Part shown: piece after piece, positions 1 to 56,737 of the stretch
How positions within the stretch are numbered: the first letter of the stretch is position 1
Layout of the letters: the number at the start of each line of letters is the position of its first letter
NCBI GenBank assembly: GCA_902589095.1
Contig: CACIRR010000002.1
Coordinates: 1 to 56,737, forward strand
Length of the DNA: 56,737 nucleotides
Direction: 5' to 3'
DNA from: an uncultured Alphaproteobacteria bacterium
GTDB taxonomy: Bacteria; Pseudomonadota; Alphaproteobacteria; HIMB59; GCA-002718135
The notes under the pieces: model-generated
What the model was told of the DNA's origin: nothing
The model's input: the letters and a program-made list of their open reading frames with translations, nothing else
Database searches by the model: none
Program-made: the position numbers and the translations under genes

Positions 1-1139
1 ATCCTGGAATCTACTTAATTGATATTGCTAACAAAATTAAAAAAATAGATGGAGATAAATGGAGGAATAAAGATACCAATGAAAGAGAGGAATATTTTAA
101 AGATTTTGCTGTAACATACTTAATAGAATTTATTCAAAATGATCTTCAACTTTTAAATATACACTTTGATAAATTTACTTTTGAGAAAGATATAGTATCA
201 AATCAAATAATAAATGAATTATTCAAAATATTGAATGAAAAAAAACTGCTTTACAAAGGAAAGTTAGAAAAACCAAAAGGTGAAGACTCTGATGATTGGG
301 AGCCTAGAGAGCAATTGTTATTTAAATCATCTGATATCTTTGATCATCAAGATAGAGCACTTCAAAAATCAAATGGTGAGTGGACTTATTTTGCAAATGA
401 TGCAGCTTATCATTTAGATAAATACAAAAGAAAATTTGATAAGCTTATTAATATCTGGGGTGCTGATCATATAGGGTACATTCCAAGAATGAGATCAATA
501 TTAAAAACTATTTCAGCTTCAGATGATTATCTTGAAATTTTAACATGTCAGATTGTGAGATTAATCAAAAATAATGAGATTTTAAAAATGTCAAAAAGAG
601 AAGGAAATTTCATTACTTTAAAAGAAGTTTACGATCAAGTTGGTAAAGATCCTCTTAGATATTTTATGATTTCAACAAAAAGTGAAACATCAATGGATTT
701 TGATTTAAATAAAGTTTTAGAAAAAAATAAAGATAATCCAGTATTTTATTGTCAATATGCCTATGCAAGAGCATCATCAGTTATAAACAAGGCTAGTAGT
801 TTAGGAATAAATTTAGAATCATTTGACAAATATAATCAAGCTACAAATAATTTAACTAAAGATGAAATTGAAATAATTTTAAAATTACTTTCTTATCCTT
901 ATATTTTACAACAAGCTTCAAACTATAGAGAACCTCACAGATTAACAAATTTTATAGAAGATATATCAACTTTATTTCATTCTTTTTGGAATAAAGGAAA
1001 AGAGAATGAGTCTCTTAGGTTTATAGATAATCAAGATATAATTAAAACACAATCAAAATTATTATGGTTGCATTCAATGAGAATAGTTTTTGAAAATGTT
1101 TTTAAAATTATAGGTATTGATTTTCACGAAACCATGTGA
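1..1139 (+). CDS. argS: arginyl-tRNA synthetase, C-terminal part (5' end lies outside the window)
   Basis: The frame of ORF 231..1139 stays open back to base 3. It carries a class-I KMSK-type motif (ILKMSKREGNF) and a C-terminal anticodon-binding-like region (FYCQYAYAR...EPHRLTNF). Confidence 0.85.
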   Translation, partial: PGIYLIDIANKIKKIDGDKWRNKDTNEREEYFKDFAVTYLIEFIQNDLQLLNIHFDKFTFEKDIVSNQIINELFKILNEKKLLYKGKLEKPKGEDSDDWEPREQLLFKSSDIFDHQDRALQKSNGEWTYFANDAAYHLDKYKRKFDKLINIWGADHIGYIPRMRSILKTISASDDYLEILTCQIVRLIKNNEILKMSKREGNFITLKEVYDQVGKDPLRYFMISTKSETSMDFDLNKVLEKNKDNPVFYCQYAYARASSVINKASSLGINLESFDKYNQATNNLTKDEIEIILKLLSYPYILQQASNYREPHRLTNFIEDISTLFHSFWNKGKENESLRFIDNQDIIKTQSKLLWLHSMRIVFENVFKIIGIDFHETM

Positions 1140-1657
1140 TGATTGCAAGAAAAATTTTCCAAAGAAAAAAATCTAAAATAAAATTTATTATTATTACTTT
1201 AGTACTCTTATTTATTATAATGACTGTTTATTATTTCTTTGTGGATAATAGAGATGAATTTGTAATTATACCTGAAAACAAAAAACCTTTTTATATAATA
1301 CCAGAGGATCGAGGAGGCCAGAAGGTTGAAAATCTTGACAAAAAAAGTTTGAATTTAAAATCTATAGAGTCAATTAATGAAAATATTAATTTCCCAGATG
1401 ATTTACTTTATAGCATACAATTTTTTTCAGATACTAAATATGAAAATGTGAGTAATTATCTTAAAAAAATTATCAACTCAAAGGAAACTATATATCAAAT
1501 AGATGATTTTTATATTTTGGGATTAAGTACAGAAATAGGTATTGATTATTTTTTAATTTATAAAAATTTTGATACTAGGGAAGAGGCACAATACTATTGC
1601 TCAAATTATCTTTCTAAAATTGAAAATTGTCTAATAGTTGATACTACTAAATTTTAA
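1136..1657 (+). CDS. membrane-anchored SPOR-domain-like protein
   Basis: N-terminal TM helix (FIIITLVLLFIIMTVYYFF). The C-terminal segment YSIQFFSDTKYENV...YFLIYKNFDTREEAQYYC resembles a SPOR peptidoglycan-binding repeat. It overlaps the argS stop by 4 nt. Confidence 0.5.
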   Translation: MMIARKIFQRKKSKIKFIIITLVLLFIIMTVYYFFVDNRDEFVIIPENKKPFYIIPEDRGGQKVENLDKKSLNLKSIESINENINFPDDLLYSIQFFSDTKYENVSNYLKKIINSKETIYQIDDFYILGLSTEIGIDYFLIYKNFDTREEAQYYCSNYLSKIENCLIVDTTKF

Positions 1658-1693
1658 ATTAGCCAGAATCATATTAAATAACTATAGTTAATT

Positions 1694-2464
1694 ATGCTGA
1701 ATATAAACGGTGAATTAAATGAAATAAATTCGTCTAAGCAATTTAATATAACTCTTAATTCGTATGAGGGGCCAATTGATTTATTGCTAGATCTGGCTCG
1801 GAAGCAAAAAGTTGATTTATCTGAAATTTCTATACTAGAATTAGCTGAGCAATACATTAATTTCATTAACCAGTATCAGGATATACATTTAGAGATTGCT
1901 GCAGACTACCTTGTAATGGCTGCATGGCTTACTTATTTGAAATCAAGACTTCTTCTTCCAAAAGAAGAAAAGTCCGAAGATCATACTCCAGAGGAATTAG
2001 AAGAAGCTCTTAAATATCAACTTCAACGATTAGAAGCTTTTCAGTCTGTTTCAAAAAAACTATATTCAAAACCCCTTATAGGGCGAGATGTTTTTTATGG
2101 TGGGTCAGCTGAAGGAGTGAAAGTTAAATATACTATAAGCTATTCTTCAAATCTATTTGATTTATTGCGTGCTTATTCTAGCATTATTCAAAAAGGTGAT
2201 AATATTAGTCATTTAACAATTGCTTATTCTGAATTGTATTCTGTAGATAATGCAATACAAAGATTAAAAAATATTTTTGGAAATGTAACAGAGTGGACAA
2301 ATTTATTAAAACTAATTCCAAAATTTAATGAAAAAAAAATCATAAATAAGTCTATATTGTCATCTAATTTTGTTGCATCTTTAGAATTAGCAAAAAATGG
2401 TTTTATAGAAGTAAAACAGAACGAGTCATTTGGTAATATTTTTGTAAAGTTGAAACAACTATGA
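1694..2464 (+). CDS. scpA: segregation and condensation protein A
   Basis: N-terminal YEGPIDLLLDLARKQKVDLSEISILELAEQY is a typical ScpA kleisin motif. It overlaps the scpB start. Confidence 0.85.
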   Translation: MLNINGELNEINSSKQFNITLNSYEGPIDLLLDLARKQKVDLSEISILELAEQYINFINQYQDIHLEIAADYLVMAAWLTYLKSRLLLPKEEKSEDHTPEELEEALKYQLQRLEAFQSVSKKLYSKPLIGRDVFYGGSAEGVKVKYTISYSSNLFDLLRAYSSIIQKGDNISHLTIAYSELYSVDNAIQRLKNIFGNVTEWTNLLKLIPKFNEKKIINKSILSSNFVASLELAKNGFIEVKQNESFGNIFVKLKQL

Positions 2465-3099
2465 GTACTAATAGAGATAGCAAAATATTAGAAGCAATTT
2501 TATTTGCCTCCGGATCACCAGTTTTAGAGGAAGACCTAAAAGATAAAATGATCAATAAGAAGGAATTTAAAAAAGAAATTGAAAGTCTAAAAGAATTTTA
2601 TCAAAATAGAGGTATTAATTTAATTAAAACTGGAAATAAGTGGTCTTTTAGAACTGCGGAGTCAATCAAAGACGATCTTACAATTTTTAAAACACAAAAA
2701 AGAAAACTATCTAGAGCCGCAATAGAAACATTATCAATAATTGCTTACCAACAACCTATAACTAGATCTGAAATTGAAAATATTCGCGGTGTTCAAATGG
2801 GTAGAGGTTCAATTGATCATCTCATGGAAATAGGATGGATTAAACCATCCGGAAGAAAAAATATACCAGGTAAACCCGCTCTATGGGTAACAACAGAATT
2901 GTTTATGGAGCATTTTGGAATTGAAAATATTTCTGATTTACCAAGTAAAGAAGAGCTTAAAGCTAGTGGATTTTTAGAGAAAAGATCAGCAATAGCTAAA
3001 ATTACAGATATTGCTGGTAAAAATGAATTCCTAGAAGACAAAGAAGTTGACGATGAAGAAACTCTTGAGGACTTTATTCCAGAAGAAAGTGCTAAATAA
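2461..3099 (+). CDS. scpB: segregation and condensation protein B
   Basis: ILEAILFASGSPV...LSRAAIETLSIIAYQQPITRSEIENIRGV is typical of ScpB winged-helix domains. It has an ATGA overlap with scpA. Confidence 0.85.
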   Translation: MSTNRDSKILEAILFASGSPVLEEDLKDKMINKKEFKKEIESLKEFYQNRGINLIKTGNKWSFRTAESIKDDLTIFKTQKRKLSRAAIETLSIIAYQQPITRSEIENIRGVQMGRGSIDHLMEIGWIKPSGRKNIPGKPALWVTTELFMEHFGIENISDLPSKEELKASGFLEKRSAIAKITDIAGKNEFLEDKEVDDEETLEDFIPEESAK

Positions 3100-3195
3100 T
3101 TTGAGAAATCTCTAGTTTTCTATCTTAAAATTATATTTATTGAGTTTTACTTTTATAAATTATACGTTAAGAGCATTCTTAAAAGGAGATAATTT

Positions 3196-3381
3196 ATGAC
3201 ACCAAGTATTTGGCAACTTCTAATTGTTTTAGTCATCGTGTTATTATTATTTGGAAGAGGTAAAATACCTCAGCTCATGGGTGATATGGCGAAAGGAATT
3301 AAATCTTTTAAAAAAGGTATGAGCGATGATGATAAAAAAGAAGATAAAAATATAGAGAATAATTCTGATAGTGAAAAGTAA
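3196..3381 (+). CDS. tatA: twin-arginine translocase subunit TatA/E
   Basis: 61 aa with a single TM plus amphipathic helix ([33 protein letters not shown]). AAGGAGA Shine-Dalgarno sequence lies upstream. Confidence 0.9.
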
Positions 3382-3383
3382 TT

Positions 3384-3713
3384 ATGCTTACTTTTGGCTG
3401 GGGTGAAATTCTTCTAGTTTTTATTGTCGTAATAGTAGTCGTTGGACCAAAAGATCTACCTAAATTAATTAAACAATTATCTTCTTTTACCAAATCGTTA
3501 AAAAAACTTTCTAAAGAATTCAAATCTTCTTTAAACGAAATTGCTGACCATGAAGATTTTAAGGAAGTTAAATCTTCCATAAAAGAAGTTCATAAAATTA
3601 AAGATGATATTGATGTAAAAGGTAAACTTAAATCCGAAATAAACTCAATAAAGGAAACTAGTGATATCATCGATAAGGAAGTAAAAGATTTGAAAAATAT
3701 TAGCAACAAATGA
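3384..3713 (+). CDS. tatB: twin-arginine translocase subunit TatB
   Basis: FGWGEILLVFIVVIVVVGPKDLPKL N-terminus with a long charged helical tail. It lies between tatA and tatC. Confidence 0.8.
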   Translation: MLTFGWGEILLVFIVVIVVVGPKDLPKLIKQLSSFTKSLKKLSKEFKSSLNEIADHEDFKEVKSSIKEVHKIKDDIDVKGKLKSEINSIKETSDIIDKEVKDLKNISNK

Positions 3714-4471
3714 GTAAAGAAAATCAATTAGAGGAAATGTCATTAATTGATCATTTAACTGAGTTGCGTAAAAGACTTTTATGGAGTTTTGTATACGTCA
3801 TTATAATTTTTCTTATTTGTTTTTATTTTGCTAGTGATTTATTTTATTTTCTTGCCAAACCTCTAGTTAACTTATTGCAAGTAGATAAAGGGCAAGGATT
3901 TATCTATACCGCTTTGCAAGAAGCTTTTTTTACTGAATTAAAAATTGCTTTCTTTTTTGCACTATTTTTTGCGTTCCCCTTAATTGCAATTCAAATATGG
4001 AAATTTATTGCCCCTGGCCTCTATCGAAATGAAAAAAACGCTTTTTTACCATTTCTAGTAGCCACTCCCATTTTGTTTTTTGCTGGTGGAGCTATGGTGT
4101 ATTACTTAATTGCACCTCTTGCTTGGAATTTTTTTCTTTCTTACCAAAATATGAGTAGTTCAGGTGTCCCTATTAGATTGGAAGCTAAAATGGGTGAGTA
4201 TTTATCTTTAATGATGAGATTTATCTTTGCTTTTGGATTAGCATTTCAATTGCCTGTTGTTCTAGGCCTGATGGCAAAAGTCGGAATTGTTAATTATCAA
4301 TCTTTAAAAAAATTTAGGAAATATGCAATTGTAATTGCTTTTTTATCTGCTGCTTTTTTAACTCCACCAGATCCTTTTAGTCAAATTAGTCTCGCATTAC
4401 CGATAATATTACTTTATGAAGTTTCTATTTATATTGCTAAAATAATTCAAAAAAACAAACAAGAAGAGTAA
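3710..4471 (+). CDS. tatC: twin-arginine translocase subunit TatC
   Basis: LIDHLTELRKRLL N-terminus, six predicted TM segments, and a TPPDPFSQ motif. Confidence 0.9.
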   Translation: MSKENQLEEMSLIDHLTELRKRLLWSFVYVIIIFLICFYFASDLFYFLAKPLVNLLQVDKGQGFIYTALQEAFFTELKIAFFFALFFAFPLIAIQIWKFIAPGLYRNEKNAFLPFLVATPILFFAGGAMVYYLIAPLAWNFFLSYQNMSSSGVPIRLEAKMGEYLSLMMRFIFAFGLAFQLPVVLGLMAKVGIVNYQSLKKFRKYAIVIAFLSAAFLTPPDPFSQISLALPIILLYEVSIYIAKIIQKNKQEE

Positions 4472-5733
4472 TGCATAATATAAATTATATTAGAGAAAAC
4501 CCTGTAGAGTTTGATAATTTCATGAAATCTAGAGGTGAAAAATCTGTTTCTCAAAAAATTATAGATCTAGATAAGGAAAAAAGAGAAGCTCAAACAGCTT
4601 TACAAAATCTATTATCGGAAAGAAATCAATTGTCCAAAAATATAGGTAAATTGAAAGGTGAAAAAAAAGATGCCTCTCAAGAAATGGTGCAAGTTGATGA
4701 ATTAAAAAATAAGATCAATGCTCTAAAAGAATTAGAAGTTATTAAAAATGATGAGTTGTCAGCAATTTTAAGTAGACTTCCTAACATACCAGACTCTAGT
4801 ACTCCAATAGGAGCTAATGAAGAAGAAAATGTATTCTATAGAGATTGGGGAGATAAACCATCTTTTGATTTTGATCCAAAACAACATTTTGAGATTGGTG
4901 AAAATGCTAATTTAATGAATTTTGAGACTGCAACCAAATTATCTGGTTCTAGGTTTGTTATTTTAAAAGGTCAGCTTTCAAAATTAGAAAGAGCAATAGC
5001 AAATTTTATGATAGATAAACATACATCAGAAAACGGTTATGTTGAATTGCATGTACCTTATTTGGTAAAAGCAGATACATTATACGGAACTGGTCAACTG
5101 CCAAAATTTGCAGATGATTTATTCACTGCAGGTGATGATCATTGGCTAATACCAACTGCAGAAATACCCCTTACAGCCCTACATAGTAATGAAATATTAA
5201 ATATAAACCAACTTCCAATGAGAGTTACATCTTACACCCCTTGTTTCAGATCTGAAGCAGGCGCAGCTGGAAAAGACACAAGAGGAATGCTTAGGCAACA
5301 CCAGTTTACTAAAGTTGAACTTGTGTCACTAGTTGAGCCCGAACATTCAAAAGATGAATTAGAAAGAATGCTTAGCTGTGCAGAGGGTATACTTCAAGAT
5401 TTGAATCTTCATTATAGAGTTATGACTTTATGCACTGGTGATATGGGTTTCAATGCCAATAAAACATATGATATTGAAGTTTGGTTGCCAGGCGAAAATA
5501 AATATCGAGAAATCTCAAGTTGCTCAAATTGTGGGGACTTTCAAGCACGAAGAATGAATACTAGATACAAAAAAGATGAAAAAAATATACATATACATAC
5601 ATTAAATGGATCAGGATTGGCTGTAGGAAGAACTTTAATAGCTATACTTGAAAATTATCAAATTGCTGATGGAAACGTTAAAATTCCTGATGCCCTTAAA
5701 AAATATTTTGATAATCAAGATACTTTATTTTAG
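4471..5733 (+). CDS. serS: seryl-tRNA synthetase
   Basis: N-terminal coiled-coil arm and class-II motifs (FRSEAGAAGKDTRGMLRQHQFTKVE; TLNGSGLAVGRTLIAILEN). Confidence 0.95.
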   Translation: MHNINYIRENPVEFDNFMKSRGEKSVSQKIIDLDKEKREAQTALQNLLSERNQLSKNIGKLKGEKKDASQEMVQVDELKNKINALKELEVIKNDELSAILSRLPNIPDSSTPIGANEEENVFYRDWGDKPSFDFDPKQHFEIGENANLMNFETATKLSGSRFVILKGQLSKLERAIANFMIDKHTSENGYVELHVPYLVKADTLYGTGQLPKFADDLFTAGDDHWLIPTAEIPLTALHSNEILNINQLPMRVTSYTPCFRSEAGAAGKDTRGMLRQHQFTKVELVSLVEPEHSKDELERMLSCAEGILQDLNLHYRVMTLCTGDMGFNANKTYDIEVWLPGENKYREISSCSNCGDFQARRMNTRYKKDEKNIHIHTLNGSGLAVGRTLIAILENYQIADGNVKIPDALKKYFDNQDTLF

Positions 5734-6359
5734 TGTTAGATGTTAAGAAAATTAGGTTAATTCTAGAATTAAGAGAGTCCGGTATAGCTGACTCGAATAT
5801 TTTATCAGCAATAGAAAAAATACCTAGGGAAAAATTTATACCCTATAATTTTCGAAACCAAGCTTATGATAATATTGCATTACCGATTGGCGATAACCAA
5901 ACTATTAGCCAACCATTTGTTGTTGCAAAAATGACCCAACTATTGGAAGTTCAACCAAAATTTAAAATATTAGAGATTGGAACAGGAAGCGGTTATCAGA
6001 GTGCAGTACTGTCAAAATTAGTAAGAAGAGTTTACACTATAGAAAGAATTAAAAGTTTACTTATTAAAGCTGAAAAAGTTTTTGAAGAACTAAAAATATC
6101 AAATATTGTATCAAAATACGCAGATGGTAATCTTGGTTGGAAAGAACAAATTCCATTTGATAGAATTATAATAACAGCTGCAACTCCATTTATATCCAAG
6201 GAAATAGAATCACAAATTAATGAAGGTGGAATTATTGTTGCGCCAATGATTATGAAAAATAAACAGGTAATCGTTAAGTATAAAAAAATTGGAAATAAAT
6301 TGGAGTCACAAATTTATGATGATGTACTTTTTGTTCCTAATTTATCAGGCACAGAATAA
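5733..6359 (+). CDS. pcm: protein-L-isoaspartate O-methyltransferase
   Basis: QTISQPFVVAKM and SAM-binding ILEIGTGSGYQSAVL motifs. GTG start overlaps the serS stop. Confidence 0.85.
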   Translation: MLDVKKIRLILELRESGIADSNILSAIEKIPREKFIPYNFRNQAYDNIALPIGDNQTISQPFVVAKMTQLLEVQPKFKILEIGTGSGYQSAVLSKLVRRVYTIERIKSLLIKAEKVFEELKISNIVSKYADGNLGWKEQIPFDRIIITAATPFISKEIESQINEGGIIVAPMIMKNKQVIVKYKKIGNKLESQIYDDVLFVPNLSGTE

Positions 6360-6360
6360 G

Positions 6361-7728
6361 TTATAAATTAAGAATACTCCTATATTTTTTATTACAAAAA
6401 TAGAAGTACGACAAACCTATCGACCAATGCATAAAAGCTATTGAATAAAACATTAGCGTATAACTCTCACCAAATTGATAAAAAATTATTGATATCATAA
6501 CTAATGGAATAAGAACAAATCTCATAATTGCCATATACATTACAATGATTGCTTTTTTTAATCCTTGAAAAGTTGCATTTCCAATAAAAAAGAAAGGGAA
6601 CGCAGGAAACATTAATGCTGAAATCTTAAGATAATTAGAGCCAAATTTTATAACTTCCTTGTTTTCTGTAAATAAACTCATTGCTATTTCTGATGTAATA
6701 AAAATTATTATGCCTAGAATTGATAATATTGTTACTGCGACCCCAATAGCTTTTTTATATGTTTCCAAAACACGAGTAAATTGTTTTGCACCAAAATTTT
6801 GACCAACTATTGATACTGTGGCTGTGCTTAGACCTAGCAAAGGTAAAAAAAATAATTGCTCATATCTACCTGCTGCAGTGTAACCTGCAATTGCATCGAC
6901 TCCAAAAAAACCCACAAAAAAAATTAAAATATATGAACCAACTGCAATCATCATCATGCCAATAGAAGCTGGAATACCCTGAGATAATATATTTTTAATA
7001 ATTTCAATATTCGGAATAATTGTAATTTTTACATAATTATAAATTACAGTTTTAGACAATTTTCTATAAAGATAAAAAATTCCAACAAATTGAGATATTA
7101 TTGTAGCGTAGGCAATGCCATCAATTCCTAAGGGTGAAAATAGTTGATAATTAAAAAATTTTCCCGAAATTAGTATTGGATTAAGTGCTATATTTAAAAA
7201 AAAACTAAAGATTAAAACATTTCTATAGCTTTTTGTGTCTCCTTGTGCGCTCAAAGATGAGTTAATTGACATTAATATAAAGATGAAAATCGAGCCAAAG
7301 AAAATGATATTTATATATCTCAAGGATAAATCCAATGTTATCAAATCTTTGTTCATGAATTGAATAAGTGACGGACTAAAATATATACCAATGCACGTAA
7401 CAATTAATGCTACTAAAATTGAAAGCAAAAAAGACTGCGTGAAAATCTTTCCCGAATTATATAAATTATCTTCACCTATGCTATTCGCTATTAAAGAAGT
7501 TGTTCCAATACTTAAACCTACACCTAAAGCTATGATTATGAAATAAATTGGAAATATTTGTCCAATTGCTGCGAGAGCCTCATCGGAAATCATTTTACCT
7601 GCAAAGATTGAGTCTACAACTGAATATAAATTTTGAAATATAGTTCCAATAGAGGAGGGAATTGCTATTTTTATAAATAACGAATAAATACTATCATTTT
7701 TTAAATTAATATTATGACTTTTAGACAT
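6361..7728 (-). CDS. MATE family efflux transporter
   Basis: 455 aa with about 12 TM segments. The N-terminal FIKIAIPSSIGTIFQNLYSVVDSIFAGK pattern is typical of MatE repeats. Confidence 0.8.
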   Translation of the reverse strand: MSKSHNINLKNDSIYSLFIKIAIPSSIGTIFQNLYSVVDSIFAGKMISDEALAAIGQIFPIYFIIIALGVGLSIGTTSLIANSIGEDNLYNSGKIFTQSFLLSILVALIVTCIGIYFSPSLIQFMNKDLITLDLSLRYINIIFFGSIFIFILMSINSSLSAQGDTKSYRNVLIFSFFLNIALNPILISGKFFNYQLFSPLGIDGIAYATIISQFVGIFYLYRKLSKTVIYNYVKITIIPNIEIIKNILSQGIPASIGMMMIAVGSYILIFFVGFFGVDAIAGYTAAGRYEQLFFLPLLGLSTATVSIVGQNFGAKQFTRVLETYKKAIGVAVTILSILGIIIFITSEIAMSLFTENKEVIKFGSNYLKISALMFPAFPFFFIGNATFQGLKKAIIVMYMAIMRFVLIPLVMISIIFYQFGESYTLMFYSIAFMHWSIGLSYFYFCNKKYRSILNL

Positions 7729-8558
7729 TATATTTTTTGAATTTTTGGTTTTATATTACAATATTCATCTTTTAAAAGATGATACAGTTCCTTAACACAT
7801 TCTTTCATTAATTTTATTAGGTACGGTGACCCATCAAATAATATAATGCCTGATCCTTTCATCCCAACTTCTTCATCATATTTTTTCACTGGTAATTCAA
7901 TTCTAGTTATTCTATTCGATCCAATTTTTCTTATATTTTCAATAAATAGGTCATTGTTTTCAATATTCAAAACTGGGTACCAAATTATTGCTGTCAAATT
8001 TTCAAATTTTGCATTTAGTGTTCTTAGAGTATTCAAAACTTTATCAAAATCATCTTTTATTTCATAAGATGGGTCAATTAATACCAGGGTTTTTTTCTTT
8101 TCATTTACTTTATTAACAAACTCAAAACCATCCTTATTGAATATTTTTGCATTTAGATTCTTCGATAAATTTTTCCTCAATAATTTAAATTCATTATTGT
8201 GAAGCTCATAACATAATATTTGGTCTAGATTGTCAGCTAGATGACTCATAATTAATGGAGATCCAGGATAAAATAATAATTTTTTACATTTATTTATATT
8301 TCTTAAAACTTTTAAATAATAATTTATTGATTGATTTTCGAATTTGTAATTTTCTAATTTGGTTATTCCTCGATTATACTCTTTATTTTTTGACATATAA
8401 TCACTTGCAAATTTATAAATCCCACTACCTGAGTGAGTGTCAACATAAGTGATTGATTTATGGTGTCTTTTTAGGCTAATGTAAGCCTGTATTAGACATA
8501 TATGTTTTAATACATCAGCTTCATTTCCAGCATGATATCCATGTTTATAACTTAACAT
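7728..8558 (-). CDS. rlmJ: 23S rRNA (adenine2030-N6)-methyltransferase RlmJ-like
   Basis: N-terminal LSYKHGYHAGNEADVLKH and an internal LIDPSYE motif are typical of RlmJ. Confidence 0.8.
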   Translation of the reverse strand: MLSYKHGYHAGNEADVLKHICLIQAYISLKRHHKSITYVDTHSGSGIYKFASDYMSKNKEYNRGITKLENYKFENQSINYYLKVLRNINKCKKLLFYPGSPLIMSHLADNLDQILCYELHNNEFKLLRKNLSKNLNAKIFNKDGFEFVNKVNEKKKTLVLIDPSYEIKDDFDKVLNTLRTLNAKFENLTAIIWYPVLNIENNDLFIENIRKIGSNRITRIELPVKKYDEEVGMKGSGIILFDGSPYLIKLMKECVKELYHLLKDEYCNIKPKIQKI

Positions 8559-8704
8559 TTTATTTAACTTTTATAATATAGCTTGCAATTATTAGAATTA
8601 TTGTTACTTACATCCTTAATTAATTACCGACGAGATTTATAGTTATATTTATTAATTAAAATACAAATCTTATTTCCCATACATTTTTAACAAAAGGAGA
8701 CTAC

Positions 8705-8911
8705 ATGGCTACAGGTAAAATTAAATGGTTTAATCCAACTAAAGGTTACGGATTTATTGAAAACGACGCAGGTGGAAAAGATGTTTTTTTACATATTTCT
8801 GCTTTAGAGGAAGCTGGAATTGATCAGCTTCAAGAAGGTGAAGCTGTTTCATTTGAAATTGGTGAGAACAGAGGAAAAGAAAACGCTATTAACGTAAAAA
8901 AAGTATCATAA
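8705..8911 (+). CDS. cspA: cold-shock domain protein
   Basis: GKIKWFNPTKGYGFI (RNP1) and DVFLHIS (RNP2). 68 aa, AAGGAGA SD, and a 146-nt leader/divergent promoter region upstream. Confidence 0.9.
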   Translation: MATGKIKWFNPTKGYGFIENDAGGKDVFLHISALEEAGIDQLQEGEAVSFEIGENRGKENAINVKKVS

Positions 8912-8914
8912 TAT

Positions 8915-9136
8915 TTGATTAAGATTTTAGAATGGGCTGGAGTTATAACAGCCATTTTGTATTCTTTATTTGTTGCTCTAAACATTGGCCTTGAGTTTTT
9001 GGGCTTTAGTTTATTGTTTATTTCAGCTATTTTGATTGGTGTTTGGGCTTATAAACTTGGACACAAAGGGATATTATTTTTACAAATTTTCTATGCTAGT
9101 GCTGGCATTATAGGAATGTATAGATGGTTTGGTTAA
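8915..9136 (+). CDS. small hydrophobic membrane protein (about 3 TM), function unknown
   Basis: 73-aa ORF with a TTG start and three hydrophobic segments. It overlaps the next gene by 13 nt. No motif recognised. Confidence 0.4.
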   Translation: MIKILEWAGVITAILYSLFVALNIGLEFLGFSLLFISAILIGVWAYKLGHKGILFLQIFYASAGIIGMYRWFG

Positions 9137-9369
9137 GAATAATTTTATTTTTTTTTATATTTGTATCCTCGGTAAATTCTTCAGAATTAAACCAGCAAGA
9201 AATTTCTTATTTTAAGATAATTGATTTAAATAATGATGGTTTTGTATCTGTAGAAGAGATTAATCAATCATTAGATATTATATTTCAGTTGATTGATGTT
9301 AACAAAGATCAATTAATTTCATTATCAGAATTAGAGGAGTTGAAAGAAATTATAGAAATGTTGCAATGA
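9124..9369 (+). CDS. secreted EF-hand pair calcium-binding protein
   Basis: Signal-peptide-like N-terminus (ILFFFIFVSSVNS) and two canonical 12-residue EF loops (DLNNDGFVSVEE, DVNKDQLISLSE). Confidence 0.6.
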   Translation: MVWLRIILFFFIFVSSVNSSELNQQEISYFKIIDLNNDGFVSVEEINQSLDIIFQLIDVNKDQLISLSELEELKEIIEMLQ

Positions 9370-10103
9370 GTATTTGGGGAAGGTTATTAGGTGGTGCGGC
9401 TGGTTTTGCATTAGGTGGTCCAATTGGAGCAATATTGGGCGTAATGGCTGGAGGTGCATTTGATAGAAAAAAACAAAATACTTTTAATTTTTCTAAAATT
9501 TCTCAAGAACAAAAACAACAAATTTTTACAATAAGTTTTATTATATTAGCTGCAAAACTTGCAAAAAGTGATGGCCAAGTTACAGATGATGAAATTCGAG
9601 CCTTCAAAGAAAAATTTAATGTTCCTAAATCAGAACTTAATAAAGTAGGTAAAATTTTTAATGAGGCCAAAAAAGATGTTTATGGATATAAACAAATAGC
9701 CGATCAGGTAGGTCTAGTCTTTTCAAATAACAAAATATTACTTGAGGAGATGCTGAATAATTTATTTTTTATTGCCGCATCTGATGGCCAGATATCTCTA
9801 AAAGAAGTTGAATTGCTAAGATCAATATCCCAATCATTTTCATTTGATGAAAATACTTTTCAACGCATATTTCAAATGAATTTAAAAGATAATGCATCTG
9901 ATCCCTATAGAGTTTTAGATGTTAGCAAAGATGACACTGACCAAGAAATTAGAAAAAAATGGATCCAATTAAATAAAGAGCACCATCCAGATAACTTGAT
10001 TGCTAGAGGTATGCCTAAAGAATTTATTGAACAATCAAACAAGGAATTAGCTGCTATAAATCTAGCCTATGATAAAATAAAAGAAATTAGAGCAAAATCT
10101 TGA
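9366..10103 (+). CDS. djlA: DjlA-type co-chaperone (TM + TerB-like domain + C-terminal J domain)
   Basis: Gly-rich N-terminal TM, a tellurite-resistance-TerB-like middle region (AKSDGQVTDDEI ... ASDGQISLKEVE), and a J domain with HPD (DPYRVLDV...EHHPDN). Confidence 0.75.
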   Translation: MSIWGRLLGGAAGFALGGPIGAILGVMAGGAFDRKKQNTFNFSKISQEQKQQIFTISFIILAAKLAKSDGQVTDDEIRAFKEKFNVPKSELNKVGKIFNEAKKDVYGYKQIADQVGLVFSNNKILLEEMLNNLFFIAASDGQISLKEVELLRSISQSFSFDENTFQRIFQMNLKDNASDPYRVLDVSKDDTDQEIRKKWIQLNKEHHPDNLIARGMPKEFIEQSNKELAAINLAYDKIKEIRAKS

Positions 10104-11077
10104 TACCAAAAGAACTGTCCATTAATTCCGTAGAGCAAGTTTATAAAAACATTAAGCCCTTTATTAATGTTACACCTTTAATTAAAGCTAATAAAATAAT
10201 TGATGAAACTTTTAAAACTAATATTTTTTTAAAATTTGAATGCTTTCAAAAAAGTGGATCATTTAAAGCAAGAGGAGCAACTAATAATATTCTATCTAGT
10301 GATAAAAAAGATCTTCAAAATGGAATTACTGCAGTAAGTGCAGGAAATCATGCAATAGCAGCTTCTTACGTATCAAATATTTTTAAACTTAAAAATAAAA
10401 TTTTTCTTTATGAATCTGCAAATCCTTACAGAGTTAATATTTGTAAAAATTATGGAGCTAATATTTTATTTACAAATGCTAATAATGCTTTTGATGAAGT
10501 TAGGAATGCAGAAAAAGATGGTTATAAATTTATACATCCATTTGATGGCACATATACTTTGCAAGGATCAGCTACTTTAGGTTTAGAAATTGCAAATCAA
10601 ATTAAAAATTTAAATACTACAATTGATAATATTTTTATTTCAGTTGGAGGAGGTGGTTTAGTAAGTGGTATAGGCTCAACTTTAAAACAAATTTTTCCTC
10701 ATATTAATATTATAGGTGTTGAACCTATTGGTGCGAAAGGAATGACTGATAGTTTAAAAAAAAATGTACCACTAGAAAAAGTTGAAATTGATAGTATTGC
10801 TGATAGTTTATGCGCACCTCTACATATGCCATATTCATTTGATGTAGCAAGTAAAGTAATCGATCAAATGATTAATATATCTGATAAAGATATGATTGAA
10901 TCAATGAAATTTGCTTTTAAGAATTTAAAATTATTTCTTGAACCTGCTTGTGTGGCTGGTTTTGCAGCTTTAAAAAAAATGAATTCTTCAAAATTTATTA
11001 ATCAAAATACTCTAATTTTATTATGTGGTTCAAACATTGACACTCAATCTTGGAAACAAATGATTAAAACTTCTTAA
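10100..11077 (+). CDS. PLP-dependent serine/threonine dehydratase family protein
   Basis: FQKSGSFKARGA PLP-lysine motif and a GGGGL glycine loop. 325 aa with no ACT regulatory domain. Confidence 0.75.
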   Translation: MIPKELSINSVEQVYKNIKPFINVTPLIKANKIIDETFKTNIFLKFECFQKSGSFKARGATNNILSSDKKDLQNGITAVSAGNHAIAASYVSNIFKLKNKIFLYESANPYRVNICKNYGANILFTNANNAFDEVRNAEKDGYKFIHPFDGTYTLQGSATLGLEIANQIKNLNTTIDNIFISVGGGGLVSGIGSTLKQIFPHINIIGVEPIGAKGMTDSLKKNVPLEKVEIDSIADSLCAPLHMPYSFDVASKVIDQMINISDKDMIESMKFAFKNLKLFLEPACVAGFAALKKMNSSKFINQNTLILLCGSNIDTQSWKQMIKTS

Positions 11078-11128
11078 TAAATGTTTTCTTTTGTTTTATT
11101 ACCAGAACTTTCTAACATTCATTAAAAT

Positions 11129-12079
11129 ATGATTACACGTAATAATAATATAAAAGCAATTGTATTAATAATAATAGGTATGTTTGTATTTTCTATACAA
11201 GATGCCCTAATCAAAATTATATCTGACTCAATAAACATTTATGTAATTTATTTAGTACGATCTATTGTAGGGTTGTTGGCTATTTTTGCTTACTGTAAAT
11301 TTAAAAATATTAAAATTGTATTCAAAACTCATTATCCATTAATTAGTATTTTGAGAGTCACTGGATTTTTTCTAGGATTTAGCTTATATTATTTTTCATT
11401 ATCAAAAATTTCTTTGCCTGAAGCCGTCACTCTTTTTTTTGTTAGTCCCTTTTTTGTTACAATTTTTTCTAAATTTATAATTGGAGAAAAGGTAGGTATC
11501 TACAGATGGTGCGCAATTTTAATTGGCTTTTTGGGTGTATATTTAGTTTTGAATCCTGATTTTAATGATTTTAACATTTACAGCTTATTTCCAATTTTAT
11601 GTGCTTTTTTTTATGCGCTTACTGTTGTTATACAAAAAAAAACATCTGATAAGGATTCATTATTCACTCAAATAATTCACACTTATTTATCAGCTATATT
11701 ATTTTCAATTATAATATATTTTGTAATACAAAATTTAACTTTTACCTCTTATCAAGTATCAGAATACAAATTTGTACTCATGAGTTGGGAAATACCTAGT
11801 TTATACTTTCTTTCAATACTCTTAATTATTGGATTTACAGGTGTTATTGGTTTCTTTTCTTTATTTGGAGCATATCGTATTGGCTCTCCATCAACTATTG
11901 CACCATATGAATATAGTTTAATTATTTGGTCAATTATTTTTGGTTACTTTATTTGGAATGATTATTTAACACTTACTGGTTTTGCTGGTTTGTCGTTAAT
12001 ATTAGTTGCAAGTTTTTTTACTTTGTTACGTGAGTACCAATTAAGTATAAAAGTGAATTTAGATAAACCATTAAGATAA
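11129..12079 (+). CDS. DMT/EamA family transporter
   Basis: 316 aa with about 10 TM segments in two repeated halves, typical of EamA domains. Confidence 0.75.
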   Translation: MITRNNNIKAIVLIIIGMFVFSIQDALIKIISDSINIYVIYLVRSIVGLLAIFAYCKFKNIKIVFKTHYPLISILRVTGFFLGFSLYYFSLSKISLPEAVTLFFVSPFFVTIFSKFIIGEKVGIYRWCAILIGFLGVYLVLNPDFNDFNIYSLFPILCAFFYALTVVIQKKTSDKDSLFTQIIHTYLSAILFSIIIYFVIQNLTFTSYQVSEYKFVLMSWEIPSLYFLSILLIIGFTGVIGFFSLFGAYRIGSPSTIAPYEYSLIIWSIIFGYFIWNDYLTLTGFAGLSLILVASFFTLLREYQLSIKVNLDKPLR

Positions 12080-12171
12080 TTCTTAACAACTTATCAACAA
12101 ACATATTCACAATAAAATTAAATTGATGTTTTTTTTGTTTGATAATTATTTTTTTACAAACTATATTTAAA

Positions 12172-12288
12172 TTACTTATTACACGCAAAGGTAGTAAGCA
12201 AATTAAATAAGGGAAACTTTATTTAGTTTGTATCGGGAGGAAATGCACGATACATAAAAAAGACCTAGCTTGCTGGGTCTTTTTTTTT
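12172..12288 (+). ncRNA. candidate small structured RNA or cis-regulatory leader (class unknown)
   Basis: Consecutive hairpins: 12214-12218/12225-12229, 12230-12235/12248-12253 (GTATCG/CGATAC), and a terminal GC-containing hairpin plus T8. It lies in an unusually long 243-nt spacer with no ORF. Confidence 0.3.
12261..12288 (+). terminator. rho-independent terminator
   Basis: AGACCTAG(CTTG)CTGGGTCT forms an 8-bp stem with one G-U pair, followed by TTTTTTTT. Confidence 0.65.
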
Positions 12289-12322
12289 GTCAAAATTTAA
12301 TTTTTTAATATAAAGCGTTTTT

Positions 12323-12904
12323 GTGTCTATTTTAAAATATGAAATAATTCTTGATTTGTTCTTAAACAAACTTATCCCAGACACTAAAAAATCCGTTTCT
12401 AAAGGTAATAAAATTTTTGGAGCTTTTATAATTAAAAAAGAAGATTTAAGTTTTACTATATCTGGGACAAATAATGAGAAAGAAAATCCGTTATTTCATG
12501 GGGAAATTTCAACAATTATTAATTTTTTTAAATCTAAAAATTTAAATCCAAAAGAATATTTATTCATAAGCTCTCATGAACCTTGCTCAATGTGTTTGTC
12601 AGCAATTACCTGGAGTGGCTTTGATAATTTTTACTATTTTTTTCCTTATTCTGATACAGAGTCTAGTTTTAATATCCCCCATGATTTAAAAATTTTAAAT
12701 GAAGTTTTTAATATTAATAATGGTGAATATAATAATGATAATTATTACTGGAAAAGCCATTCAATTCTAGAATCTATTAATAAATCAAAAGATCCAGATA
12801 AAGAAAAGCTTTTAGAAAAAGCACAAAAAATTAGAGATCAGTACGAAAATTTATCAGAGCTTTATCAATCTTCTAAAAATTCAAATAACATCCCTCTAAA
12901 TTAA
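12323..12904 (+). CDS. cytidine/deoxycytidylate-deaminase-fold zinc enzyme (nucleobase/nucleoside deaminase-like)
   Basis: H-x-E (LFHGEIS) and PCxxC (EPCSMCLSAI) zinc-binding motifs of the CDA fold. GTG start and an extra helical C-terminal tail. Confidence 0.7.
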   Translation: MSILKYEIILDLFLNKLIPDTKKSVSKGNKIFGAFIIKKEDLSFTISGTNNEKENPLFHGEISTIINFFKSKNLNPKEYLFISSHEPCSMCLSAITWSGFDNFYYFFPYSDTESSFNIPHDLKILNEVFNINNGEYNNDNYYWKSHSILESINKSKDPDKEKLLEKAQKIRDQYENLSELYQSSKNSNNIPLN

Positions 12905-12940
12905 TTGAATATTATCAAAAATAAGTATAAATAACAATTA

Positions 12941-13080
12941 ACGGGAGATACTGTTTATATACAGAGCCGAAGGAGCAACGACCCGGAAACTCTCAGGCAA
13001 AAAGGACCGTTAAAATAAAAATCTGGAAAAGAGATTATTCTCTACCGAAGGAGTAAAAACTCTCAGGTAAAAATACAGAG
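12941..13080 (+). promoter_or_regulatory. tandem glycine riboswitch (two aptamers)
   Basis: Aptamer 1 is ACGGGAGA...GCCGAAGGAGCAA...CUCUCAGGCAAAAAGGACCGU. Aptamer 2 is CUGGAAAAGAG...ACCGAAGGAGUAA...CUCUCAGGUAAAAAUACAG. It sits directly upstream of gcvT. Confidence 0.9.
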
Positions 13081-13101
13081 AGGGCTTAGACAGGAGAAAT
13101 T

Positions 13102-14214
13102 TTGACTGAAGAAGCTCTACAAGATATTTATTTAAATAATTTTCACAAAAATAATAATGCTAAGTTTGTGCCTTTTGCAGGCTATCATATGCCAATAAAT
13201 TATAAAAGCGGAATTATTAATGAACATATTCATGTCAGAACTCATTCAGGTCTCTTTGATGTTTCGCACATGGGGCAAATCTTAATTCCTTTAACTAACG
13301 TAAATATTCTTGCTTTAGAAGTTTATATTCCATTAGATATTAAGTTATTACAACCCAATAAGTGTCACTATTCATTTATTTTAAACTCACATGGGGGGGT
13401 TGTTGATGATATTATGTTATCAAAGATCAAAATTGAAGCTAAGGAATTTATTTACATTGTTTATAATGCATCAAGAAAAAAAGTTCTTAATGAAATATTT
13501 AAAAAAACAATTGTAAATTATAAAATTATTCAAGATAGATGTTTGATTGCCTTACAAGGTCCAGATTCATTTTCTGTGATTAGCTCAATACTAAACTTAT
13601 CCTCTTCAATGAAATTTTTAGATATTGAAATATTAGAATATGAAAATACTAAAGTTTTTATTTCTCGATCTGGTTATACAGGTGAAGATGGTTTTGAAAT
13701 ATCTATATTAGACAATATTGCTGAAAATTTTGTTCAAAAAATTATACAAAATAAAAATACAATTTTATGTGGTTTAGGATGCAGAGACTCCCTTAGAATG
13801 GAGGCGGGCCTTAGTTTATATGGAAATGAATTAAATGAAGATATTAATCCAATACAAGCAGGTTTATCATGGGCTTTAGATAAAAGTAGACTTAAAGATA
13901 AAAACTTAAACTGTTTCCAAGCATTATCAGAAGAAATAAATACATCTCAATCCATCAAAAGAATTGGAATAAGTCCTGTAAATAAAAGTATGTTGCGCGC
14001 TCATATGACCTTGCATAATGAAAATAATGAAGAAATTGGAAAAATTACTAGTGGTTGTTATTCTCCAATTCTAAAAAAATCAATTGCCATAGGTTATATA
14101 AATAAAACTTTGGATATGTCAGAAAAATTATTTGTTAAAATTCGTGATAAACTAGAAGAAATTCAAATTGAGAAAATTCCATTTGTTAAAAAAAATTATA
14201 AAAAAGGAGATTAA
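13102..14214 (+). CDS. gcvT: glycine cleavage system aminomethyltransferase T
   Basis: FDVSHMGQ, SRSGYTGEDGFEI and RDSLRMEAGL motifs. TTG start follows an AGGAGA SD. Confidence 0.9.
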   Translation: MTEEALQDIYLNNFHKNNNAKFVPFAGYHMPINYKSGIINEHIHVRTHSGLFDVSHMGQILIPLTNVNILALEVYIPLDIKLLQPNKCHYSFILNSHGGVVDDIMLSKIKIEAKEFIYIVYNASRKKVLNEIFKKTIVNYKIIQDRCLIALQGPDSFSVISSILNLSSSMKFLDIEILEYENTKVFISRSGYTGEDGFEISILDNIAENFVQKIIQNKNTILCGLGCRDSLRMEAGLSLYGNELNEDINPIQAGLSWALDKSRLKDKNLNCFQALSEEINTSQSIKRIGISPVNKSMLRAHMTLHNENNEEIGKITSGCYSPILKKSIAIGYINKTLDMSEKLFVKIRDKLEEIQIEKIPFVKKNYKKGD

Positions 14215-14216
14215 TA

Positions 14217-14587
14217 TGTCTGAGAAAAAATATACCGAAGAACATGAATGGGTCAAATTAGAGGGTGATACAGCAATTGTAGGCATTACTGACCATGCTC
14301 AAGAAAGTTTAGGTGACATTGTTTTTGTTGATTTGCCAGCAGTTGGTAAAGAAGTAAAAGCAAAAGAAGAACTGTGCGTTATTGAGTCCGTTAAAGCTGC
14401 ATCAGATATTTATTCACCGCTTGATGGTGAAGTATTAGAAGTAAATGAAAATCTCTCAAATGACGCATCAATTGTTAATCAAGATGCTGAGAACGAAGGA
14501 TGGATTTTCAAATTAAAAGTTTCAGATATTGCTCAAGTTAATAATTTGATGACATTGGATCAGTACAAAGAATTTTTGGATAAATAA
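14217..14587 (+). CDS. gcvH: glycine cleavage system H protein
   Basis: YTEEHEWVK N-terminus and lipoyl-lysine motif ESVKAASD. I prefer the ATG at 14217 (AAGGAGA SD) over the track start at 14168, which overlaps gcvT. Confidence 0.93.
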
Positions 14588-14588
14588 T

Positions 14589-17441
14589 ATGATCAATATA
14601 AATTCATTTGCAAGCAGACATATTGGACCACGAAATGACGATATTGCAGCAATGCTAAAAGCTGTTAACTGTGAAAGTCTTGATGAATTAATTAAAAAAA
14701 CTGTTCCTGAGCATATTTTATTTACGGATAAGTTAAAATTAAAACCTGGCATGTCTGAAGATTTCAATAAAGTAAATATGCAGTTATTATCTTTAAAAAA
14801 TAAATTTAAAAAAACTTATATTGGTCTTGGTTATCATAATACTATTACTCCTAGTGTAATTCTAAGAAATATTCTTGAAAATCCTGGGTGGTATACTGCA
14901 TACACACCATATCAGCCTGAAGTGTCCCAAGGTCGCTTAGAAATGCTTATGAATTTTCAGCAAATGATTATTGATTTAACTGGCATGGATATTGCAAATG
15001 CATCATTATTAGATGAAAGTACTGCAGCAGCTGAAGCAATGATGATGGCCTATAAAATTAAAAAAAGTAAGCAACATACGTTTTGTATTCAAAATAGTTG
15101 CCATCCTCAAACTTTATCTGTTCTAAAAACAAGAGCCAATCCTCTTGGAATAAAAATTATTATTGGTCAACCTGATGAAGATACTTTTGGTTGTTTAATA
15201 CAAAATCCTGATACTTACGGTGAGATAGAAAACCTAGATAAATTGATTTCAGATAATAAATCTAAGAGTATTATCAGTGTAGTTGCAGCTGACATTATGA
15301 GCATGGTTATAATGAAATCACCAGGATTTTATGATGCTGATATAGTTATAGGCAGTTCTCAACGATTTGGTGTCCCTATGGGATTTGGTGGTCCTCATGC
15401 AGCGTTTTTTGCAACAAAAGATGAATATAAAAGATTAATGCCAGGTCGATTAATCGGCGTGTCCGTTGATAGAAATAATAAAAGATCTTATCGAATGGCT
15501 CTTCAAACTCGCGAGCAACATATACGAAGAGAAAAAGCAACCAGTAATATTTGTACTGCGCAAGCTTTATTGGCAATTATTGCTGCAGCTTATGCTATTT
15601 ATCATGGTCCTGAGAGATTAAAAAATATTGCTATAACTATTAATTACAATGCTCGATATCTTAAAAGATCATTAGAAAAATTAGGTTTTAATATTTTATC
15701 TCGTCGATATTTTGACACTCTAGTTATTGAAGATAATAAGGCTAAAGACTTGTTTAACAAATCAGTTGAGGAGGGTATTAACTTTAGATTAATAGATGAC
15801 AAAACGCTCTCTTTGACAATTGATGAAACGACAACTCTTGAAGATATTGACAATTTGATCAACTTTTTCAATACTGAAAACAAAGCGTTGGATGCAAAGA
15901 ATGTTGAAGAAAATCTTGATGTAATTTTTAAAGAAGATGATTTACTAAGAGATGATAAGATCTTAACGCACCCCATATTTAATATTTATCATTCTGAAAC
16001 AGAAATGATGAGATATTTAAAAAAATTAGAAAATAAAGATATTGCACTTAACAGATCTATGATTCCTCTTGGGTCATGCACTATGAAGTTAAATGCTGCT
16101 TCAGAAATGCTGCCTATAACTCTTCCAGGATTTGCAAATGCTCACCCATTTTTAGAAAAACATCAAAGAGAAGGTTATAATCAAATGATTAGAGAGTTAA
16201 TTTCGATGTTAAAAGATATAACTGGCTTTGATGCTATATCTTTACAACCCAATGCTGGTGCACAAGGAGAGTTTGCAGGATTACTTGCTATTAAAAAATA
16301 TCATGAAGCTAATAAGCAAGGTGAAAGAAATATATGTTTGATACCTAATAGTGCTCATGGAACAAATCCAGCGAGTGCGCAAATGTGTGGTATGGAAGTT
16401 TCTATAGTAAAATGTGATAATTTAGGGAATGTTGATTTAAATCATTTGGATGAAAAAATTAAAGAAGCTGGTAATAAATTAGCAGCTCTAATGATTACCT
16501 ATCCATCTACGCATGGGGTTTTTGAGGAGTCAATCTCAATTATCTGTGAAAAAATTCATAATGCAGGAGGCCAGGTTTACATGGATGGTGCTAACTTAAA
16601 CGCCATGGTAGGAATTGCCAAACCGGGAAAATTTGGACCTGATGTTTCACATATGAATCTTCATAAAACTTTTTGTATTCCCCATGGTGGTGGAGGTCCT
16701 GGCATGGGGCCAATTGGTGTTAAATCACATCTAGAAAATTTTTTACCTGGCCATCCCATTGTTCAAAATGAACTAGGACTAACCAGTTTAGATGCAGTAT
16801 CTGCAGCTCCGTGGGGCAGTCCTGCAATTTTACCAATTTCTTATTCTTATATTTCAATGATGGGCGACGAAGGTTTAAAACTTGCAACACAGGTAGCAAT
16901 CCTAAATGCTAATTATGTTAAGGAAAAATTAAAAAAATATTTTCCACTTTTATATTCTGGCAAAAATGGAATGGTTGCTCATGAATGTATAATTGATATC
17001 AGGCCTATCAAAGAAGAGTTGAATATATCAGAAGAAGATATTGCTAAAAGACTTATTGATTATGGTTTTCATGCACCAACAATGTCTTTTCCTGTGCCTG
17101 GAACTTTAATGATTGAGCCAACAGAAAGTGAGTCGAAAGAAGAAATAGATAGATTTTGTACTGCAATGATATCTATTCATAGAGAAATTGAAAAAGTTCG
17201 TAATGGAACGTATGACTCTGAGGACAATCCAATAAAAAACTCACCTCATACAATAGAAGAAATTTCCTCTGATAATTGGGATCATAAATATTCAAGAACA
17301 GAAGCAGTGTTTCCTCACTCATATCTTTATAATAATAAATATTGGTCACCAGTTGCAAGAATTGATAATGTCTATGGTGACAGAAATCTTTTTTGTGTAT
17401 GTCCACCTATTGAGGATTATGAAGACGTATCAAATGCCTAG
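14589..17441 (+). CDS. gcvP: glycine dehydrogenase (decarboxylating), single-chain P protein
   Basis: 950 aa. YTPYQPEVSQGRLE and the PLP-lysine region NLHKTFCIPHGGGGPG are present. Confidence 0.95.
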   Translation: MININSFASRHIGPRNDDIAAMLKAVNCESLDELIKKTVPEHILFTDKLKLKPGMSEDFNKVNMQLLSLKNKFKKTYIGLGYHNTITPSVILRNILENPGWYTAYTPYQPEVSQGRLEMLMNFQQMIIDLTGMDIANASLLDESTAAAEAMMMAYKIKKSKQHTFCIQNSCHPQTLSVLKTRANPLGIKIIIGQPDEDTFGCLIQNPDTYGEIENLDKLISDNKSKSIISVVAADIMSMVIMKSPGFYDADIVIGSSQRFGVPMGFGGPHAAFFATKDEYKRLMPGRLIGVSVDRNNKRSYRMALQTREQHIRREKATSNICTAQALLAIIAAAYAIYHGPERLKNIAITINYNARYLKRSLEKLGFNILSRRYFDTLVIEDNKAKDLFNKSVEEGINFRLIDDKTLSLTIDETTTLEDIDNLINFFNTENKALDAKNVEENLDVIFKEDDLLRDDKILTHPIFNIYHSETEMMRYLKKLENKDIALNRSMIPLGSCTMKLNAASEMLPITLPGFANAHPFLEKHQREGYNQMIRELISMLKDITGFDAISLQPNAGAQGEFAGLLAIKKYHEANKQGERNICLIPNSAHGTNPASAQMCGMEVSIVKCDNLGNVDLNHLDEKIKEAGNKLAALMITYPSTHGVFEESISIICEKIHNAGGQVYMDGANLNAMVGIAKPGKFGPDVSHMNLHKTFCIPHGGGGPGMGPIGVKSHLENFLPGHPIVQNELGLTSLDAVSAAPWGSPAILPISYSYISMMGDEGLKLATQVAILNANYVKEKLKKYFPLLYSGKNGMVAHECIIDIRPIKEELNISEEDIAKRLIDYGFHAPTMSFPVPGTLMIEPTESESKEEIDRFCTAMISIHREIEKVRNGTYDSEDNPIKNSPHTIEEISSDNWDHKYSRTEAVFPHSYLYNNKYWSPVARIDNVYGDRNLFCVCPPIEDYEDVSNA

Positions 17442-17445
17442 CTAA

Positions 17446-18474
17446 ATGATTTATTTAAATTTACTTTTAGTTTTCATTTGTATTGTATTTATTCATGAGT
17501 TTGGACACTATCTTTTTGCAAGAATTTTTAAAGCTGAAGTAACAGATTTTTCCATAGGCTTTGGTAAGCCAATATTTAAATTTACTGACAAAAATAATAC
17601 AGTATGGAAAATTTCTCCTATACCTCTTGGAGGATATGTTAAAATTAAAGGTTTAGATTCTGTTTTTCAAAAAAGTTCAAATGAAGAACCAGGCTCTTTT
17701 CAATCTTTAAAGTTATATCAAAAGATATTAATTCTTCTTGCTGGTAGTATTTTTAATATATTTTCAGCTTGGATAGCTTTGTTTTGCATTTTCTTTTTTT
17801 TTGGTATTGCTACATTTGCCCCTATAATTGGAAACGTTCTAGATAATTCTCCTGCTAAACTGAATGATTTAAGAGTTAATGATATTATTATTTCTGTCAA
17901 TGATAATGAAATTTTTGAATTTAGTGACATACCAATTGCTTTAGGAGACGCTGAAGAAATCTCAATTATTGTGCAGAGAAATTCTCAATTAATTGAAAAA
18001 AAATTTAAATTACAATTTAATGATGAGATAAACAGATATGTAATGGGAATTTCAAGTAATAATGACCCAATAATTTATAAATTTAATATTTCTAAATCTC
18101 TTCAGAATTCGTTCCAATTTATTCCAACTTATTATTCAGCTTCAATTAATTTCTTAAAGCAATCTTATGAAGACAATACATTGGGTGAGCAATTAGCTGG
18201 ACCAGTTGGAATTGTTAAAATGGCTGATCAAATGATGTTAGATAAGGTTAGAGGGGTAATTTTTCTTTTTATTGTTATATCTTTATTCGTAGGTGTCTTT
18301 AACTTGTTACCAATTCCCCTTTTAGATGGTGGTCATATTGTTTATTTTGTAATAAGCAAAATCTTTTCCAATTCTCTACCAGAGTTAGTCACAAGAATTT
18401 ATATCGCTACAGGTTTAACAATCATATCTTTTTTATTTATTTTTGTTACATTTAACGATATTTTTTATAAATAA
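17446..18474 (+). CDS. rseP: RIP metalloprotease RseP (site-2 protease, M50)
   Basis: HEFGHY zinc motif in TM1, an internal PDZ-like segment, and NLLPIPLLDGGH near the C-terminus. Confidence 0.85.
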   Translation: MIYLNLLLVFICIVFIHEFGHYLFARIFKAEVTDFSIGFGKPIFKFTDKNNTVWKISPIPLGGYVKIKGLDSVFQKSSNEEPGSFQSLKLYQKILILLAGSIFNIFSAWIALFCIFFFFGIATFAPIIGNVLDNSPAKLNDLRVNDIIISVNDNEIFEFSDIPIALGDAEEISIIVQRNSQLIEKKFKLQFNDEINRYVMGISSNNDPIIYKFNISKSLQNSFQFIPTYYSASINFLKQSYEDNTLGEQLAGPVGIVKMADQMMLDKVRGVIFLFIVISLFVGVFNLLPIPLLDGGHIVYFVISKIFSNSLPELVTRIYIATGLTIISFLFIFVTFNDIFYK

Positions 18475-18485
18475 ATATTAACGAA

Positions 18486-18872
18486 ATGAGTAATATGTCT
18501 AATTTTAATAAAGTTAAAACTTTTATGAATACCTATGGGCAGGAGGTTAAAGATAAGCCAGAGTTTCCTAATTCTAAAATAGTCCAGTTAAGAATTGACT
18601 TAATTCAAGAGGAATTAAACGAGCTAAAAGAAGCAATAAATGACAAGGATATTGTTGAGGTTGCAGATGCCTTAACTGATATTCTATATGTTACTTATGG
18701 AGCTGGTCATTCATTTGGTGTTGATTTAGATAGCTGTTTCGATGAGGTTCAACGATCTAATATGAGTAAATTAGGTGAAGATGGAAAGCCAATTTATAAT
18801 GAGCATGGAAAAGTAATGAAAGGTCCTAATTATTTTGCACCAAATTTAAAAAGAACTATTGGATTAGATTAA
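18486..18872 (+). CDS. MazG-like all-alpha nucleotide pyrophosphohydrolase family protein
   Basis: 128 aa. The EELNELKEA ... EVADALTDILYVTYG pattern resembles the MazG/HisE-like helical NTP-PPase fold. Confidence 0.5.
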   Translation: MSNMSNFNKVKTFMNTYGQEVKDKPEFPNSKIVQLRIDLIQEELNELKEAINDKDIVEVADALTDILYVTYGAGHSFGVDLDSCFDEVQRSNMSKLGEDGKPIYNEHGKVMKGPNYFAPNLKRTIGLD

Positions 18873-20024
18873 ATCTAAAGCCTTATTTAAGGCAATTTTC
18901 AAATCTTCTGGATCTTCAATACCTATTGATAACCTGACAAGAGAATCACTAATTCCTAAGTCTTCTCTAATGTTTTTTTCAATTGAGGCATGAGTCATAA
19001 TAGCTGGATGCTCTATCAAACTTTCAACACCACCTAAACTTTCTGCCAATGTAAAAATATCTATGTTTTCTAAAAACTTAAGAGTGCCTTTTAAGTCTGA
19101 GTCTAACTCTACTGAGATAATCCCACCAAAACCTTTCATTTGCTTGCTTGCTATCTTGTGATTATTGTCTGTATCCAAACCAGGATATCTCACTTTTCTT
19201 ATTTTTTTATGATTATTTAAAAACTCACTGATAATCATAGCATTCGAATTATGACGCTCCATCCTGACTGCAAGCGTTTTAATACTTCGAATGAGCATAT
19301 AACAGTCAAAAGGTGAGGGTACGGATCCAACAGCATTTTGCAAATATTTAATTTTTTCTGATAAATGGGGATCATCTTTAATAATTACTGCACCACTTAT
19401 TAAATCAGAATGACCTCCAAGATATTTAGTAGAAGAATGAACGACAACATCAGCGCCTAATTTTAATGGTTGCTGATTATATGGAGATGCAAAGGTATTA
19501 TCACATACTATTTTTATATTTTCATTTGAAATTTCTGATTTTATTTTACTGATATCAACAATTTTAAGTAAAGGATTAGAGGGCGTTTCCAACCAAATCA
19601 TTTTTGTGTTTTTTTGAATGAGACCAGGCCAATTATCTTCTTTATTAAAATCAGTATAAGTAACTTCAATATTTTGATTTACATTTTTCACCTTATCAAA
19701 AATCCTTCTAGTGCCGCCATAAACATCATCAGAACAAATGATATGAAATTCTTTTTCCATTGCATCTGTTAAGCAATTTATTGCTGCCATTCCTGATGAA
19801 AAAGCAAAAGCATCTTCTCCTTCTTCTATTTCAGCTAATAATTTTTCTAATATTTCTCTGGTAGGATTATTAGTTCTCGCATATTCATACTTAAAATCAC
19901 CAGGACTTTTTTGTTTAAATGTTGATGATAAGTGTATTGGAGGCATTACAGCTCCTGTCTCTGTATCTTCTTTATGTCCGCTATGAATTACTTTGGTATT
20001 GAATAATTTATTTTTTTTACTCAT
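18864..20024 (-). CDS. Cys/Met-metabolism PLP enzyme (cystathionine gamma-lyase/beta-lyase type)
   Basis: 386 aa. PLP-lysine motif HSSTKYLGGHSD and a C-terminal RLSIGIEDPEDL. Confidence 0.8.
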   Translation of the reverse strand: MSKKNKLFNTKVIHSGHKEDTETGAVMPPIHLSSTFKQKSPGDFKYEYARTNNPTREILEKLLAEIEEGEDAFAFSSGMAAINCLTDAMEKEFHIICSDDVYGGTRRIFDKVKNVNQNIEVTYTDFNKEDNWPGLIQKNTKMIWLETPSNPLLKIVDISKIKSEISNENIKIVCDNTFASPYNQQPLKLGADVVVHSSTKYLGGHSDLISGAVIIKDDPHLSEKIKYLQNAVGSVPSPFDCYMLIRSIKTLAVRMERHNSNAMIISEFLNNHKKIRKVRYPGLDTDNNHKIASKQMKGFGGIISVELDSDLKGTLKFLENIDIFTLAESLGGVESLIEHPAIMTHASIEKNIREDLGISDSLVRLSIGIEDPEDLKIALNKALDLI

Positions 20025-20026
20025 AT

Positions 20027-21025
20027 CTATAGCCAGTCTGGTAGAGGCAAGTTATTATCATTTAAAAATTTCTTGTTAAACATTTTATCATAATATTTGT
20101 TAGCATCATCACAAAGAATAGTAACAATAGTATTACCAGGTCCAAGTTCCTTTGCCATTTTAATAGCGCCCATTACGTTCACTCCAGAGCTAGTTCCAAG
20201 AAATAAACCTTCTGTTTTAATTAATTTATATAGCATCTCTAAACATTCTTTATCATCAACAAAATATGACATATCTACAGAACAATTTTCTAGATTTTTT
20301 GTGATTCTTGCCTGACCTATTCCTTCTGTAAAAGAAGGCTCACCTTTTTTTTCTAACTTACCTTGTGTGAAATAATTATACATCGAGGATCCTTGTGAGT
20401 CTGTGCAGGCAATTTTTATATTTTTATCTTTTGATTTTAGGCCCATTCCGACACCTGTTAAAGTTCCACCTGTGCCAATTGAACATGTAAAACCATTAAT
20501 CTTTCCACTTGTTTGATTATATATTTCATTAGCTGTAGTTTTTTCATGAAACATATAATTTGCAGTATTTTCAAATTGTCCTGCCCAAAAAGTTTTAACA
20601 CCTCTATCTTTTTCTATTTCTTTGGCCAGTCTCTCAGATACTCTTTGATAATTCCCAGGATCTGAAAAAGGTTTTGGGTCAACAAGATGCAGTTCTGCTC
20701 CCATGTTTCGTAATATATCTCTTTTTGATGGCACAGTTATGTTTGGCATGACTATTACGGTCTTATAGCCTCTCGCATTATTTACTAAAGTTAAACCTAT
20801 ACCTGTATTTCCAAAAGTTCCTTCAACACATATTCCATTGGGCTCTATTAAGTCATTTTTTTCAGCATCAAGGATAATTCCCAGTGCTGTTCTATCTTTG
20901 ATGGATCCCCCAGGATTAAGAAACTCAGCTTTGCCATAAATTTCACATTTGGTGATTTCAGATGGATATTTGAGTTTTATAAGAGGGGTATTTCCAATTA
21001 AATCGACAATATTATTTGTTATCAT
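20027..21025 (-). CDS. cysteine synthase / cystathionine beta-synthase-type PLP enzyme (no CBS regulatory domains)
   Basis: [12 protein letters not shown]-lysine motif, GNTGIGL, and a GTGGTLTG loop. 332 aa. Confidence 0.8.
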
Positions 21026-21587
21026 TTATGTCTCTTACACCATATGGTTTAAAGCTAGTATCCGTATTTGTACTTATATTTTTAGCAGGATTGCCAACCA
21101 TTGTTGCATTTGCAGGTACATCTTTTAAAACGACTGTATTAGCTCCAATTCTTGCACATTCACCAACAGTAATAGGTCCTAATATTTGTGCACTTGAGCC
21201 AACAATTACATTATCTAATAGTGTAGGGTGCCTTTTACTATTACGTTGGTTATCAGAATTTTCTGAAGGCGATATACCTCCTAAAGTGACTCCATGATAG
21301 AGTGTAACATCATTTCCTATTTCTGAACTTTCACCAATTACTACACCCATTCCATGATCAATAAACAAATTTTTCCCAATTTTGGCACCTGGATGTATTT
21401 CAATTCCTGTTAGAAAACGACTAAATTGAGATATTATTCTTGCAATGAGGTAAAATTTAAAATTCCAAATTTTATGAGCTAAATGATGAAAAAAAACAGC
21501 CTTAACACCTGGATAAGTTAAAATAATACTTAGTTTATCTCTGGCGGCAGGGTCTCTTTTAATGATTGATTCTAAGTAACTATTCAT
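21012..21587 (-). CDS. cysE: serine O-acetyltransferase
   Basis: DPAARD N-terminal SATase motif and left-handed beta-helix hexapeptide repeats ([20 protein letters not shown]...). It overlaps the downstream gene by 14 nt. Confidence 0.85.
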
Positions 21588-21686
21588 ATTTATAAGTGCT
21601 AAGTAATGATTATTTTGGAATTTTCAATTAGTATGCATTCTGTGACCTATAAATTGATTTTTATGAATATTAATACTTTTTAACTA

Positions 21687-22076
21687 ATGGAAAAATTTAG
21701 AGTTTATTATGAAGACACAGATGCATCTGGAAGAGTTTATCATGCAAATTATCTGAAATATTTAGAGAGAGGAAGATCAAATTTGATCTATCAATCGAAG
21801 TATAATCATCAAGAATTATTAAAAAAATTTAATATTATTTTTGTAGTTAAAAATTTAAACATCAATTATTTAAGACCAGCTTTTTTTGAAGATATTCTAG
21901 AAGTACAAACCTCTATAAATCAATTAAGTAGAGTTAAATTGAATTTTAATCAAAAAATATTTAGAAATACTGAATTACTTGTTGATGCTGAAGTAATTGT
22001 TATACCAGTTAATATAGAGGGTAAAATAATAAGATTAAATGAAGAGCTTTTTTCTTTTTTGAAAACAATTAGCTAA
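21687..22076 (+). CDS. ybgC: YbgC/4HBT-family acyl-CoA thioesterase
   Basis: 129 aa. The VYYEDTDASGRVYHANYLKYLERGR hotdog-fold catalytic-Asp motif is present. Confidence 0.75.
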   Translation: MEKFRVYYEDTDASGRVYHANYLKYLERGRSNLIYQSKYNHQELLKKFNIIFVVKNLNINYLRPAFFEDILEVQTSINQLSRVKLNFNQKIFRNTELLVDAEVIVIPVNIEGKIIRLNEELFSFLKTIS

Positions 22077-22816
22077 TCATCTTTATTATTTTCACTATCT
22101 TTGATTGATCGTCCCCAGCAAATTATCGCAAAATAGATAGATGTTACAACCCAAAGAATAAAAATAATAGTACTATCAATCATAAAAATTTTAGAAGAGG
22201 GAGTTGTTACAAGTTTTAGAGTTGTGGCAGACCAAATAATTGTAAAAAAAATTGTTAAGTTTCTTAGCTCTTTGACTCTTAAAGGATGTACAAATTTTAT
22301 TGGTACAAATGTTAAGATTAAACAAATAATTATAACAGCAACATTTATGTATTCATTGGTGCCAAGGATAAAAAAATATAAAACAACTATATTCCATACT
22401 GCAGGGAAACCTCTAAAATAATAATCATCAGTTTTCATTCGAAGATTTGCAAAAGTATACAAAGAAACCAAGAAAATTGCTGCAGGTAAAATAATTTCTA
22501 ATATACCAGGGACCATTCCAAACCAATAAATCATTAAGCTTGGAATGATGACGTAATTTAAATAATCAATTACACTATCTAATATTGTTCCATCTATATT
22601 AGGAGTTTGCTCTGAAACATTAACTTTCCTTGCTAATGTGCCATCTAGTCCATCAATTAATAGTGCCAAGCCTAGCCATAAAAATGCGCCTACGGCATCA
22701 CTATTTAAAATGGCAATTATGGCCAAAAATCCTAACACTGCGCCAGATCCTGTAAATCCATGCACAGCCCATGCCGCTATTTTGTTCTTATTAATTTTAT
22801 TAAGGTTAAGAAACAT
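22073..22816 (-). CDS. pcs: CDP-alcohol phosphatidyltransferase, phosphatidylcholine-synthase-like
   Basis: DGLDGTLAR-x12-G-x3-D-x3-D (DGLDGTLARKVNVSEQTPNIDGTILDSVID). The x12 spacing matches the Pcs variant of the motif as I recall it. 247 aa, polytopic. Confidence 0.6.
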   Translation of the reverse strand: MFLNLNKINKNKIAAWAVHGFTGSGAVLGFLAIIAILNSDAVGAFLWLGLALLIDGLDGTLARKVNVSEQTPNIDGTILDSVIDYLNYVIIPSLMIYWFGMVPGILEIILPAAIFLVSLYTFANLRMKTDDYYFRGFPAVWNIVVLYFFILGTNEYINVAVIIICLILTFVPIKFVHPLRVKELRNLTIFFTIIWSATTLKLVTTPSSKIFMIDSTIIFILWVVTSIYFAIICWGRSIKDSENNKDD

Positions 22817-22894
22817 TACAATTTTATAACATTAAATTTACTTATTGTTTCAATATTTTATATTTATTTGAAGAATCAAATGATATTTTGAAGT

Positions 22895-23731
22895 ATGAAT
22901 ATTGTTACTGATGTTGTTTTGCCCATTGCTCTAGCATTTATTATGTTTTCTTTGGGTTTAGGTTTGTCTATTTCTGATTTTGCAAGAATATTTATAAAAC
23001 CAAAGGAATTTTTTGTGGGCTTTGTTTCTCAACTAATAATATTGCCTATTGTTGCATTAATTCTAGTTTTTATATGGCCTTTATCTCCTGAAATAGCAAT
23101 CGGCGTAATGATACTAGCAGCAGCTCCAGGTGGTGCTACTTCAAACATTTTAACTTCCTTTGCCAAAGGTGATGTAGCACTTTCTATATCTCTTACAGCA
23201 GTCATTAGTATACTAAGTGTTATTACTATTCCCTTAATATTAGGAATTTCATTATCTTTACTAGGTACAAATCTTGCAAATGAAGGAATATCACTAATGG
23301 ATATTGCCTTAAAAATGTTTTTAATTGTAACTGTTCCAGTGCTTATTGGTATGTTGCTGAAAAATATTCTTAGTGCTTTTGAAGGTATTGCAAAAAAAAT
23401 ATCTACCGGTTTGTTTTTTTTAGTTCTTCTAGGTGCAGTTTTAGCTGAAAGAGAAAATGTAATCACGTATTTTGCTCAAGCAGGATTAATTACACTTATT
23501 TTAAATATCGTTATGATGTTAATTGCTTTTTATCTTAGTAAGTCCCTTATCTCTAACATTTCACAGCAAAGAGCCATAACACTTGAATGTGGATTGCAAA
23601 ATGGCACACTAGCTATTGTCGTTGCAAATGTTTTCTTTGATGGAGGTGCGTATTTAATTCCAGCAGCAACGTATAGTTTAATTATGTATGCTACATCCCT
23701 TCCATATATTTATTATCTAAGAAGAAACTAA
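22895..23731 (+). CDS. bile acid:sodium symporter (BASS) family transporter
   Basis: 278 aa, about 8-9 TM, with an AAAPGGATSN-type motif. Confidence 0.7.
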   Translation: MNIVTDVVLPIALAFIMFSLGLGLSISDFARIFIKPKEFFVGFVSQLIILPIVALILVFIWPLSPEIAIGVMILAAAPGGATSNILTSFAKGDVALSISLTAVISILSVITIPLILGISLSLLGTNLANEGISLMDIALKMFLIVTVPVLIGMLLKNILSAFEGIAKKISTGLFFLVLLGAVLAERENVITYFAQAGLITLILNIVMMLIAFYLSKSLISNISQQRAITLECGLQNGTLAIVVANVFFDGGAYLIPAATYSLIMYATSLPYIYYLRRN

Positions 23732-24511
23732 TACTGGAAAAGTTTTAGAGTCCAAAGGAGCTCCATTTTTAAATTTAATATTTGGGAATGGGGGAGACAT
23801 CTCACCTTTTCTTTTTATGTAAGTAGCATCATCACCAGTAAACCTTATTGAAAATGCTCTACGCCTTTTTTTAGATTTATTTTCTGGCGCGCCATGAACG
23901 GTAGAAAAATTAAAAACTACTGCATCACCTGGACTCACTTTCCAACTTTTAATTTTGAATTTTTTTCTGTTATTTTCGATGTTAGGGATATGTTCAAATT
24001 CTCCATCTTTTTGCTCGTAACTATGGCCAAAAAATTTAGTTGGTAAAAATTGCTTATTCCATTTATTTGAACCCAGAACAAATTCAGGAGATGAAGATTT
24101 ACTAACTTCATCTAATGGAATCCAAAAACTACAATTATCTCTACCATTTACGCAGTAATAAGATTGATCTTGATGCCAAGGTGTTCGTTTTTTTGAGCCT
24201 ACTTCTTTTATAAGAACATGTTCATGAAATAAATTAACTTTATTTGATTGCATTAATACTTTTGCAATAAAGGCGATGTTTGAATTAAAAATAAAATTTT
24301 TGTATTCACTTATTCGACTCCAATTACAATAATCATCATAGAAAAGTTCCTTTTTATTGTTTTTTTCATAAACACATTTGTATTTACTTGGTTTATCAAA
24401 ATTCTTTTTTAATCCTTTTTTAAGAATTGATATCCACTTATCGCTAATTATGTCCCTTAAAATTACAACACCGTTTTTATTGTAATTATTGATTATTGAT
24501 TTATTAATCAC
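23717..24511 (-). CDS. phytanoyl-CoA dioxygenase (PhyH) family Fe(II)/2-oxoglutarate oxygenase
   Basis: WHQDQSYY (His-x-Asp facial triad) and a distal TVHGAPEN histidine. 264 aa. Confidence 0.7.
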   Translation of the reverse strand: MINKSIINNYNKNGVVILRDIISDKWISILKKGLKKNFDKPSKYKCVYEKNNKKELFYDDYCNWSRISEYKNFIFNSNIAFIAKVLMQSNKVNLFHEHVLIKEVGSKKRTPWHQDQSYYCVNGRDNCSFWIPLDEVSKSSSPEFVLGSNKWNKQFLPTKFFGHSYEQKDGEFEHIPNIENNRKKFKIKSWKVSPGDAVVFNFSTVHGAPENKSKKRRRAFSIRFTGDDATYIKRKGEMSPPFPNIKFKNGAPLDSKTFPVLVSS

Positions 24512-24520
24512 TGAATTAAT

Positions 24521-25282
24521 TTAACTTTTTATTTTATAACCTTTAGCAAAAGTATAACTTATAATTAAAACACAGGTAAATAAAAAAAATAACATTGTTA
24601 TTAGACTTGTATAAATGCTTACATCAGCAATTTCATAAAAACTCCATCTAAATCCACTTACTAAATATAATACAGGATTTAAAAGAGAAACTTTTTGCCA
24701 AAATTCTGGTAACATATTGATGCTATAAAAGCTCCCACCAAGAAAAACCAAAGGAGTTATAATTAGAATAGGAATTAGTTGCAGTTTTTCAAAGTTATCT
24801 GCCCACATACCAATAATAAAACCAAATAATGCAAATGTAACTGAGGTTAGTATTAAAAAAAACATCATTATAAATGGATGTTCTATATGAAGATCAACAA
24901 ACAAACCAGCAGTGCAAATAATGACAGTGCCAATGATGAGAGATTTTGTTGCGGCAGCTCCTACAAATCCTAGAATAATTTCAAAACTGGAAAGAGGGGC
25001 TGCAAGAATTTCATAAACTGTATTTGTAAATTTTGGGAAAAAGATACCAAAAGAAGCATTTGAAATAGATTGAGTTAAAATGGTAAGCATAATCATTCCA
25101 GGTACAATAAATGATCCATAACTAATTCCTTCAATCTCTGTAATTCTAGAGCCAATTGCTGAACCAAAAACTACAAAATACAAGGAAGTGGATATAAATG
25201 GAGAGACTAAACTTTGAAAAAGAGTTCTTCTCATTCTATCCATTTCATGAAAGTAAATTGCTTTAAGCCCTTGCAAATTCAT
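24521..25282 (-). CDS. ABC-2 type exporter permease
   Basis: 253 aa with six TM segments, a YadH/NodJ-like layout, overlapping the upstream ATPase gene. Confidence 0.75.
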   Translation of the reverse strand: MNLQGLKAIYFHEMDRMRRTLFQSLVSPFISTSLYFVVFGSAIGSRITEIEGISYGSFIVPGMIMLTILTQSISNASFGIFFPKFTNTVYEILAAPLSSFEIILGFVGAAATKSLIIGTVIICTAGLFVDLHIEHPFIMMFFLILTSVTFALFGFIIGMWADNFEKLQLIPILIITPLVFLGGSFYSINMLPEFWQKVSLLNPVLYLVSGFRWSFYEIADVSIYTSLITMLFFLFTCVLIISYTFAKGYKIKS

Positions 25283-26207
25283 TTTCTGACTCCTTTACTA
25301 AATTTAAAAATATTGACTCCAATGAGCTTTGCTCAGTACTAATGTCTTTTAATTGTAACCCTAAGCTTTTTATTTCTGATAATAATGAGGTGATACCAGT
25401 ATTTTTACCTTTTGTATCGTACGTGTAAGTTAAAATGTTTTTTTCATTATTAAGTTGTAATTTAAAACTTTCTAATGCATTTGGAATTGATTTTATGGAT
25501 TCCGATAATTCAATCTTGAGAATTTTTTGACCAAGTTTTTGTATTAATTTTTTCTTTTCATCAACTAAAATTATTTTTCCGTTGTTAATGATGCCAACTC
25601 GATCTGCAATTTCTTCTGCTTCTTCAATGTAATGTGTTGTTAAGATAATAGTCACATTTTTTTCTTTAAGTTTTTGTATTACTTTCCACATGTCTTTGCG
25701 TAATTCAACATCCACCGAAGCAGTTGGTTCATCTAAAAATAACACTTTTGGTTCATGAGAAAGAGCTTTTGCAATTAGAACGCGCCTTTTCATTCCACCA
25801 GATAATTCCCTCAGTTTGTTATCTTTTTTATCCCAAAGAGATAGCTCTTTTAACAACTCTTCAATGTATTGATAATTAGGAGATTTTCCATATAGACCTC
25901 TTGAATAATTAACATTATTCCATACAGTCTCAAATGCCTCTAAATTTAATTCTTGAGGAACTATTCCAATAAGTGATCTTGCTTTACGATAATCTTTAAT
26001 GATATCATATTCATTGACTGATATATTGCCATCATCAAAATTAAGAATGCCACAAACTGTATTAATTAATGTGGATTTACCAGCTCCATTGGGTCCCAAT
26101 AAAGCAAATATTTCACCCTCATTAATGTTTAAACTAAGCTCATCTAATGCTTTGAATTTATTTTTATAAATTTTAGTAATTTTATTAATTTTTAAAATTT
26201 CTTTCAT
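25263..26207 (-). CDS. ABC transporter ATP-binding protein (ABC-2 subfamily)
   Basis: Walker A GPNGAGKST, signature LSGGMKRR, Walker B LFLDEPT. Confidence 0.85.
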   Translation of the reverse strand: MKEILKINKITKIYKNKFKALDELSLNINEGEIFALLGPNGAGKSTLINTVCGILNFDDGNISVNEYDIIKDYRKARSLIGIVPQELNLEAFETVWNNVNYSRGLYGKSPNYQYIEELLKELSLWDKKDNKLRELSGGMKRRVLIAKALSHEPKVLFLDEPTASVDVELRKDMWKVIQKLKEKNVTIILTTHYIEEAEEIADRVGIINNGKIILVDEKKKLIQKLGQKILKIELSESIKSIPNALESFKLQLNNEKNILTYTYDTKGKNTGITSLLSEIKSLGLQLKDISTEQSSLESIFLNLVKESENEFARA

Positions 26208-27387
26208 TATTAATTTTAGTAATTAGCTCCGGAATATGTTTTTTGAAGTTAAAAAACCCTTTTTTTGAGTATTTCCATGCTTCTTTATCATATTCTCTAT
26301 GTAAATATACAAAATTAATTAACGGGTTGTCTTTGATTAATTTTTTTGTAATGGCTCTCCAGTTTCCTTTTGAAACATAAGGAATACATACTTTTTGAAT
26401 ATTATTTTTTTTAATCCATTCTCTAAAATTTTGATGATAATTATCGAAGTGTATCTCGTATGAAACATCTTTGTAAAATTCATTATTTTTAAAATTAGAA
26501 GTAATAATATTTTTTAAATGCTTTTTTACATTTTCAGAAAAATTATGATCATTATATTCATTTAAAGGCAATCCTGAAAACACATATTTAAATTTATAAC
26601 TGTTGTTTTGAATAAAATTAAGTTCATCTGAAGTAATTAAAATTGCTTCAGAAATTAAATGATTTTGATTTTGAAAATCGATTTCTTTTATTTTGTATTC
26701 TTTTTCTTCTATTTTGCATGTAGCATTTTCATTAATAAATATTTTATTATTGATATTAATATTAGAGAATTTACTGATATTATCCTTTCGTGCTAAATAA
26801 TGTTTACCTTTAGTTTGCAATCCTCCAACCCATCTCCATGAAAGTGTATTGGATGCTGGATCCCCATCAAGTAAATTTTCCATAAAAAAATTTGCACCAA
26901 GTTGCCAAGGTAAATTGAATGTAAAAATCCATAAACTTGCAAACCACATTCTTACATGGTTATGGAGATACCCATCTTCTTTTAAATTACTAACCCAATT
27001 ATTAAAGAAATCAATTTTAGTTTCTCCATTGATTACTTTTTTGTATTCTGTGTTAATGTTATATTCTTGCAATAAAACATTTTTTTCTGAGAGGTAATCA
27101 TCATAAACTTCTTCTCTATGTTCCAACCAACCTTTCCAATAAGTTCTCCAAAAAATTTCTTGAATAAATTTTTCAACTTTCAAAAATGGATGAATTGCTA
27201 ATACTTTTTTTATGATATCTTCTTCAGATATTAGACGATACCGAATGTAAGGAGATAGCAATGAAGTAGAATGTACTTTATTTTCAAAATCATAAGAGTA
27301 ATTTCTTTTGGAACTATAATAAGAACCGGTTTTAGGTAAATATTTTGATAGGAGCGCTTGCGCTTCCTTCAAGTTAGATAGAAACAT
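26185..27387 (-). CDS. photolyase/cryptochrome FAD-binding-domain protein with unrelated or permuted C-terminal half
   Basis: Residues 1-200 match the photolyase FAD-binding domain (LSPYIRYRLIS; EIFWRTYW; HNHVRMWFASLW; LLDGDPASNTLSWRWVGG). There is no N-terminal alpha/beta domain. About 190 aa of unassigned sequence follow. Confidence 0.65.
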   Translation of the reverse strand: MFLSNLKEAQALLSKYLPKTGSYYSSKRNYSYDFENKVHSTSLLSPYIRYRLISEEDIIKKVLAIHPFLKVEKFIQEIFWRTYWKGWLEHREEVYDDYLSEKNVLLQEYNINTEYKKVINGETKIDFFNNWVSNLKEDGYLHNHVRMWFASLWIFTFNLPWQLGANFFMENLLDGDPASNTLSWRWVGGLQTKGKHYLARKDNISKFSNININNKIFINENATCKIEEKEYKIKEIDFQNQNHLISEAILITSDELNFIQNNSYKFKYVFSGLPLNEYNDHNFSENVKKHLKNIITSNFKNNEFYKDVSYEIHFDNYHQNFREWIKKNNIQKVCIPYVSKGNWRAITKKLIKDNPLINFVYLHREYDKEAWKYSKKGFFNFKKHIPELITKINNERNFKN

Positions 27388-27395
27388 TAAAATTA

Positions 27396-27770
27396 TTAGT
27401 CTTTTTTGTCTCTTTTAAAATAATCTAAATGTCTTATACGAAGAACTACGATTGAAATTGCAATTATTAAGATTGCTACAGATTCGTAAATTAGTGTTAC
27501 AGGCTCAATATCTTTTCGTTGAAGTATGATCAACCTTGCCAAAGCCGTCATTGCAATGAAAAGAGGATAGCTCATTCTAATAACTTTAGCTACCCAGTAT
27601 TCTTTAATCATTCCCAGAACTTCGACATAAATAAATAAAAGAAGGATATCAGCGAGTGTTACTCTTTGATTTTCTACCATCATTAGTATTTCTTGACCAA
27701 TAACTATTAGAGTACATAATAATAATATGGAGAGTACAATTTTTTCTAATATTTCAAAGCTGTTATTCAT
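27396..27770 (-). CDS. PsiE-like small inner-membrane protein
   Basis: 124 aa with 4 TM. ADILLLFIYVEVLGMI resembles the PsiE family core. Confidence 0.45.
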   Translation of the reverse strand: MNNSFEILEKIVLSILLLCTLIVIGQEILMMVENQRVTLADILLLFIYVEVLGMIKEYWVAKVIRMSYPLFIAMTALARLIILQRKDIEPVTLIYESVAILIIAISIVVLRIRHLDYFKRDKKD

Positions 27771-28116
27771 TTCTTAATAAATGTCTGTTCTTATAGAATA
27801 AAATTAAAGCAATAAACTCATAAATCAACCAAGCTGTATGATATATTCCTGGAATTGATGCAAATTTAGCCAATATTTTATATCTAGGGATTTCACTCCA
27901 AACAATCAAAAATGCATCTACACCCTTAAAAACCCTATTATTTTTAATGATATGCAATCTTCTTATAAGATCTTTTTTTGATAGTTTAGTATCAATTAGG
28001 GCGTTTTTATTGCTAATAACGTCTACCCAATTAATAGTATTATTTATTTTTTTATAATGATTTATTTCCGTCCTGCAAATTTTGCAAGACTCGTTAAAAT
28101 AACCATTTATTTTCAT
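27763..28116 (-). CDS. thiol-disulfide oxidoreductase DCC (DUF393) family protein
   Basis: N-terminal CxxC (CKICRTEINHY) and a size of 117 aa are typical of the DCC family. Confidence 0.6.
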   Translation of the reverse strand: MKINGYFNESCKICRTEINHYKKINNTINWVDVISNKNALIDTKLSKKDLIRRLHIIKNNRVFKGVDAFLIVWSEIPRYKILAKFASIPGIYHTAWLIYEFIALILFYKNRHLLRNE

Positions 28117-28130
28117 ATAGTTAAGCTAGG

Positions 28131-28928
28131 TTATTTATAGAAAAATTCAACTTTGCCAAATTGTCCAAAATCTGCTGAAATTTTTGAATTAGGAATAAGT
28201 TCATGAGCTTTAGTGCAAGTGCCAGTTGAGATGAATTGACCTTTTAGTAGTGTCTCACCTTTTTTAGCAATCTTATTTAATAGCCATAAAGCGGAATTAA
28301 TAGGACTTCCCATAACAGAATTAGTATTACCTTCTCCGATAACTCTATTATCAAAAAAAATATTAACAGGATGATTCTCAAAATTGATCGTATTTATATC
28401 AAAAACTTCACTATTTCTTATCCAGTATTCCGAAGCGCCATTTGTTGCAATTAAATTTAGAGCGCCAATTTCTTTCAAATTTTTATTAAATCGAAAGTCT
28501 ACAATTTCTAATGCACATACAAAACCATCAAATAAAGTATCTACATCTTTTAGAGCAAAAGGTGCTTCAGAAATATTAATATCATCTTTTATTCTTAGCG
28601 CTATTTCAGGTTCAATAAACGGTTTATTAAATTTCTTAGATGATAATTCCTCAATATCAATACTATAAAATCTAGAATAGAGGTTACCATAAAATGGCTC
28701 ATCTATATCAAGTTGTTTTTGGCCCTCCGTACTTGTGCAACCTACTTTTTTTCCAATAGAAATATTATCTTTTAAAGAAAGATATAGGAGTTTTAGTTCA
28801 TCTTGAATTATATAAGAGTCTTCGTATGATGTCGGAATAAATTTTTTAGGCAATTCATTTATAGTTAATTTATTGAGCCTGTAATCAAACAATAATTTAG
28901 CAGCTTCCTGATAATTGATATTTTTCAT
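28131..28928 (-). CDS. 2-keto-4-pentenoate hydratase / FAH-fold hydratase-decarboxylase family protein
   Basis: 265 aa. The N-terminal helical region followed by a FAH-like C-terminal fold (EPEIALRI ... GQFISTGTCT) resembles the MhpD/HpcG family. Confidence 0.6.
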   Translation of the reverse strand: MKNINYQEAAKLLFDYRLNKLTINELPKKFIPTSYEDSYIIQDELKLLYLSLKDNISIGKKVGCTSTEGQKQLDIDEPFYGNLYSRFYSIDIEELSSKKFNKPFIEPEIALRIKDDINISEAPFALKDVDTLFDGFVCALEIVDFRFNKNLKEIGALNLIATNGASEYWIRNSEVFDINTINFENHPVNIFFDNRVIGEGNTNSVMGSPINSALWLLNKIAKKGETLLKGQFISTGTCTKAHELIPNSKISADFGQFGKVEFFYK

Positions 28929-29635
28929 TAGATGGAGTATTTGTTCATAGCATCATAATATTTTAGTGACTCATCATAAATTTTTGAATATTTTTTCGGG
29001 ACAATAATATATTCTTTTCTATATTTATTAAAAGTTGTTGATTGTTCTACTTTTTTATACCAAACCTTAGACCAAATACCATCAGTATCTCTTTTTCCTT
29101 TTGGCCAATTAAGCATTTTTTTTGAAAAATTTATATTTAATTTTTTACATAATTTTTTCATCGAAAGTATTGGATTAAGAAGAATGTCATCAGCATTAAT
29201 TACTAAAAATTTAGATTTATTTTTTTTTATTTTGGTAAAAATTTCAAATTGTTTTTTAAATCCTATATCATTTATATCTCGCAAAGTATTTTTTTGAATA
29301 TATGAATTTATAACTTTAGATGGGTGTCTGATCAAAAAGCAATTATAACCTTTTTTAATCCAATTAAGTTTAGTATGTTTAACAATATGATGAGTCATAT
29401 GCTTCTGATAATAAATTTTATCTTTAGGATTATTAGTAATTCTTTTTATGATTTCATGTTGAGTACATGGATAATTCTTAATTATTTCGTTTTTCATCGG
29501 ATGATTTAATTGTGTTTTGAATAAATAATATGCATAAAATGGTTCATCATATACAAATGTATCATTTCTATTTTCAAAAGACCGCATCAAAGCAGTGCTG
29601 AGATTTCTTGGTCCTGACCACATAAAAATGAGCAT
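28928..29635 (-). CDS. sulfotransferase-like P-loop-fold protein, function unknown
   Basis: WSGPRNLSTALMRSF ... VYDEPFYAYYL N-terminus. It has ATGA-type overlaps with both neighbours. Confidence 0.4.
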   Translation of the reverse strand: MLIFMWSGPRNLSTALMRSFENRNDTFVYDEPFYAYYLFKTQLNHPMKNEIIKNYPCTQHEIIKRITNNPKDKIYYQKHMTHHIVKHTKLNWIKKGYNCFLIRHPSKVINSYIQKNTLRDINDIGFKKQFEIFTKIKKNKSKFLVINADDILLNPILSMKKLCKKLNINFSKKMLNWPKGKRDTDGIWSKVWYKKVEQSTTFNKYRKEYIIVPKKYSKIYDESLKYYDAMNKYSI

Positions 29636-30531
29636 TATTTATCCATTAATTGCAAATAAAGTTCCCTTATTTTTTTTGTAATTAGATTGTTTTTTAAATT
29701 ATAAATTTTGTTATTTATTTTTCTTACTGGAATAATATTAGCAAATGTACCTGTAACAAAAGACTCATCTGCATCTAACACATCTTTGAGTTTGAAATTT
29801 TTTTCATAAACTTTAATTTTATTTTTTTTACATATATCAATCACTTTTTGCCGTGTAATACCTTTAACACAATATTTACCGTTTGAAGTATAAACACACT
29901 TGTCTTTAATGTAGAAAAAGTGGGTACTGTTATTCGTTGCTATATTTCCGTTAATGTCAAACATCAGAGCTTCATCAGCCTTTTTCTTTTTAGCTTCAAT
30001 ACATGCAATAATACAATTTAATTTACTAAGTGAATTAATACGAGGATCTTGAACATTGTGCGGACCTCTAATAGTTTTAACAGTTTTTAAAATAAGACCT
30101 TTTTTATATATTGATTCTTGAGGTTGTTTGTATTCGGGTATTACTACAACAGTTGGTTTGGAAATGGTGAAGGCAGGATCTTGATAGGGTGTGCTTTTAA
30201 TACCTCTGGAGACGATAAGTCTGATATGCACATCAGTTTTCATTTTATTAATTTTAATTGTATTAGTTAAAATTTTTGTTAGTTGTTTTTTTGTTAAATG
30301 AATTTTTAGATCAATCTTTTTTGCATCTTCAAATAATCTACTTAAATGATCTCGTAAAAATAAAAATTTATTATTATGAAATCTGATACCTGACCAAACT
30401 CCATCTCCTAATAGGAAACCAGAATCAAACACTGATACCTTAGCTTTTTCTCTGAGGTAAAATTTATTATTAATAAATATTTTAATATTACGATTTCTTT
30501 TATCTTTAATATAATCATGACTAGAAGGCAT
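29635..30531 (-). CDS. class IV (fold-type IV) PLP aminotransferase / aminodeoxychorismate-lyase family protein
   Basis: 298 aa. VSVFDSGFLLGDGVWSGIR and TGTFANIIPV motifs are typical of the BCAT/DAAT/ADCL family. Confidence 0.75.
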   Translation of the reverse strand: MPSSHDYIKDKRNRNIKIFINNKFYLREKAKVSVFDSGFLLGDGVWSGIRFHNNKFLFLRDHLSRLFEDAKKIDLKIHLTKKQLTKILTNTIKINKMKTDVHIRLIVSRGIKSTPYQDPAFTISKPTVVVIPEYKQPQESIYKKGLILKTVKTIRGPHNVQDPRINSLSKLNCIIACIEAKKKKADEALMFDINGNIATNNSTHFFYIKDKCVYTSNGKYCVKGITRQKVIDICKKNKIKVYEKNFKLKDVLDADESFVTGTFANIIPVRKINNKIYNLKNNLITKKIRELYLQLMDK

Positions 30532-30542
30532 GGAGTGGTTAT

Positions 30543-30572
30543 AAAAAAATAAAGGGTAGAAATCTACCCTTT
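30543..30572 (-). terminator. rho-independent terminator downstream of metY
   Basis: AAAGGGTAG(aaat)CTACCCTTT hairpin at 30551-30572. On the minus strand it is followed by a U-tract (A7 at 30543-30549 on the plus strand). Confidence 0.6.
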
Positions 30573-30606
30573 ATTTCAAGAACGAGATATTACTTACACA
30601 AGGAGT

Positions 30607-31932
30607 TTATGCCACGCTCTTAACCTTTTCTTGAGCTTTGTTTATAGCTTGATCAATATCGTTAATGATATCATCTATGTGCTCTATACCTATGGATAAT
30701 CTTATATATCCTGGTGTTACACCTGCTCTTAATTGATCTTCAGTACTTAATTGAGAATGAGTGGTGGAAGCAGGATGTATAGCTAATGTTCTAGCGTCAC
30801 CAATATTGGCTACATGATAGATGAGTTCCAAACTATCAATGAAAGTTTTTCCAGCCTCAATACCTCCGTCAAGTTCAAAACCAACTAGGGGGCCAGTCCC
30901 ATTCTCCAAATATTTCTCAGCTCTTTCCTTGTTGACTCCTAGCTGATATTTTGGATGAATAACACGGTTTACATTTTTTTTGCTTGTCAAGAAGTCTGCA
31001 ACTTTTTCAGCATTGTCTTGATGTTTTTGAAAACGTAGAGGTAATGTTTCTAAGCCTTGAATAAAATTAAAGGCATTAGTAGGGGAGAGTGCTGCTCCTA
31101 AATCTCTTAATAACACAAATCTAGCTCGAACAGCATAAGTGATGTTTGCTCCTAGTACTTCAGGAACAACTTTGCCCAAAACCCATCCCCAATAACTAGG
31201 ATCTGGTTGATTGTATAAAGGATGGCGTTCAGGAAATTGAGTCCAATCAAAATTACCTCCATCAACAATCACTCCTCCAATTGATGTGCCATGTCCACCA
31301 ATCCACTTTGTTAATGAATGTACAACAATTGAAGCTCCGTGTTTAAGTGGTTTACAAGTTATTGGTGCCGCTGTGTTGTCAACTATAAGTGGTATGCCAA
31401 TTTTTTGACCTAAGGTAGCAACTTCTTCAATTGGAAAAACATTTAATTTAGGATTAGGTAGAGTTTCTGCATAAAATGCTCTTGTCTTATCATCAGCTAA
31501 TTTTACAAATGAATCAGGATCTTTGGGATCAGCAAATCTAACCTCAATCCCTAACTGCTGAAAAGTATTAGCGAATTGATTCCAAGTACCTCCATATAAA
31601 TCTGTAGAAGAAATGATGTTGTCACCTGCCTGACATAAATTTTGAATTGCAAACGCTGAAGCGGCTTGACCTGATGAAACAGCTAGAGCGGCAAGACCTC
31701 CTTCAAGTTGTGCAATTCTCTCTTCTAAAACTGCTGTTGTAGGGTTCATTATTCTTGTATAAATATTTCCTAACTCTTTTAACGTGAACAAATTACTTGC
31801 ATGTTCCTGATTATTAAATTGATAGCTTGTAGTCTGATAAATTGGAACAGCTACTGAATTTGTAGTTTCATCTTTTCTGTAATTTCCTCCATGCAAAGCA
31901 ATGGTCTCAGGGTGTAGAGATTTTGTAGTCAT
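30607..31932 (-). CDS. metY: O-acetylhomoserine sulfhydrylase
   Basis: 441 aa. HGGNYRKDETTNSVAVPIYQTTSY, PLP-lysine HSLTKWIGGHG, and C-terminal RLSIGIEHIDDI. Confidence 0.9.
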   Translation of the reverse strand: MTTKSLHPETIALHGGNYRKDETTNSVAVPIYQTTSYQFNNQEHASNLFTLKELGNIYTRIMNPTTAVLEERIAQLEGGLAALAVSSGQAASAFAIQNLCQAGDNIISSTDLYGGTWNQFANTFQQLGIEVRFADPKDPDSFVKLADDKTRAFYAETLPNPKLNVFPIEEVATLGQKIGIPLIVDNTAAPITCKPLKHGASIVVHSLTKWIGGHGTSIGGVIVDGGNFDWTQFPERHPLYNQPDPSYWGWVLGKVVPEVLGANITYAVRARFVLLRDLGAALSPTNAFNFIQGLETLPLRFQKHQDNAEKVADFLTSKKNVNRVIHPKYQLGVNKERAEKYLENGTGPLVGFELDGGIEAGKTFIDSLELIYHVANIGDARTLAIHPASTTHSQLSTEDQLRAGVTPGYIRLSIGIEHIDDIINDIDQAINKAQEKVKSVA

Positions 31933-32000
31933 ACTAAGTCCTTTCTCTTTAGTACATATTTGTTAAAACGGCGTACAATCTGAAAATCAAATACCGTTGG
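31933..32000 (-). promoter_or_regulatory. metY 5' leader with predicted H-type pseudoknot (possible SAM-II/SAM-V-like element)
   Basis: The minus-strand RNA is CAACGGUAUUUGAUUUUCAGAUUGUACGCCGUUUUAACAAAUAUGUACUAAAGAGAAAGGACUUAGUAUG. The stem is AACGG/CCGUU (31994-31998 with 31967-31971). Loop UAUUUG (31988-31993) is complementary to downstream CAAAUA (31957-31962). Confidence 0.35.
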
Positions 32001-32114
32001 AGTATTTATAGAAAATAATTCTAAAAAATATATATAAAAATATATATTTTTCTATATATTTTTATTTTATTGATAAATTTAGAAAAATATTCTAAATTGT
32101 ATTGATTAAATAGA

Positions 32115-32579
32115 ATGGATGAAATAGATAAAAAAATATTAGAGGAGTTACAGAAAAACGCATCAATTCCTCTTTCAGCACTTTCTAAAAAAGTTGGATT
32201 GTCCAACACACCTTGTTGGAATAGAATAAAAAAATTGGAGGAAGAAAAAGTTATTTTATCAAGAACAGTGGTTTTGGATAATAAAAAAATAAATCTTCCC
32301 ATTACAGTTTTTTTATCAATTTCAATTCATGATCATACAGAAAAATGGTTAAGTAACTTTGAGAGAGTTGTAAAAAAATATGATGAAATTACAGAAGTTC
32401 ATCGATTAACGGGAACTAACAGTGATTATCAAATTACTATTCTTTCACCTTCAATTGATGAATATGATAATTTTCAGCAAAAGCTTATTAAAGAAATTGA
32501 ATGCACTTATATGTCCTCTCATATTTCTTTACAAATCATAAAAAAAAAACACAAGTTGTCACTTGATTATCTAAATTAA
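32115..32579 (+). CDS. Lrp/AsnC family transcriptional regulator
   Basis: MDEIDKKILEELQKNASIPLSALSKKVGLSNTPCWNRIKKLEEEKVI HTH region plus a C-terminal RAM-like domain. It is divergent from metY. Confidence 0.85.
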   Translation: MDEIDKKILEELQKNASIPLSALSKKVGLSNTPCWNRIKKLEEEKVILSRTVVLDNKKINLPITVFLSISIHDHTEKWLSNFERVVKKYDEITEVHRLTGTNSDYQITILSPSIDEYDNFQQKLIKEIECTYMSSHISLQIIKKKHKLSLDYLN

Positions 32580-32617
32580 CTAATTGTTAAATACTTAATA
32601 CAATATACATAGAGCGA

Positions 32618-33781
32618 ATGCTTAATAAAAATTTAATTATTCTATCTATAGGGCAGGTATTTTCTTTTACATCTCCTACAGTTACAGTTTTGTTAAGCGG
32701 AATAATTGGATCTCAACTCATCAATATTAAATATTTAGCAACTTTACCAACTGCGTTAATGATTGTTGGAACAGCTTTGGGAGCGCCAGTAGCATCCAAA
32801 ATAATGGAAATAAAAGGTCGAAAGTTTGGTTTTATTTTATCTGCATTAATTAATAGTATTGCATCTTTAATTTGCGCATATTCTATTAGTATTTTAAATT
32901 TCTATCTATACTGCTTTGCAAATTTTTTAATTGGAATGTCTGTTTCTTTCATTCTGCAATACCGATTTGCTGCTACAGAATTAGTTCAAAAGGAAAATAT
33001 TCCTAAAGCTATTTCATTAATTTTACTTTTGGGTATTGTTGCAGCTCTTTTAGGTTCTAACATAGTTTCAGTAACAAAAGACTTATTTAATACTGAGTTT
33101 ACAGGTTCGTATGTATCTTTATCAATTTTAACAATAATACCTTTGTTTTTTTTTCTTTTTTATGATCATGACTCACGAGTAATAACTAATAAAAATAGTT
33201 ATAAATCTATTTTAAATTTAATTTTAAATAAAAATATACAGCTTGCGATATTTAGTGCTTCAGTTGGTTATATTACTATGAGCACATTAATGACAGCAAC
33301 TCCAATATCTATGAATGTTATGCATGGGTACAGTATTTTTTCTACTGGCATTGTAATACAATTGCATGTTGTTGGTATGTTTTTACCATCTCTTATAACT
33401 GGTAATTTGATTACTTCATATGGACATAGAAAAATAATTTTTATAGGAATAATTATTTTAATTTTATGTATTGCTACAAATTTTTTATTTGAAACTTATT
33501 ATGGTTTTTTAATTGGTCTAATTTTATTAGGTATAGGTTGGAATTTTTTATTTGTTTCTGGAACTAGTCTTCTGGTTGTATCATATGAAGAAGATAATAA
33601 ATTTTTATCACAGGGATTTAATGATTTTGTGGTATTTACTAGTCAGGCAATTGGTTCATTATCAGCTGGTTTTTTACTATATTTAACGAATTGGAAAACA
33701 TTAAATTTAATATGTTTACCAATGATAGCTTTTCTTTTAATTTTTTTAGTAAATAATAAACCTAAAAAGAATATTAACTAA
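32618..33781 (+). CDS. MFS transporter
   Basis: 387 aa with about 12 TM segments in two six-helix halves. Confidence 0.75.
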   Translation: MLNKNLIILSIGQVFSFTSPTVTVLLSGIIGSQLINIKYLATLPTALMIVGTALGAPVASKIMEIKGRKFGFILSALINSIASLICAYSISILNFYLYCFANFLIGMSVSFILQYRFAATELVQKENIPKAISLILLLGIVAALLGSNIVSVTKDLFNTEFTGSYVSLSILTIIPLFFFLFYDHDSRVITNKNSYKSILNLILNKNIQLAIFSASVGYITMSTLMTATPISMNVMHGYSIFSTGIVIQLHVVGMFLPSLITGNLITSYGHRKIIFIGIIILILCIATNFLFETYYGFLIGLILLGIGWNFLFVSGTSLLVVSYEEDNKFLSQGFNDFVVFTSQAIGSLSAGFLLYLTNWKTLNLICLPMIAFLLIFLVNNKPKKNIN

Positions 33782-33811
33782 ATTATTATTAATATATAAA
33801 AAGAATTTAGA

Positions 33812-34675
33812 ATGAATAAATCAAAAGTTGGTTTTATAGGTGCTGGCTATATGGGTTATGGCATGGCAAAAAATTTATTAAAAGAAAATGATATATATGT
33901 AATCGCTCATCAAAATAGAGTTCCAATAGATAGACTGGTTACAGAAGGTGCAATTGAAGTTAATTCATATAATGATTTAATAAATCATAATCTTGATTGC
34001 TTAATGTTGTGTGTTACAAACACACCCATTGCTCTAAATATTGGCGAGTTAATAACTCCATTAATTAAAAGAGAATTGCTTATTATCGATCTTACTACGC
34101 ACGATAAAAATGGAACTTCTAAAATGAAATCTATTTTTAATAATAAAAATATAAAATACACAGTAAATCCTGTCATGGGTGGACCTGTTCAAAGTGAAGA
34201 AGGGGTTCTAGGTGGGATATGGGGAGGTGACTCTGATGATTTTGAAGAGTCAAAAAAATACTTATCGAGTTTTTGTAAAAATATTTTTAATTTTGGTTCT
34301 GTTGAAAAAGCAGCACAAGCAAAATTATTATCTAATTTTTTATCTTTATTAACAACAACAACAGTAATTGAATTTTTTAGATCAGCAAAACAACTAGATA
34401 TTGATATTAATCTTTTATGCCAGGTAGCTAAATTGGGCTCTGGTAATTCAGGTGCATTAGAAAGAATTGCAGATAAGGCACTTCAAGGAGATTATAAAGG
34501 ATATGTCTTTTCAGTTAACAATACACTTAAAGATTTAACATATATTAATGATCTTCTAAAAGACTCAAGTAATGCTGAGCAACTATCAAGAATTGCAATG
34601 AACTTCTATGACTCTGCTAAAGATAGAGGATATGGAGATCATCTTGTTAGTGAGCTCATTGAAAAAGAATATTAA
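33812..34675 (+). CDS. NAD(P)-dependent 3-hydroxyisobutyrate/6-phosphogluconate dehydrogenase-like oxidoreductase
   Basis: VGFIGAGYMGYGMAKNL Rossmann motif and an all-helical C-terminal domain with a conserved Lys region (AAQAKLLSNF). Confidence 0.75.
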   Translation: MNKSKVGFIGAGYMGYGMAKNLLKENDIYVIAHQNRVPIDRLVTEGAIEVNSYNDLINHNLDCLMLCVTNTPIALNIGELITPLIKRELLIIDLTTHDKNGTSKMKSIFNNKNIKYTVNPVMGGPVQSEEGVLGGIWGGDSDDFEESKKYLSSFCKNIFNFGSVEKAAQAKLLSNFLSLLTTTTVIEFFRSAKQLDIDINLLCQVAKLGSGNSGALERIADKALQGDYKGYVFSVNNTLKDLTYINDLLKDSSNAEQLSRIAMNFYDSAKDRGYGDHLVSELIEKEY

Positions 34676-34681
34676 TATTGC

Positions 34682-35467
34682 ATGAGTGAATTAATACTTA
34701 CAGAAATTAAAGAAAATGTTTTTTATATTACTCTGAACAATCCTTCATCACAAAATACTTTAAGCTTAGACATAATTAATACTTTAAACGAAATTATTTT
34801 AGATTCTGCTAAGAATAATGAAATCAAAGTGATTATTATTAGATCAGTTGGCAAAATCTTTTCTGCAGGTCATAATTTAAAGGAAATTAGTTTGCATAGA
34901 AAAGACTCTGATAAAGGGTTAAAATTTTTTACAACATTAATAAACAGTTGCTCAAAATTAATGCTGAATATTTTAAACAATCCAAAGCCCGTTATAGCTG
35001 AAGTCAATGGAATTGCTACTGCTGCTGGTTCTCAACTTGTTGCTACTTGTGATTTAGCATATGCAAGTGATAAAGCATATTTTGCTACACCAGGAGTAAA
35101 TATAGGGCTATTTTGCTCAACTCCCATGGTTGCTTTATCTAGGGTTGCAAAAAATAAACATTCAATGGAAATGCTTTTAACTGGAGATATGATTGATGCA
35201 AAAAAAGCTAAACAAATTGCTCTAATTAATAATTATTTTGATGAGAATTCTCTTTCAAGTGAAGTTAATATAATTGCTAAAAAAATTGAAAGCAAATCAT
35301 CTTTAACTTTAAAAATTGGAAAAAAAGCTTTTTATGCTCAATCTCAAATGAATGTTGAAGATGCCTATAAATATTCTTCAGAAATTATGATTAAGAATAT
35401 GATGGAATATGATGCAGAAGAAGGAATAAATGCATTTATAGATAAACGAAAACCAAAATGGAAATAA
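34682..35467 (+). CDS. enoyl-CoA hydratase/isomerase (crotonase) family protein
   Basis: FSAGHNLKE and NGIATAAGSQLVATCDLA oxyanion-hole segments. 261 aa. Confidence 0.8.
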   Translation: MSELILTEIKENVFYITLNNPSSQNTLSLDIINTLNEIILDSAKNNEIKVIIIRSVGKIFSAGHNLKEISLHRKDSDKGLKFFTTLINSCSKLMLNILNNPKPVIAEVNGIATAAGSQLVATCDLAYASDKAYFATPGVNIGLFCSTPMVALSRVAKNKHSMEMLLTGDMIDAKKAKQIALINNYFDENSLSSEVNIIAKKIESKSSLTLKIGKKAFYAQSQMNVEDAYKYSSEIMIKNMMEYDAEEGINAFIDKRKPKWK

Positions 35468-36447
35468 AAAAATCACTTTTACTGGATAGAAACTTAGCTT
35501 TAGAAGCTGTTAGAGTTACAGAAATTGCTGCAATAGCAAGCTCTTTTCATATGGGGAGAGGTAACGAGAAGGCAGCGGATCAATCAGCTGTAAATGCAAT
35601 GAGAGATTTTTTAAATGTTTTAGATGTAAGTGGCAAAGTTGTAATAGGTGAAGGAGAGCGTGATAAAGCACCTATGCTTTATATTGGAGAGTTAGTTGGT
35701 AAAGGTAAAACCAAAGTCGATATAGCTTTAGATCCCCTCGAGGGAACATCGATAACTGCTAAAGGGGGTGAAAATGCTCTATCCGTATTAGCTATTGGTG
35801 AAGAAGGAAGTTTTTTACATGCTCCTGATATTTACATGAAAAAAGTTGCTTACGGATATAAGTATGAAGAATTAGAAATAGATATTGATGATAGTCCTGA
35901 AAAAATCATTAGAGATTTTTCTAACTTTTCTAAGATTAGACAAGAAAATATTGTGGTGTGTATTTTAGACAGACGCAGACATGAAGAACTAATTAATCAA
36001 GTAAGGTCAACCGGAGCAAGAATTAAATTGATTCCTGATGGCGATGTTAGCGCTGTTATTGCTACCTCAATAGATGATAGCGGAATTGATCTTTATATGG
36101 GTGTAGGAGGTTCACCGGAGGGTGTTTTAGCAGCTGCAGCACTGAGATGCTTGGGAGGTAAAATTTATACTAAGTTAATTTATGAAGATAACAAATCTTT
36201 TGAAAGGGCTAAAAAGATGGGTGTCAAAAGTAAAAATCAAGTATTTAAAACTAACGATTTGGCCAAGGGGGATGTTATGTTTTCAGCTACTGGAGTAACG
36301 GATGGAACATTATTAAAAGGTGTTAGAATTGACAAAGATAATGCCTATACACATTCCGTCGTAATGAGATCAGAAACATCAACTATTAGATATATAAATG
36401 CTAAACATAATTTAAATATAAAAAAATATAAATCTTACTTTAATTAA
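35458..36447 (+). CDS. glpX: class II fructose-1,6-bisphosphatase
   Basis: VTEIAAIASSFHMGRGNEKAADQSAV, DPLEGTS and PDGDVSA motifs. 329 aa. Confidence 0.9.
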   Translation: MEIKKSLLLDRNLALEAVRVTEIAAIASSFHMGRGNEKAADQSAVNAMRDFLNVLDVSGKVVIGEGERDKAPMLYIGELVGKGKTKVDIALDPLEGTSITAKGGENALSVLAIGEEGSFLHAPDIYMKKVAYGYKYEELEIDIDDSPEKIIRDFSNFSKIRQENIVVCILDRRRHEELINQVRSTGARIKLIPDGDVSAVIATSIDDSGIDLYMGVGGSPEGVLAAAALRCLGGKIYTKLIYEDNKSFERAKKMGVKSKNQVFKTNDLAKGDVMFSATGVTDGTLLKGVRIDKDNAYTHSVVMRSETSTIRYINAKHNLNIKKYKSYFN

Positions 36448-36562
36448 TAATAATTAATTACTGAAATATATACATATTTATTTTATATATATATTTTTTT
36501 TAGCATGTATCATTTTACATTTTTTATACTATATCAAGAAGATTAATAAAGTGAGGTTGTAA

Positions 36563-38137
36563 GTGAAAAAATTTATCCTTTTTGTTGTCTTTATAGCTGC
36601 TGCGGGAGGTGGATATTATTATTATAACCTCAGCAATACTCAAGTTTCAACAACATCATACGAATATATCAAAGTAGAAAAGGGCAACATTAAAAAGACA
36701 GTTTCTGCTACTGGGAAAATTATCCCAACTTCCACATTAACTTTATCATCAGAAATTTCTGGAAAAATAGTGGAAATAAATAAAGATTTTAATGAGCAAA
36801 TTAAAATAGGTGAGGTGCTAGCAACATTTGATCAAAATCCATTTATTTTGAGTGTTGAAGAAACTGAAACTTCAGTAAGTATATCTAAGTCAAAGTTAAA
36901 ACAAAAAATAGGTAGTTTAGAAAAAGCAAAATCAGAATTAAATAATTCTATTTCAAATAGAAATGGAGCTGTATCGAAACTAAATGACTCATCTCTTAAT
37001 ATTAATAAACTAAAAGAAAACTTAGGCGATAAAACAAAATTATTCGAAAAAAAATTTATATCTAAAAAAGAGCTTGAAGATGCTAAGTTTGAATATGAGA
37101 GTGCAGTTTTTCAATACAGTACTTTGGAGTCTGAAATTTTATCACTTAATGCCATCATCGACTCAAGAGAAGCTCAAATCAAAATAATAAATGCTGAAAT
37201 AGAAGAAGTTGAAAAGTTAATTCAACAAACTGAATTAACTTTGGAAAGCGAAAAATTAGATTTAAGTAAAACAAAAATAGTATCACCAATCGATGGCTTT
37301 ATTTTAGACAAACACATAAGTGTCGGAGATGTTTTAGGGGCGTATCAAAAAGACTCAATAATGTTTACGATTGCTGAAACTTTATCAAAAATGAATATAG
37401 AAATTTTTATTGATGAATCAGATATTGGATTAATAAAACCAAATCAAGAGGTGGAATTTTCCACTGATGCTTTTCCAGATAGAAATTTAAAGGCCAATAT
37501 AACCCAAATTAGATACTCACCAATAGATGATCAAAATGTTATTACTTATGAAGTTATAGCTTCGTTTGATAACCCAAATAATATTCTTTTACCGGGTATG
37601 ACAGCTAATGTTGATATCATTGTAGAAAATAAAAATGATGTTTTGAAAGTTAAAAATTCAGCACTTTCAGTTAAGTTAAATCAAAAACCTAAAAAAAATT
37701 CTGGAGGTGGCAATCGTTGGGGTGGTGGTGGAGCATCTCAACTTCAAGAAATTATGGGTCAACTTAATATGACAACTGAGCAACAAAATAAAATGCGTGG
37801 TGTATACCCTAAACTAGGTAAGGTAAGAGAGTCATTGACTGCAAAAAACTTATCTCCTGAAAAAATTCGAAAAGAGATGCAGTTATACATTGAAAATGCT
37901 CTCATAGAATTATTAAATGATGAGCAAAAAAATAAATTTTTTACATTAAAGGAGGCCCTTAATGTTAAAAAAGTATACAAACTTGTAGACGGAGAGCATG
38001 AAAAAATTGACTTAATAACTGGACTAAACTCAGGTGGCTATACTGAAATCATAAAGGGTGAGATTAACGAAGGCGATGAAGTAATCTCTAAAATTATTGT
38101 GGAGACATCAAATAAAAAAGCTCTTAGACTATTTTAA
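36563..38137 (+). CDS. MacA/HlyD-type periplasmic adaptor with Gly-rich/helical insertion
   Basis: GTG start and N-terminal TM. It has a lipoyl-like segment (ISGKIVEINKDFNEQIKIGEVLATFD), a long coiled-coil hairpin, and a beta-barrel. An insertion of about 100 aa (GGGNRWGGGG...MTTEQQNKM...LNDEQKNKF) precedes the final domain. Confidence 0.75.
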   Translation: MKKFILFVVFIAAAGGGYYYYNLSNTQVSTTSYEYIKVEKGNIKKTVSATGKIIPTSTLTLSSEISGKIVEINKDFNEQIKIGEVLATFDQNPFILSVEETETSVSISKSKLKQKIGSLEKAKSELNNSISNRNGAVSKLNDSSLNINKLKENLGDKTKLFEKKFISKKELEDAKFEYESAVFQYSTLESEILSLNAIIDSREAQIKIINAEIEEVEKLIQQTELTLESEKLDLSKTKIVSPIDGFILDKHISVGDVLGAYQKDSIMFTIAETLSKMNIEIFIDESDIGLIKPNQEVEFSTDAFPDRNLKANITQIRYSPIDDQNVITYEVIASFDNPNNILLPGMTANVDIIVENKNDVLKVKNSALSVKLNQKPKKNSGGGNRWGGGGASQLQEIMGQLNMTTEQQNKMRGVYPKLGKVRESLTAKNLSPEKIRKEMQLYIENALIELLNDEQKNKFFTLKEALNVKKVYKLVDGEHEKIDLITGLNSGGYTEIIKGEINEGDEVISKIIVETSNKKALRLF

Positions 38138-38139
38138 AA

Positions 38140-38822
38140 TGATTAAAATTAACTCCATCTCAAAAGAATATGTAATGGGTGAAAGCAAATTGTTAGCACT
38201 TAATAATATAGATGTCTCGATATTAGAGGGTGAGTTTGTTTCAATAATGGGATCTTCAGGATCTGGTAAATCAACATTGATGAATATAATTGGCTGTCTA
38301 GATGTCCCCTCTAGTGGAGACTATTTTTTTAAAGATGATAAAATTTCAAATTTTAATTCAAACAAACTCGCTGAACTAAGAAATAAGGAAATAGGTTTTA
38401 TATTTCAAAATTTTAATCTTTTACCAAGATTGAATGCACTTGAAAATGTTGTGTTACCTTTATTATATTCGGGTAAAAATCAAAAAGAGAGAAATAGACT
38501 TGCCTTTGAGGCCTTGGAAAATGTTGGATTGAAGGATCGTATTCACCACAGACCAAATCAATTATCTGGTGGTCAACAACAAAGAGTTTCTATTGCTAGA
38601 GCTATTGCTGGTTCACCTAAATTAATATTAGCAGATGAACCTACAGGAGCACTCGATAGTAAGACAAGTATTGAAATTATGACGATACTTAATGACTTAA
38701 ATGCTAAAGGTATAACAATAGTTTTAGTTACACATGAAGATGACATAGCTAAATATGGCTCAAGAATTATTAAAATGAAAGATGGAAAAATAATTGAGGA
38801 TAAAAAAAATGTCCCTAACTGA
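38140..38822 (+). CDS. macB: MacB-type ABC transporter ATP-binding protein
   Basis: GSSGSGKST, LSGGQQQRVSIARA, ILADEPTGALD. I prefer the ATG at 38140 (MIKINSISKEY) over the track start at 38097. Confidence 0.9.
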
Positions 38823-40035
38823 TCTTATATATTTATCTCAAAAAAGTTTACGTTCAAATATTTTAAGAAGTGTTTTAACTTCACTTGGAATTATTATTGG
38901 AGTTAGTTCTGTAATAACAATGATATCTATTGGTTCTGGAGCTAGACAAGAAGTAGAAGAACAAATTGAAAGATTTGGTTCAAACAACTTAATTTTGAGG
39001 TCTCAAAGTTCATCTACTAGAGGTGTTTCAATGGGCACTAATTCCGTTAATACTCTAACATTAAAAGACATGGAGGCACTTAAAAATGAATTGCCTGCAA
39101 TTTCTGCTATTGCTCCACGTGTAAGTTTAAGTACACAAATTATTGCAAATGGAAATAATTGGCTAGCAACTGTTACAGGAACTACTAATGATTATTTTAA
39201 TTTAGGAAATTGGAAATTTGAATTAGGAAGATCATTTCAAGAAGATGAATTAGATTCTGGTTCAAGAGTAGCAATAATAGGTAAAACTGTTCAAAAAAAT
39301 TTATTTGGAACAGATAACCCAATTGATGAAGTTATAAGGATTAATAAAGTTCCATTTACCGTCATAGGATTATTAGACGCAAAAGGAGGTACTGCATGGG
39401 CTGATTTAGATGACACAATTGTCGTACCATTAAAAACTGCGAAGCAAAGACTTGTCGCTAAAAAATTTCCAGGAGATCAAATACGCAGTATGACAATAAA
39501 TGTATCTTCATCTGATTTACTTTTTAAAACAGAAAAAGATATTGATACAGTTATGAGAAAATTGCATAAAATTTCTGCGAATGGCAACCCTGATTTTGTT
39601 ATTAGAAATTATGCTCAATTTTTAAATGCGAGACAAGAATCATCCAGAGTCATGTCTATTCTTCTAGCAACTGTAGCTGGTATTTCACTCATTGTTGGAG
39701 GTATTGGTATAATGAATATTATGTTAGTTACTGTGACAGAGAGAACTAAAGAGATAGGTGTTTGTATGTCTGTTGGTGCTAAAAAAAGAGATATTTTACT
39801 TCAGTTTCTAATAGAGTCTCTCATGATCTCGCTTATTGGCGGATTAATAGGTATTGGTTTGGGCTTAGGAGTGATTTTTGGCGTAAGTGAATATTTTAAT
39901 TGGAAGATGAGTCTAGATTATATTTCTCTAGTTTTATCTTTTGTTTTTTCATCATCAATAGGAATTATATTCGGTTTTTATCCTGCTAGAAAAGCAGCCA
40001 ACCTTAATCCAATAGACGCTTTAAGATACGAATAA
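38809..40035 (+). CDS. MacB/FtsX-type ABC transporter permease
   Basis: N-terminal TM, a large periplasmic MacB_PCD-like domain, and a C-terminal FtsX 3-TM bundle (TERTKEIGV...). The ATG at 38809 follows a GAGGA SD. Confidence 0.85.
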   Translation: MSLTDLIYLSQKSLRSNILRSVLTSLGIIIGVSSVITMISIGSGARQEVEEQIERFGSNNLILRSQSSSTRGVSMGTNSVNTLTLKDMEALKNELPAISAIAPRVSLSTQIIANGNNWLATVTGTTNDYFNLGNWKFELGRSFQEDELDSGSRVAIIGKTVQKNLFGTDNPIDEVIRINKVPFTVIGLLDAKGGTAWADLDDTIVVPLKTAKQRLVAKKFPGDQIRSMTINVSSSDLLFKTEKDIDTVMRKLHKISANGNPDFVIRNYAQFLNARQESSRVMSILLATVAGISLIVGGIGIMNIMLVTVTERTKEIGVCMSVGAKKRDILLQFLIESLMISLIGGLIGIGLGLGVIFGVSEYFNWKMSLDYISLVLSFVFSSSIGIIFGFYPARKAANLNPIDALRYE

Positions 40036-40073
40036 AGTATTGATATAAATTCTATAATAAATAACATCATTCC

Positions 40074-40856
40074 ATGTTTAAGCCTGGAGATACAATAGTT
40101 TCAACTGCACGAAATCCTGAAATGAATGAAGGAAGACACTGGAGAGCTAAACTTGGCTTTATATTAATGTCTACAGACTTAGCTGCTGAAGGTGACTTTT
40201 TTGATATGGTACCAAATGATGTAGCTGTTCATATTACAAGATTAAAAACAGACGATTATACTACTAATGAAACCTTATCTCGTCATATAGATTTCATGGC
40301 TGATGCAGCATCAAGAATTCAACCAGATACTAAGCCTGATGTAATAAGCTATAGCTGTACTTCAGGATCAATAGTGATTGGTGAAGAAAAGATTAAAGCT
40401 GAAATCAAAAAAGGCGCACCCTATACCATTCCGATGACTCTTGTAACGGGTGTTATTGATGCTTTGAAAGAATTAAAAATTAATAAAATTGTAGTTGGTA
40501 CTCCTTACTTAGATGAAATTAATACAAAAGAGGCTGAGTTTTTATTTAATAAAGGTTTTTCAGTACTTAATATTCAAGGATTAAACTTAACAACAGGAAT
40601 TGAATTTGGAAAAGTTACACCTGAATATTGGATACAATTTGCAGAAGAAATTAATCATGATGAAGCTGAAGCAATTTTTCTTAGTTGTGGTGGTATAAGA
40701 TCTACTGAAGTTATTGATGAAATTGAAAAGCGAGTTGGAAAACCTGTGATAACTAGTAATCAAGCACAATTTTGGAGTTGCCTTAGAAGAGCTGGCGTAA
40801 AAGATAACTTAAAAGGATTTGGAAGACTTTTTGATCATCAACTTACTACATCATAA
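40074..40856 (+). CDS. Asp/Glu/hydantoin racemase superfamily protein (maleate isomerase / arylmalonate decarboxylase-like)
   Basis: Two catalytic-Cys contexts (ISYSCTSGS and IFLSCGGIR). 260 aa. Confidence 0.65.
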   Translation: MFKPGDTIVSTARNPEMNEGRHWRAKLGFILMSTDLAAEGDFFDMVPNDVAVHITRLKTDDYTTNETLSRHIDFMADAASRIQPDTKPDVISYSCTSGSIVIGEEKIKAEIKKGAPYTIPMTLVTGVIDALKELKINKIVVGTPYLDEINTKEAEFLFNKGFSVLNIQGLNLTTGIEFGKVTPEYWIQFAEEINHDEAEAIFLSCGGIRSTEVIDEIEKRVGKPVITSNQAQFWSCLRRAGVKDNLKGFGRLFDHQLTTS

Positions 40857-41231
40857 ATGATAGATGTAGTTGCTGCAGTAATTAAAAACGATAATAAATA
40901 TTTAATAGCACAAAGAAATAGAAATAAACATTTTGCTTTTTATTGGGAGTTCCCAGGTGGTAAAGTCGATAATGGAGAGACTTTTGAGATTGCTCTTCAA
41001 AGAGAAATTAAAGAGGAACTATCGATTGGTATAAAAATTTATAAAAAAATATCATCTCAAATACACAAAGATGATAAAATAAATGTAAAGGTACATTATT
41101 TTTTATGCGAACATTCAGCTGGTAAAATTATTCTATTCGAGCATGAGGATTTAAAATGGGTAACTAAGAAAGAATTGTCTTCATATAGAATGGCTCCTGG
41201 TGACTCGAAAATTATAGAATTTTTAGCTTAA
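40857..41231 (+). CDS. NUDIX hydrolase (MutT-like)
   Basis: Nudix box GGKVDNGETFEIALQREIKEELSI. 124 aa. Confidence 0.8.
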   Translation: MIDVVAAVIKNDNKYLIAQRNRNKHFAFYWEFPGGKVDNGETFEIALQREIKEELSIGIKIYKKISSQIHKDDKINVKVHYFLCEHSAGKIILFEHEDLKWVTKKELSSYRMAPGDSKIIEFLA

Positions 41232-41237
41232 ATTTTT

Positions 41238-42086
41238 TTATTTTCTCGTTGCTATATAAACACCTAAAGCTGCAATAATTAATCCAATTACATCATTTCT
41301 TAAAAGTTCCTCGTTTAAGACTAACCATGCCATTATGGCTGTAGTTGGAGGCACAAGAAAAAATAAATTGGATGTTTTAGATGCTGTTCCTATCTTTATT
41401 AAATACATTAAAATTGTAAATGCCCCAAAAGATACCATAACAATTTGCCATCCCATTGATAAAATAAAAGAAGTTGTAAAATTTATATATGACATTTCAA
41501 ACAATAATGATGCAAAAAACAAAAATATTGACGCTGCTACTGCTTGATAAAAATTATTTGTGCTTAATGGTAGATTATTTGTAAACTTTTTTTGCCAAAT
41601 GGTAGCAGTTGTTGCCCCAATTAAAGCCACTATAGATGCTATCACACCTACTACTGGTATTGATTTTCCTATATCTAAACCAATTACAAATACTGTTCCA
41701 ATCAGACCAAGAAGTATTCCAATCCATTGTGTTGTATTAACTTTTTCTTTTAAAATTGGGCCAGATAAAATATTTGTTAACACAGGTTGTAAACCTACAA
41801 TAAGTGCTGAAAGAGTCGCTGATAAGCCTACACTATATGAAAAAAAGACTCCGCCAAGATAAAATCCATGAAAAAAAACTCCAGTAACACCAGATTGTAA
41901 TACGAGTGATTTTTTTACAAAAATTTTTTCTTTAAATGCTAAAGCAAACATCAAGAAACCAAAAGCAACTATTACAAAACGAAATGATAATGATGCGAAA
42001 GGACTTGCAGATTGAACAATTATTTGTCCACTAACAAATGCTGAACTCCAAAAAAAAACAAATAAGAAGGGAAAAAGGTTTATCAT
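41238..42086 (-). CDS. DMT/EamA family transporter
   Basis: 282 aa with 10 TM segments in two EamA-like halves. Confidence 0.75.
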   Translation of the reverse strand: MINLFPFLFVFFWSSAFVSGQIIVQSASPFASLSFRFVIVAFGFLMFALAFKEKIFVKKSLVLQSGVTGVFFHGFYLGGVFFSYSVGLSATLSALIVGLQPVLTNILSGPILKEKVNTTQWIGILLGLIGTVFVIGLDIGKSIPVVGVIASIVALIGATTATIWQKKFTNNLPLSTNNFYQAVAASIFLFFASLLFEMSYINFTTSFILSMGWQIVMVSFGAFTILMYLIKIGTASKTSNLFFLVPPTTAIMAWLVLNEELLRNDVIGLIIAALGVYIATRK

Positions 42087-42137
42087 TTATTATTTAATGG
42101 TTAATACACTATAACAAGAATAATTTAAGGAGATACT

Positions 42138-42458
42138 ATGTCAATACTGACCAAATATAATGAAGCTTTTTTAAATAAAGATGAAGCTGCAATGAATGAG
42201 ATTTTGCATGATGATTACAAATTTACAATGCATGCTTCAGGAAATGTTTTATCAAAACAAGATGTTATAAAGTGGGCCATGGGAGATGATATTAATCGAG
42301 ATAAAGTCAGAATTATATATGAAAACGATGAAATTGGTATTGAGCACGCCTTTGTTACGTTTAAAGATGGAAATACACAAGCCGTGATGGCAGTTTTTAA
42401 ATTTCAAGATGGAAAAATTATTTCACTTGAGACAGGTGCTACCAATATGCCAAAATAA
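42138..42458 (+). CDS. SnoaL/NTF2-like fold small protein
   Basis: 106 aa. The pattern YNEAFLNKDEAAMNEILHDDYKF ... FKFQDGKIIS is typical of the cone-shaped alpha+beta NTF2-like fold. Confidence 0.5.
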   Translation: MSILTKYNEAFLNKDEAAMNEILHDDYKFTMHASGNVLSKQDVIKWAMGDDINRDKVRIIYENDEIGIEHAFVTFKDGNTQAVMAVFKFQDGKIISLETGATNMPK

Positions 42459-42468
42459 ATTATCATTT

Positions 42469-42499
42469 AAAGCAAGTAATTAATATTTACTTGCTTTTT
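42469..42499 (+). terminator. rho-independent terminator
   Basis: Perfect 11-bp stem AAAGCAAGTAA / TTACTTGCTTT (42469-42479 / 42487-42497) running into TTTTT. Confidence 0.6.
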
Positions 42500-42502
42500 C
42501 TC

Positions 42503-43165
42503 ATGAATTTACTGATTACAATATTAAAAATTAAAAAAATTCCTAATCTATCATGGAGTTCAAATAATCCCTTAAATTTTAAGCCAAAACTTAATACATT
42601 TACTTATCTAGTATTAGGTTTGATCTTATTTGGATTAGGAGAAACTCTTCTAATTACTGCTAATCAAGGAGTTAGTCCTTGGACTGTTCTTGCACAAGGA
42701 CTGTCATTTCAATTTAATTTATCAATCGGCGTAACGACTTTTATTGTAAGTATAATTGTCTTATTTTTTTGGTATCCTCTAAAACAAAAGCCAGGATTAG
42801 GAACTTTATTAAATGTAATATTAATTTCAATTGTAATAGATTTATCAACTCCAATTTTACCTTACCCCAAAACATTATTTTATCAAATTATACAATCAGT
42901 GATTGCTGTCCTCATTATTGGGATAGGAAGTGGATTTTATTTAACTGCCAACCTAGGCCCTGGTCCAAGAGATGGCTTAATGACAGGTCTACAAAAATTA
43001 ACAGACAAACCAATTGCATTAATTAGGACAATTTTAGAAGTTAGTGCAGTATTGATTGGTTTTTATTTTGGCGGAGTAGTGGGAATAGGAACATTATTAT
43101 TTGCATTTGGGATAGGGCCTGCAGTCTCTTTGGGAATATTTATTGTTATGAAATTTTTTAAATAG
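42503..43165 (+). CDS. YczE/YitT-like polytopic membrane protein
   Basis: GPGPRDGLM motif and about 6 TM segments. I prefer the ATG at 42503 because the track TTG at 42491 lies inside the terminator hairpin. Confidence 0.55.
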   Translation: MNLLITILKIKKIPNLSWSSNNPLNFKPKLNTFTYLVLGLILFGLGETLLITANQGVSPWTVLAQGLSFQFNLSIGVTTFIVSIIVLFFWYPLKQKPGLGTLLNVILISIVIDLSTPILPYPKTLFYQIIQSVIAVLIIGIGSGFYLTANLGPGPRDGLMTGLQKLTDKPIALIRTILEVSAVLIGFYFGGVVGIGTLLFAFGIGPAVSLGIFIVMKFFK

Positions 43166-43855
43166 TTATAATTTTTTTTGACTTAATATTACATCTACAA
43201 TTACTGCTATTAATAAATTCATCATGGTGATTGCACAAATAATTATGAAGCTAAAAAAATATATCCATGCCCACCAATATATTTCTTGTAGTGGAAGCAT
43301 AACAGTTTCCCAGCTAGACAAAGTTAAAACTTGGAAAAGTGTAATTAAAGAAACCCCAACATCTCTCCATCGATAAGGAATAACATCTCCAAATAATATA
43401 GAGCCAATTGTTGCATAGATATAAAGAATGATGAAAAGTAGTAAACTCACATAAAATACTTTTTTAATTGAGTTTATTAATGCTTCTATGATTTTTTTTA
43501 ATTCAGGAATAACTGATATTAATCGCAATACTCTGAATACTCGTAATAGGCGTAATAATAAATAACTAGAATTATTTGGAATTGGAATTAATGAAATAAA
43601 TACTATTATTGAATCAAATATATTCCAACCATTTTTAAAAAAATCTTTTTTATTAGGTTCACTTATAAAGCGTATTAAAATTTCTATGACAAAAAAAACT
43701 GTAATTCCATAATCAAGTAACTGAATGGAATTTTTTATAATAGGATTTAAATCATATGTACTAATACCAACAGTTATTGCATTTAAAATAATAATAAAAA
43801 TTACAGAAAATTGAAAAATTTTAGATGAATTTAATTTAAATAATGTATTTCTCAC
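43166..43855 (-). CDS. voltage-gated ion channel, BacNaV-like single 6-TM domain
   Basis: S4 has Arg at every third position (LRLLRVFRVLRL). The pore region is FQVLTLSSWETVM. The protein ends right after S6. Confidence 0.8.
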   Translation of the reverse strand: MRNTLFKLNSSKIFQFSVIFIIILNAITVGISTYDLNPIIKNSIQLLDYGITVFFVIEILIRFISEPNKKDFFKNGWNIFDSIIVFISLIPIPNNSSYLLLRLLRVFRVLRLISVIPELKKIIEALINSIKKVFYVSLLLFIILYIYATIGSILFGDVIPYRWRDVGVSLITLFQVLTLSSWETVMLPLQEIYWWAWIYFFSFIIICAITMMNLLIAVIVDVILSQKKL

Positions 43856-43929
43856 TTCGTAAATCTTATACTTAAAATAATTTAATTTTAAATAGTAATA
43901 TTTTTTTTCATAATCTATAGTATTTTTAA

Positions 43930-44346
43930 ATGCAAAAAGAAAACCAAGAGAAACTTCAGTGTCCTGAATGTGAGTCTACAAATATTAGATTTAGGTTTAA
44001 AGTTAATACTAAGGAAAAAAATAATGCATATGCCAATGTTACTGAAGAAATGCAGTGTGCTAGTTGTTTTATGGATATTCCTGCCAATGTATTTATTTAC
44101 AATACTGATGATGAAATCGAGGAAAATAAAAAAATATGGCAATCTTTTTACAAACCAGAACATTTAAAAGTTGCTGCTCAGTGTTCAAGATGTAGTCAAT
44201 ATTATTGGCAGATTGAAAAACAACTTTCCGATATTAATATTACTTCTCCTGATATTTTTTATCAAACGTATGATACTAAGGGCAGTGGTGGTAAAATGGT
44301 TTGCCGTTTATGTGACCCAGAAGCTTTTAAAAACAATAAACAATAA
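43930..44346 (+). CDS. double zinc-ribbon protein, function unknown
   Basis: Four CxxC pairs (CPEC/CASC and CSRC/CRLC) are arranged as two ribbons. 138 aa. Confidence 0.5.
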   Translation: MQKENQEKLQCPECESTNIRFRFKVNTKEKNNAYANVTEEMQCASCFMDIPANVFIYNTDDEIEENKKIWQSFYKPEHLKVAAQCSRCSQYYWQIEKQLSDINITSPDIFYQTYDTKGSGGKMVCRLCDPEAFKNNKQ

Positions 44347-44355
44347 GGAGTAAAT

Positions 44356-44544
44356 ATGCCTGTTATTAGAGTAGAGATGTTTGAAAGAACACAAGAACAA
44401 AAAAGAGATTTAGCGAGAGAACTTACAGAAGCTTTTATAAGAACGTGTGGGGGGAATAAGGATGCAATTAAAATTCTTATTACTGAAGTCGATAAAAATA
44501 ATTGGGCTTCAGGTGGCGTTATCACAGCAGATAAGAAAGATTAA
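44356..44544 (+). CDS. 4-oxalocrotonate tautomerase family protein
   Basis: 62 aa with Pro immediately after the initiator Met (MPVIRVEMF...). The beta-alpha-beta pattern is typical of 4-OT. Confidence 0.75.
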   Translation: MPVIRVEMFERTQEQKRDLARELTEAFIRTCGGNKDAIKILITEVDKNNWASGGVITADKKD

Positions 44545-44547
44545 ATA

Positions 44548-45207
44548 ATGAAAACAGCTATTCTTTTTGGGGCGACGGGGTTGGTAGGTAGTCATTTATT
44601 AAATTTATTAGTTAATAGTAATGAGTATGATAAAATTAAAATATTTTCTCGAAAAGAAATCAAAATAAGTAATCCAAAAATTGAAACATTTATTATTGAT
44701 TTCAAGGAACTAGAAAAAAGTAAGGGTGATATTACTGGCGATGATTGTTTTTTCGTAATTGGAACAACCAGAAGAGTCACTCCAAAAAAAAAAGATTACA
44801 TTGATGTTGAATTAAATTTACCAATAAAAATTGCTAAGATTGCCAAAAATAATAATATTAAATCTTTTATTTATGTTTCATCTGGTGGCGCTAATGCAAA
44901 TAGCAGAAATCTCTATTTGCAAAATAAAGGTAAAGCAGAAAAAGAAATAATAAATTTGTCATTTGATTTTACAGCAATTATTCAACCTTCACTTTTATTA
45001 GGAAATAGAAAAGAAAATAGAGTAGGGGAGAGAATAGCTAAATCTATTTTTAAAAGTTTATCTTTTATTTTTGTTGGTAAGCTTAGAGCATTTAAAGCTA
45101 TACATGCTAACAATGTTGCTAAAGCAATTATGCATATCACAAAAAATCAACTAAAGGATTTGTTTTTTACTTCAGATAAACTCGAGGATTTAAGTAGAAT
45201 AAAGTAA
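44548..45207 (+). CDS. NAD(P)H-binding atypical SDR-like oxidoreductase
   Basis: ILFGATGLVGSHL Rossmann motif. 219 aa. Confidence 0.65.
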   Translation: MKTAILFGATGLVGSHLLNLLVNSNEYDKIKIFSRKEIKISNPKIETFIIDFKELEKSKGDITGDDCFFVIGTTRRVTPKKKDYIDVELNLPIKIAKIAKNNNIKSFIYVSSGGANANSRNLYLQNKGKAEKEIINLSFDFTAIIQPSLLLGNRKENRVGERIAKSIFKSLSFIFVGKLRAFKAIHANNVAKAIMHITKNQLKDLFFTSDKLEDLSRIK

Positions 45208-45210
45208 AAA

Positions 45211-45864
45211 TTATTTAAAAATTGTAAGGGTATGATCAAGCCCCTTTAATATATGTTTCTCTAGCGTTTCTGTTGCTAATTTTGTATCTCTTTTTAAGGC
45301 TGCTTCAAATATAATTTTATGCTCTTCTTCAGCTTCTTTGCCTCTATATTCTGTTACTGCCATTTGATAGCGAATATATTTATCATATAAAATAGAGTGA
45401 AGGTTTAATAAATTTTGAGATCTGCAATTAGACACTAATGCTAAATGAAAACCCCAATCATATTTTTTCCATTCTTCTCTATTTTTTTTATAGTCTTTTT
45501 GGGTTTCTTTTTCTAGAAGATGCAATTTATGATGTGAAGCAACTAAATTTCCTTCCCAATCTGTATCTCCATTTTCAATAGATAACTCTAAAGCGTGACA
45601 TTCTAATAATACTCTTAGGTTTGCAATTTCAATTAAATCATCCTGAGAAAAAGAGTTTACAAAAAATCCTCTTTGTTCTTCAGCTTTAACAAAGCCTTCA
45701 CTAGCTAATCTGTTTAATGTTTCTCTAATTGTTGATAGGCTAGCATTATAACTATTTTTTAAGTTATCTAATTTTAATTTTATTGATGGTTTTAATTTTC
45801 CAAATATTATATCTTTTTTAATAACGTCGTATGTTATTGAACTTATTGTATTTTTTTCATTCAT
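45211..45864 (-). CDS. GntR family transcriptional regulator, FCD-type C-terminal domain
   Basis: Winged HTH (LSTIRETLNRLASEGFVKAEEQRGFFV) and an all-helical His-rich C-terminal domain. Confidence 0.8.
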   Translation of the reverse strand: MNEKNTISSITYDVIKKDIIFGKLKPSIKLKLDNLKNSYNASLSTIRETLNRLASEGFVKAEEQRGFFVNSFSQDDLIEIANLRVLLECHALELSIENGDTDWEGNLVASHHKLHLLEKETQKDYKKNREEWKKYDWGFHLALVSNCRSQNLLNLHSILYDKYIRYQMAVTEYRGKEAEEEHKIIFEAALKRDTKLATETLEKHILKGLDHTLTIFK

Positions 45865-46084
45865 AATAAAATATCATATATTTATTACATTATATAATAA
45901 TCTAAATAAAATAATAAATTATTCTATTTTAAATTTTTCTAATTTTGTTTGCATTTCTGTCAAAATATCCCTGCTTTTTCTGAGTCATAATGTAGTTATT
46001 GCTCATTTAGTATATTATTATCATAAATCCGGTGAAATAATTCAAATAGATAAAATTTAAATATTATTAATACTTTTTATTAAA

Positions 46085-48028
46085 TTAATCTCTTAATATT
46101 ATAATGTTGATAGAGTGTGCAGGTATGATTACGTAATTACCTTTAGTCTTTAGTATGTTTCTTTTAATTCTTACTTTATTAATATTTTTATAATCATTCA
46201 TATCTGTTTTATTACTTCCATTTATCGTAAATGTTTTTGTTATTTTAAGGTTATTGTTTAATTTTACACTTACACTTTTATTTTCTGATTTATTTACAAT
46301 TGATATGCAGTATGTTTCATTATTTTTTGTAACTGCTGCATCAATCATTTTATTATTTTTATAAATTGGTTGTTTACCTAATTTTGGAGAAATAAAATTT
46401 TCTGTTTTAATTTTTGATTCTAAAATGACCCCCTTATGATACTTCGTGAATAGTTCTAACACTAATGTTGTAGGCGTTTTCCATATTTTTTTACGATCAA
46501 TTCTATAATTTCCCATCACATTTATAAGATGATATATTCCTGTATTTCTAATTATATCACCTCTATTAATACATGCGTGAAGAAGTGAAGCTGCATATAT
46601 TGCATCAGCTATATTATAATTTTCTATAAAATAGGGTGTATGAGCTTCAACATATGTATTCCATTCATCAAATGCTATTTTAATATCCTTATTTGTATTT
46701 TTTCTTACTTCATTAATGGTTTGATCCAGCATTAATTCTACTTCAGTTGCAGCTGCGACAGTGGGGAGATATCTAGTTTTATAGTTAGGAGGGTTTTTAT
46801 CTTTTTCTGTTCTTATTGAATAATAGTGAACACTTAATTCATCTATTTTTTCTCTGATATTTTTTAGAACTTGTTCATTCCAATGACCAAAATGATCTGA
46901 GCATGCACCTACTGCTATAAAACGTAATTTGTTGTTAATCTTCTTTATGGCTTTTACAAATTGATCATATTTTTTAGCATAAGTAACTGGATCAGTATGC
47001 CCAATCTGCCAACCACCAAACATTTCATTTCCAATGAATATGGTTTTTAAATAATAGGGTTTTTTTCTTCCATTTTTAATTCTCTTTTTGCCATATGTAG
47101 TTCTATGATCGCCAGTTATGTATTCTATCCAATTTTGAGCATCTTCAATTGATCCATCCCCTGTATTAATAGTAATCATAGGTTCGCTTCCTATATATTC
47201 ACACCATTTAAAAAATTCATCAGTGCCCACATCATTATATTCCCATTGATACCAAGCATGATCATAGTAAGGCATCCGATAATCTTTATTTCCAATTGCA
47301 TTTTCCCAATGATAACCAGATAAAAAATTTCCACCAGGCCACCTTATGTAACTAGGTGTCCATTCTTTTATCATTTCAGTAATATCTTTTCTGAAACCAA
47401 AAATTGTATCTTTTGGCATTAATGAACAATTAGCAATATACACAGTGCCCGACTGAATAGTAATTTTAATTTTTTTATTAGAAGAAAATGATTTAAATTT
47501 TATTTTTTTTTTAAATTTATTCCAATTATTTTTAGAAACAAATGAAAATTTATTTTCACCAATTTCTATAAATATTTTTTGATTTTCTCCTTTTGTAATA
47601 ATGCTAAAATCAAATTCATCCTTAGGATCAACAATATATAAATTTTGTTGAATTCCTCTTTTTGTCTTATTTTTTTCTCTAATAGTAATTTGCTGAGATT
47701 GTTTGGCACTTCCATACCTGCTGGTTAGTTCATTACCTTTGACAATGTAATTACTATTTGAATGGGCGTACATGACATATTTTGCTGATGCATTGTAACC
47801 TTTCCAAGGCTGAATAATGCCAAAATCTAGATGATCATGCTCAAGACCATTGTTCCACATTAATTTATCAGGTCCACAAAATTTTCTATTTTGAATTACT
47901 TCAGCCCATATTCCATTTCTATAAATAGCATCACCAATATGCTCAAGATTTGTTCCAAACATATGTTTAGATAAATTGGAAATTATATTTTTTTTGGAAA
48001 AATTAATTTCCGAAATTTTATTAGTCAT
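46085..48028 (-). CDS. GH51-like alpha-L-arabinofuranosidase family glycoside hydrolase (no signal peptide)
   Basis: IRWPGGNFLSGYHWENAIG, acid/base context IGNEMFGGWQIGH, nucleophile context IAFDEWNTY, and a C-terminal beta-sandwich region. It overlaps the upstream ABC ATPase gene by 8 nt. Confidence 0.75.
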   Translation of the reverse strand: MTNKISEINFSKKNIISNLSKHMFGTNLEHIGDAIYRNGIWAEVIQNRKFCGPDKLMWNNGLEHDHLDFGIIQPWKGYNASAKYVMYAHSNSNYIVKGNELTSRYGSAKQSQQITIREKNKTKRGIQQNLYIVDPKDEFDFSIITKGENQKIFIEIGENKFSFVSKNNWNKFKKKIKFKSFSSNKKIKITIQSGTVYIANCSLMPKDTIFGFRKDITEMIKEWTPSYIRWPGGNFLSGYHWENAIGNKDYRMPYYDHAWYQWEYNDVGTDEFFKWCEYIGSEPMITINTGDGSIEDAQNWIEYITGDHRTTYGKKRIKNGRKKPYYLKTIFIGNEMFGGWQIGHTDPVTYAKKYDQFVKAIKKINNKLRFIAVGACSDHFGHWNEQVLKNIREKIDELSVHYYSIRTEKDKNPPNYKTRYLPTVAAATEVELMLDQTINEVRKNTNKDIKIAFDEWNTYVEAHTPYFIENYNIADAIYAASLLHACINRGDIIRNTGIYHLINVMGNYRIDRKKIWKTPTTLVLELFTKYHKGVILESKIKTENFISPKLGKQPIYKNNKMIDAAVTKNNETYCISIVNKSENKSVSVKLNNNLKITKTFTINGSNKTDMNDYKNINKVRIKRNILKTKGNYVIIPAHSINIIILRD

Positions 48029-49076
48029 TCATTCCCCAAATTTTATCTTTTGGTAGATGAACGAAGATTTGGTCATCTTCTTTCATATTATCTATACCAA
48101 CTGATTGGAGAGAGCATTCTAAATGTACATTATTCACATTAATTTTATAGCGCGTATGTGTACCTGAGAATATTACAGATGTAATTTTTCCTTGATAGGA
48201 GTTGTGGTCAAATTCATTATTTTTTGAAATTTTAATATTTTCTGGTCTAATTGTAAGAAATAATTTTTTATTAAGATCACGAATATTATCACCTTGATAT
48301 TCACAAAAACCAATTTCACTTTGTATTTTGTTATCTACAATATCTGCATTGATAAAATTTACACCTCCAAAAAATTTTGCTGCCTTGATATTTTTTGGTT
48401 TTTCATAATAGTTTTTGGGAGATGTGAAATTTTGTAACTCTCCATCAAATATTAGAGCAATCTTATCAGCGAGTAAAACTGCTTCCTCCTGATCATGTGT
48501 AACAAATATTGTTGTAACATTTAATTTTTGTTGAATAGTTAAAATAAGTTCTCTCATTTCATCTCGTAAATGGGCATCTAGGTTGCTTAACGGCTCATCT
48601 AATAAAAGCAATCGTGGACTAGCAATAAGTGCTCTTGCAAGCGCTACACGTTGTTGTTGTCCCCCAGATAATTGTTTTGGTTTTCTTAAGCCAATATCTG
48701 GTAATTTAACTAAATCTAACATTTCTTTTACTCTTTCATCGATTATGCTTTTATTTACACCTTTCATTTTAAGAGCAAATCCTACATTCTCATTTACATT
48801 CATATAAGGAAATAAAAGATAATTCTGGAATACCATTACCACACCTCTTTTTTCTGTAGGTATAGGTAAAAGAGATTCATTATCTAGAGTGATGTTACCA
48901 TTATCAGGTTGAAATAACCCTGTGATCATTTTTAATATTGTTGTTTTTCCGCAACCTGATGGTCCAAGAAAAGCTACTAATTGACCACTATTAATATCTA
49001 AATTTACATTATTAACCGCAGGCCGATCCATTCCTTGAAAATTTTTAACTAAATTTTCTATTTTTAAATCACTCAT
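48021..49076 (-). CDS. ABC importer ATP-binding protein (PotA/MalK-like with C-terminal TOBE-like domain)
   Basis: GPSGCGKTT, LSGGQQQRVALARAL, LLLDEPLSNLD. 351 aa. Confidence 0.85.
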   Translation of the reverse strand: MSDLKIENLVKNFQGMDRPAVNNVNLDINSGQLVAFLGPSGCGKTTILKMITGLFQPDNGNITLDNESLLPIPTEKRGVVMVFQNYLLFPYMNVNENVGFALKMKGVNKSIIDERVKEMLDLVKLPDIGLRKPKQLSGGQQQRVALARALIASPRLLLLDEPLSNLDAHLRDEMRELILTIQQKLNVTTIFVTHDQEEAVLLADKIALIFDGELQNFTSPKNYYEKPKNIKAAKFFGGVNFINADIVDNKIQSEIGFCEYQGDNIRDLNKKLFLTIRPENIKISKNNEFDHNSYQGKITSVIFSGTHTRYKINVNNVHLECSLQSVGIDNMKEDDQIFVHLPKDKIWGMND

Positions 49077-49087
49077 TCATACCTCAT

Positions 49088-49951
49088 TTAAATTTTACCA
49101 AATCCACTTGTTGCTCCTGATTGACCTGATACAAATTTAGAAGTGAAAACTAATATCAAGATTGCTGGAAAAATAAATATTATTGATATTGCTGCTGTTA
49201 AAGCAGGGTTACCAGAAGATGCAGTAGAAAAAACTAAAAGAGGAAGGGTCATTACTTTTCCTGCTCCTATTAAGAAGGTGAGTAGATACTGACTCCAAGA
49301 TACTAAAAAAGCAAAAAGAGCTGCCACGACCATCCCTGGCGCTATTGCAGGTAGTGTAATTTGAAAAAAAGTAGTAGTTTTATTTGCACCTAATGTTCTT
49401 GCCTGATGTTCAAAATCTGGATTATAGTTTGCAAATATTCCTGTCATGGTAAGTACTACATAAGGCATAATTGGTACTAAATGTACTAAACATACTCCAA
49501 AAAAACTTCCCGAGAAACCAATTGAAATAAAATTAATATTTAAACCTAAAACAAATGCAATAGGAGGAAGAATAGTAGGTGAGACCATGATGAATATTAT
49601 TAATTTTTTAAATCTAAAATTTAATAAGCCTAAAACCCTTGCTGCTGGTAATGCGATGATTATAGATACAATTGTTACTAAAATACCAATTGTTAAACTA
49701 TTAACTAAAGCTTTAATAACAGTTGGATTTGATGCCCATAGATCTAGAAAACCTTCAAAAGTTCTTTGTCCAGGTTTAGGGATAAGCTTTAATCTCACCC
49801 ATGCCTGTAAACTTAATTCTTTTGGAATAACTTGCGGATAAAACCATCTAAAAGAAAAGGCATTAATAAAAAAAGCAATTAAGGGTAAAATTAATATTAG
49901 TGCGCCCAAATAAATGGAATAAATATTAATTCTTTTTAAATTATTATTCAT
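49088..49951 (-). CDS. ABC importer permease (binding-protein-dependent type)
   Basis: 6 TM segments and an EAA-loop-like motif (EHQARTLGANKTTTFFQITLPAIAPG). Confidence 0.8.
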   Translation of the reverse strand: MNNNLKRINIYSIYLGALILILPLIAFFINAFSFRWFYPQVIPKELSLQAWVRLKLIPKPGQRTFEGFLDLWASNPTVIKALVNSLTIGILVTIVSIIIALPAARVLGLLNFRFKKLIIFIMVSPTILPPIAFVLGLNINFISIGFSGSFFGVCLVHLVPIMPYVVLTMTGIFANYNPDFEHQARTLGANKTTTFFQITLPAIAPGMVVAALFAFLVSWSQYLLTFLIGAGKVMTLPLLVFSTASSGNPALTAAISIIFIFPAILILVFTSKFVSGQSGATSGFGKI

Positions 49952-50826
49952 TAATCTTTCCTTATTTTAGCTTGCGTTAACCAAAAATAAAAAACTACTA
50001 GTATCATTACAATTAATGCAATTATAATGCTCAACGCCATACCTTCACTTCTTGCATTCAAGTCAGGATTTAAGAAAAATTCAAAAGCCATCACAGGTAG
50101 CATCTGAGGATAAATAACGCCGAGTAAAGCAGGCACTTCATATGCACCAAAACTGAAAGCAAATACGATAATTGAAGCGGAAAACAAATTTGGCATTACT
50201 AGTGGTAGAATGACATATCTAAATCTTTGCCATCTATTAGCGCCCAGACTTTGTGCTAATTCTTCAAAATTCTCTCCTAATGATTGTAATACAGACATTA
50301 AAATGATGAAGAAAAAAGCAGCTTCTTTCCAAATATATGCAAGAATAATTCCAAAACCATATTTATCTCTAACAAGAACAGGAAAATCACCTGGACTAGA
50401 AATCATACCTATCTGAGCTGCTAGTCTTGCCAACAAACCACTTTGAGAAAAAACAAAAATCATACCAACTGCAACTACTAAGTGCGGCATAGGTAGATTT
50501 AATGAATAAATAAAATTACATAATGTTTTACCAACAAAAGTTTTTCTAATTGCTAAAGCTCCAAATAGAGCAAATACTGCAGCTAAAAATGTGCTAGCAA
50601 AACTCACCCATAAGTTAAGAGCTAATCCCGACCAAAATAACTTTGCATATCTTTCTGAAAACATAACATTGTAGTATGCAGAAAAATTAAGTTCATATTT
50701 GCCAATAGCTGGTTGATATCCTAAACTTTGAAGAAAGCCATAAAAGATACCACCAAAAAAAAGAGTAATAATTATAAGAAGAGGCGGGGTAAGAGATAAA
50801 ACAATTTTCAATCTTTCCCCGCCCAT
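49951..50826 (-). CDS. ABC importer permease (binding-protein-dependent type)
   Basis: 6 TM segments and an EAA-loop-like motif (EELAQSLGANRWQRFRYVILPLVMP). Confidence 0.8.
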   Translation of the reverse strand: MGGERLKIVLSLTPPLLIIITLFFGGIFYGFLQSLGYQPAIGKYELNFSAYYNVMFSERYAKLFWSGLALNLWVSFASTFLAAVFALFGALAIRKTFVGKTLCNFIYSLNLPMPHLVVAVGMIFVFSQSGLLARLAAQIGMISSPGDFPVLVRDKYGFGIILAYIWKEAAFFFIILMSVLQSLGENFEELAQSLGANRWQRFRYVILPLVMPNLFSASIIVFAFSFGAYEVPALLGVIYPQMLPVMAFEFFLNPDLNARSEGMALSIIIALIVMILVVFYFWLTQAKIRKD

Positions 50827-50834
50827 TTTAGATC

Positions 50835-52082
50835 TTATTTAAGAAGTACGTTTGCTTCCCAATCAGCTTCTATCAAATCTTGGTACTCAGCAGCGATATC
50901 TGAAACCAAAGCTTTCGCTAAAATGTTTTGATCTTCAGCAGCATCTCCAAGATTGTTTTGTGCATCTTCAATAGCAGCTTTTCCAGCAGCATCAGTTACT
51001 TTAGCAGTGCTGATACCCCATCCACAACAAAAACCATTTGCAGGTTGAACTTGTGCAGCTTGAAGTTCAGGCTCTAATACTAAATTAGCATAGACTAGAG
51101 CAGCAGCTTTATTAGGCGCGTTATATGGTATTGCCCAATAATTGAAGTCACCGATCATATTTTCATAGAACGCAAAAGCTCTTGAAGTAGGAGGTGTAGT
51201 TCCTGCAGTGTTTGTTGGTCCAGCACCTCTTGGTGATTGTGTGAAATCTAGATCAACTTCACCATTTGCAAATAAACTATGCATTTCCGCATTGTCTTTT
51301 GGATATGTTTCACCACTTCTCCATAAATCCTTCTCCCAAGAATTTAAAAGCTCCCAAACTTTTGGTGCCCATTTATCATATAATGCTTGATTGAATGGAC
51401 CTACCCATTGCTCCTGACCTCCACTTAATTCAAAGAAAATTTGTTTTACAAATCGTGTACCAACAAATCCACCTTTCCCAGGTCTAATATAAGTAAATCT
51501 TCCTGGGTTGCTTGCAATCCAGTCACTTAATTCAGCATAACTTCTCGGCATATCATCATAATTATTTCTAGCCGAGTCATACATGAAGTGGAATTGAGCA
51601 CTTGACCAAGGGCTCTCCATTCCATCTACAGGTCTACCGAAGTCAAGATTTACAGCTGGGTTATCCCAAGCAACAAATTCACTATTTGGAAGACCAGCAG
51701 CAAAAGGACCATACAATAAGTTAGCTTGTTTAAGTGTCCAGAAATTTTCACCATTAATCCAAATTAAATCAATGCTTCCACCATCGCCAGTTACTCCAGC
51801 TTCTTTTTCACTGAGTACTTGGTTAACAGCATCAACAGTTCCAGCTAAAGGAACTCTATTCAAGGTGATGTTATATTTTTCCTTTAATGGAACACCATAG
51901 AAATCATCAACAAAACCATTGATAGCATCAGATCCACCCCACATATAGACGTTTACTTGTCCACCATCAGCTGCTTTTAAAACATCATCCCAAGAACCAA
52001 AACCTGGAGCTGTTTCAGCAACAACTAATTTTGAAAAAAATAAACTTGTTAATGTAAAGGCGATAATTTTTAAATATTTCAT
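50835..52082 (-). CDS. periplasmic ABC substrate-binding protein (tentatively YnjB/COG4134-like)
   Basis: Signal peptide MKYLKIIAFTLTSLFFSKLVVA. The VNVYMWGGSDAINGFV...SIDLIWINGENF pattern recalls YnjB-type SBPs. The ATG at 52082 is preceded by GGAGGTAAA, and the track start at 52106 adds an unlikely extension. Confidence 0.75.
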   Translation of the reverse strand: MKYLKIIAFTLTSLFFSKLVVAETAPGFGSWDDVLKAADGGQVNVYMWGGSDAINGFVDDFYGVPLKEKYNITLNRVPLAGTVDAVNQVLSEKEAGVTGDGGSIDLIWINGENFWTLKQANLLYGPFAAGLPNSEFVAWDNPAVNLDFGRPVDGMESPWSSAQFHFMYDSARNNYDDMPRSYAELSDWIASNPGRFTYIRPGKGGFVGTRFVKQIFFELSGGQEQWVGPFNQALYDKWAPKVWELLNSWEKDLWRSGETYPKDNAEMHSLFANGEVDLDFTQSPRGAGPTNTAGTTPPTSRAFAFYENMIGDFNYWAIPYNAPNKAAALVYANLVLEPELQAAQVQPANGFCCGWGISTAKVTDAAGKAAIEDAQNNLGDAAEDQNILAKALVSDIAAEYQDLIEADWEANVLLK

Positions 52083-52102
52083 TTTACCTCCAATTAAAAA
52101 CA

Positions 52103-53554
52103 TCAAATAAGTAAATTATTTGATTTGTTATCCTTTGGTGAAATATAATCTACCAAAGGAATCTCTTCTACAAGCTTTAAATCATTCCAAGCTGCAAATT
52201 CTAATAACTCTTTACTATAATCGCCTTGACCAACTGCATAATGATGTTCATGACCTATAATGTTTAGTGTATTTATCAAGTTTTCTGCCGATATTGGATC
52301 TCTGTTAAGTTGTGTCTCTTTGAACCATCCTCTTGTTCCATCAAAACCTTTATTTGTATGTTCAAATATTTCAGAATTTAAAATTAAAATCCTTTCAGCG
52401 TTATTTCCAAGATAAGTTGTTGTTGATGATTGTGGTTTAAATACTTGATCTCCTGCAACACCATATTTTTTTTCAGTTTTTCTTCCTAGTGTTGAATGAT
52501 CCACCCAGCTAATACCATCTTCATTTGCAAAATGTCTAGGAGAAACGCCGCAATGCCACATTAATACAGCGTTTGCTTTTTTATCAAAAGTAGCAAGATC
52601 AAGTAGAGTTGATGATTTTTTTGTATTAGAAATATAATTGAGGAGGAGCATGCTTATTGAACCCTGAACATCCCCTTCACAAGAAACTGCAATTCCATCT
52701 TCACTACCCATCCAGCCGTATGCCATACATGGAGCTATGTCATAAAGTTCTTGAAACTGAGACCAACACTGTACAGCTAGTGAGTCCCAATCATTTTCTT
52801 CCCTCATTTGTTTTAGAGCAAAATACACTCTAGTTACTCTATTAAAAGAGTCATCATTAGAAACATGAATAGAACTAGCAGCAGCTTTAATTTTTTTAAT
52901 TTCTTCGTCTATTAATGATTGTTTAAAATTTTTTGCTTTATCTATTAGTTCTTTAATTGTTGTCTCTTCTATGCTTGTGCCTATATTTGTTTTGATTTTC
53001 GCATTATCAACAATCATATTATCAAAACCAGGAGATATTCCTCCAATTAACCCCAATTTTGATTGTTTTAATTTTTTTAGAGCAATTAAAGATCGTAATG
53101 TTATTAAAAATTTATTTTTAAATTCATCGGTATCTGCATAATTATAGAACCATTTTGTTTTAATTTTTTTCTCTGAAAGTAGTTTTTTTATAATTCCTAA
53201 ATAATGACTTGTAGAAACTAAAGAATGTAATTTTACATCACCCTCTGTTTCTTGATCTGGTACCGCCCATATTCCTATTTTATTTACAATATTACAAAGA
53301 GGGTAAAGTTGTTCACCTGAGCTGCATGAACTAGTTTGCAAAATTAGAAAATCTATTTTTTTATTAAAAAATCTCTCAGCTTCTTCCGAGTCTTCTCTAG
53401 AAAAAATTGTTTTATGGAATGATAATAATTCAACATCATAATTTTTTAAAATTAACTTAAGGTGCTCTTCAGAATTTTTTCTTACATTTTGTTCTTCAGC
53501 ATAATAAGGACTTATTGATGTCGCTACAAATCCTATACGTAATACTTCTTTCAT
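52103..53554 (-). CDS. L-fucose/L-arabinose isomerase family (COG2407-like) protein
   Basis: 483 aa. The N-terminal Rossmann-like start (LRIGFVATSISPYY) and the central VSCEGDVQGSISMLLL segment recall FucI-family proteins. This is a family-level call only. Confidence 0.5.
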   Translation of the reverse strand: MKEVLRIGFVATSISPYYAEEQNVRKNSEEHLKLILKNYDVELLSFHKTIFSREDSEEAERFFNKKIDFLILQTSSCSSGEQLYPLCNIVNKIGIWAVPDQETEGDVKLHSLVSTSHYLGIIKKLLSEKKIKTKWFYNYADTDEFKNKFLITLRSLIALKKLKQSKLGLIGGISPGFDNMIVDNAKIKTNIGTSIEETTIKELIDKAKNFKQSLIDEEIKKIKAAASSIHVSNDDSFNRVTRVYFALKQMREENDWDSLAVQCWSQFQELYDIAPCMAYGWMGSEDGIAVSCEGDVQGSISMLLLNYISNTKKSSTLLDLATFDKKANAVLMWHCGVSPRHFANEDGISWVDHSTLGRKTEKKYGVAGDQVFKPQSSTTTYLGNNAERILILNSEIFEHTNKGFDGTRGWFKETQLNRDPISAENLINTLNIIGHEHHYAVGQGDYSKELLEFAAWNDLKLVEEIPLVDYISPKDNKSNNLLI

Positions 53555-53566
53555 TTGTTTTATTAT

Positions 53567-53687
53567 TAAATGTTATAATGTTTATAATGTCAATTATTAT
53601 ATATTGACTTTAATATTATAAATGTATTGAAATGATATTTAAATTTTAAATAAAAATTATACTAAATGTTATAACAACTAAATGTTA
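53567..53687. promoter_or_regulatory. candidate operator repeats in divergent promoter region
   Basis: An exact 12-mer TAAATGTTATAA occurs at 53567-53578 and 53663-53674. A perfect palindrome TGTTATAACA lies at 53667-53676. CTAAATGTTA repeats at 53662-53671 and 53678-53687. An inverted repeat GTCAAT-N8-ATTGAC lies at 53589-53608. Confidence 0.35.
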
Positions 53688-54656
53688 GATAAAGATAAAT
53701 TAGACTGGATATATAATAAATTATTTACAATTCGTTTTTTTGAAGAACGAATTAAAAAAATAGCAAAAGAAAAAAGTGTTCCAGGTTATTTGCATACTTG
53801 TATAGGTTCAGAAGCAATTTGTGTTGGCGTCATGGCAGCTCTTAATAAAGATGATTGGATATCTAGTACTTATAGAAACCACGGACATGCTATAGCAAAA
53901 GATTGTAATTTGAATCAAATTACCTCTGAAATATACGGTCGCTCTACTGGAATTTGTAAAGGTAGAGGTGGCAGTATGCACATCAGTGATTTTGATAGGG
54001 GAATGTTAGGTTCTTTTGGCATTGTTGCTGCAGGTCCACCAGTTGTATTGGGTGCTGCTCTTCAAGAAAAAATTAATAATGGAAGTAAAAATTCAGTTTC
54101 TTTTTTTGGAGATGGCGCAATTCATAATGGAGCATTTCATGAAGCTGCTGGCTTAGCTAAATTATGGAACATACCCATGCTATTTGTTTGTGAAAATAAT
54201 GGTTATGCTGAAGCAACTGCAACAGATTGGCATTTAAATACTAAAGAATTGTCTGACATTTCTAAAGCTTACGACATGGTAGCATATAGAGGAAATGGGA
54301 ATGACGTTTTTGAAGTTTTTAATTTAACTAACAAAGCATTAGAAGAGAGTAGAAACAAACAAACACCAATTTTTTTAGAATTTAAAAATTATCGTTTTTC
54401 AGGACAGTATGAAGGTGACACCCAATTATATCAGCCACAAGAAGAAATAGAAAATGCAAAAAAAAATGATCCAATAAAATTAGCAATTGATAATGCTAAA
54501 AATCATAATTTAACTAAAGATGATATTGAGACATATAAAAAAAATGCTTTGGATGCAGTAAACTCTGCATTTGATTTCGCTGATACGCAACCATGGCCAA
54601 AAGGAGAAGACGCATTACAAGAAGTTTATGTAAATTATCCAAAGGAGGTAAATTAA
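53682..54656 (+). CDS. TPP-dependent 2-oxoacid/acetoin dehydrogenase E1 component, alpha subunit
   Basis: TPP-binding motif GDGAIHNGAFHEAAGLAKLWNIPMLFVCENNGYA, plus YRNHGH. 324 aa. Confidence 0.85.
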   Translation: MLDKDKLDWIYNKLFTIRFFEERIKKIAKEKSVPGYLHTCIGSEAICVGVMAALNKDDWISSTYRNHGHAIAKDCNLNQITSEIYGRSTGICKGRGGSMHISDFDRGMLGSFGIVAAGPPVVLGAALQEKINNGSKNSVSFFGDGAIHNGAFHEAAGLAKLWNIPMLFVCENNGYAEATATDWHLNTKELSDISKAYDMVAYRGNGNDVFEVFNLTNKALEESRNKQTPIFLEFKNYRFSGQYEGDTQLYQPQEEIENAKKNDPIKLAIDNAKNHNLTKDDIETYKKNALDAVNSAFDFADTQPWPKGEDALQEVYVNYPKEVN

Positions 54657-55673
54657 TTGCCCATCAAAACAGTTAAAGAAGCTATTAATGATGCATTAGT
54701 TCAATCATTTGAAAATGATAAGAATGTTATTCTAATGGGAGAGGATATTGCTGGTGGTAAAGGCAGAGAGCAGTATCAAGGGACTCAAGACGCCTGGGGT
54801 GGTCCTTTTGGTGTAACACAGGGATTGTTTACAAAATTTGGAGGGGAGCGAGTTAGAGATACTACTATTGCTGAAGCAGGTTTTTTTGGCGCAGCTGTTG
54901 GAGCGGCAATGACAGGTTTAAGACCAATTGTTGAACTTATGTATGTTGATTTTGCTGGTGTATGTTTTGATCAAATGATGAATCAAGCTGCAAAAGTTAG
55001 ATACATGTTTGGGGGTAAACAAAAAGTTCCAATGGTTGTGAGAACTGTTGTTGGGGCAGGTTTTAGAGCAGGAAGTGAGCATTCACAAACTCTTTATAGC
55101 TTATATACACATATTCCTGGTTTAAAAGTTGTAGCACCTTATGATGCTTATGATGCCAAAGGATTATTGTTATCATCTATTCAAGATGATGATCCAGTAA
55201 TTTTTATGGAACATAAAAGGTTATACATGACTTCCTGTGAGGTGCCTGATGATTTAAAACCAATACCTCTTGGAAAAGGAAAAATAAGAAAAAATGGAAG
55301 CGATGTCACTATAATTGCCATACAAAGAATGAATCTTTTTGCAGAAGAAGCAGCAAAAGAACTAGAAAATAATAACATTAGTTGTGAAATAATTGATCCA
55401 AGATCTTACTCACCTCTTGATGAAGATTTAATTTATACTTCAGTCAAAAAAACAGGTAGGGTTATAATTGTAGATGAGTCTAACCCTAAATGTTCTCTTG
55501 CATCTGAAATTTCATCGTTAATATCTGAAAATTGTTTTTCTGATCTAAAGTCTGGAGTAATTAAAATTACTGCACCTCACACGCCTGTTCCATTTAGCCC
55601 GCCAATGGAAGACTTCTATATACCTTCATCAAAAAAGATTGGAGATGCAGCTAAGGAATTGCTTAATGCTTAG
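54657..55673 (+). CDS. TPP-dependent 2-oxoacid/acetoin dehydrogenase E1 component, beta subunit
   Basis: Transketolase-like pyrimidine-binding domain (RVRDTTIAEAGFFGAAVGAAMTGLRPIVE) and a C-terminal domain. TTG start follows an AAGGAGG SD. Confidence 0.85.
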   Translation: MPIKTVKEAINDALVQSFENDKNVILMGEDIAGGKGREQYQGTQDAWGGPFGVTQGLFTKFGGERVRDTTIAEAGFFGAAVGAAMTGLRPIVELMYVDFAGVCFDQMMNQAAKVRYMFGGKQKVPMVVRTVVGAGFRAGSEHSQTLYSLYTHIPGLKVVAPYDAYDAKGLLLSSIQDDDPVIFMEHKRLYMTSCEVPDDLKPIPLGKGKIRKNGSDVTIIAIQRMNLFAEEAAKELENNNISCEIIDPRSYSPLDEDLIYTSVKKTGRVIIVDESNPKCSLASEISSLISENCFSDLKSGVIKITAPHTPVPFSPPMEDFYIPSSKKIGDAAKELLNA

Positions 55674-56382
55674 ACAAGCTTCAACTAAATATCAAAACGT
55701 CTATTCTGTTATAAAAAATAATATTGCTTCAAATAAATGGCCTGTTGGAAAAATTATACCTTCTGAGCATGAACTCGTTGATTACTTTAGGGTAAGCAGA
55801 ATAACAATTCGTTCAGCTCTAAATATGTTAGAAAATGATGGCTTGGTAACTCGAAAAAGAGGCAAAGGTACAATTGTAAAAAATACAACTAATAATGACA
55901 ACAACTGCTTTCAATCTTTAACTCAAAAAATTTTACAAAATGGTGATATTCCATCATCAGAGATTTTAGAATTTAAAAAAATAACAAACAAAGATCATAC
56001 AAAATATTTCACTAACGATACAACCTTATATTTTATCAAGCGCTTAAGAAGTGTTAATGAAAAACCTTACTTAGTTAGTAATGCTTATATTTCTTACGAT
56101 TTATGTTTTGGGTTAAATGAAAATTATTTTACACAAAAAGGTGATAATCAATCTTTGATTCATGTACTAACAAATAATTTTAAAATTAATTTTATTGAAA
56201 ATTCTCAATTTGTATGTGCGAAAGAGTTATCAAATTCTGATTCTAAAGTATTAAAAAAAGATCCTGGCACACCATGCCTTTCACAAGATTGTTTATTGTT
56301 TGATCATGATAATCGGTTAGTTCTTGTTGATCAAAATATCACTTTTAATACACTAAGTTTTAATTCCAGAGCCATTTCATGA
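55667..56382 (+). CDS. GntR family transcriptional regulator, HutC/UTRA-type
   Basis: Winged HTH (LVDYFRVSRITIRSALNMLENDGLVTRKRGKGTIV) plus a UTRA-like C-terminal half. I prefer the ATG at 55667 (7-nt overlap with the E1 beta stop). Confidence 0.8.
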
Positions 56383-56737
56383 CTGTACCAAATCATATTT
56401 TAGATAAATTTCCCAAACTATCCTCCGGACATCTACTTAAGAATCTTGAGTTACCTGTAGGAAAAAATAAGATTATATTAGACACTGATACTGCAAATGA
56501 GATTGACGATCAGTTTGCTTTAGCTTGGGCTCTTTTATCATCTGATAAAATAGATTTATTAGGAGTTACAGCTGAGCCTTACTCTTTTCAGCATCATAAA
56601 GATGAGCTTTTGGAGGCCTATGATATTATTTCAAATAATAAAAAAATTGATAAATCAAATGAAGAGTTAATTGCATCTTATCATAGTTGGGTAAACGGAT
56701 TGATAGAGTCTAAAACTCATCCTAATGATATTTATTT
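56379..56737 (+). CDS. inosine-uridine-preferring nucleoside hydrolase fold protein (3' end outside the window)
   Basis: N-terminal metal/ribose-binding motif DTDTANEIDDQFALAWALL (DxDxxxDD). It has an ATGA overlap with the regulator gene. Confidence 0.7.
   Translation, partial: MTVPNHILDKFPKLSSGHLLKNLELPVGKNKIILDTDTANEIDDQFALAWALLSSDKIDLLGVTAEPYSFQHHKDELLEAYDIISNNKKIDKSNEELIASYHSWVNGLIESKTHPNDIY

Follow-up and report, generated by a model that had tools for sequence, protein, structure and literature searches.

A conserved, movable gene island of SAR11-type marine bacteria and its proposed role in the catabolism of an imported furanoside

The window, the whole stretch of 56,737 nucleotides analysed here, ends in a block of genes (45211-56737) that is the visible, promoter-proximal two-thirds of an accessory catabolic island of 16-17 genes. 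The ten open reading frames originally predicted in this block were confirmed, as were their domain families and tight junctions, and the spacer between the genes for the FCD-type GntR regulator and the GH51-like protein (45865-46084) measures 220 nt, as noted earlier. Kinase, aldolase, epimerase and E2/E3 genes had been reported as not visible. This is true of the window, but DhaLK, a LacD-family aldolase and a ketose 3-epimerase are encoded directly past base 56737; they are missing because the window ends inside the plus-strand operon.

The minus strand encodes a putative aldose-ketose isomerase (52103..53554), which falls below every Pfam threshold (AraA_central 17.6 < 24). Its AlphaFold model (pLDDT 88.9) has the L-arabinose isomerase fold, with L-arabinose isomerases as the top Foldseek matches (E 2e-26, TM 0.77), followed by FucI. 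Residues E293, D295, D319, H334, H437 and H438 are invariant. The protein scored 150 bits against the NCBIfam model of the sulfoquinovose isomerase SftI (cutoff 700) and belongs to an uncharacterised family that is distantly related to SftI and small (132 clusters at E<1e-30).

Overlapping the isomerase gene by 4 nt is the gene for a signal-peptide-bearing periplasmic solute-binding protein (SBP) of the YnjB subfamily (50835..52106, minus strand; NCBIfam PRK11622, 380 bits, cutoff 203; Pfam SBP_bac_8); the ATG at 52103 is its probable start. It is followed on the same strand by two ABC permease genes that overlap by 1 nt (49951-50826 and 49088-49951; Pfam BPD_transp_1; NCBIfam best matches of the PotC/ModB/CysT/PhnV type) and by a gene for a PotA/PhnT/MalK-like ATPase with a TOBE domain (48021..49076; Pfam ABC_tran and TOBE_2; NCBIfam best matches PhnT2 and PotA). 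This importer is YnjB/PotBC-like and differs from the usual sugar-type (CUT1/CUT2) ABC systems. The SBP is 66-74% identical to copies in Rhizobiales, Rhodobacterales and Rhodospirillales, a conservation far above that of the enzymes; the permeases share 88-95% identity among SAR11-type loci and 59-64% with other Alphaproteobacteria.

The ATPase gene overlaps by 8 nt with that of a cytoplasmic GH51 glycosidase of the arabinofuranosidase type (46085..48028, minus strand; Pfam Alpha-L-AF_C and ASD1_dom, E 1e-16). The protein has no signal peptide, carries an insertion of ~165 aa at residues ~45-209 and matches GH51 arabinofuranosidases in the PDB with an E-value of 5e-66. In GsAbfA numbering, residues E29, R69, N74, N174, E175, H244, Y246 and E294 are invariant in 14 cluster copies; at Q351, SAR11-type copies have His and those of other Alphaproteobacteria Asn. 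Eight of the nine residues of the -1 subsite are canonical for an arabinofuranosidase, which implies that the released sugar would be arabino- or galacto-configured. The original prediction had called for a careful check of the catalytic residues of the GH51-like and isomerase-like proteins; the GH51 set proved intact and the E/D/H set of the isomerase invariant.

The divergent promoter region, identified by reading the sequence (53555..53681), contains repeated TTATAACAT motifs and a palindrome, GTCAAT-N8-ATTGAC at 53589-53608, that overlaps a TTGACA box. Palindrome and motifs recur in loci L001, L003 and L022, and in part also in L005 and L012; a generic promoter scan gave no enrichment over shuffles. 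On the plus strand follow the abutting genes for a TPP-dependent E1 alpha of the pyruvate dehydrogenase (PDH)/acetoin dehydrogenase type (53682..54656; Pfam E1_dh, E 6e-62) and an E1 beta (54657..55673; Pfam Transket_pyr and Transketolase_C; NCBIfam PRK09212, 345 bits, cutoff 321). E1 alpha has the GDG...NN TPP motif, scores 294 bits against NCBIfam PDH_E1_alph_y (cutoff 394) and is closest in the PDB to human PDH E1a (166 bits). E1 beta keeps the catalytic His and, aligned to Geobacillus PDH E1b, has an insertion of 13 aa (residues 33-45) that follows the GEDI motif.

A gene for a HutC-type GntR regulator (GntR and UTRA domains by Pfam; 55639/55666-56382, plus strand) is confined to the window, L001 and L003; elsewhere in SAR11-type loci, E1b directly precedes the nucleoside-hydrolase-like (IUNH-like) gene. 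The FCD-type regulator at the other end (45211..45864, minus strand; Pfam FCD and GntR, E 1e-16; best NCBIfam match CsiR, far below cutoff) was detected by tblastn in the window and L003 only and is absent from L005 and L014, which hold the island at the same site; L001 stops before this position. The FCD regulator is a lineage-specific neighbour of the island, outside its conserved set, and the bracketing of the block by two GntR regulators, noted originally, is no trait of the system as such: it is restricted to the window's own lineage (the window and L003, with L001 sharing the HutC gene).

The HutC gene shares an ATGA overlap with the IUNH-like gene (56379..56737, plus strand; Pfam IU_nuc_hydro, Sde182_NH-like), of which the window holds the N-terminal 119 of 368 aa. 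The fragment shows the motif DTDtaneIDDqFA, and its IU_nuc_hydro match lies below the Pfam cutoff because just these 119 aa are inside the window. The full-length gene of 368 aa is present in L001 and L002; the L001 protein carries the Pfam IU_nuc_hydro match, reaches a best NCBIfam score of just 46 bits (RihC cutoff 382) and resembles RihC, as well as nucleoside hydrolases of plants and bacteria, only weakly.

In near-identical contigs, the plus-strand operon continues past the window with the full IUNH-like gene and genes for a ketose 3-epimerase-like protein (217 bits to NCBIfam D-psicose 3-epimerase), DhaL and DhaK, a LacD-family aldolase, a YihU-like reductase and an enolase-superfamily (MR_MLE) dehydratase, whose best NCBIfam match is arabinonate dehydratase. 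H56, D109 and H218 of DhaK are invariant, as are the Schiff-base Lys and the LSAG/GR phosphate site of LacD (PRK12858, 217 > 184). The reductase scores 279 bits to YihU, under the NCBI cutoff of 348, and among PDB entries it is nearest to E. coli YihU (204 bits; next best 154). It retains R123, N174 and S178, the sulfonate pocket of sulfolactaldehyde reductase as defined previously (PMC8006165), in 7/7 SAR11-type copies checked. This full pocket hints, as an unexplained pointer, at the involvement of a C3 sulfonate. An E2/E3 downstream would have made E1ab a conventional dehydrogenase unrelated to the sugar genes; none follows base 56737, and Pfam lipoyl, E2 and E3 families are absent within 10 kb in every locus.

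The island core (isomerase, YnjB-type ABC importer, GH51, epimerase, DhaLK and LacD) recurs as a single operon in Rhizobiales, Rhodobacterales and Rhodospirillales. Synteny is conserved in 40 loci, and the whole set is kept in ~25 SAR11-type loci. In 11 non-SAR11 loci, read as far as their contigs extend, the genes form a one-strand operon, Isom-SBP-Perm-Perm-GH51-ATPase-(Epim)-DhaL-DhaK-LacD; the hosts are Rhizobiaceae, Hyphomicrobiales, Bauldia, Dinoroseobacter, Rhodophyticola, Rhodospirillaceae and unclassified Alphaproteobacteria. Of the co-occurrence originally proposed for comparison, the part concerning GH51, the YnjB-type ABC system and the isomerase held across several alphaproteobacterial orders. 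The E1ab part did not: E1ab accompanies the core in SAR11-type lineages only and is absent within 10 kb of it in other Alphaproteobacteria. Neither did the IUNH-like part, this gene being absent within 10 kb in non-SAR11 Alphaproteobacteria except Bauldia (L032) and recurring in Chloroflexota variants. In Chloroflexota relatives the same module is paired with GH42, in one locus with a GH127 beta-L-arabinofuranosidase nearby.

Two SAR11-type sub-lineages depart from the common set: L022/L024 have no LacD, and L019/L020 have a GabD-like aldehyde dehydrogenase at its position and retain the reductase. This suggests that the aldolase step may be dispensable there, supplied in trans or replaced by E1ab.

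In six other genomes (L002, L008, L012, L013, L015 and L026), homologues of the two genes that flank a spacer of ~106 bp at 21587..21694 of the window lie immediately on either side of the complete 16-kb cluster; by blastn, the flanks of the cluster map to window positions 21694-23860 and 17695-21587. The island is therefore mobile within SAR11-type genomes, with at least two chromosomal sites, one of them empty in the window, in agreement with the strain-variable accessory trait that had been suggested. Hundreds of variants at 75-98% identity occur in marine metagenomes, including Tara. The island is both conserved and movable, and its hosts include very abundant ocean bacteria.

From these analyses, we favour, with a probability of roughly 0.55, an accessory island through which a small furanosidic sugar conjugate would be imported and split inside the cell, its sugar being degraded by an undescribed enzyme combination: an isomerase-epimerase-DhaKL-LacD route with a SAR11-type tail. 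The first four steps draw on homology, conserved residues and synteny. The intact glycoside would enter through the YnjB-type ABC system, cytoplasmic GH51 hydrolysis would free the sugar, the AraA-fold enzyme would convert the aldose to a 2-ketose, and the D-psicose/D-tagatose-3-epimerase-like enzyme would adjust C3. We further infer that the two-subunit DhaK/DhaL, the sole kinase in the conserved operon, phosphorylates the ketose at C1, and that the LacD-family class I aldolase splits the ketose-1-phosphate into DHAP and a short aldehyde. Erythrulose kinases of the same family are a precedent for DhaKL as a ketose kinase. The SAR11-type operon would add the nucleoside-hydrolase-fold protein as a second hydrolase, and a tail of reductase, dehydratase and E1ab that may handle the non-DHAP fragment. 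By a chain of logic, the dehydratase would yield a 2-oxo acid (pyruvate or a closely similar compound), which E1ab would decarboxylate via housekeeping E2/E3. Intact catalytic residues, fold and synteny in 40 loci support the original view of a single functionally linked, uncharacterised glycoside catabolic system, and equally its sequence of import, cytoplasmic GH51 cleavage and aldose-ketose isomerisation.

Several observations sit uneasily with this furanoside route. The ketose-1-kinase role of DhaKL is deduced from gene content alone. The sulfonate pocket of the reductase is ill-suited to glycolaldehyde, the product expected from plain arabinose, and a streamlined genome would hardly be expected to devote a second PDH-like E1 to pyruvate alone. 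E1ab and the reductase are missing from non-SAR11 operons, and LacD is missing or replaced in the two sub-lineages.

The pocket bears on a sulfoglycolysis-like alternative, tentative and on balance unlikely, in which the imported compound is a sulfonated furanoside (e.g. of the 6-deoxy-6-sulfo-galactofuranoside type) or a furanoside with a DHPS aglycone. The C3 fragment, sulfolactaldehyde, would either undergo reduction to DHPS by the YihU-like enzyme or oxidation to sulfolactate by the GabD-like aldehyde dehydrogenase, and the enolase-type enzyme and E1ab would process sulfolactate further. Besides the reductase, nearest to YihU, the isomerase agrees with it, SftI being its sole characterised relative, as does an importer outside the usual sugar type. 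The sulfofructose-phosphate aldolase YihT is structurally closest to the LacD family (PMC8006165), YihU-type reductases and GabD/SlaB-type dehydrogenases are known alternatives for the fate of sulfolactaldehyde (PMC12890257), and SAR11 and roseobacters are the main users of DHPS in the sea (PMC11131964). In L019/L020, unlike in that swap, the dehydrogenase substitutes LacD and not the reductase. Against a sulfonated substrate, GH51 belongs to clan A and has the subsite of an arabinofuranosidase, whereas the sulfoquinovosides known are alpha-pyranosides that GH31 or NAD-dependent enzymes cleave. We know of no natural sulfonated Galf or Araf sugar or furanosyl-DHPS. Moreover, the reductase and, by far, the isomerase score below the YihU and SftI cutoffs, a PfkB-type sulfofructose kinase is absent, and non-SAR11 operons lack the reductase.

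The GH51 subsite and the isomerase fold would suit the use of a plain L-arabinofuranoside or arabino-oligosaccharide by a non-canonical route, which we consider doubtful. L-arabinose would pass via L-ribulose, and possibly L-xylulose, to the 1-phosphate and on to DHAP and glycolaldehyde, which in SAR11 would supply glycolate, glyoxylate and glycine; the analogous D-arabinose route via FucIKA is established biochemistry. The GH42 and GH127 associations in Chloroflexota and the arabinonate dehydratase match are in line with this. It leaves unexplained the sulfonate-pocket reductase, E1ab, the nucleoside-hydrolase-like enzyme, the systematic Q351 substitution and an importer of other than sugar type, and free arabinofuranosides are not known as an abundant open-ocean solute.

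The first reading of the locus assigned C-C cleavage to the TPP enzyme. With a LacD aldolase in the operon, this is in most lineages most simply the aldolase's task; the proposal retains force in the two aldolase-less sub-lineages, where E1ab is the sole C-C-cleaving enzyme in the cluster. That E1ab cleaves or transfers a ketol unit of the keto-sugar without E2, like transketolase, an acetoin-cleaving enzyme or DXS, with DhaKL then phosphorylating a triose or tetrulose product, seems improbable to us. The lack of E2/E3 genes near any locus favours it, as do L022 and L024, which keep E1ab, Isom, Epim and DhaKL, the unusual E1b insertion near the conserved GEDI motif, and the E1a gene close to a remote homologue of the isomerase in a sugar cluster of Clostridiaceae. 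Yet E1b exceeds the NCBI PDH-E1b subfamily cutoff and keeps its C-terminal domain, the part by which canonical E1b binds E2; we know of no E1-type enzyme acting as a ketose lyase, other alphaproteobacterial hosts manage without E1ab, and most SAR11-type lineages have the aldolase. For sulfoquinovose, a TPP-dependent route does exist, the sulfo-TK pathway (PMC12890257).

Still less probable is a salvage route resembling the DHAP shunt for 5-substituted ribosides or nucleosides (for instance 5'-methylthioadenosine, 5'-deoxyadenosine or arsenosugar-type ribofuranosides), in which a hydrolase would free the 5-substituted ribose, and isomerase, kinase and aldolase would yield DHAP and a substituted acetaldehyde, then reduced or oxidised. 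Its pathway logic equals that of the known DHAP shunt, the SAR11-type operon has the nucleoside-hydrolase-fold gene, and in Chloroflexota Isom-DhaKL-LacD occurs together with IUNH, a PNP_UDP_1 phosphorylase and an ADP-ribosyl glycohydrolase, with GH51 absent. Nevertheless, Alphaproteobacteria with the 66-74%-identical SBP use GH51 and usually lack IUNH, the Chloroflexota SBP (L028, a partial copy) is just 34% identical and probably binds a different ligand, and characterised nucleosidases are only very distantly related to the IUNH-like protein.

That two unrelated operons merely lie side by side, E1ab being an ordinary acetoin/pyruvate dehydrogenase E1 with no sugar link, would fit its conventional family assignment and the non-SAR11 versions without it, but is very improbable. 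E1a-E1b-IUNH-Epim-DhaL-DhaK all run in one direction, their junctions abutting or overlapping, and in ~25 SAR11-type loci, with identities as low as 75%, they remain together and divergent to the isomerase operon, also at different chromosomal sites.

The preferred furanoside route shares its isomerase-kinase-aldolase(-reductase) logic with FucIKAO, with sulfo-EMP YihSVTU and with the DHAP shunt, from each of which the island differs in the protein families it uses. We conclude that the island follows a known pathway logic in a variant not described before.

The block at 45211–56737 of the window is the visible two-thirds of an accessory catabolic cluster of 16–17 genes and approximately 16 kb. 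From a comparison of its SAR11-type, alphaproteobacterial and Chloroflexota versions, we conclude that the conserved functional unit consists of an importer, a furanosidase, an isomerase, a DhaK/DhaL kinase (DhaKL) and a LacD-family aldolase, and that the modules surrounding this unit vary by lineage.

An ORF scan reproduced the originally predicted gene layout exactly, and each family was confirmed by Pfam and NCBIfam, the isomerase-like protein staying below all thresholds. The minus strand carries an FCD-type GntR regulator gene (45211–45864; Pfam/NCBIfam) and, beyond a spacer of 220 nt, genes for a GH51-like protein (46085–48028; Pfam), an ABC ATPase (48021–49076; Pfam/NCBIfam), two permeases (49088–49951 and 49951–50826; Pfam/NCBIfam), a solute-binding protein (SBP; 50835–52106; NCBIfam YnjB model) and the isomerase-like protein (52103–53554), which passes no Pfam or NCBIfam threshold. 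A divergent region of 127 bp separates this operon from that on the plus strand, which encodes E1 alpha (53682–54656; Pfam), E1 beta (54657–55673; Pfam/NCBIfam), a HutC-type GntR ending at 56382 (Pfam) and, from an ATGA overlap at 56379, a nucleoside-hydrolase-fold protein (IUNH) truncated by the window end. This last ORF opens with the nucleoside-hydrolase aspartate motif DTDtaneIDDqFA. Exact look-ups of the window HutC and E1 alpha proteins gave no match, and the context beyond base 56737 was reached via a 98%-identical isomerase copy on a 19-kb metagenome contig (L001). An 86-kb single-cell-genome contig with an 82%-identical isomerase (L002) also carries the operon further. On both contigs the plus-strand operon contains the full-length IUNH gene (368 aa), an AP_endonuc_2 gene (best match D-psicose 3-epimerase, 217 bits) followed by DhaL and DhaK, a LacD-family aldolase gene (PRK12858, 217 bits versus a cutoff of 184), a beta-hydroxyacid dehydrogenase gene with sulfolactaldehyde 3-reductase YihU as best match (279 versus a cutoff of 348), and a gene for an enolase-superfamily (MR_MLE) protein resembling acid-sugar dehydratases. 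The kinase, aldolase and epimerase that had seemed to be missing from the system are all present here, having been cut off by the window end.

The two GntR genes, originally seen as bracketing the system, occur only in the window's own lineage (the window and L003; L001 has the HutC gene and its contig ends before the FCD position). As lineage-specific genes they were rejected as a defining bracket. In the divergent promoter, a perfect palindrome GTCAAT-N8-ATTGAC (53589–53608) overlaps a TTGACA box and is flanked by TTATAACAT-like repeats; this motif is kept in lineages without a regulator gene in the island (L022, and partly L005 and L012). A generic promoter and terminator scan gave no enrichment over shuffles. 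Between the FCD regulator gene and the conserved flank lies a 219-aa NAD(P)-binding-type ORF (44548–45207), and both this ORF and the FCD-GntR gene are missing in L005 and L014, which hold the island at the same site.

Homology, active-site residues and synteny indicate, as the first steps of the most likely mechanism, uptake of an intact glycoside by the ABC importer, its hydrolysis in the cytoplasm by the GH51 enzyme and isomerisation of the released aldose to a ketose by the AraA-fold enzyme. A putative ketose-3-epimerase-type enzyme, the DhaKL kinase and a predicted DHAP-forming class I aldolase are encoded in the same operon; DhaKL would phosphorylate the ketose at C1, and the aldolase would give DHAP and a C2–C3 aldehyde. 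In SAR11-type cells this aldehyde may be reduced by the YihU-like enzyme or oxidised by a GabD-like enzyme, the enolase-type enzyme could turn the corresponding hydroxy acid into a 2-oxo acid, and the two E1 subunits (E1ab) may pass the latter to the housekeeping E2/E3.

With 380 bits against a model cutoff of 203, the SBP is assigned to the YnjB subfamily, and the permeases are closer to the PotC/ModB/CysT/PhnV type than to classical sugar permeases in NCBIfam. The SBP sequence found no relative in the PDB, its single-sequence AlphaFold model reached a pLDDT of 35, and a search of the accessible literature returned no description of the cluster or of a YnjB ligand. Compared with the window proteins, the copies in the 11 non-SAR11 alphaproteobacterial loci described below are 66–74% identical for the SBP, 45–49% for the isomerase and 36–39% for GH51. 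The G+C content of the whole window peaks at 49000–53000 (0.35–0.37 versus about 0.29), a stretch that covers the SBP and permease genes. Together with the 66–74% SBP identity to high-GC Alphaproteobacteria, the high G+C content could be a trace of lateral transfer or a sign that the transporter is strongly constrained.

The GH51-like protein combines a (beta/alpha)8 catalytic domain with a C-terminal beta-sandwich, as indicated by Pfam (Alpha-L-AF_C 61.9 bits, cutoff 27; ASD1_dom 37.6 bits) and by PDB GH51 entries that align to residues 210–623 (E 5e-66). Its IGNEMF and FDEWN motifs, containing the acid/base (GNE) and nucleophile (DEWN) glutamates, align with 4atw, 3ug3 and 1pz3, and both glutamates are invariant in the 14 GH51 copies from the cluster. 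We take the -1 subsite of the Geobacillus arabinofuranosidase GsAbfA to comprise E29, R69, N74, N174, H244, Y246 and Q351 in the numbering of its structure. The first six of these are kept in all 14 copies, and the Q351 position is occupied by His in SAR11-type copies and by Asn in other Alphaproteobacteria. Because of the conserved subsite residues, the ring recognised is predicted to be arabinofuranose- or galactofuranose-like, with one consistent pocket change. Since the protein has no signal peptide, hydrolysis would be cytoplasmic. An insertion of ~165 aa (window 47402–47896, residues ~45–209), for which no Pfam match was found, separates the first barrel strand from the rest of the catalytic domain; it is also present in alphaproteobacterial copies (650–680 aa), and the best-matching solved bacterial GH51 enzymes measure 482–574 aa.

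The predicted isomerase model (pLDDT 88.9, pTM 0.90) has the three-domain AraA/FucI fold. Foldseek matched it to AraA structures over its full length (E 2e-26, TM 0.75–0.79), with FucI second (E 1e-18). Its sequence identity to AraA is 12–13%, an hhalign comparison with E. coli AraA gave E 0.013, a sequence search of the PDB returned no match, and the thresholds of the sequence families were failed (AraA_central 17.6 < 24; FucI 18.8 versus 775; SftI 150 versus 700). The sulfoquinovose isomerase SftI is the sole sizeable NCBIfam match, and orthology to it was rejected because the score of 150 bits falls far short of the cutoff (700). The family has invariant E293, D295, D319, H334, H437 and H438 with AraA-like spacing; that of E293, D319, H334 and H437 matches E306, E333, H350 and H450, presumably the metal/catalytic residues of AraA. 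The weak hhalign alignment sets E293 opposite the AraA GEGD motif and H334 opposite the SH motif. The family is small and wholly uncharacterised, and a plasmid search yielded only relatives of 24–31% identity.

In an alignment with E. coli DhaK, H56, D109 and the hemiaminal-forming H218 are invariant; the NCBIfam scores are 311 versus a cutoff of 406 for DhaK (TIGR02363) and 134 versus 138 for DhaL (TIGR02365). Because no DhaM is present, DhaKL is presumably ATP-dependent. Alignment of the LacD-like aldolase to PDB 5hjl identified the Schiff-base lysine, the K of (I/L)K(I/V/L)E(F/V)P, and the LSAG and GR phosphate-binding motifs of a C1-phosphate site, all invariant in 10 copies. With these features kept, the product should be DHAP rather than dihydroxyacetone. 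A DHAP-releasing aldolase would place the kinase before the aldolase, and the conserved operon encodes no kinase other than DhaKL. Erythrulose kinases of the DhaKL family are a precedent for ketose phosphorylation. The epimerase is a member of the tagatose/psicose 3-epimerase family and the aldolase of the tagatose-bisphosphate aldolase family, and AraA also converts galactose to tagatose. The agreement of the AraA, 3-epimerase, LacD and GH51 family names thus points to a galacto- or arabino-configured sugar. A neutral L-arabinofuranoside is compatible with parts of this evidence, and the glycolaldehyde it would give is attractive for glycine-requiring SAR11, but such a substrate accounts neither for the sulfonate-pocket reductase and E1ab nor for the unusual importer and the Q351 change.

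The closest PDB entry to the reductase is E. coli YihU (204 bits), followed by the next solved beta-hydroxyacid dehydrogenase at 154. The reductase stays below the YihU equivalog cutoff of NCBIfam; the crystallographically defined sulfolactaldehyde reductase pocket (Arg123 backbone, Asn174 and Ser178; PMC8006165) and the motif KIINNYMSI are kept in all seven copies checked. In two loci (L019 and L020, 2818–4287) a 489-aa GabD/SSADH-like aldehyde dehydrogenase gene occupies the LacD position, with the rest of the island kept. A sulfonated furanoside, or a furanoside of DHPS, would explain the reductase, the relationship to SftI, the GabD-type enzyme, the kind of importer and the range of hosts, as DHPS is used in the sea mainly by SAR11 and roseobacters (PMC11131964). 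Compatible as it is with parts of the evidence, this substrate requires a natural product that we cannot name, and it fails the defining features of sulfo-EMP, namely a GH31 sulfoquinovosidase (YihQ) or NAD-dependent sulfoquinovosidase together with a PfkB sulfofructose kinase. No GH31 or PfkB gene was found in any locus, the glycosidase being GH51 and the kinase DhaK/DhaL. We consider it rather unlikely that the island encodes an unrecognised sulfoglycolysis-type pathway of SAR11-type and other marine Alphaproteobacteria, acting on a sulfonated furanoside or furanosyl-DHPS conjugate. Such a pathway would comprise a GH51 'sulfo-furanosidase', DhaKL as ketose-1-kinase, the LacD-type aldolase and the YihU-type sulfolactaldehyde/DHPS enzyme; E1ab, for which the island has no E2 gene, would act on the C3 sulfonate or on the product of its desulfonation. 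If real, it would imply that seawater contains a hitherto unknown natural sulfosugar or heteroside and that the marine DHPS cycle has a further entry point.

With each GTDB species represented by one genome, a genome scan gave 40 loci, which were then searched by tblastn with all 18 island proteins. As the scan used two narrow peptide patterns, distant carriers are under-counted and the 40 loci are a lower bound. Full synteny is kept in about 25 AT-rich marine alphaproteobacterial single-cell and metagenome genomes. Five contigs with full synteny and 76–85% identity in the island (L009, L019–L021 and L037) were deposited as Methanobacteriota, Gammaproteobacteria or Piscirickettsiaceae, labels that probably result from mis-binning or mislabelling. 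The island occurs in many SAR11-type single-cell genomes, and marine metagenomes, those of Tara among them, hold hundreds of variants with 75–98% identity, a single E1 alpha variant being found on 154 contigs; the island is therefore common in the ocean. Assignment of the window's host to SAR11 is suggested by its GC content of 29% and by best matches to marine alphaproteobacterial single-cell genomes.

A second form, found in 11 loci from Rhizobiaceae, Hyphomicrobiales, Bauldia, Dinoroseobacter, Rhodophyticola, Rhodospirillaceae and unclassified Alphaproteobacteria, lies on one strand in the order isomerase, SBP, permease, permease, GH51, ATPase, (epimerase), DhaL, DhaK, LacD, as far as the contigs extend. 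Within 10 kb of these 11 non-SAR11 loci no E1ab or reductase gene was found, nor, except in Bauldia, an IUNH-like gene. Thus, of the gene association originally put forward, the joining of GH51, the YnjB-type importer and the isomerase recurs in other genomes, while E1ab is absent within 10 kb in the non-SAR11 alphaproteobacterial loci. In Chloroflexota, a third version joins isomerase, DhaK and DhaL to an SCP-x-type thiolase and its DUF35 partner (L028, L043 and L045), without GH51, epimerase or E1ab. L028 and L045 add LacD, an IUNH-like gene, a PNP_UDP_1 phosphorylase and a family-III CoA-transferase; L045 further adds an ADP-ribosyl-glycohydrolase and GH42, and a GH127 gene lies close by in L043. 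As substrates, 5-substituted ribosides or nucleosides degraded in the manner of the DHAP shunt would match the IUNH-like gene and the Chloroflexota version. This possibility is compatible with parts of the evidence and does not fit the alphaproteobacterial operons in which GH51 is the only hydrolase. Isomerase homologues of Clostridia (31–33% identity) sit in other sugar clusters. In a Clostridiaceae MAG (L040, 2289–21416), a 33%-identical isomerase gene lies amid genes for three sulfatases, GH4, a ROK kinase and a GatZ-like protein; this locus also holds DegT aminotransferase and CBM96/S-layer protein genes, with an E1 alpha gene at its edge.

The E1 subunits have the expected domains, namely E1_dh with a TPP motif in alpha (6e-62) and Transket_pyr and Transketolase_C in beta (3e-43 and 5e-35). 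E1 beta falls within the PDH-E1-beta subfamily (PRK09212, 345 > 321) and keeps the catalytic His in an alignment with PDB PDH E1 sequences. Directly after GEDI, it has a 13-aa insertion relative to Geobacillus PDH E1 beta (GKGREQYQGTQDA; residues 33–45, window 54753–54791). Among the matches listed in a homologue search with E1 alpha, all are SAR11-type, with at least 79% identity. According to the original prediction, E2/E3 genes further downstream would have made E1ab a conventional dehydrogenase unrelated to the sugar genes. No lipoyl-E2 or E3 gene follows the operon in L001 or L002, so that this objection falls away, and no lipoyl, 2-oxoacid_dh or Pyr_redox gene was found within 10 kb down- or upstream on either contig. 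The E1 genes on these contigs are not linked to E2 or E3, and the same gene order recurs in about 25 loci. Sub-lineages without an aldolase keep in play the earlier proposal of keto-sugar cleavage by E1ab itself: two independent genomes (L022 and L024) lack the aldolase and keep the rest of the island. We rank this proposal below an E2-dependent role on a 2-oxo acid. The LacD gene is gone from the aldolase position both in L022 (1605–3508) and in L024. With neither E2 nor E3 found within 10 kb in L001 or L002, a conventional linked dehydrogenase complex was rejected.

The suggestion that the block is a strain-variable accessory trait is supported, as the same block occupies different chromosomal sites and one of these is empty in a related genome, that of the window. 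By blastn, six genomes have the island at a first site, between homologues of window 21694–23860 and 17695–21587. The empty counterpart in the window is a spacer of ~106 bp (21587–21694) flanked by a hexapeptide-repeat (CysE-like) gene and by a gene for a small 4HBT thioesterase-like protein. At a second site the island lies next to the genes at 40–45 kb (the window, L003, L005 and L014), with a variant in L022 next to those at 37–42 kb. No tRNA gene was found in the window, no integrase at the island boundaries and, at the junctions examined, no flanking repeats.

SAR11 is usually portrayed as having next to no glycoside hydrolases and as living on very small molecules. Here, an importer, a cytoplasmic glycosidase and a predicted cleavage pathway are found complete in many SAR11-type single-cell genomes, on an island that moves between chromosomal sites and whose transporter is shared with roseobacters and Rhizobiales at 66–74% identity. 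The identity of the ligand would name a dissolved organic compound contested by several dominant marine lineages. The island is also of biochemical interest for its uncharacterised family of AraA-fold isomerases, a DhaK/DhaL kinase that probably acts as a ketose-1-kinase, a sulfolactaldehyde-reductase-like enzyme outside a sulfoquinovose context and an E1 for which the island holds no E2/E3 gene. Since the parts are all small and soluble, recombinant proteins would allow a direct test, also of the ligand, and the hosts are very abundant.

The proposed route shares its logic with the FucI-FucK-FucA-FucO pathway of E. coli for L-fucose and D-arabinose: an isomerase of the FucI/AraA superfamily, a C1 kinase, an aldolase giving DHAP and a short aldehyde, and a reductase. 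The island differs in having DhaK/DhaL instead of an FGGY kinase, a class I LacD-family instead of a class II aldolase (FucA), and a beta-hydroxyacid dehydrogenase instead of an iron-dependent alcohol dehydrogenase, and it adds a glycosidase, an ABC importer, a 3-epimerase, E1ab and an enolase-type enzyme. The same four-step logic is found in sulfo-EMP and sulfo-EMP2 (YihS/SqvD, YihV/SqiK, YihT/SqiA, YihU or SlaB). The island isomerase is a remote homologue of SftI/SqvD, the class I aldolase YihT has its nearest structural relatives in the LacD family (PMC8006165), YihU is the best match of the reductase and has an identical sulfonate pocket, and one sub-lineage has a GabD-like aldehyde dehydrogenase, as in SlaB variants. 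However, the island has no GH31 sulfoquinovosidase, mutarotase or PfkB kinase, its GH51 has an arabinofuranosidase subsite, its importer is of the YnjB type, its scores fall below NCBI equivalog cutoffs, and its E1ab, IUNH-like and enolase-type genes have no sulfo-EMP counterpart.

Like the DHAP shunt for 5'-deoxynucleosides (MtnN/MtnP, MtnK, MtnA, Ald2), the island would lead from a hydrolase via a furanose and a ketose-1-phosphate to DHAP and an aldehyde, and the Chloroflexota variants carry IUNH and PNP-type genes; in the island, however, the isomerase precedes the kinase, all protein families differ, and GH51 is the conserved alphaproteobacterial hydrolase. The front end resembles Gram-positive arabinan loci (AbfA GH51, AraNPQ and AraABD) in ABC import of an oligosaccharide or glycoside, a cytoplasmic GH51 and an AraA-fold isomerase as the first step, but the AraB ribulokinase and AraD 4-epimerase are lacking, the importer is not CUT1, and cleavage would proceed via a ketose-1-phosphate, whereas arabinan loci enter the pentose-phosphate pathway. 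The E1 subunits are of the heterotetramer type with a TPP motif, as in AcoAB/PdhAB, and differ in having no linked E2/E3, in the 13-aa insertion of E1 beta and in being embedded in a sugar operon. The kinase and aldolase families distinguish the island from FucIKAO, sulfo-EMP, the DHAP shunt and arabinan loci alike, and it is likewise set apart by its remote isomerase family, an importer of the YnjB type, an E1 with no E2/E3 linked to it and the enolase-type enzyme.
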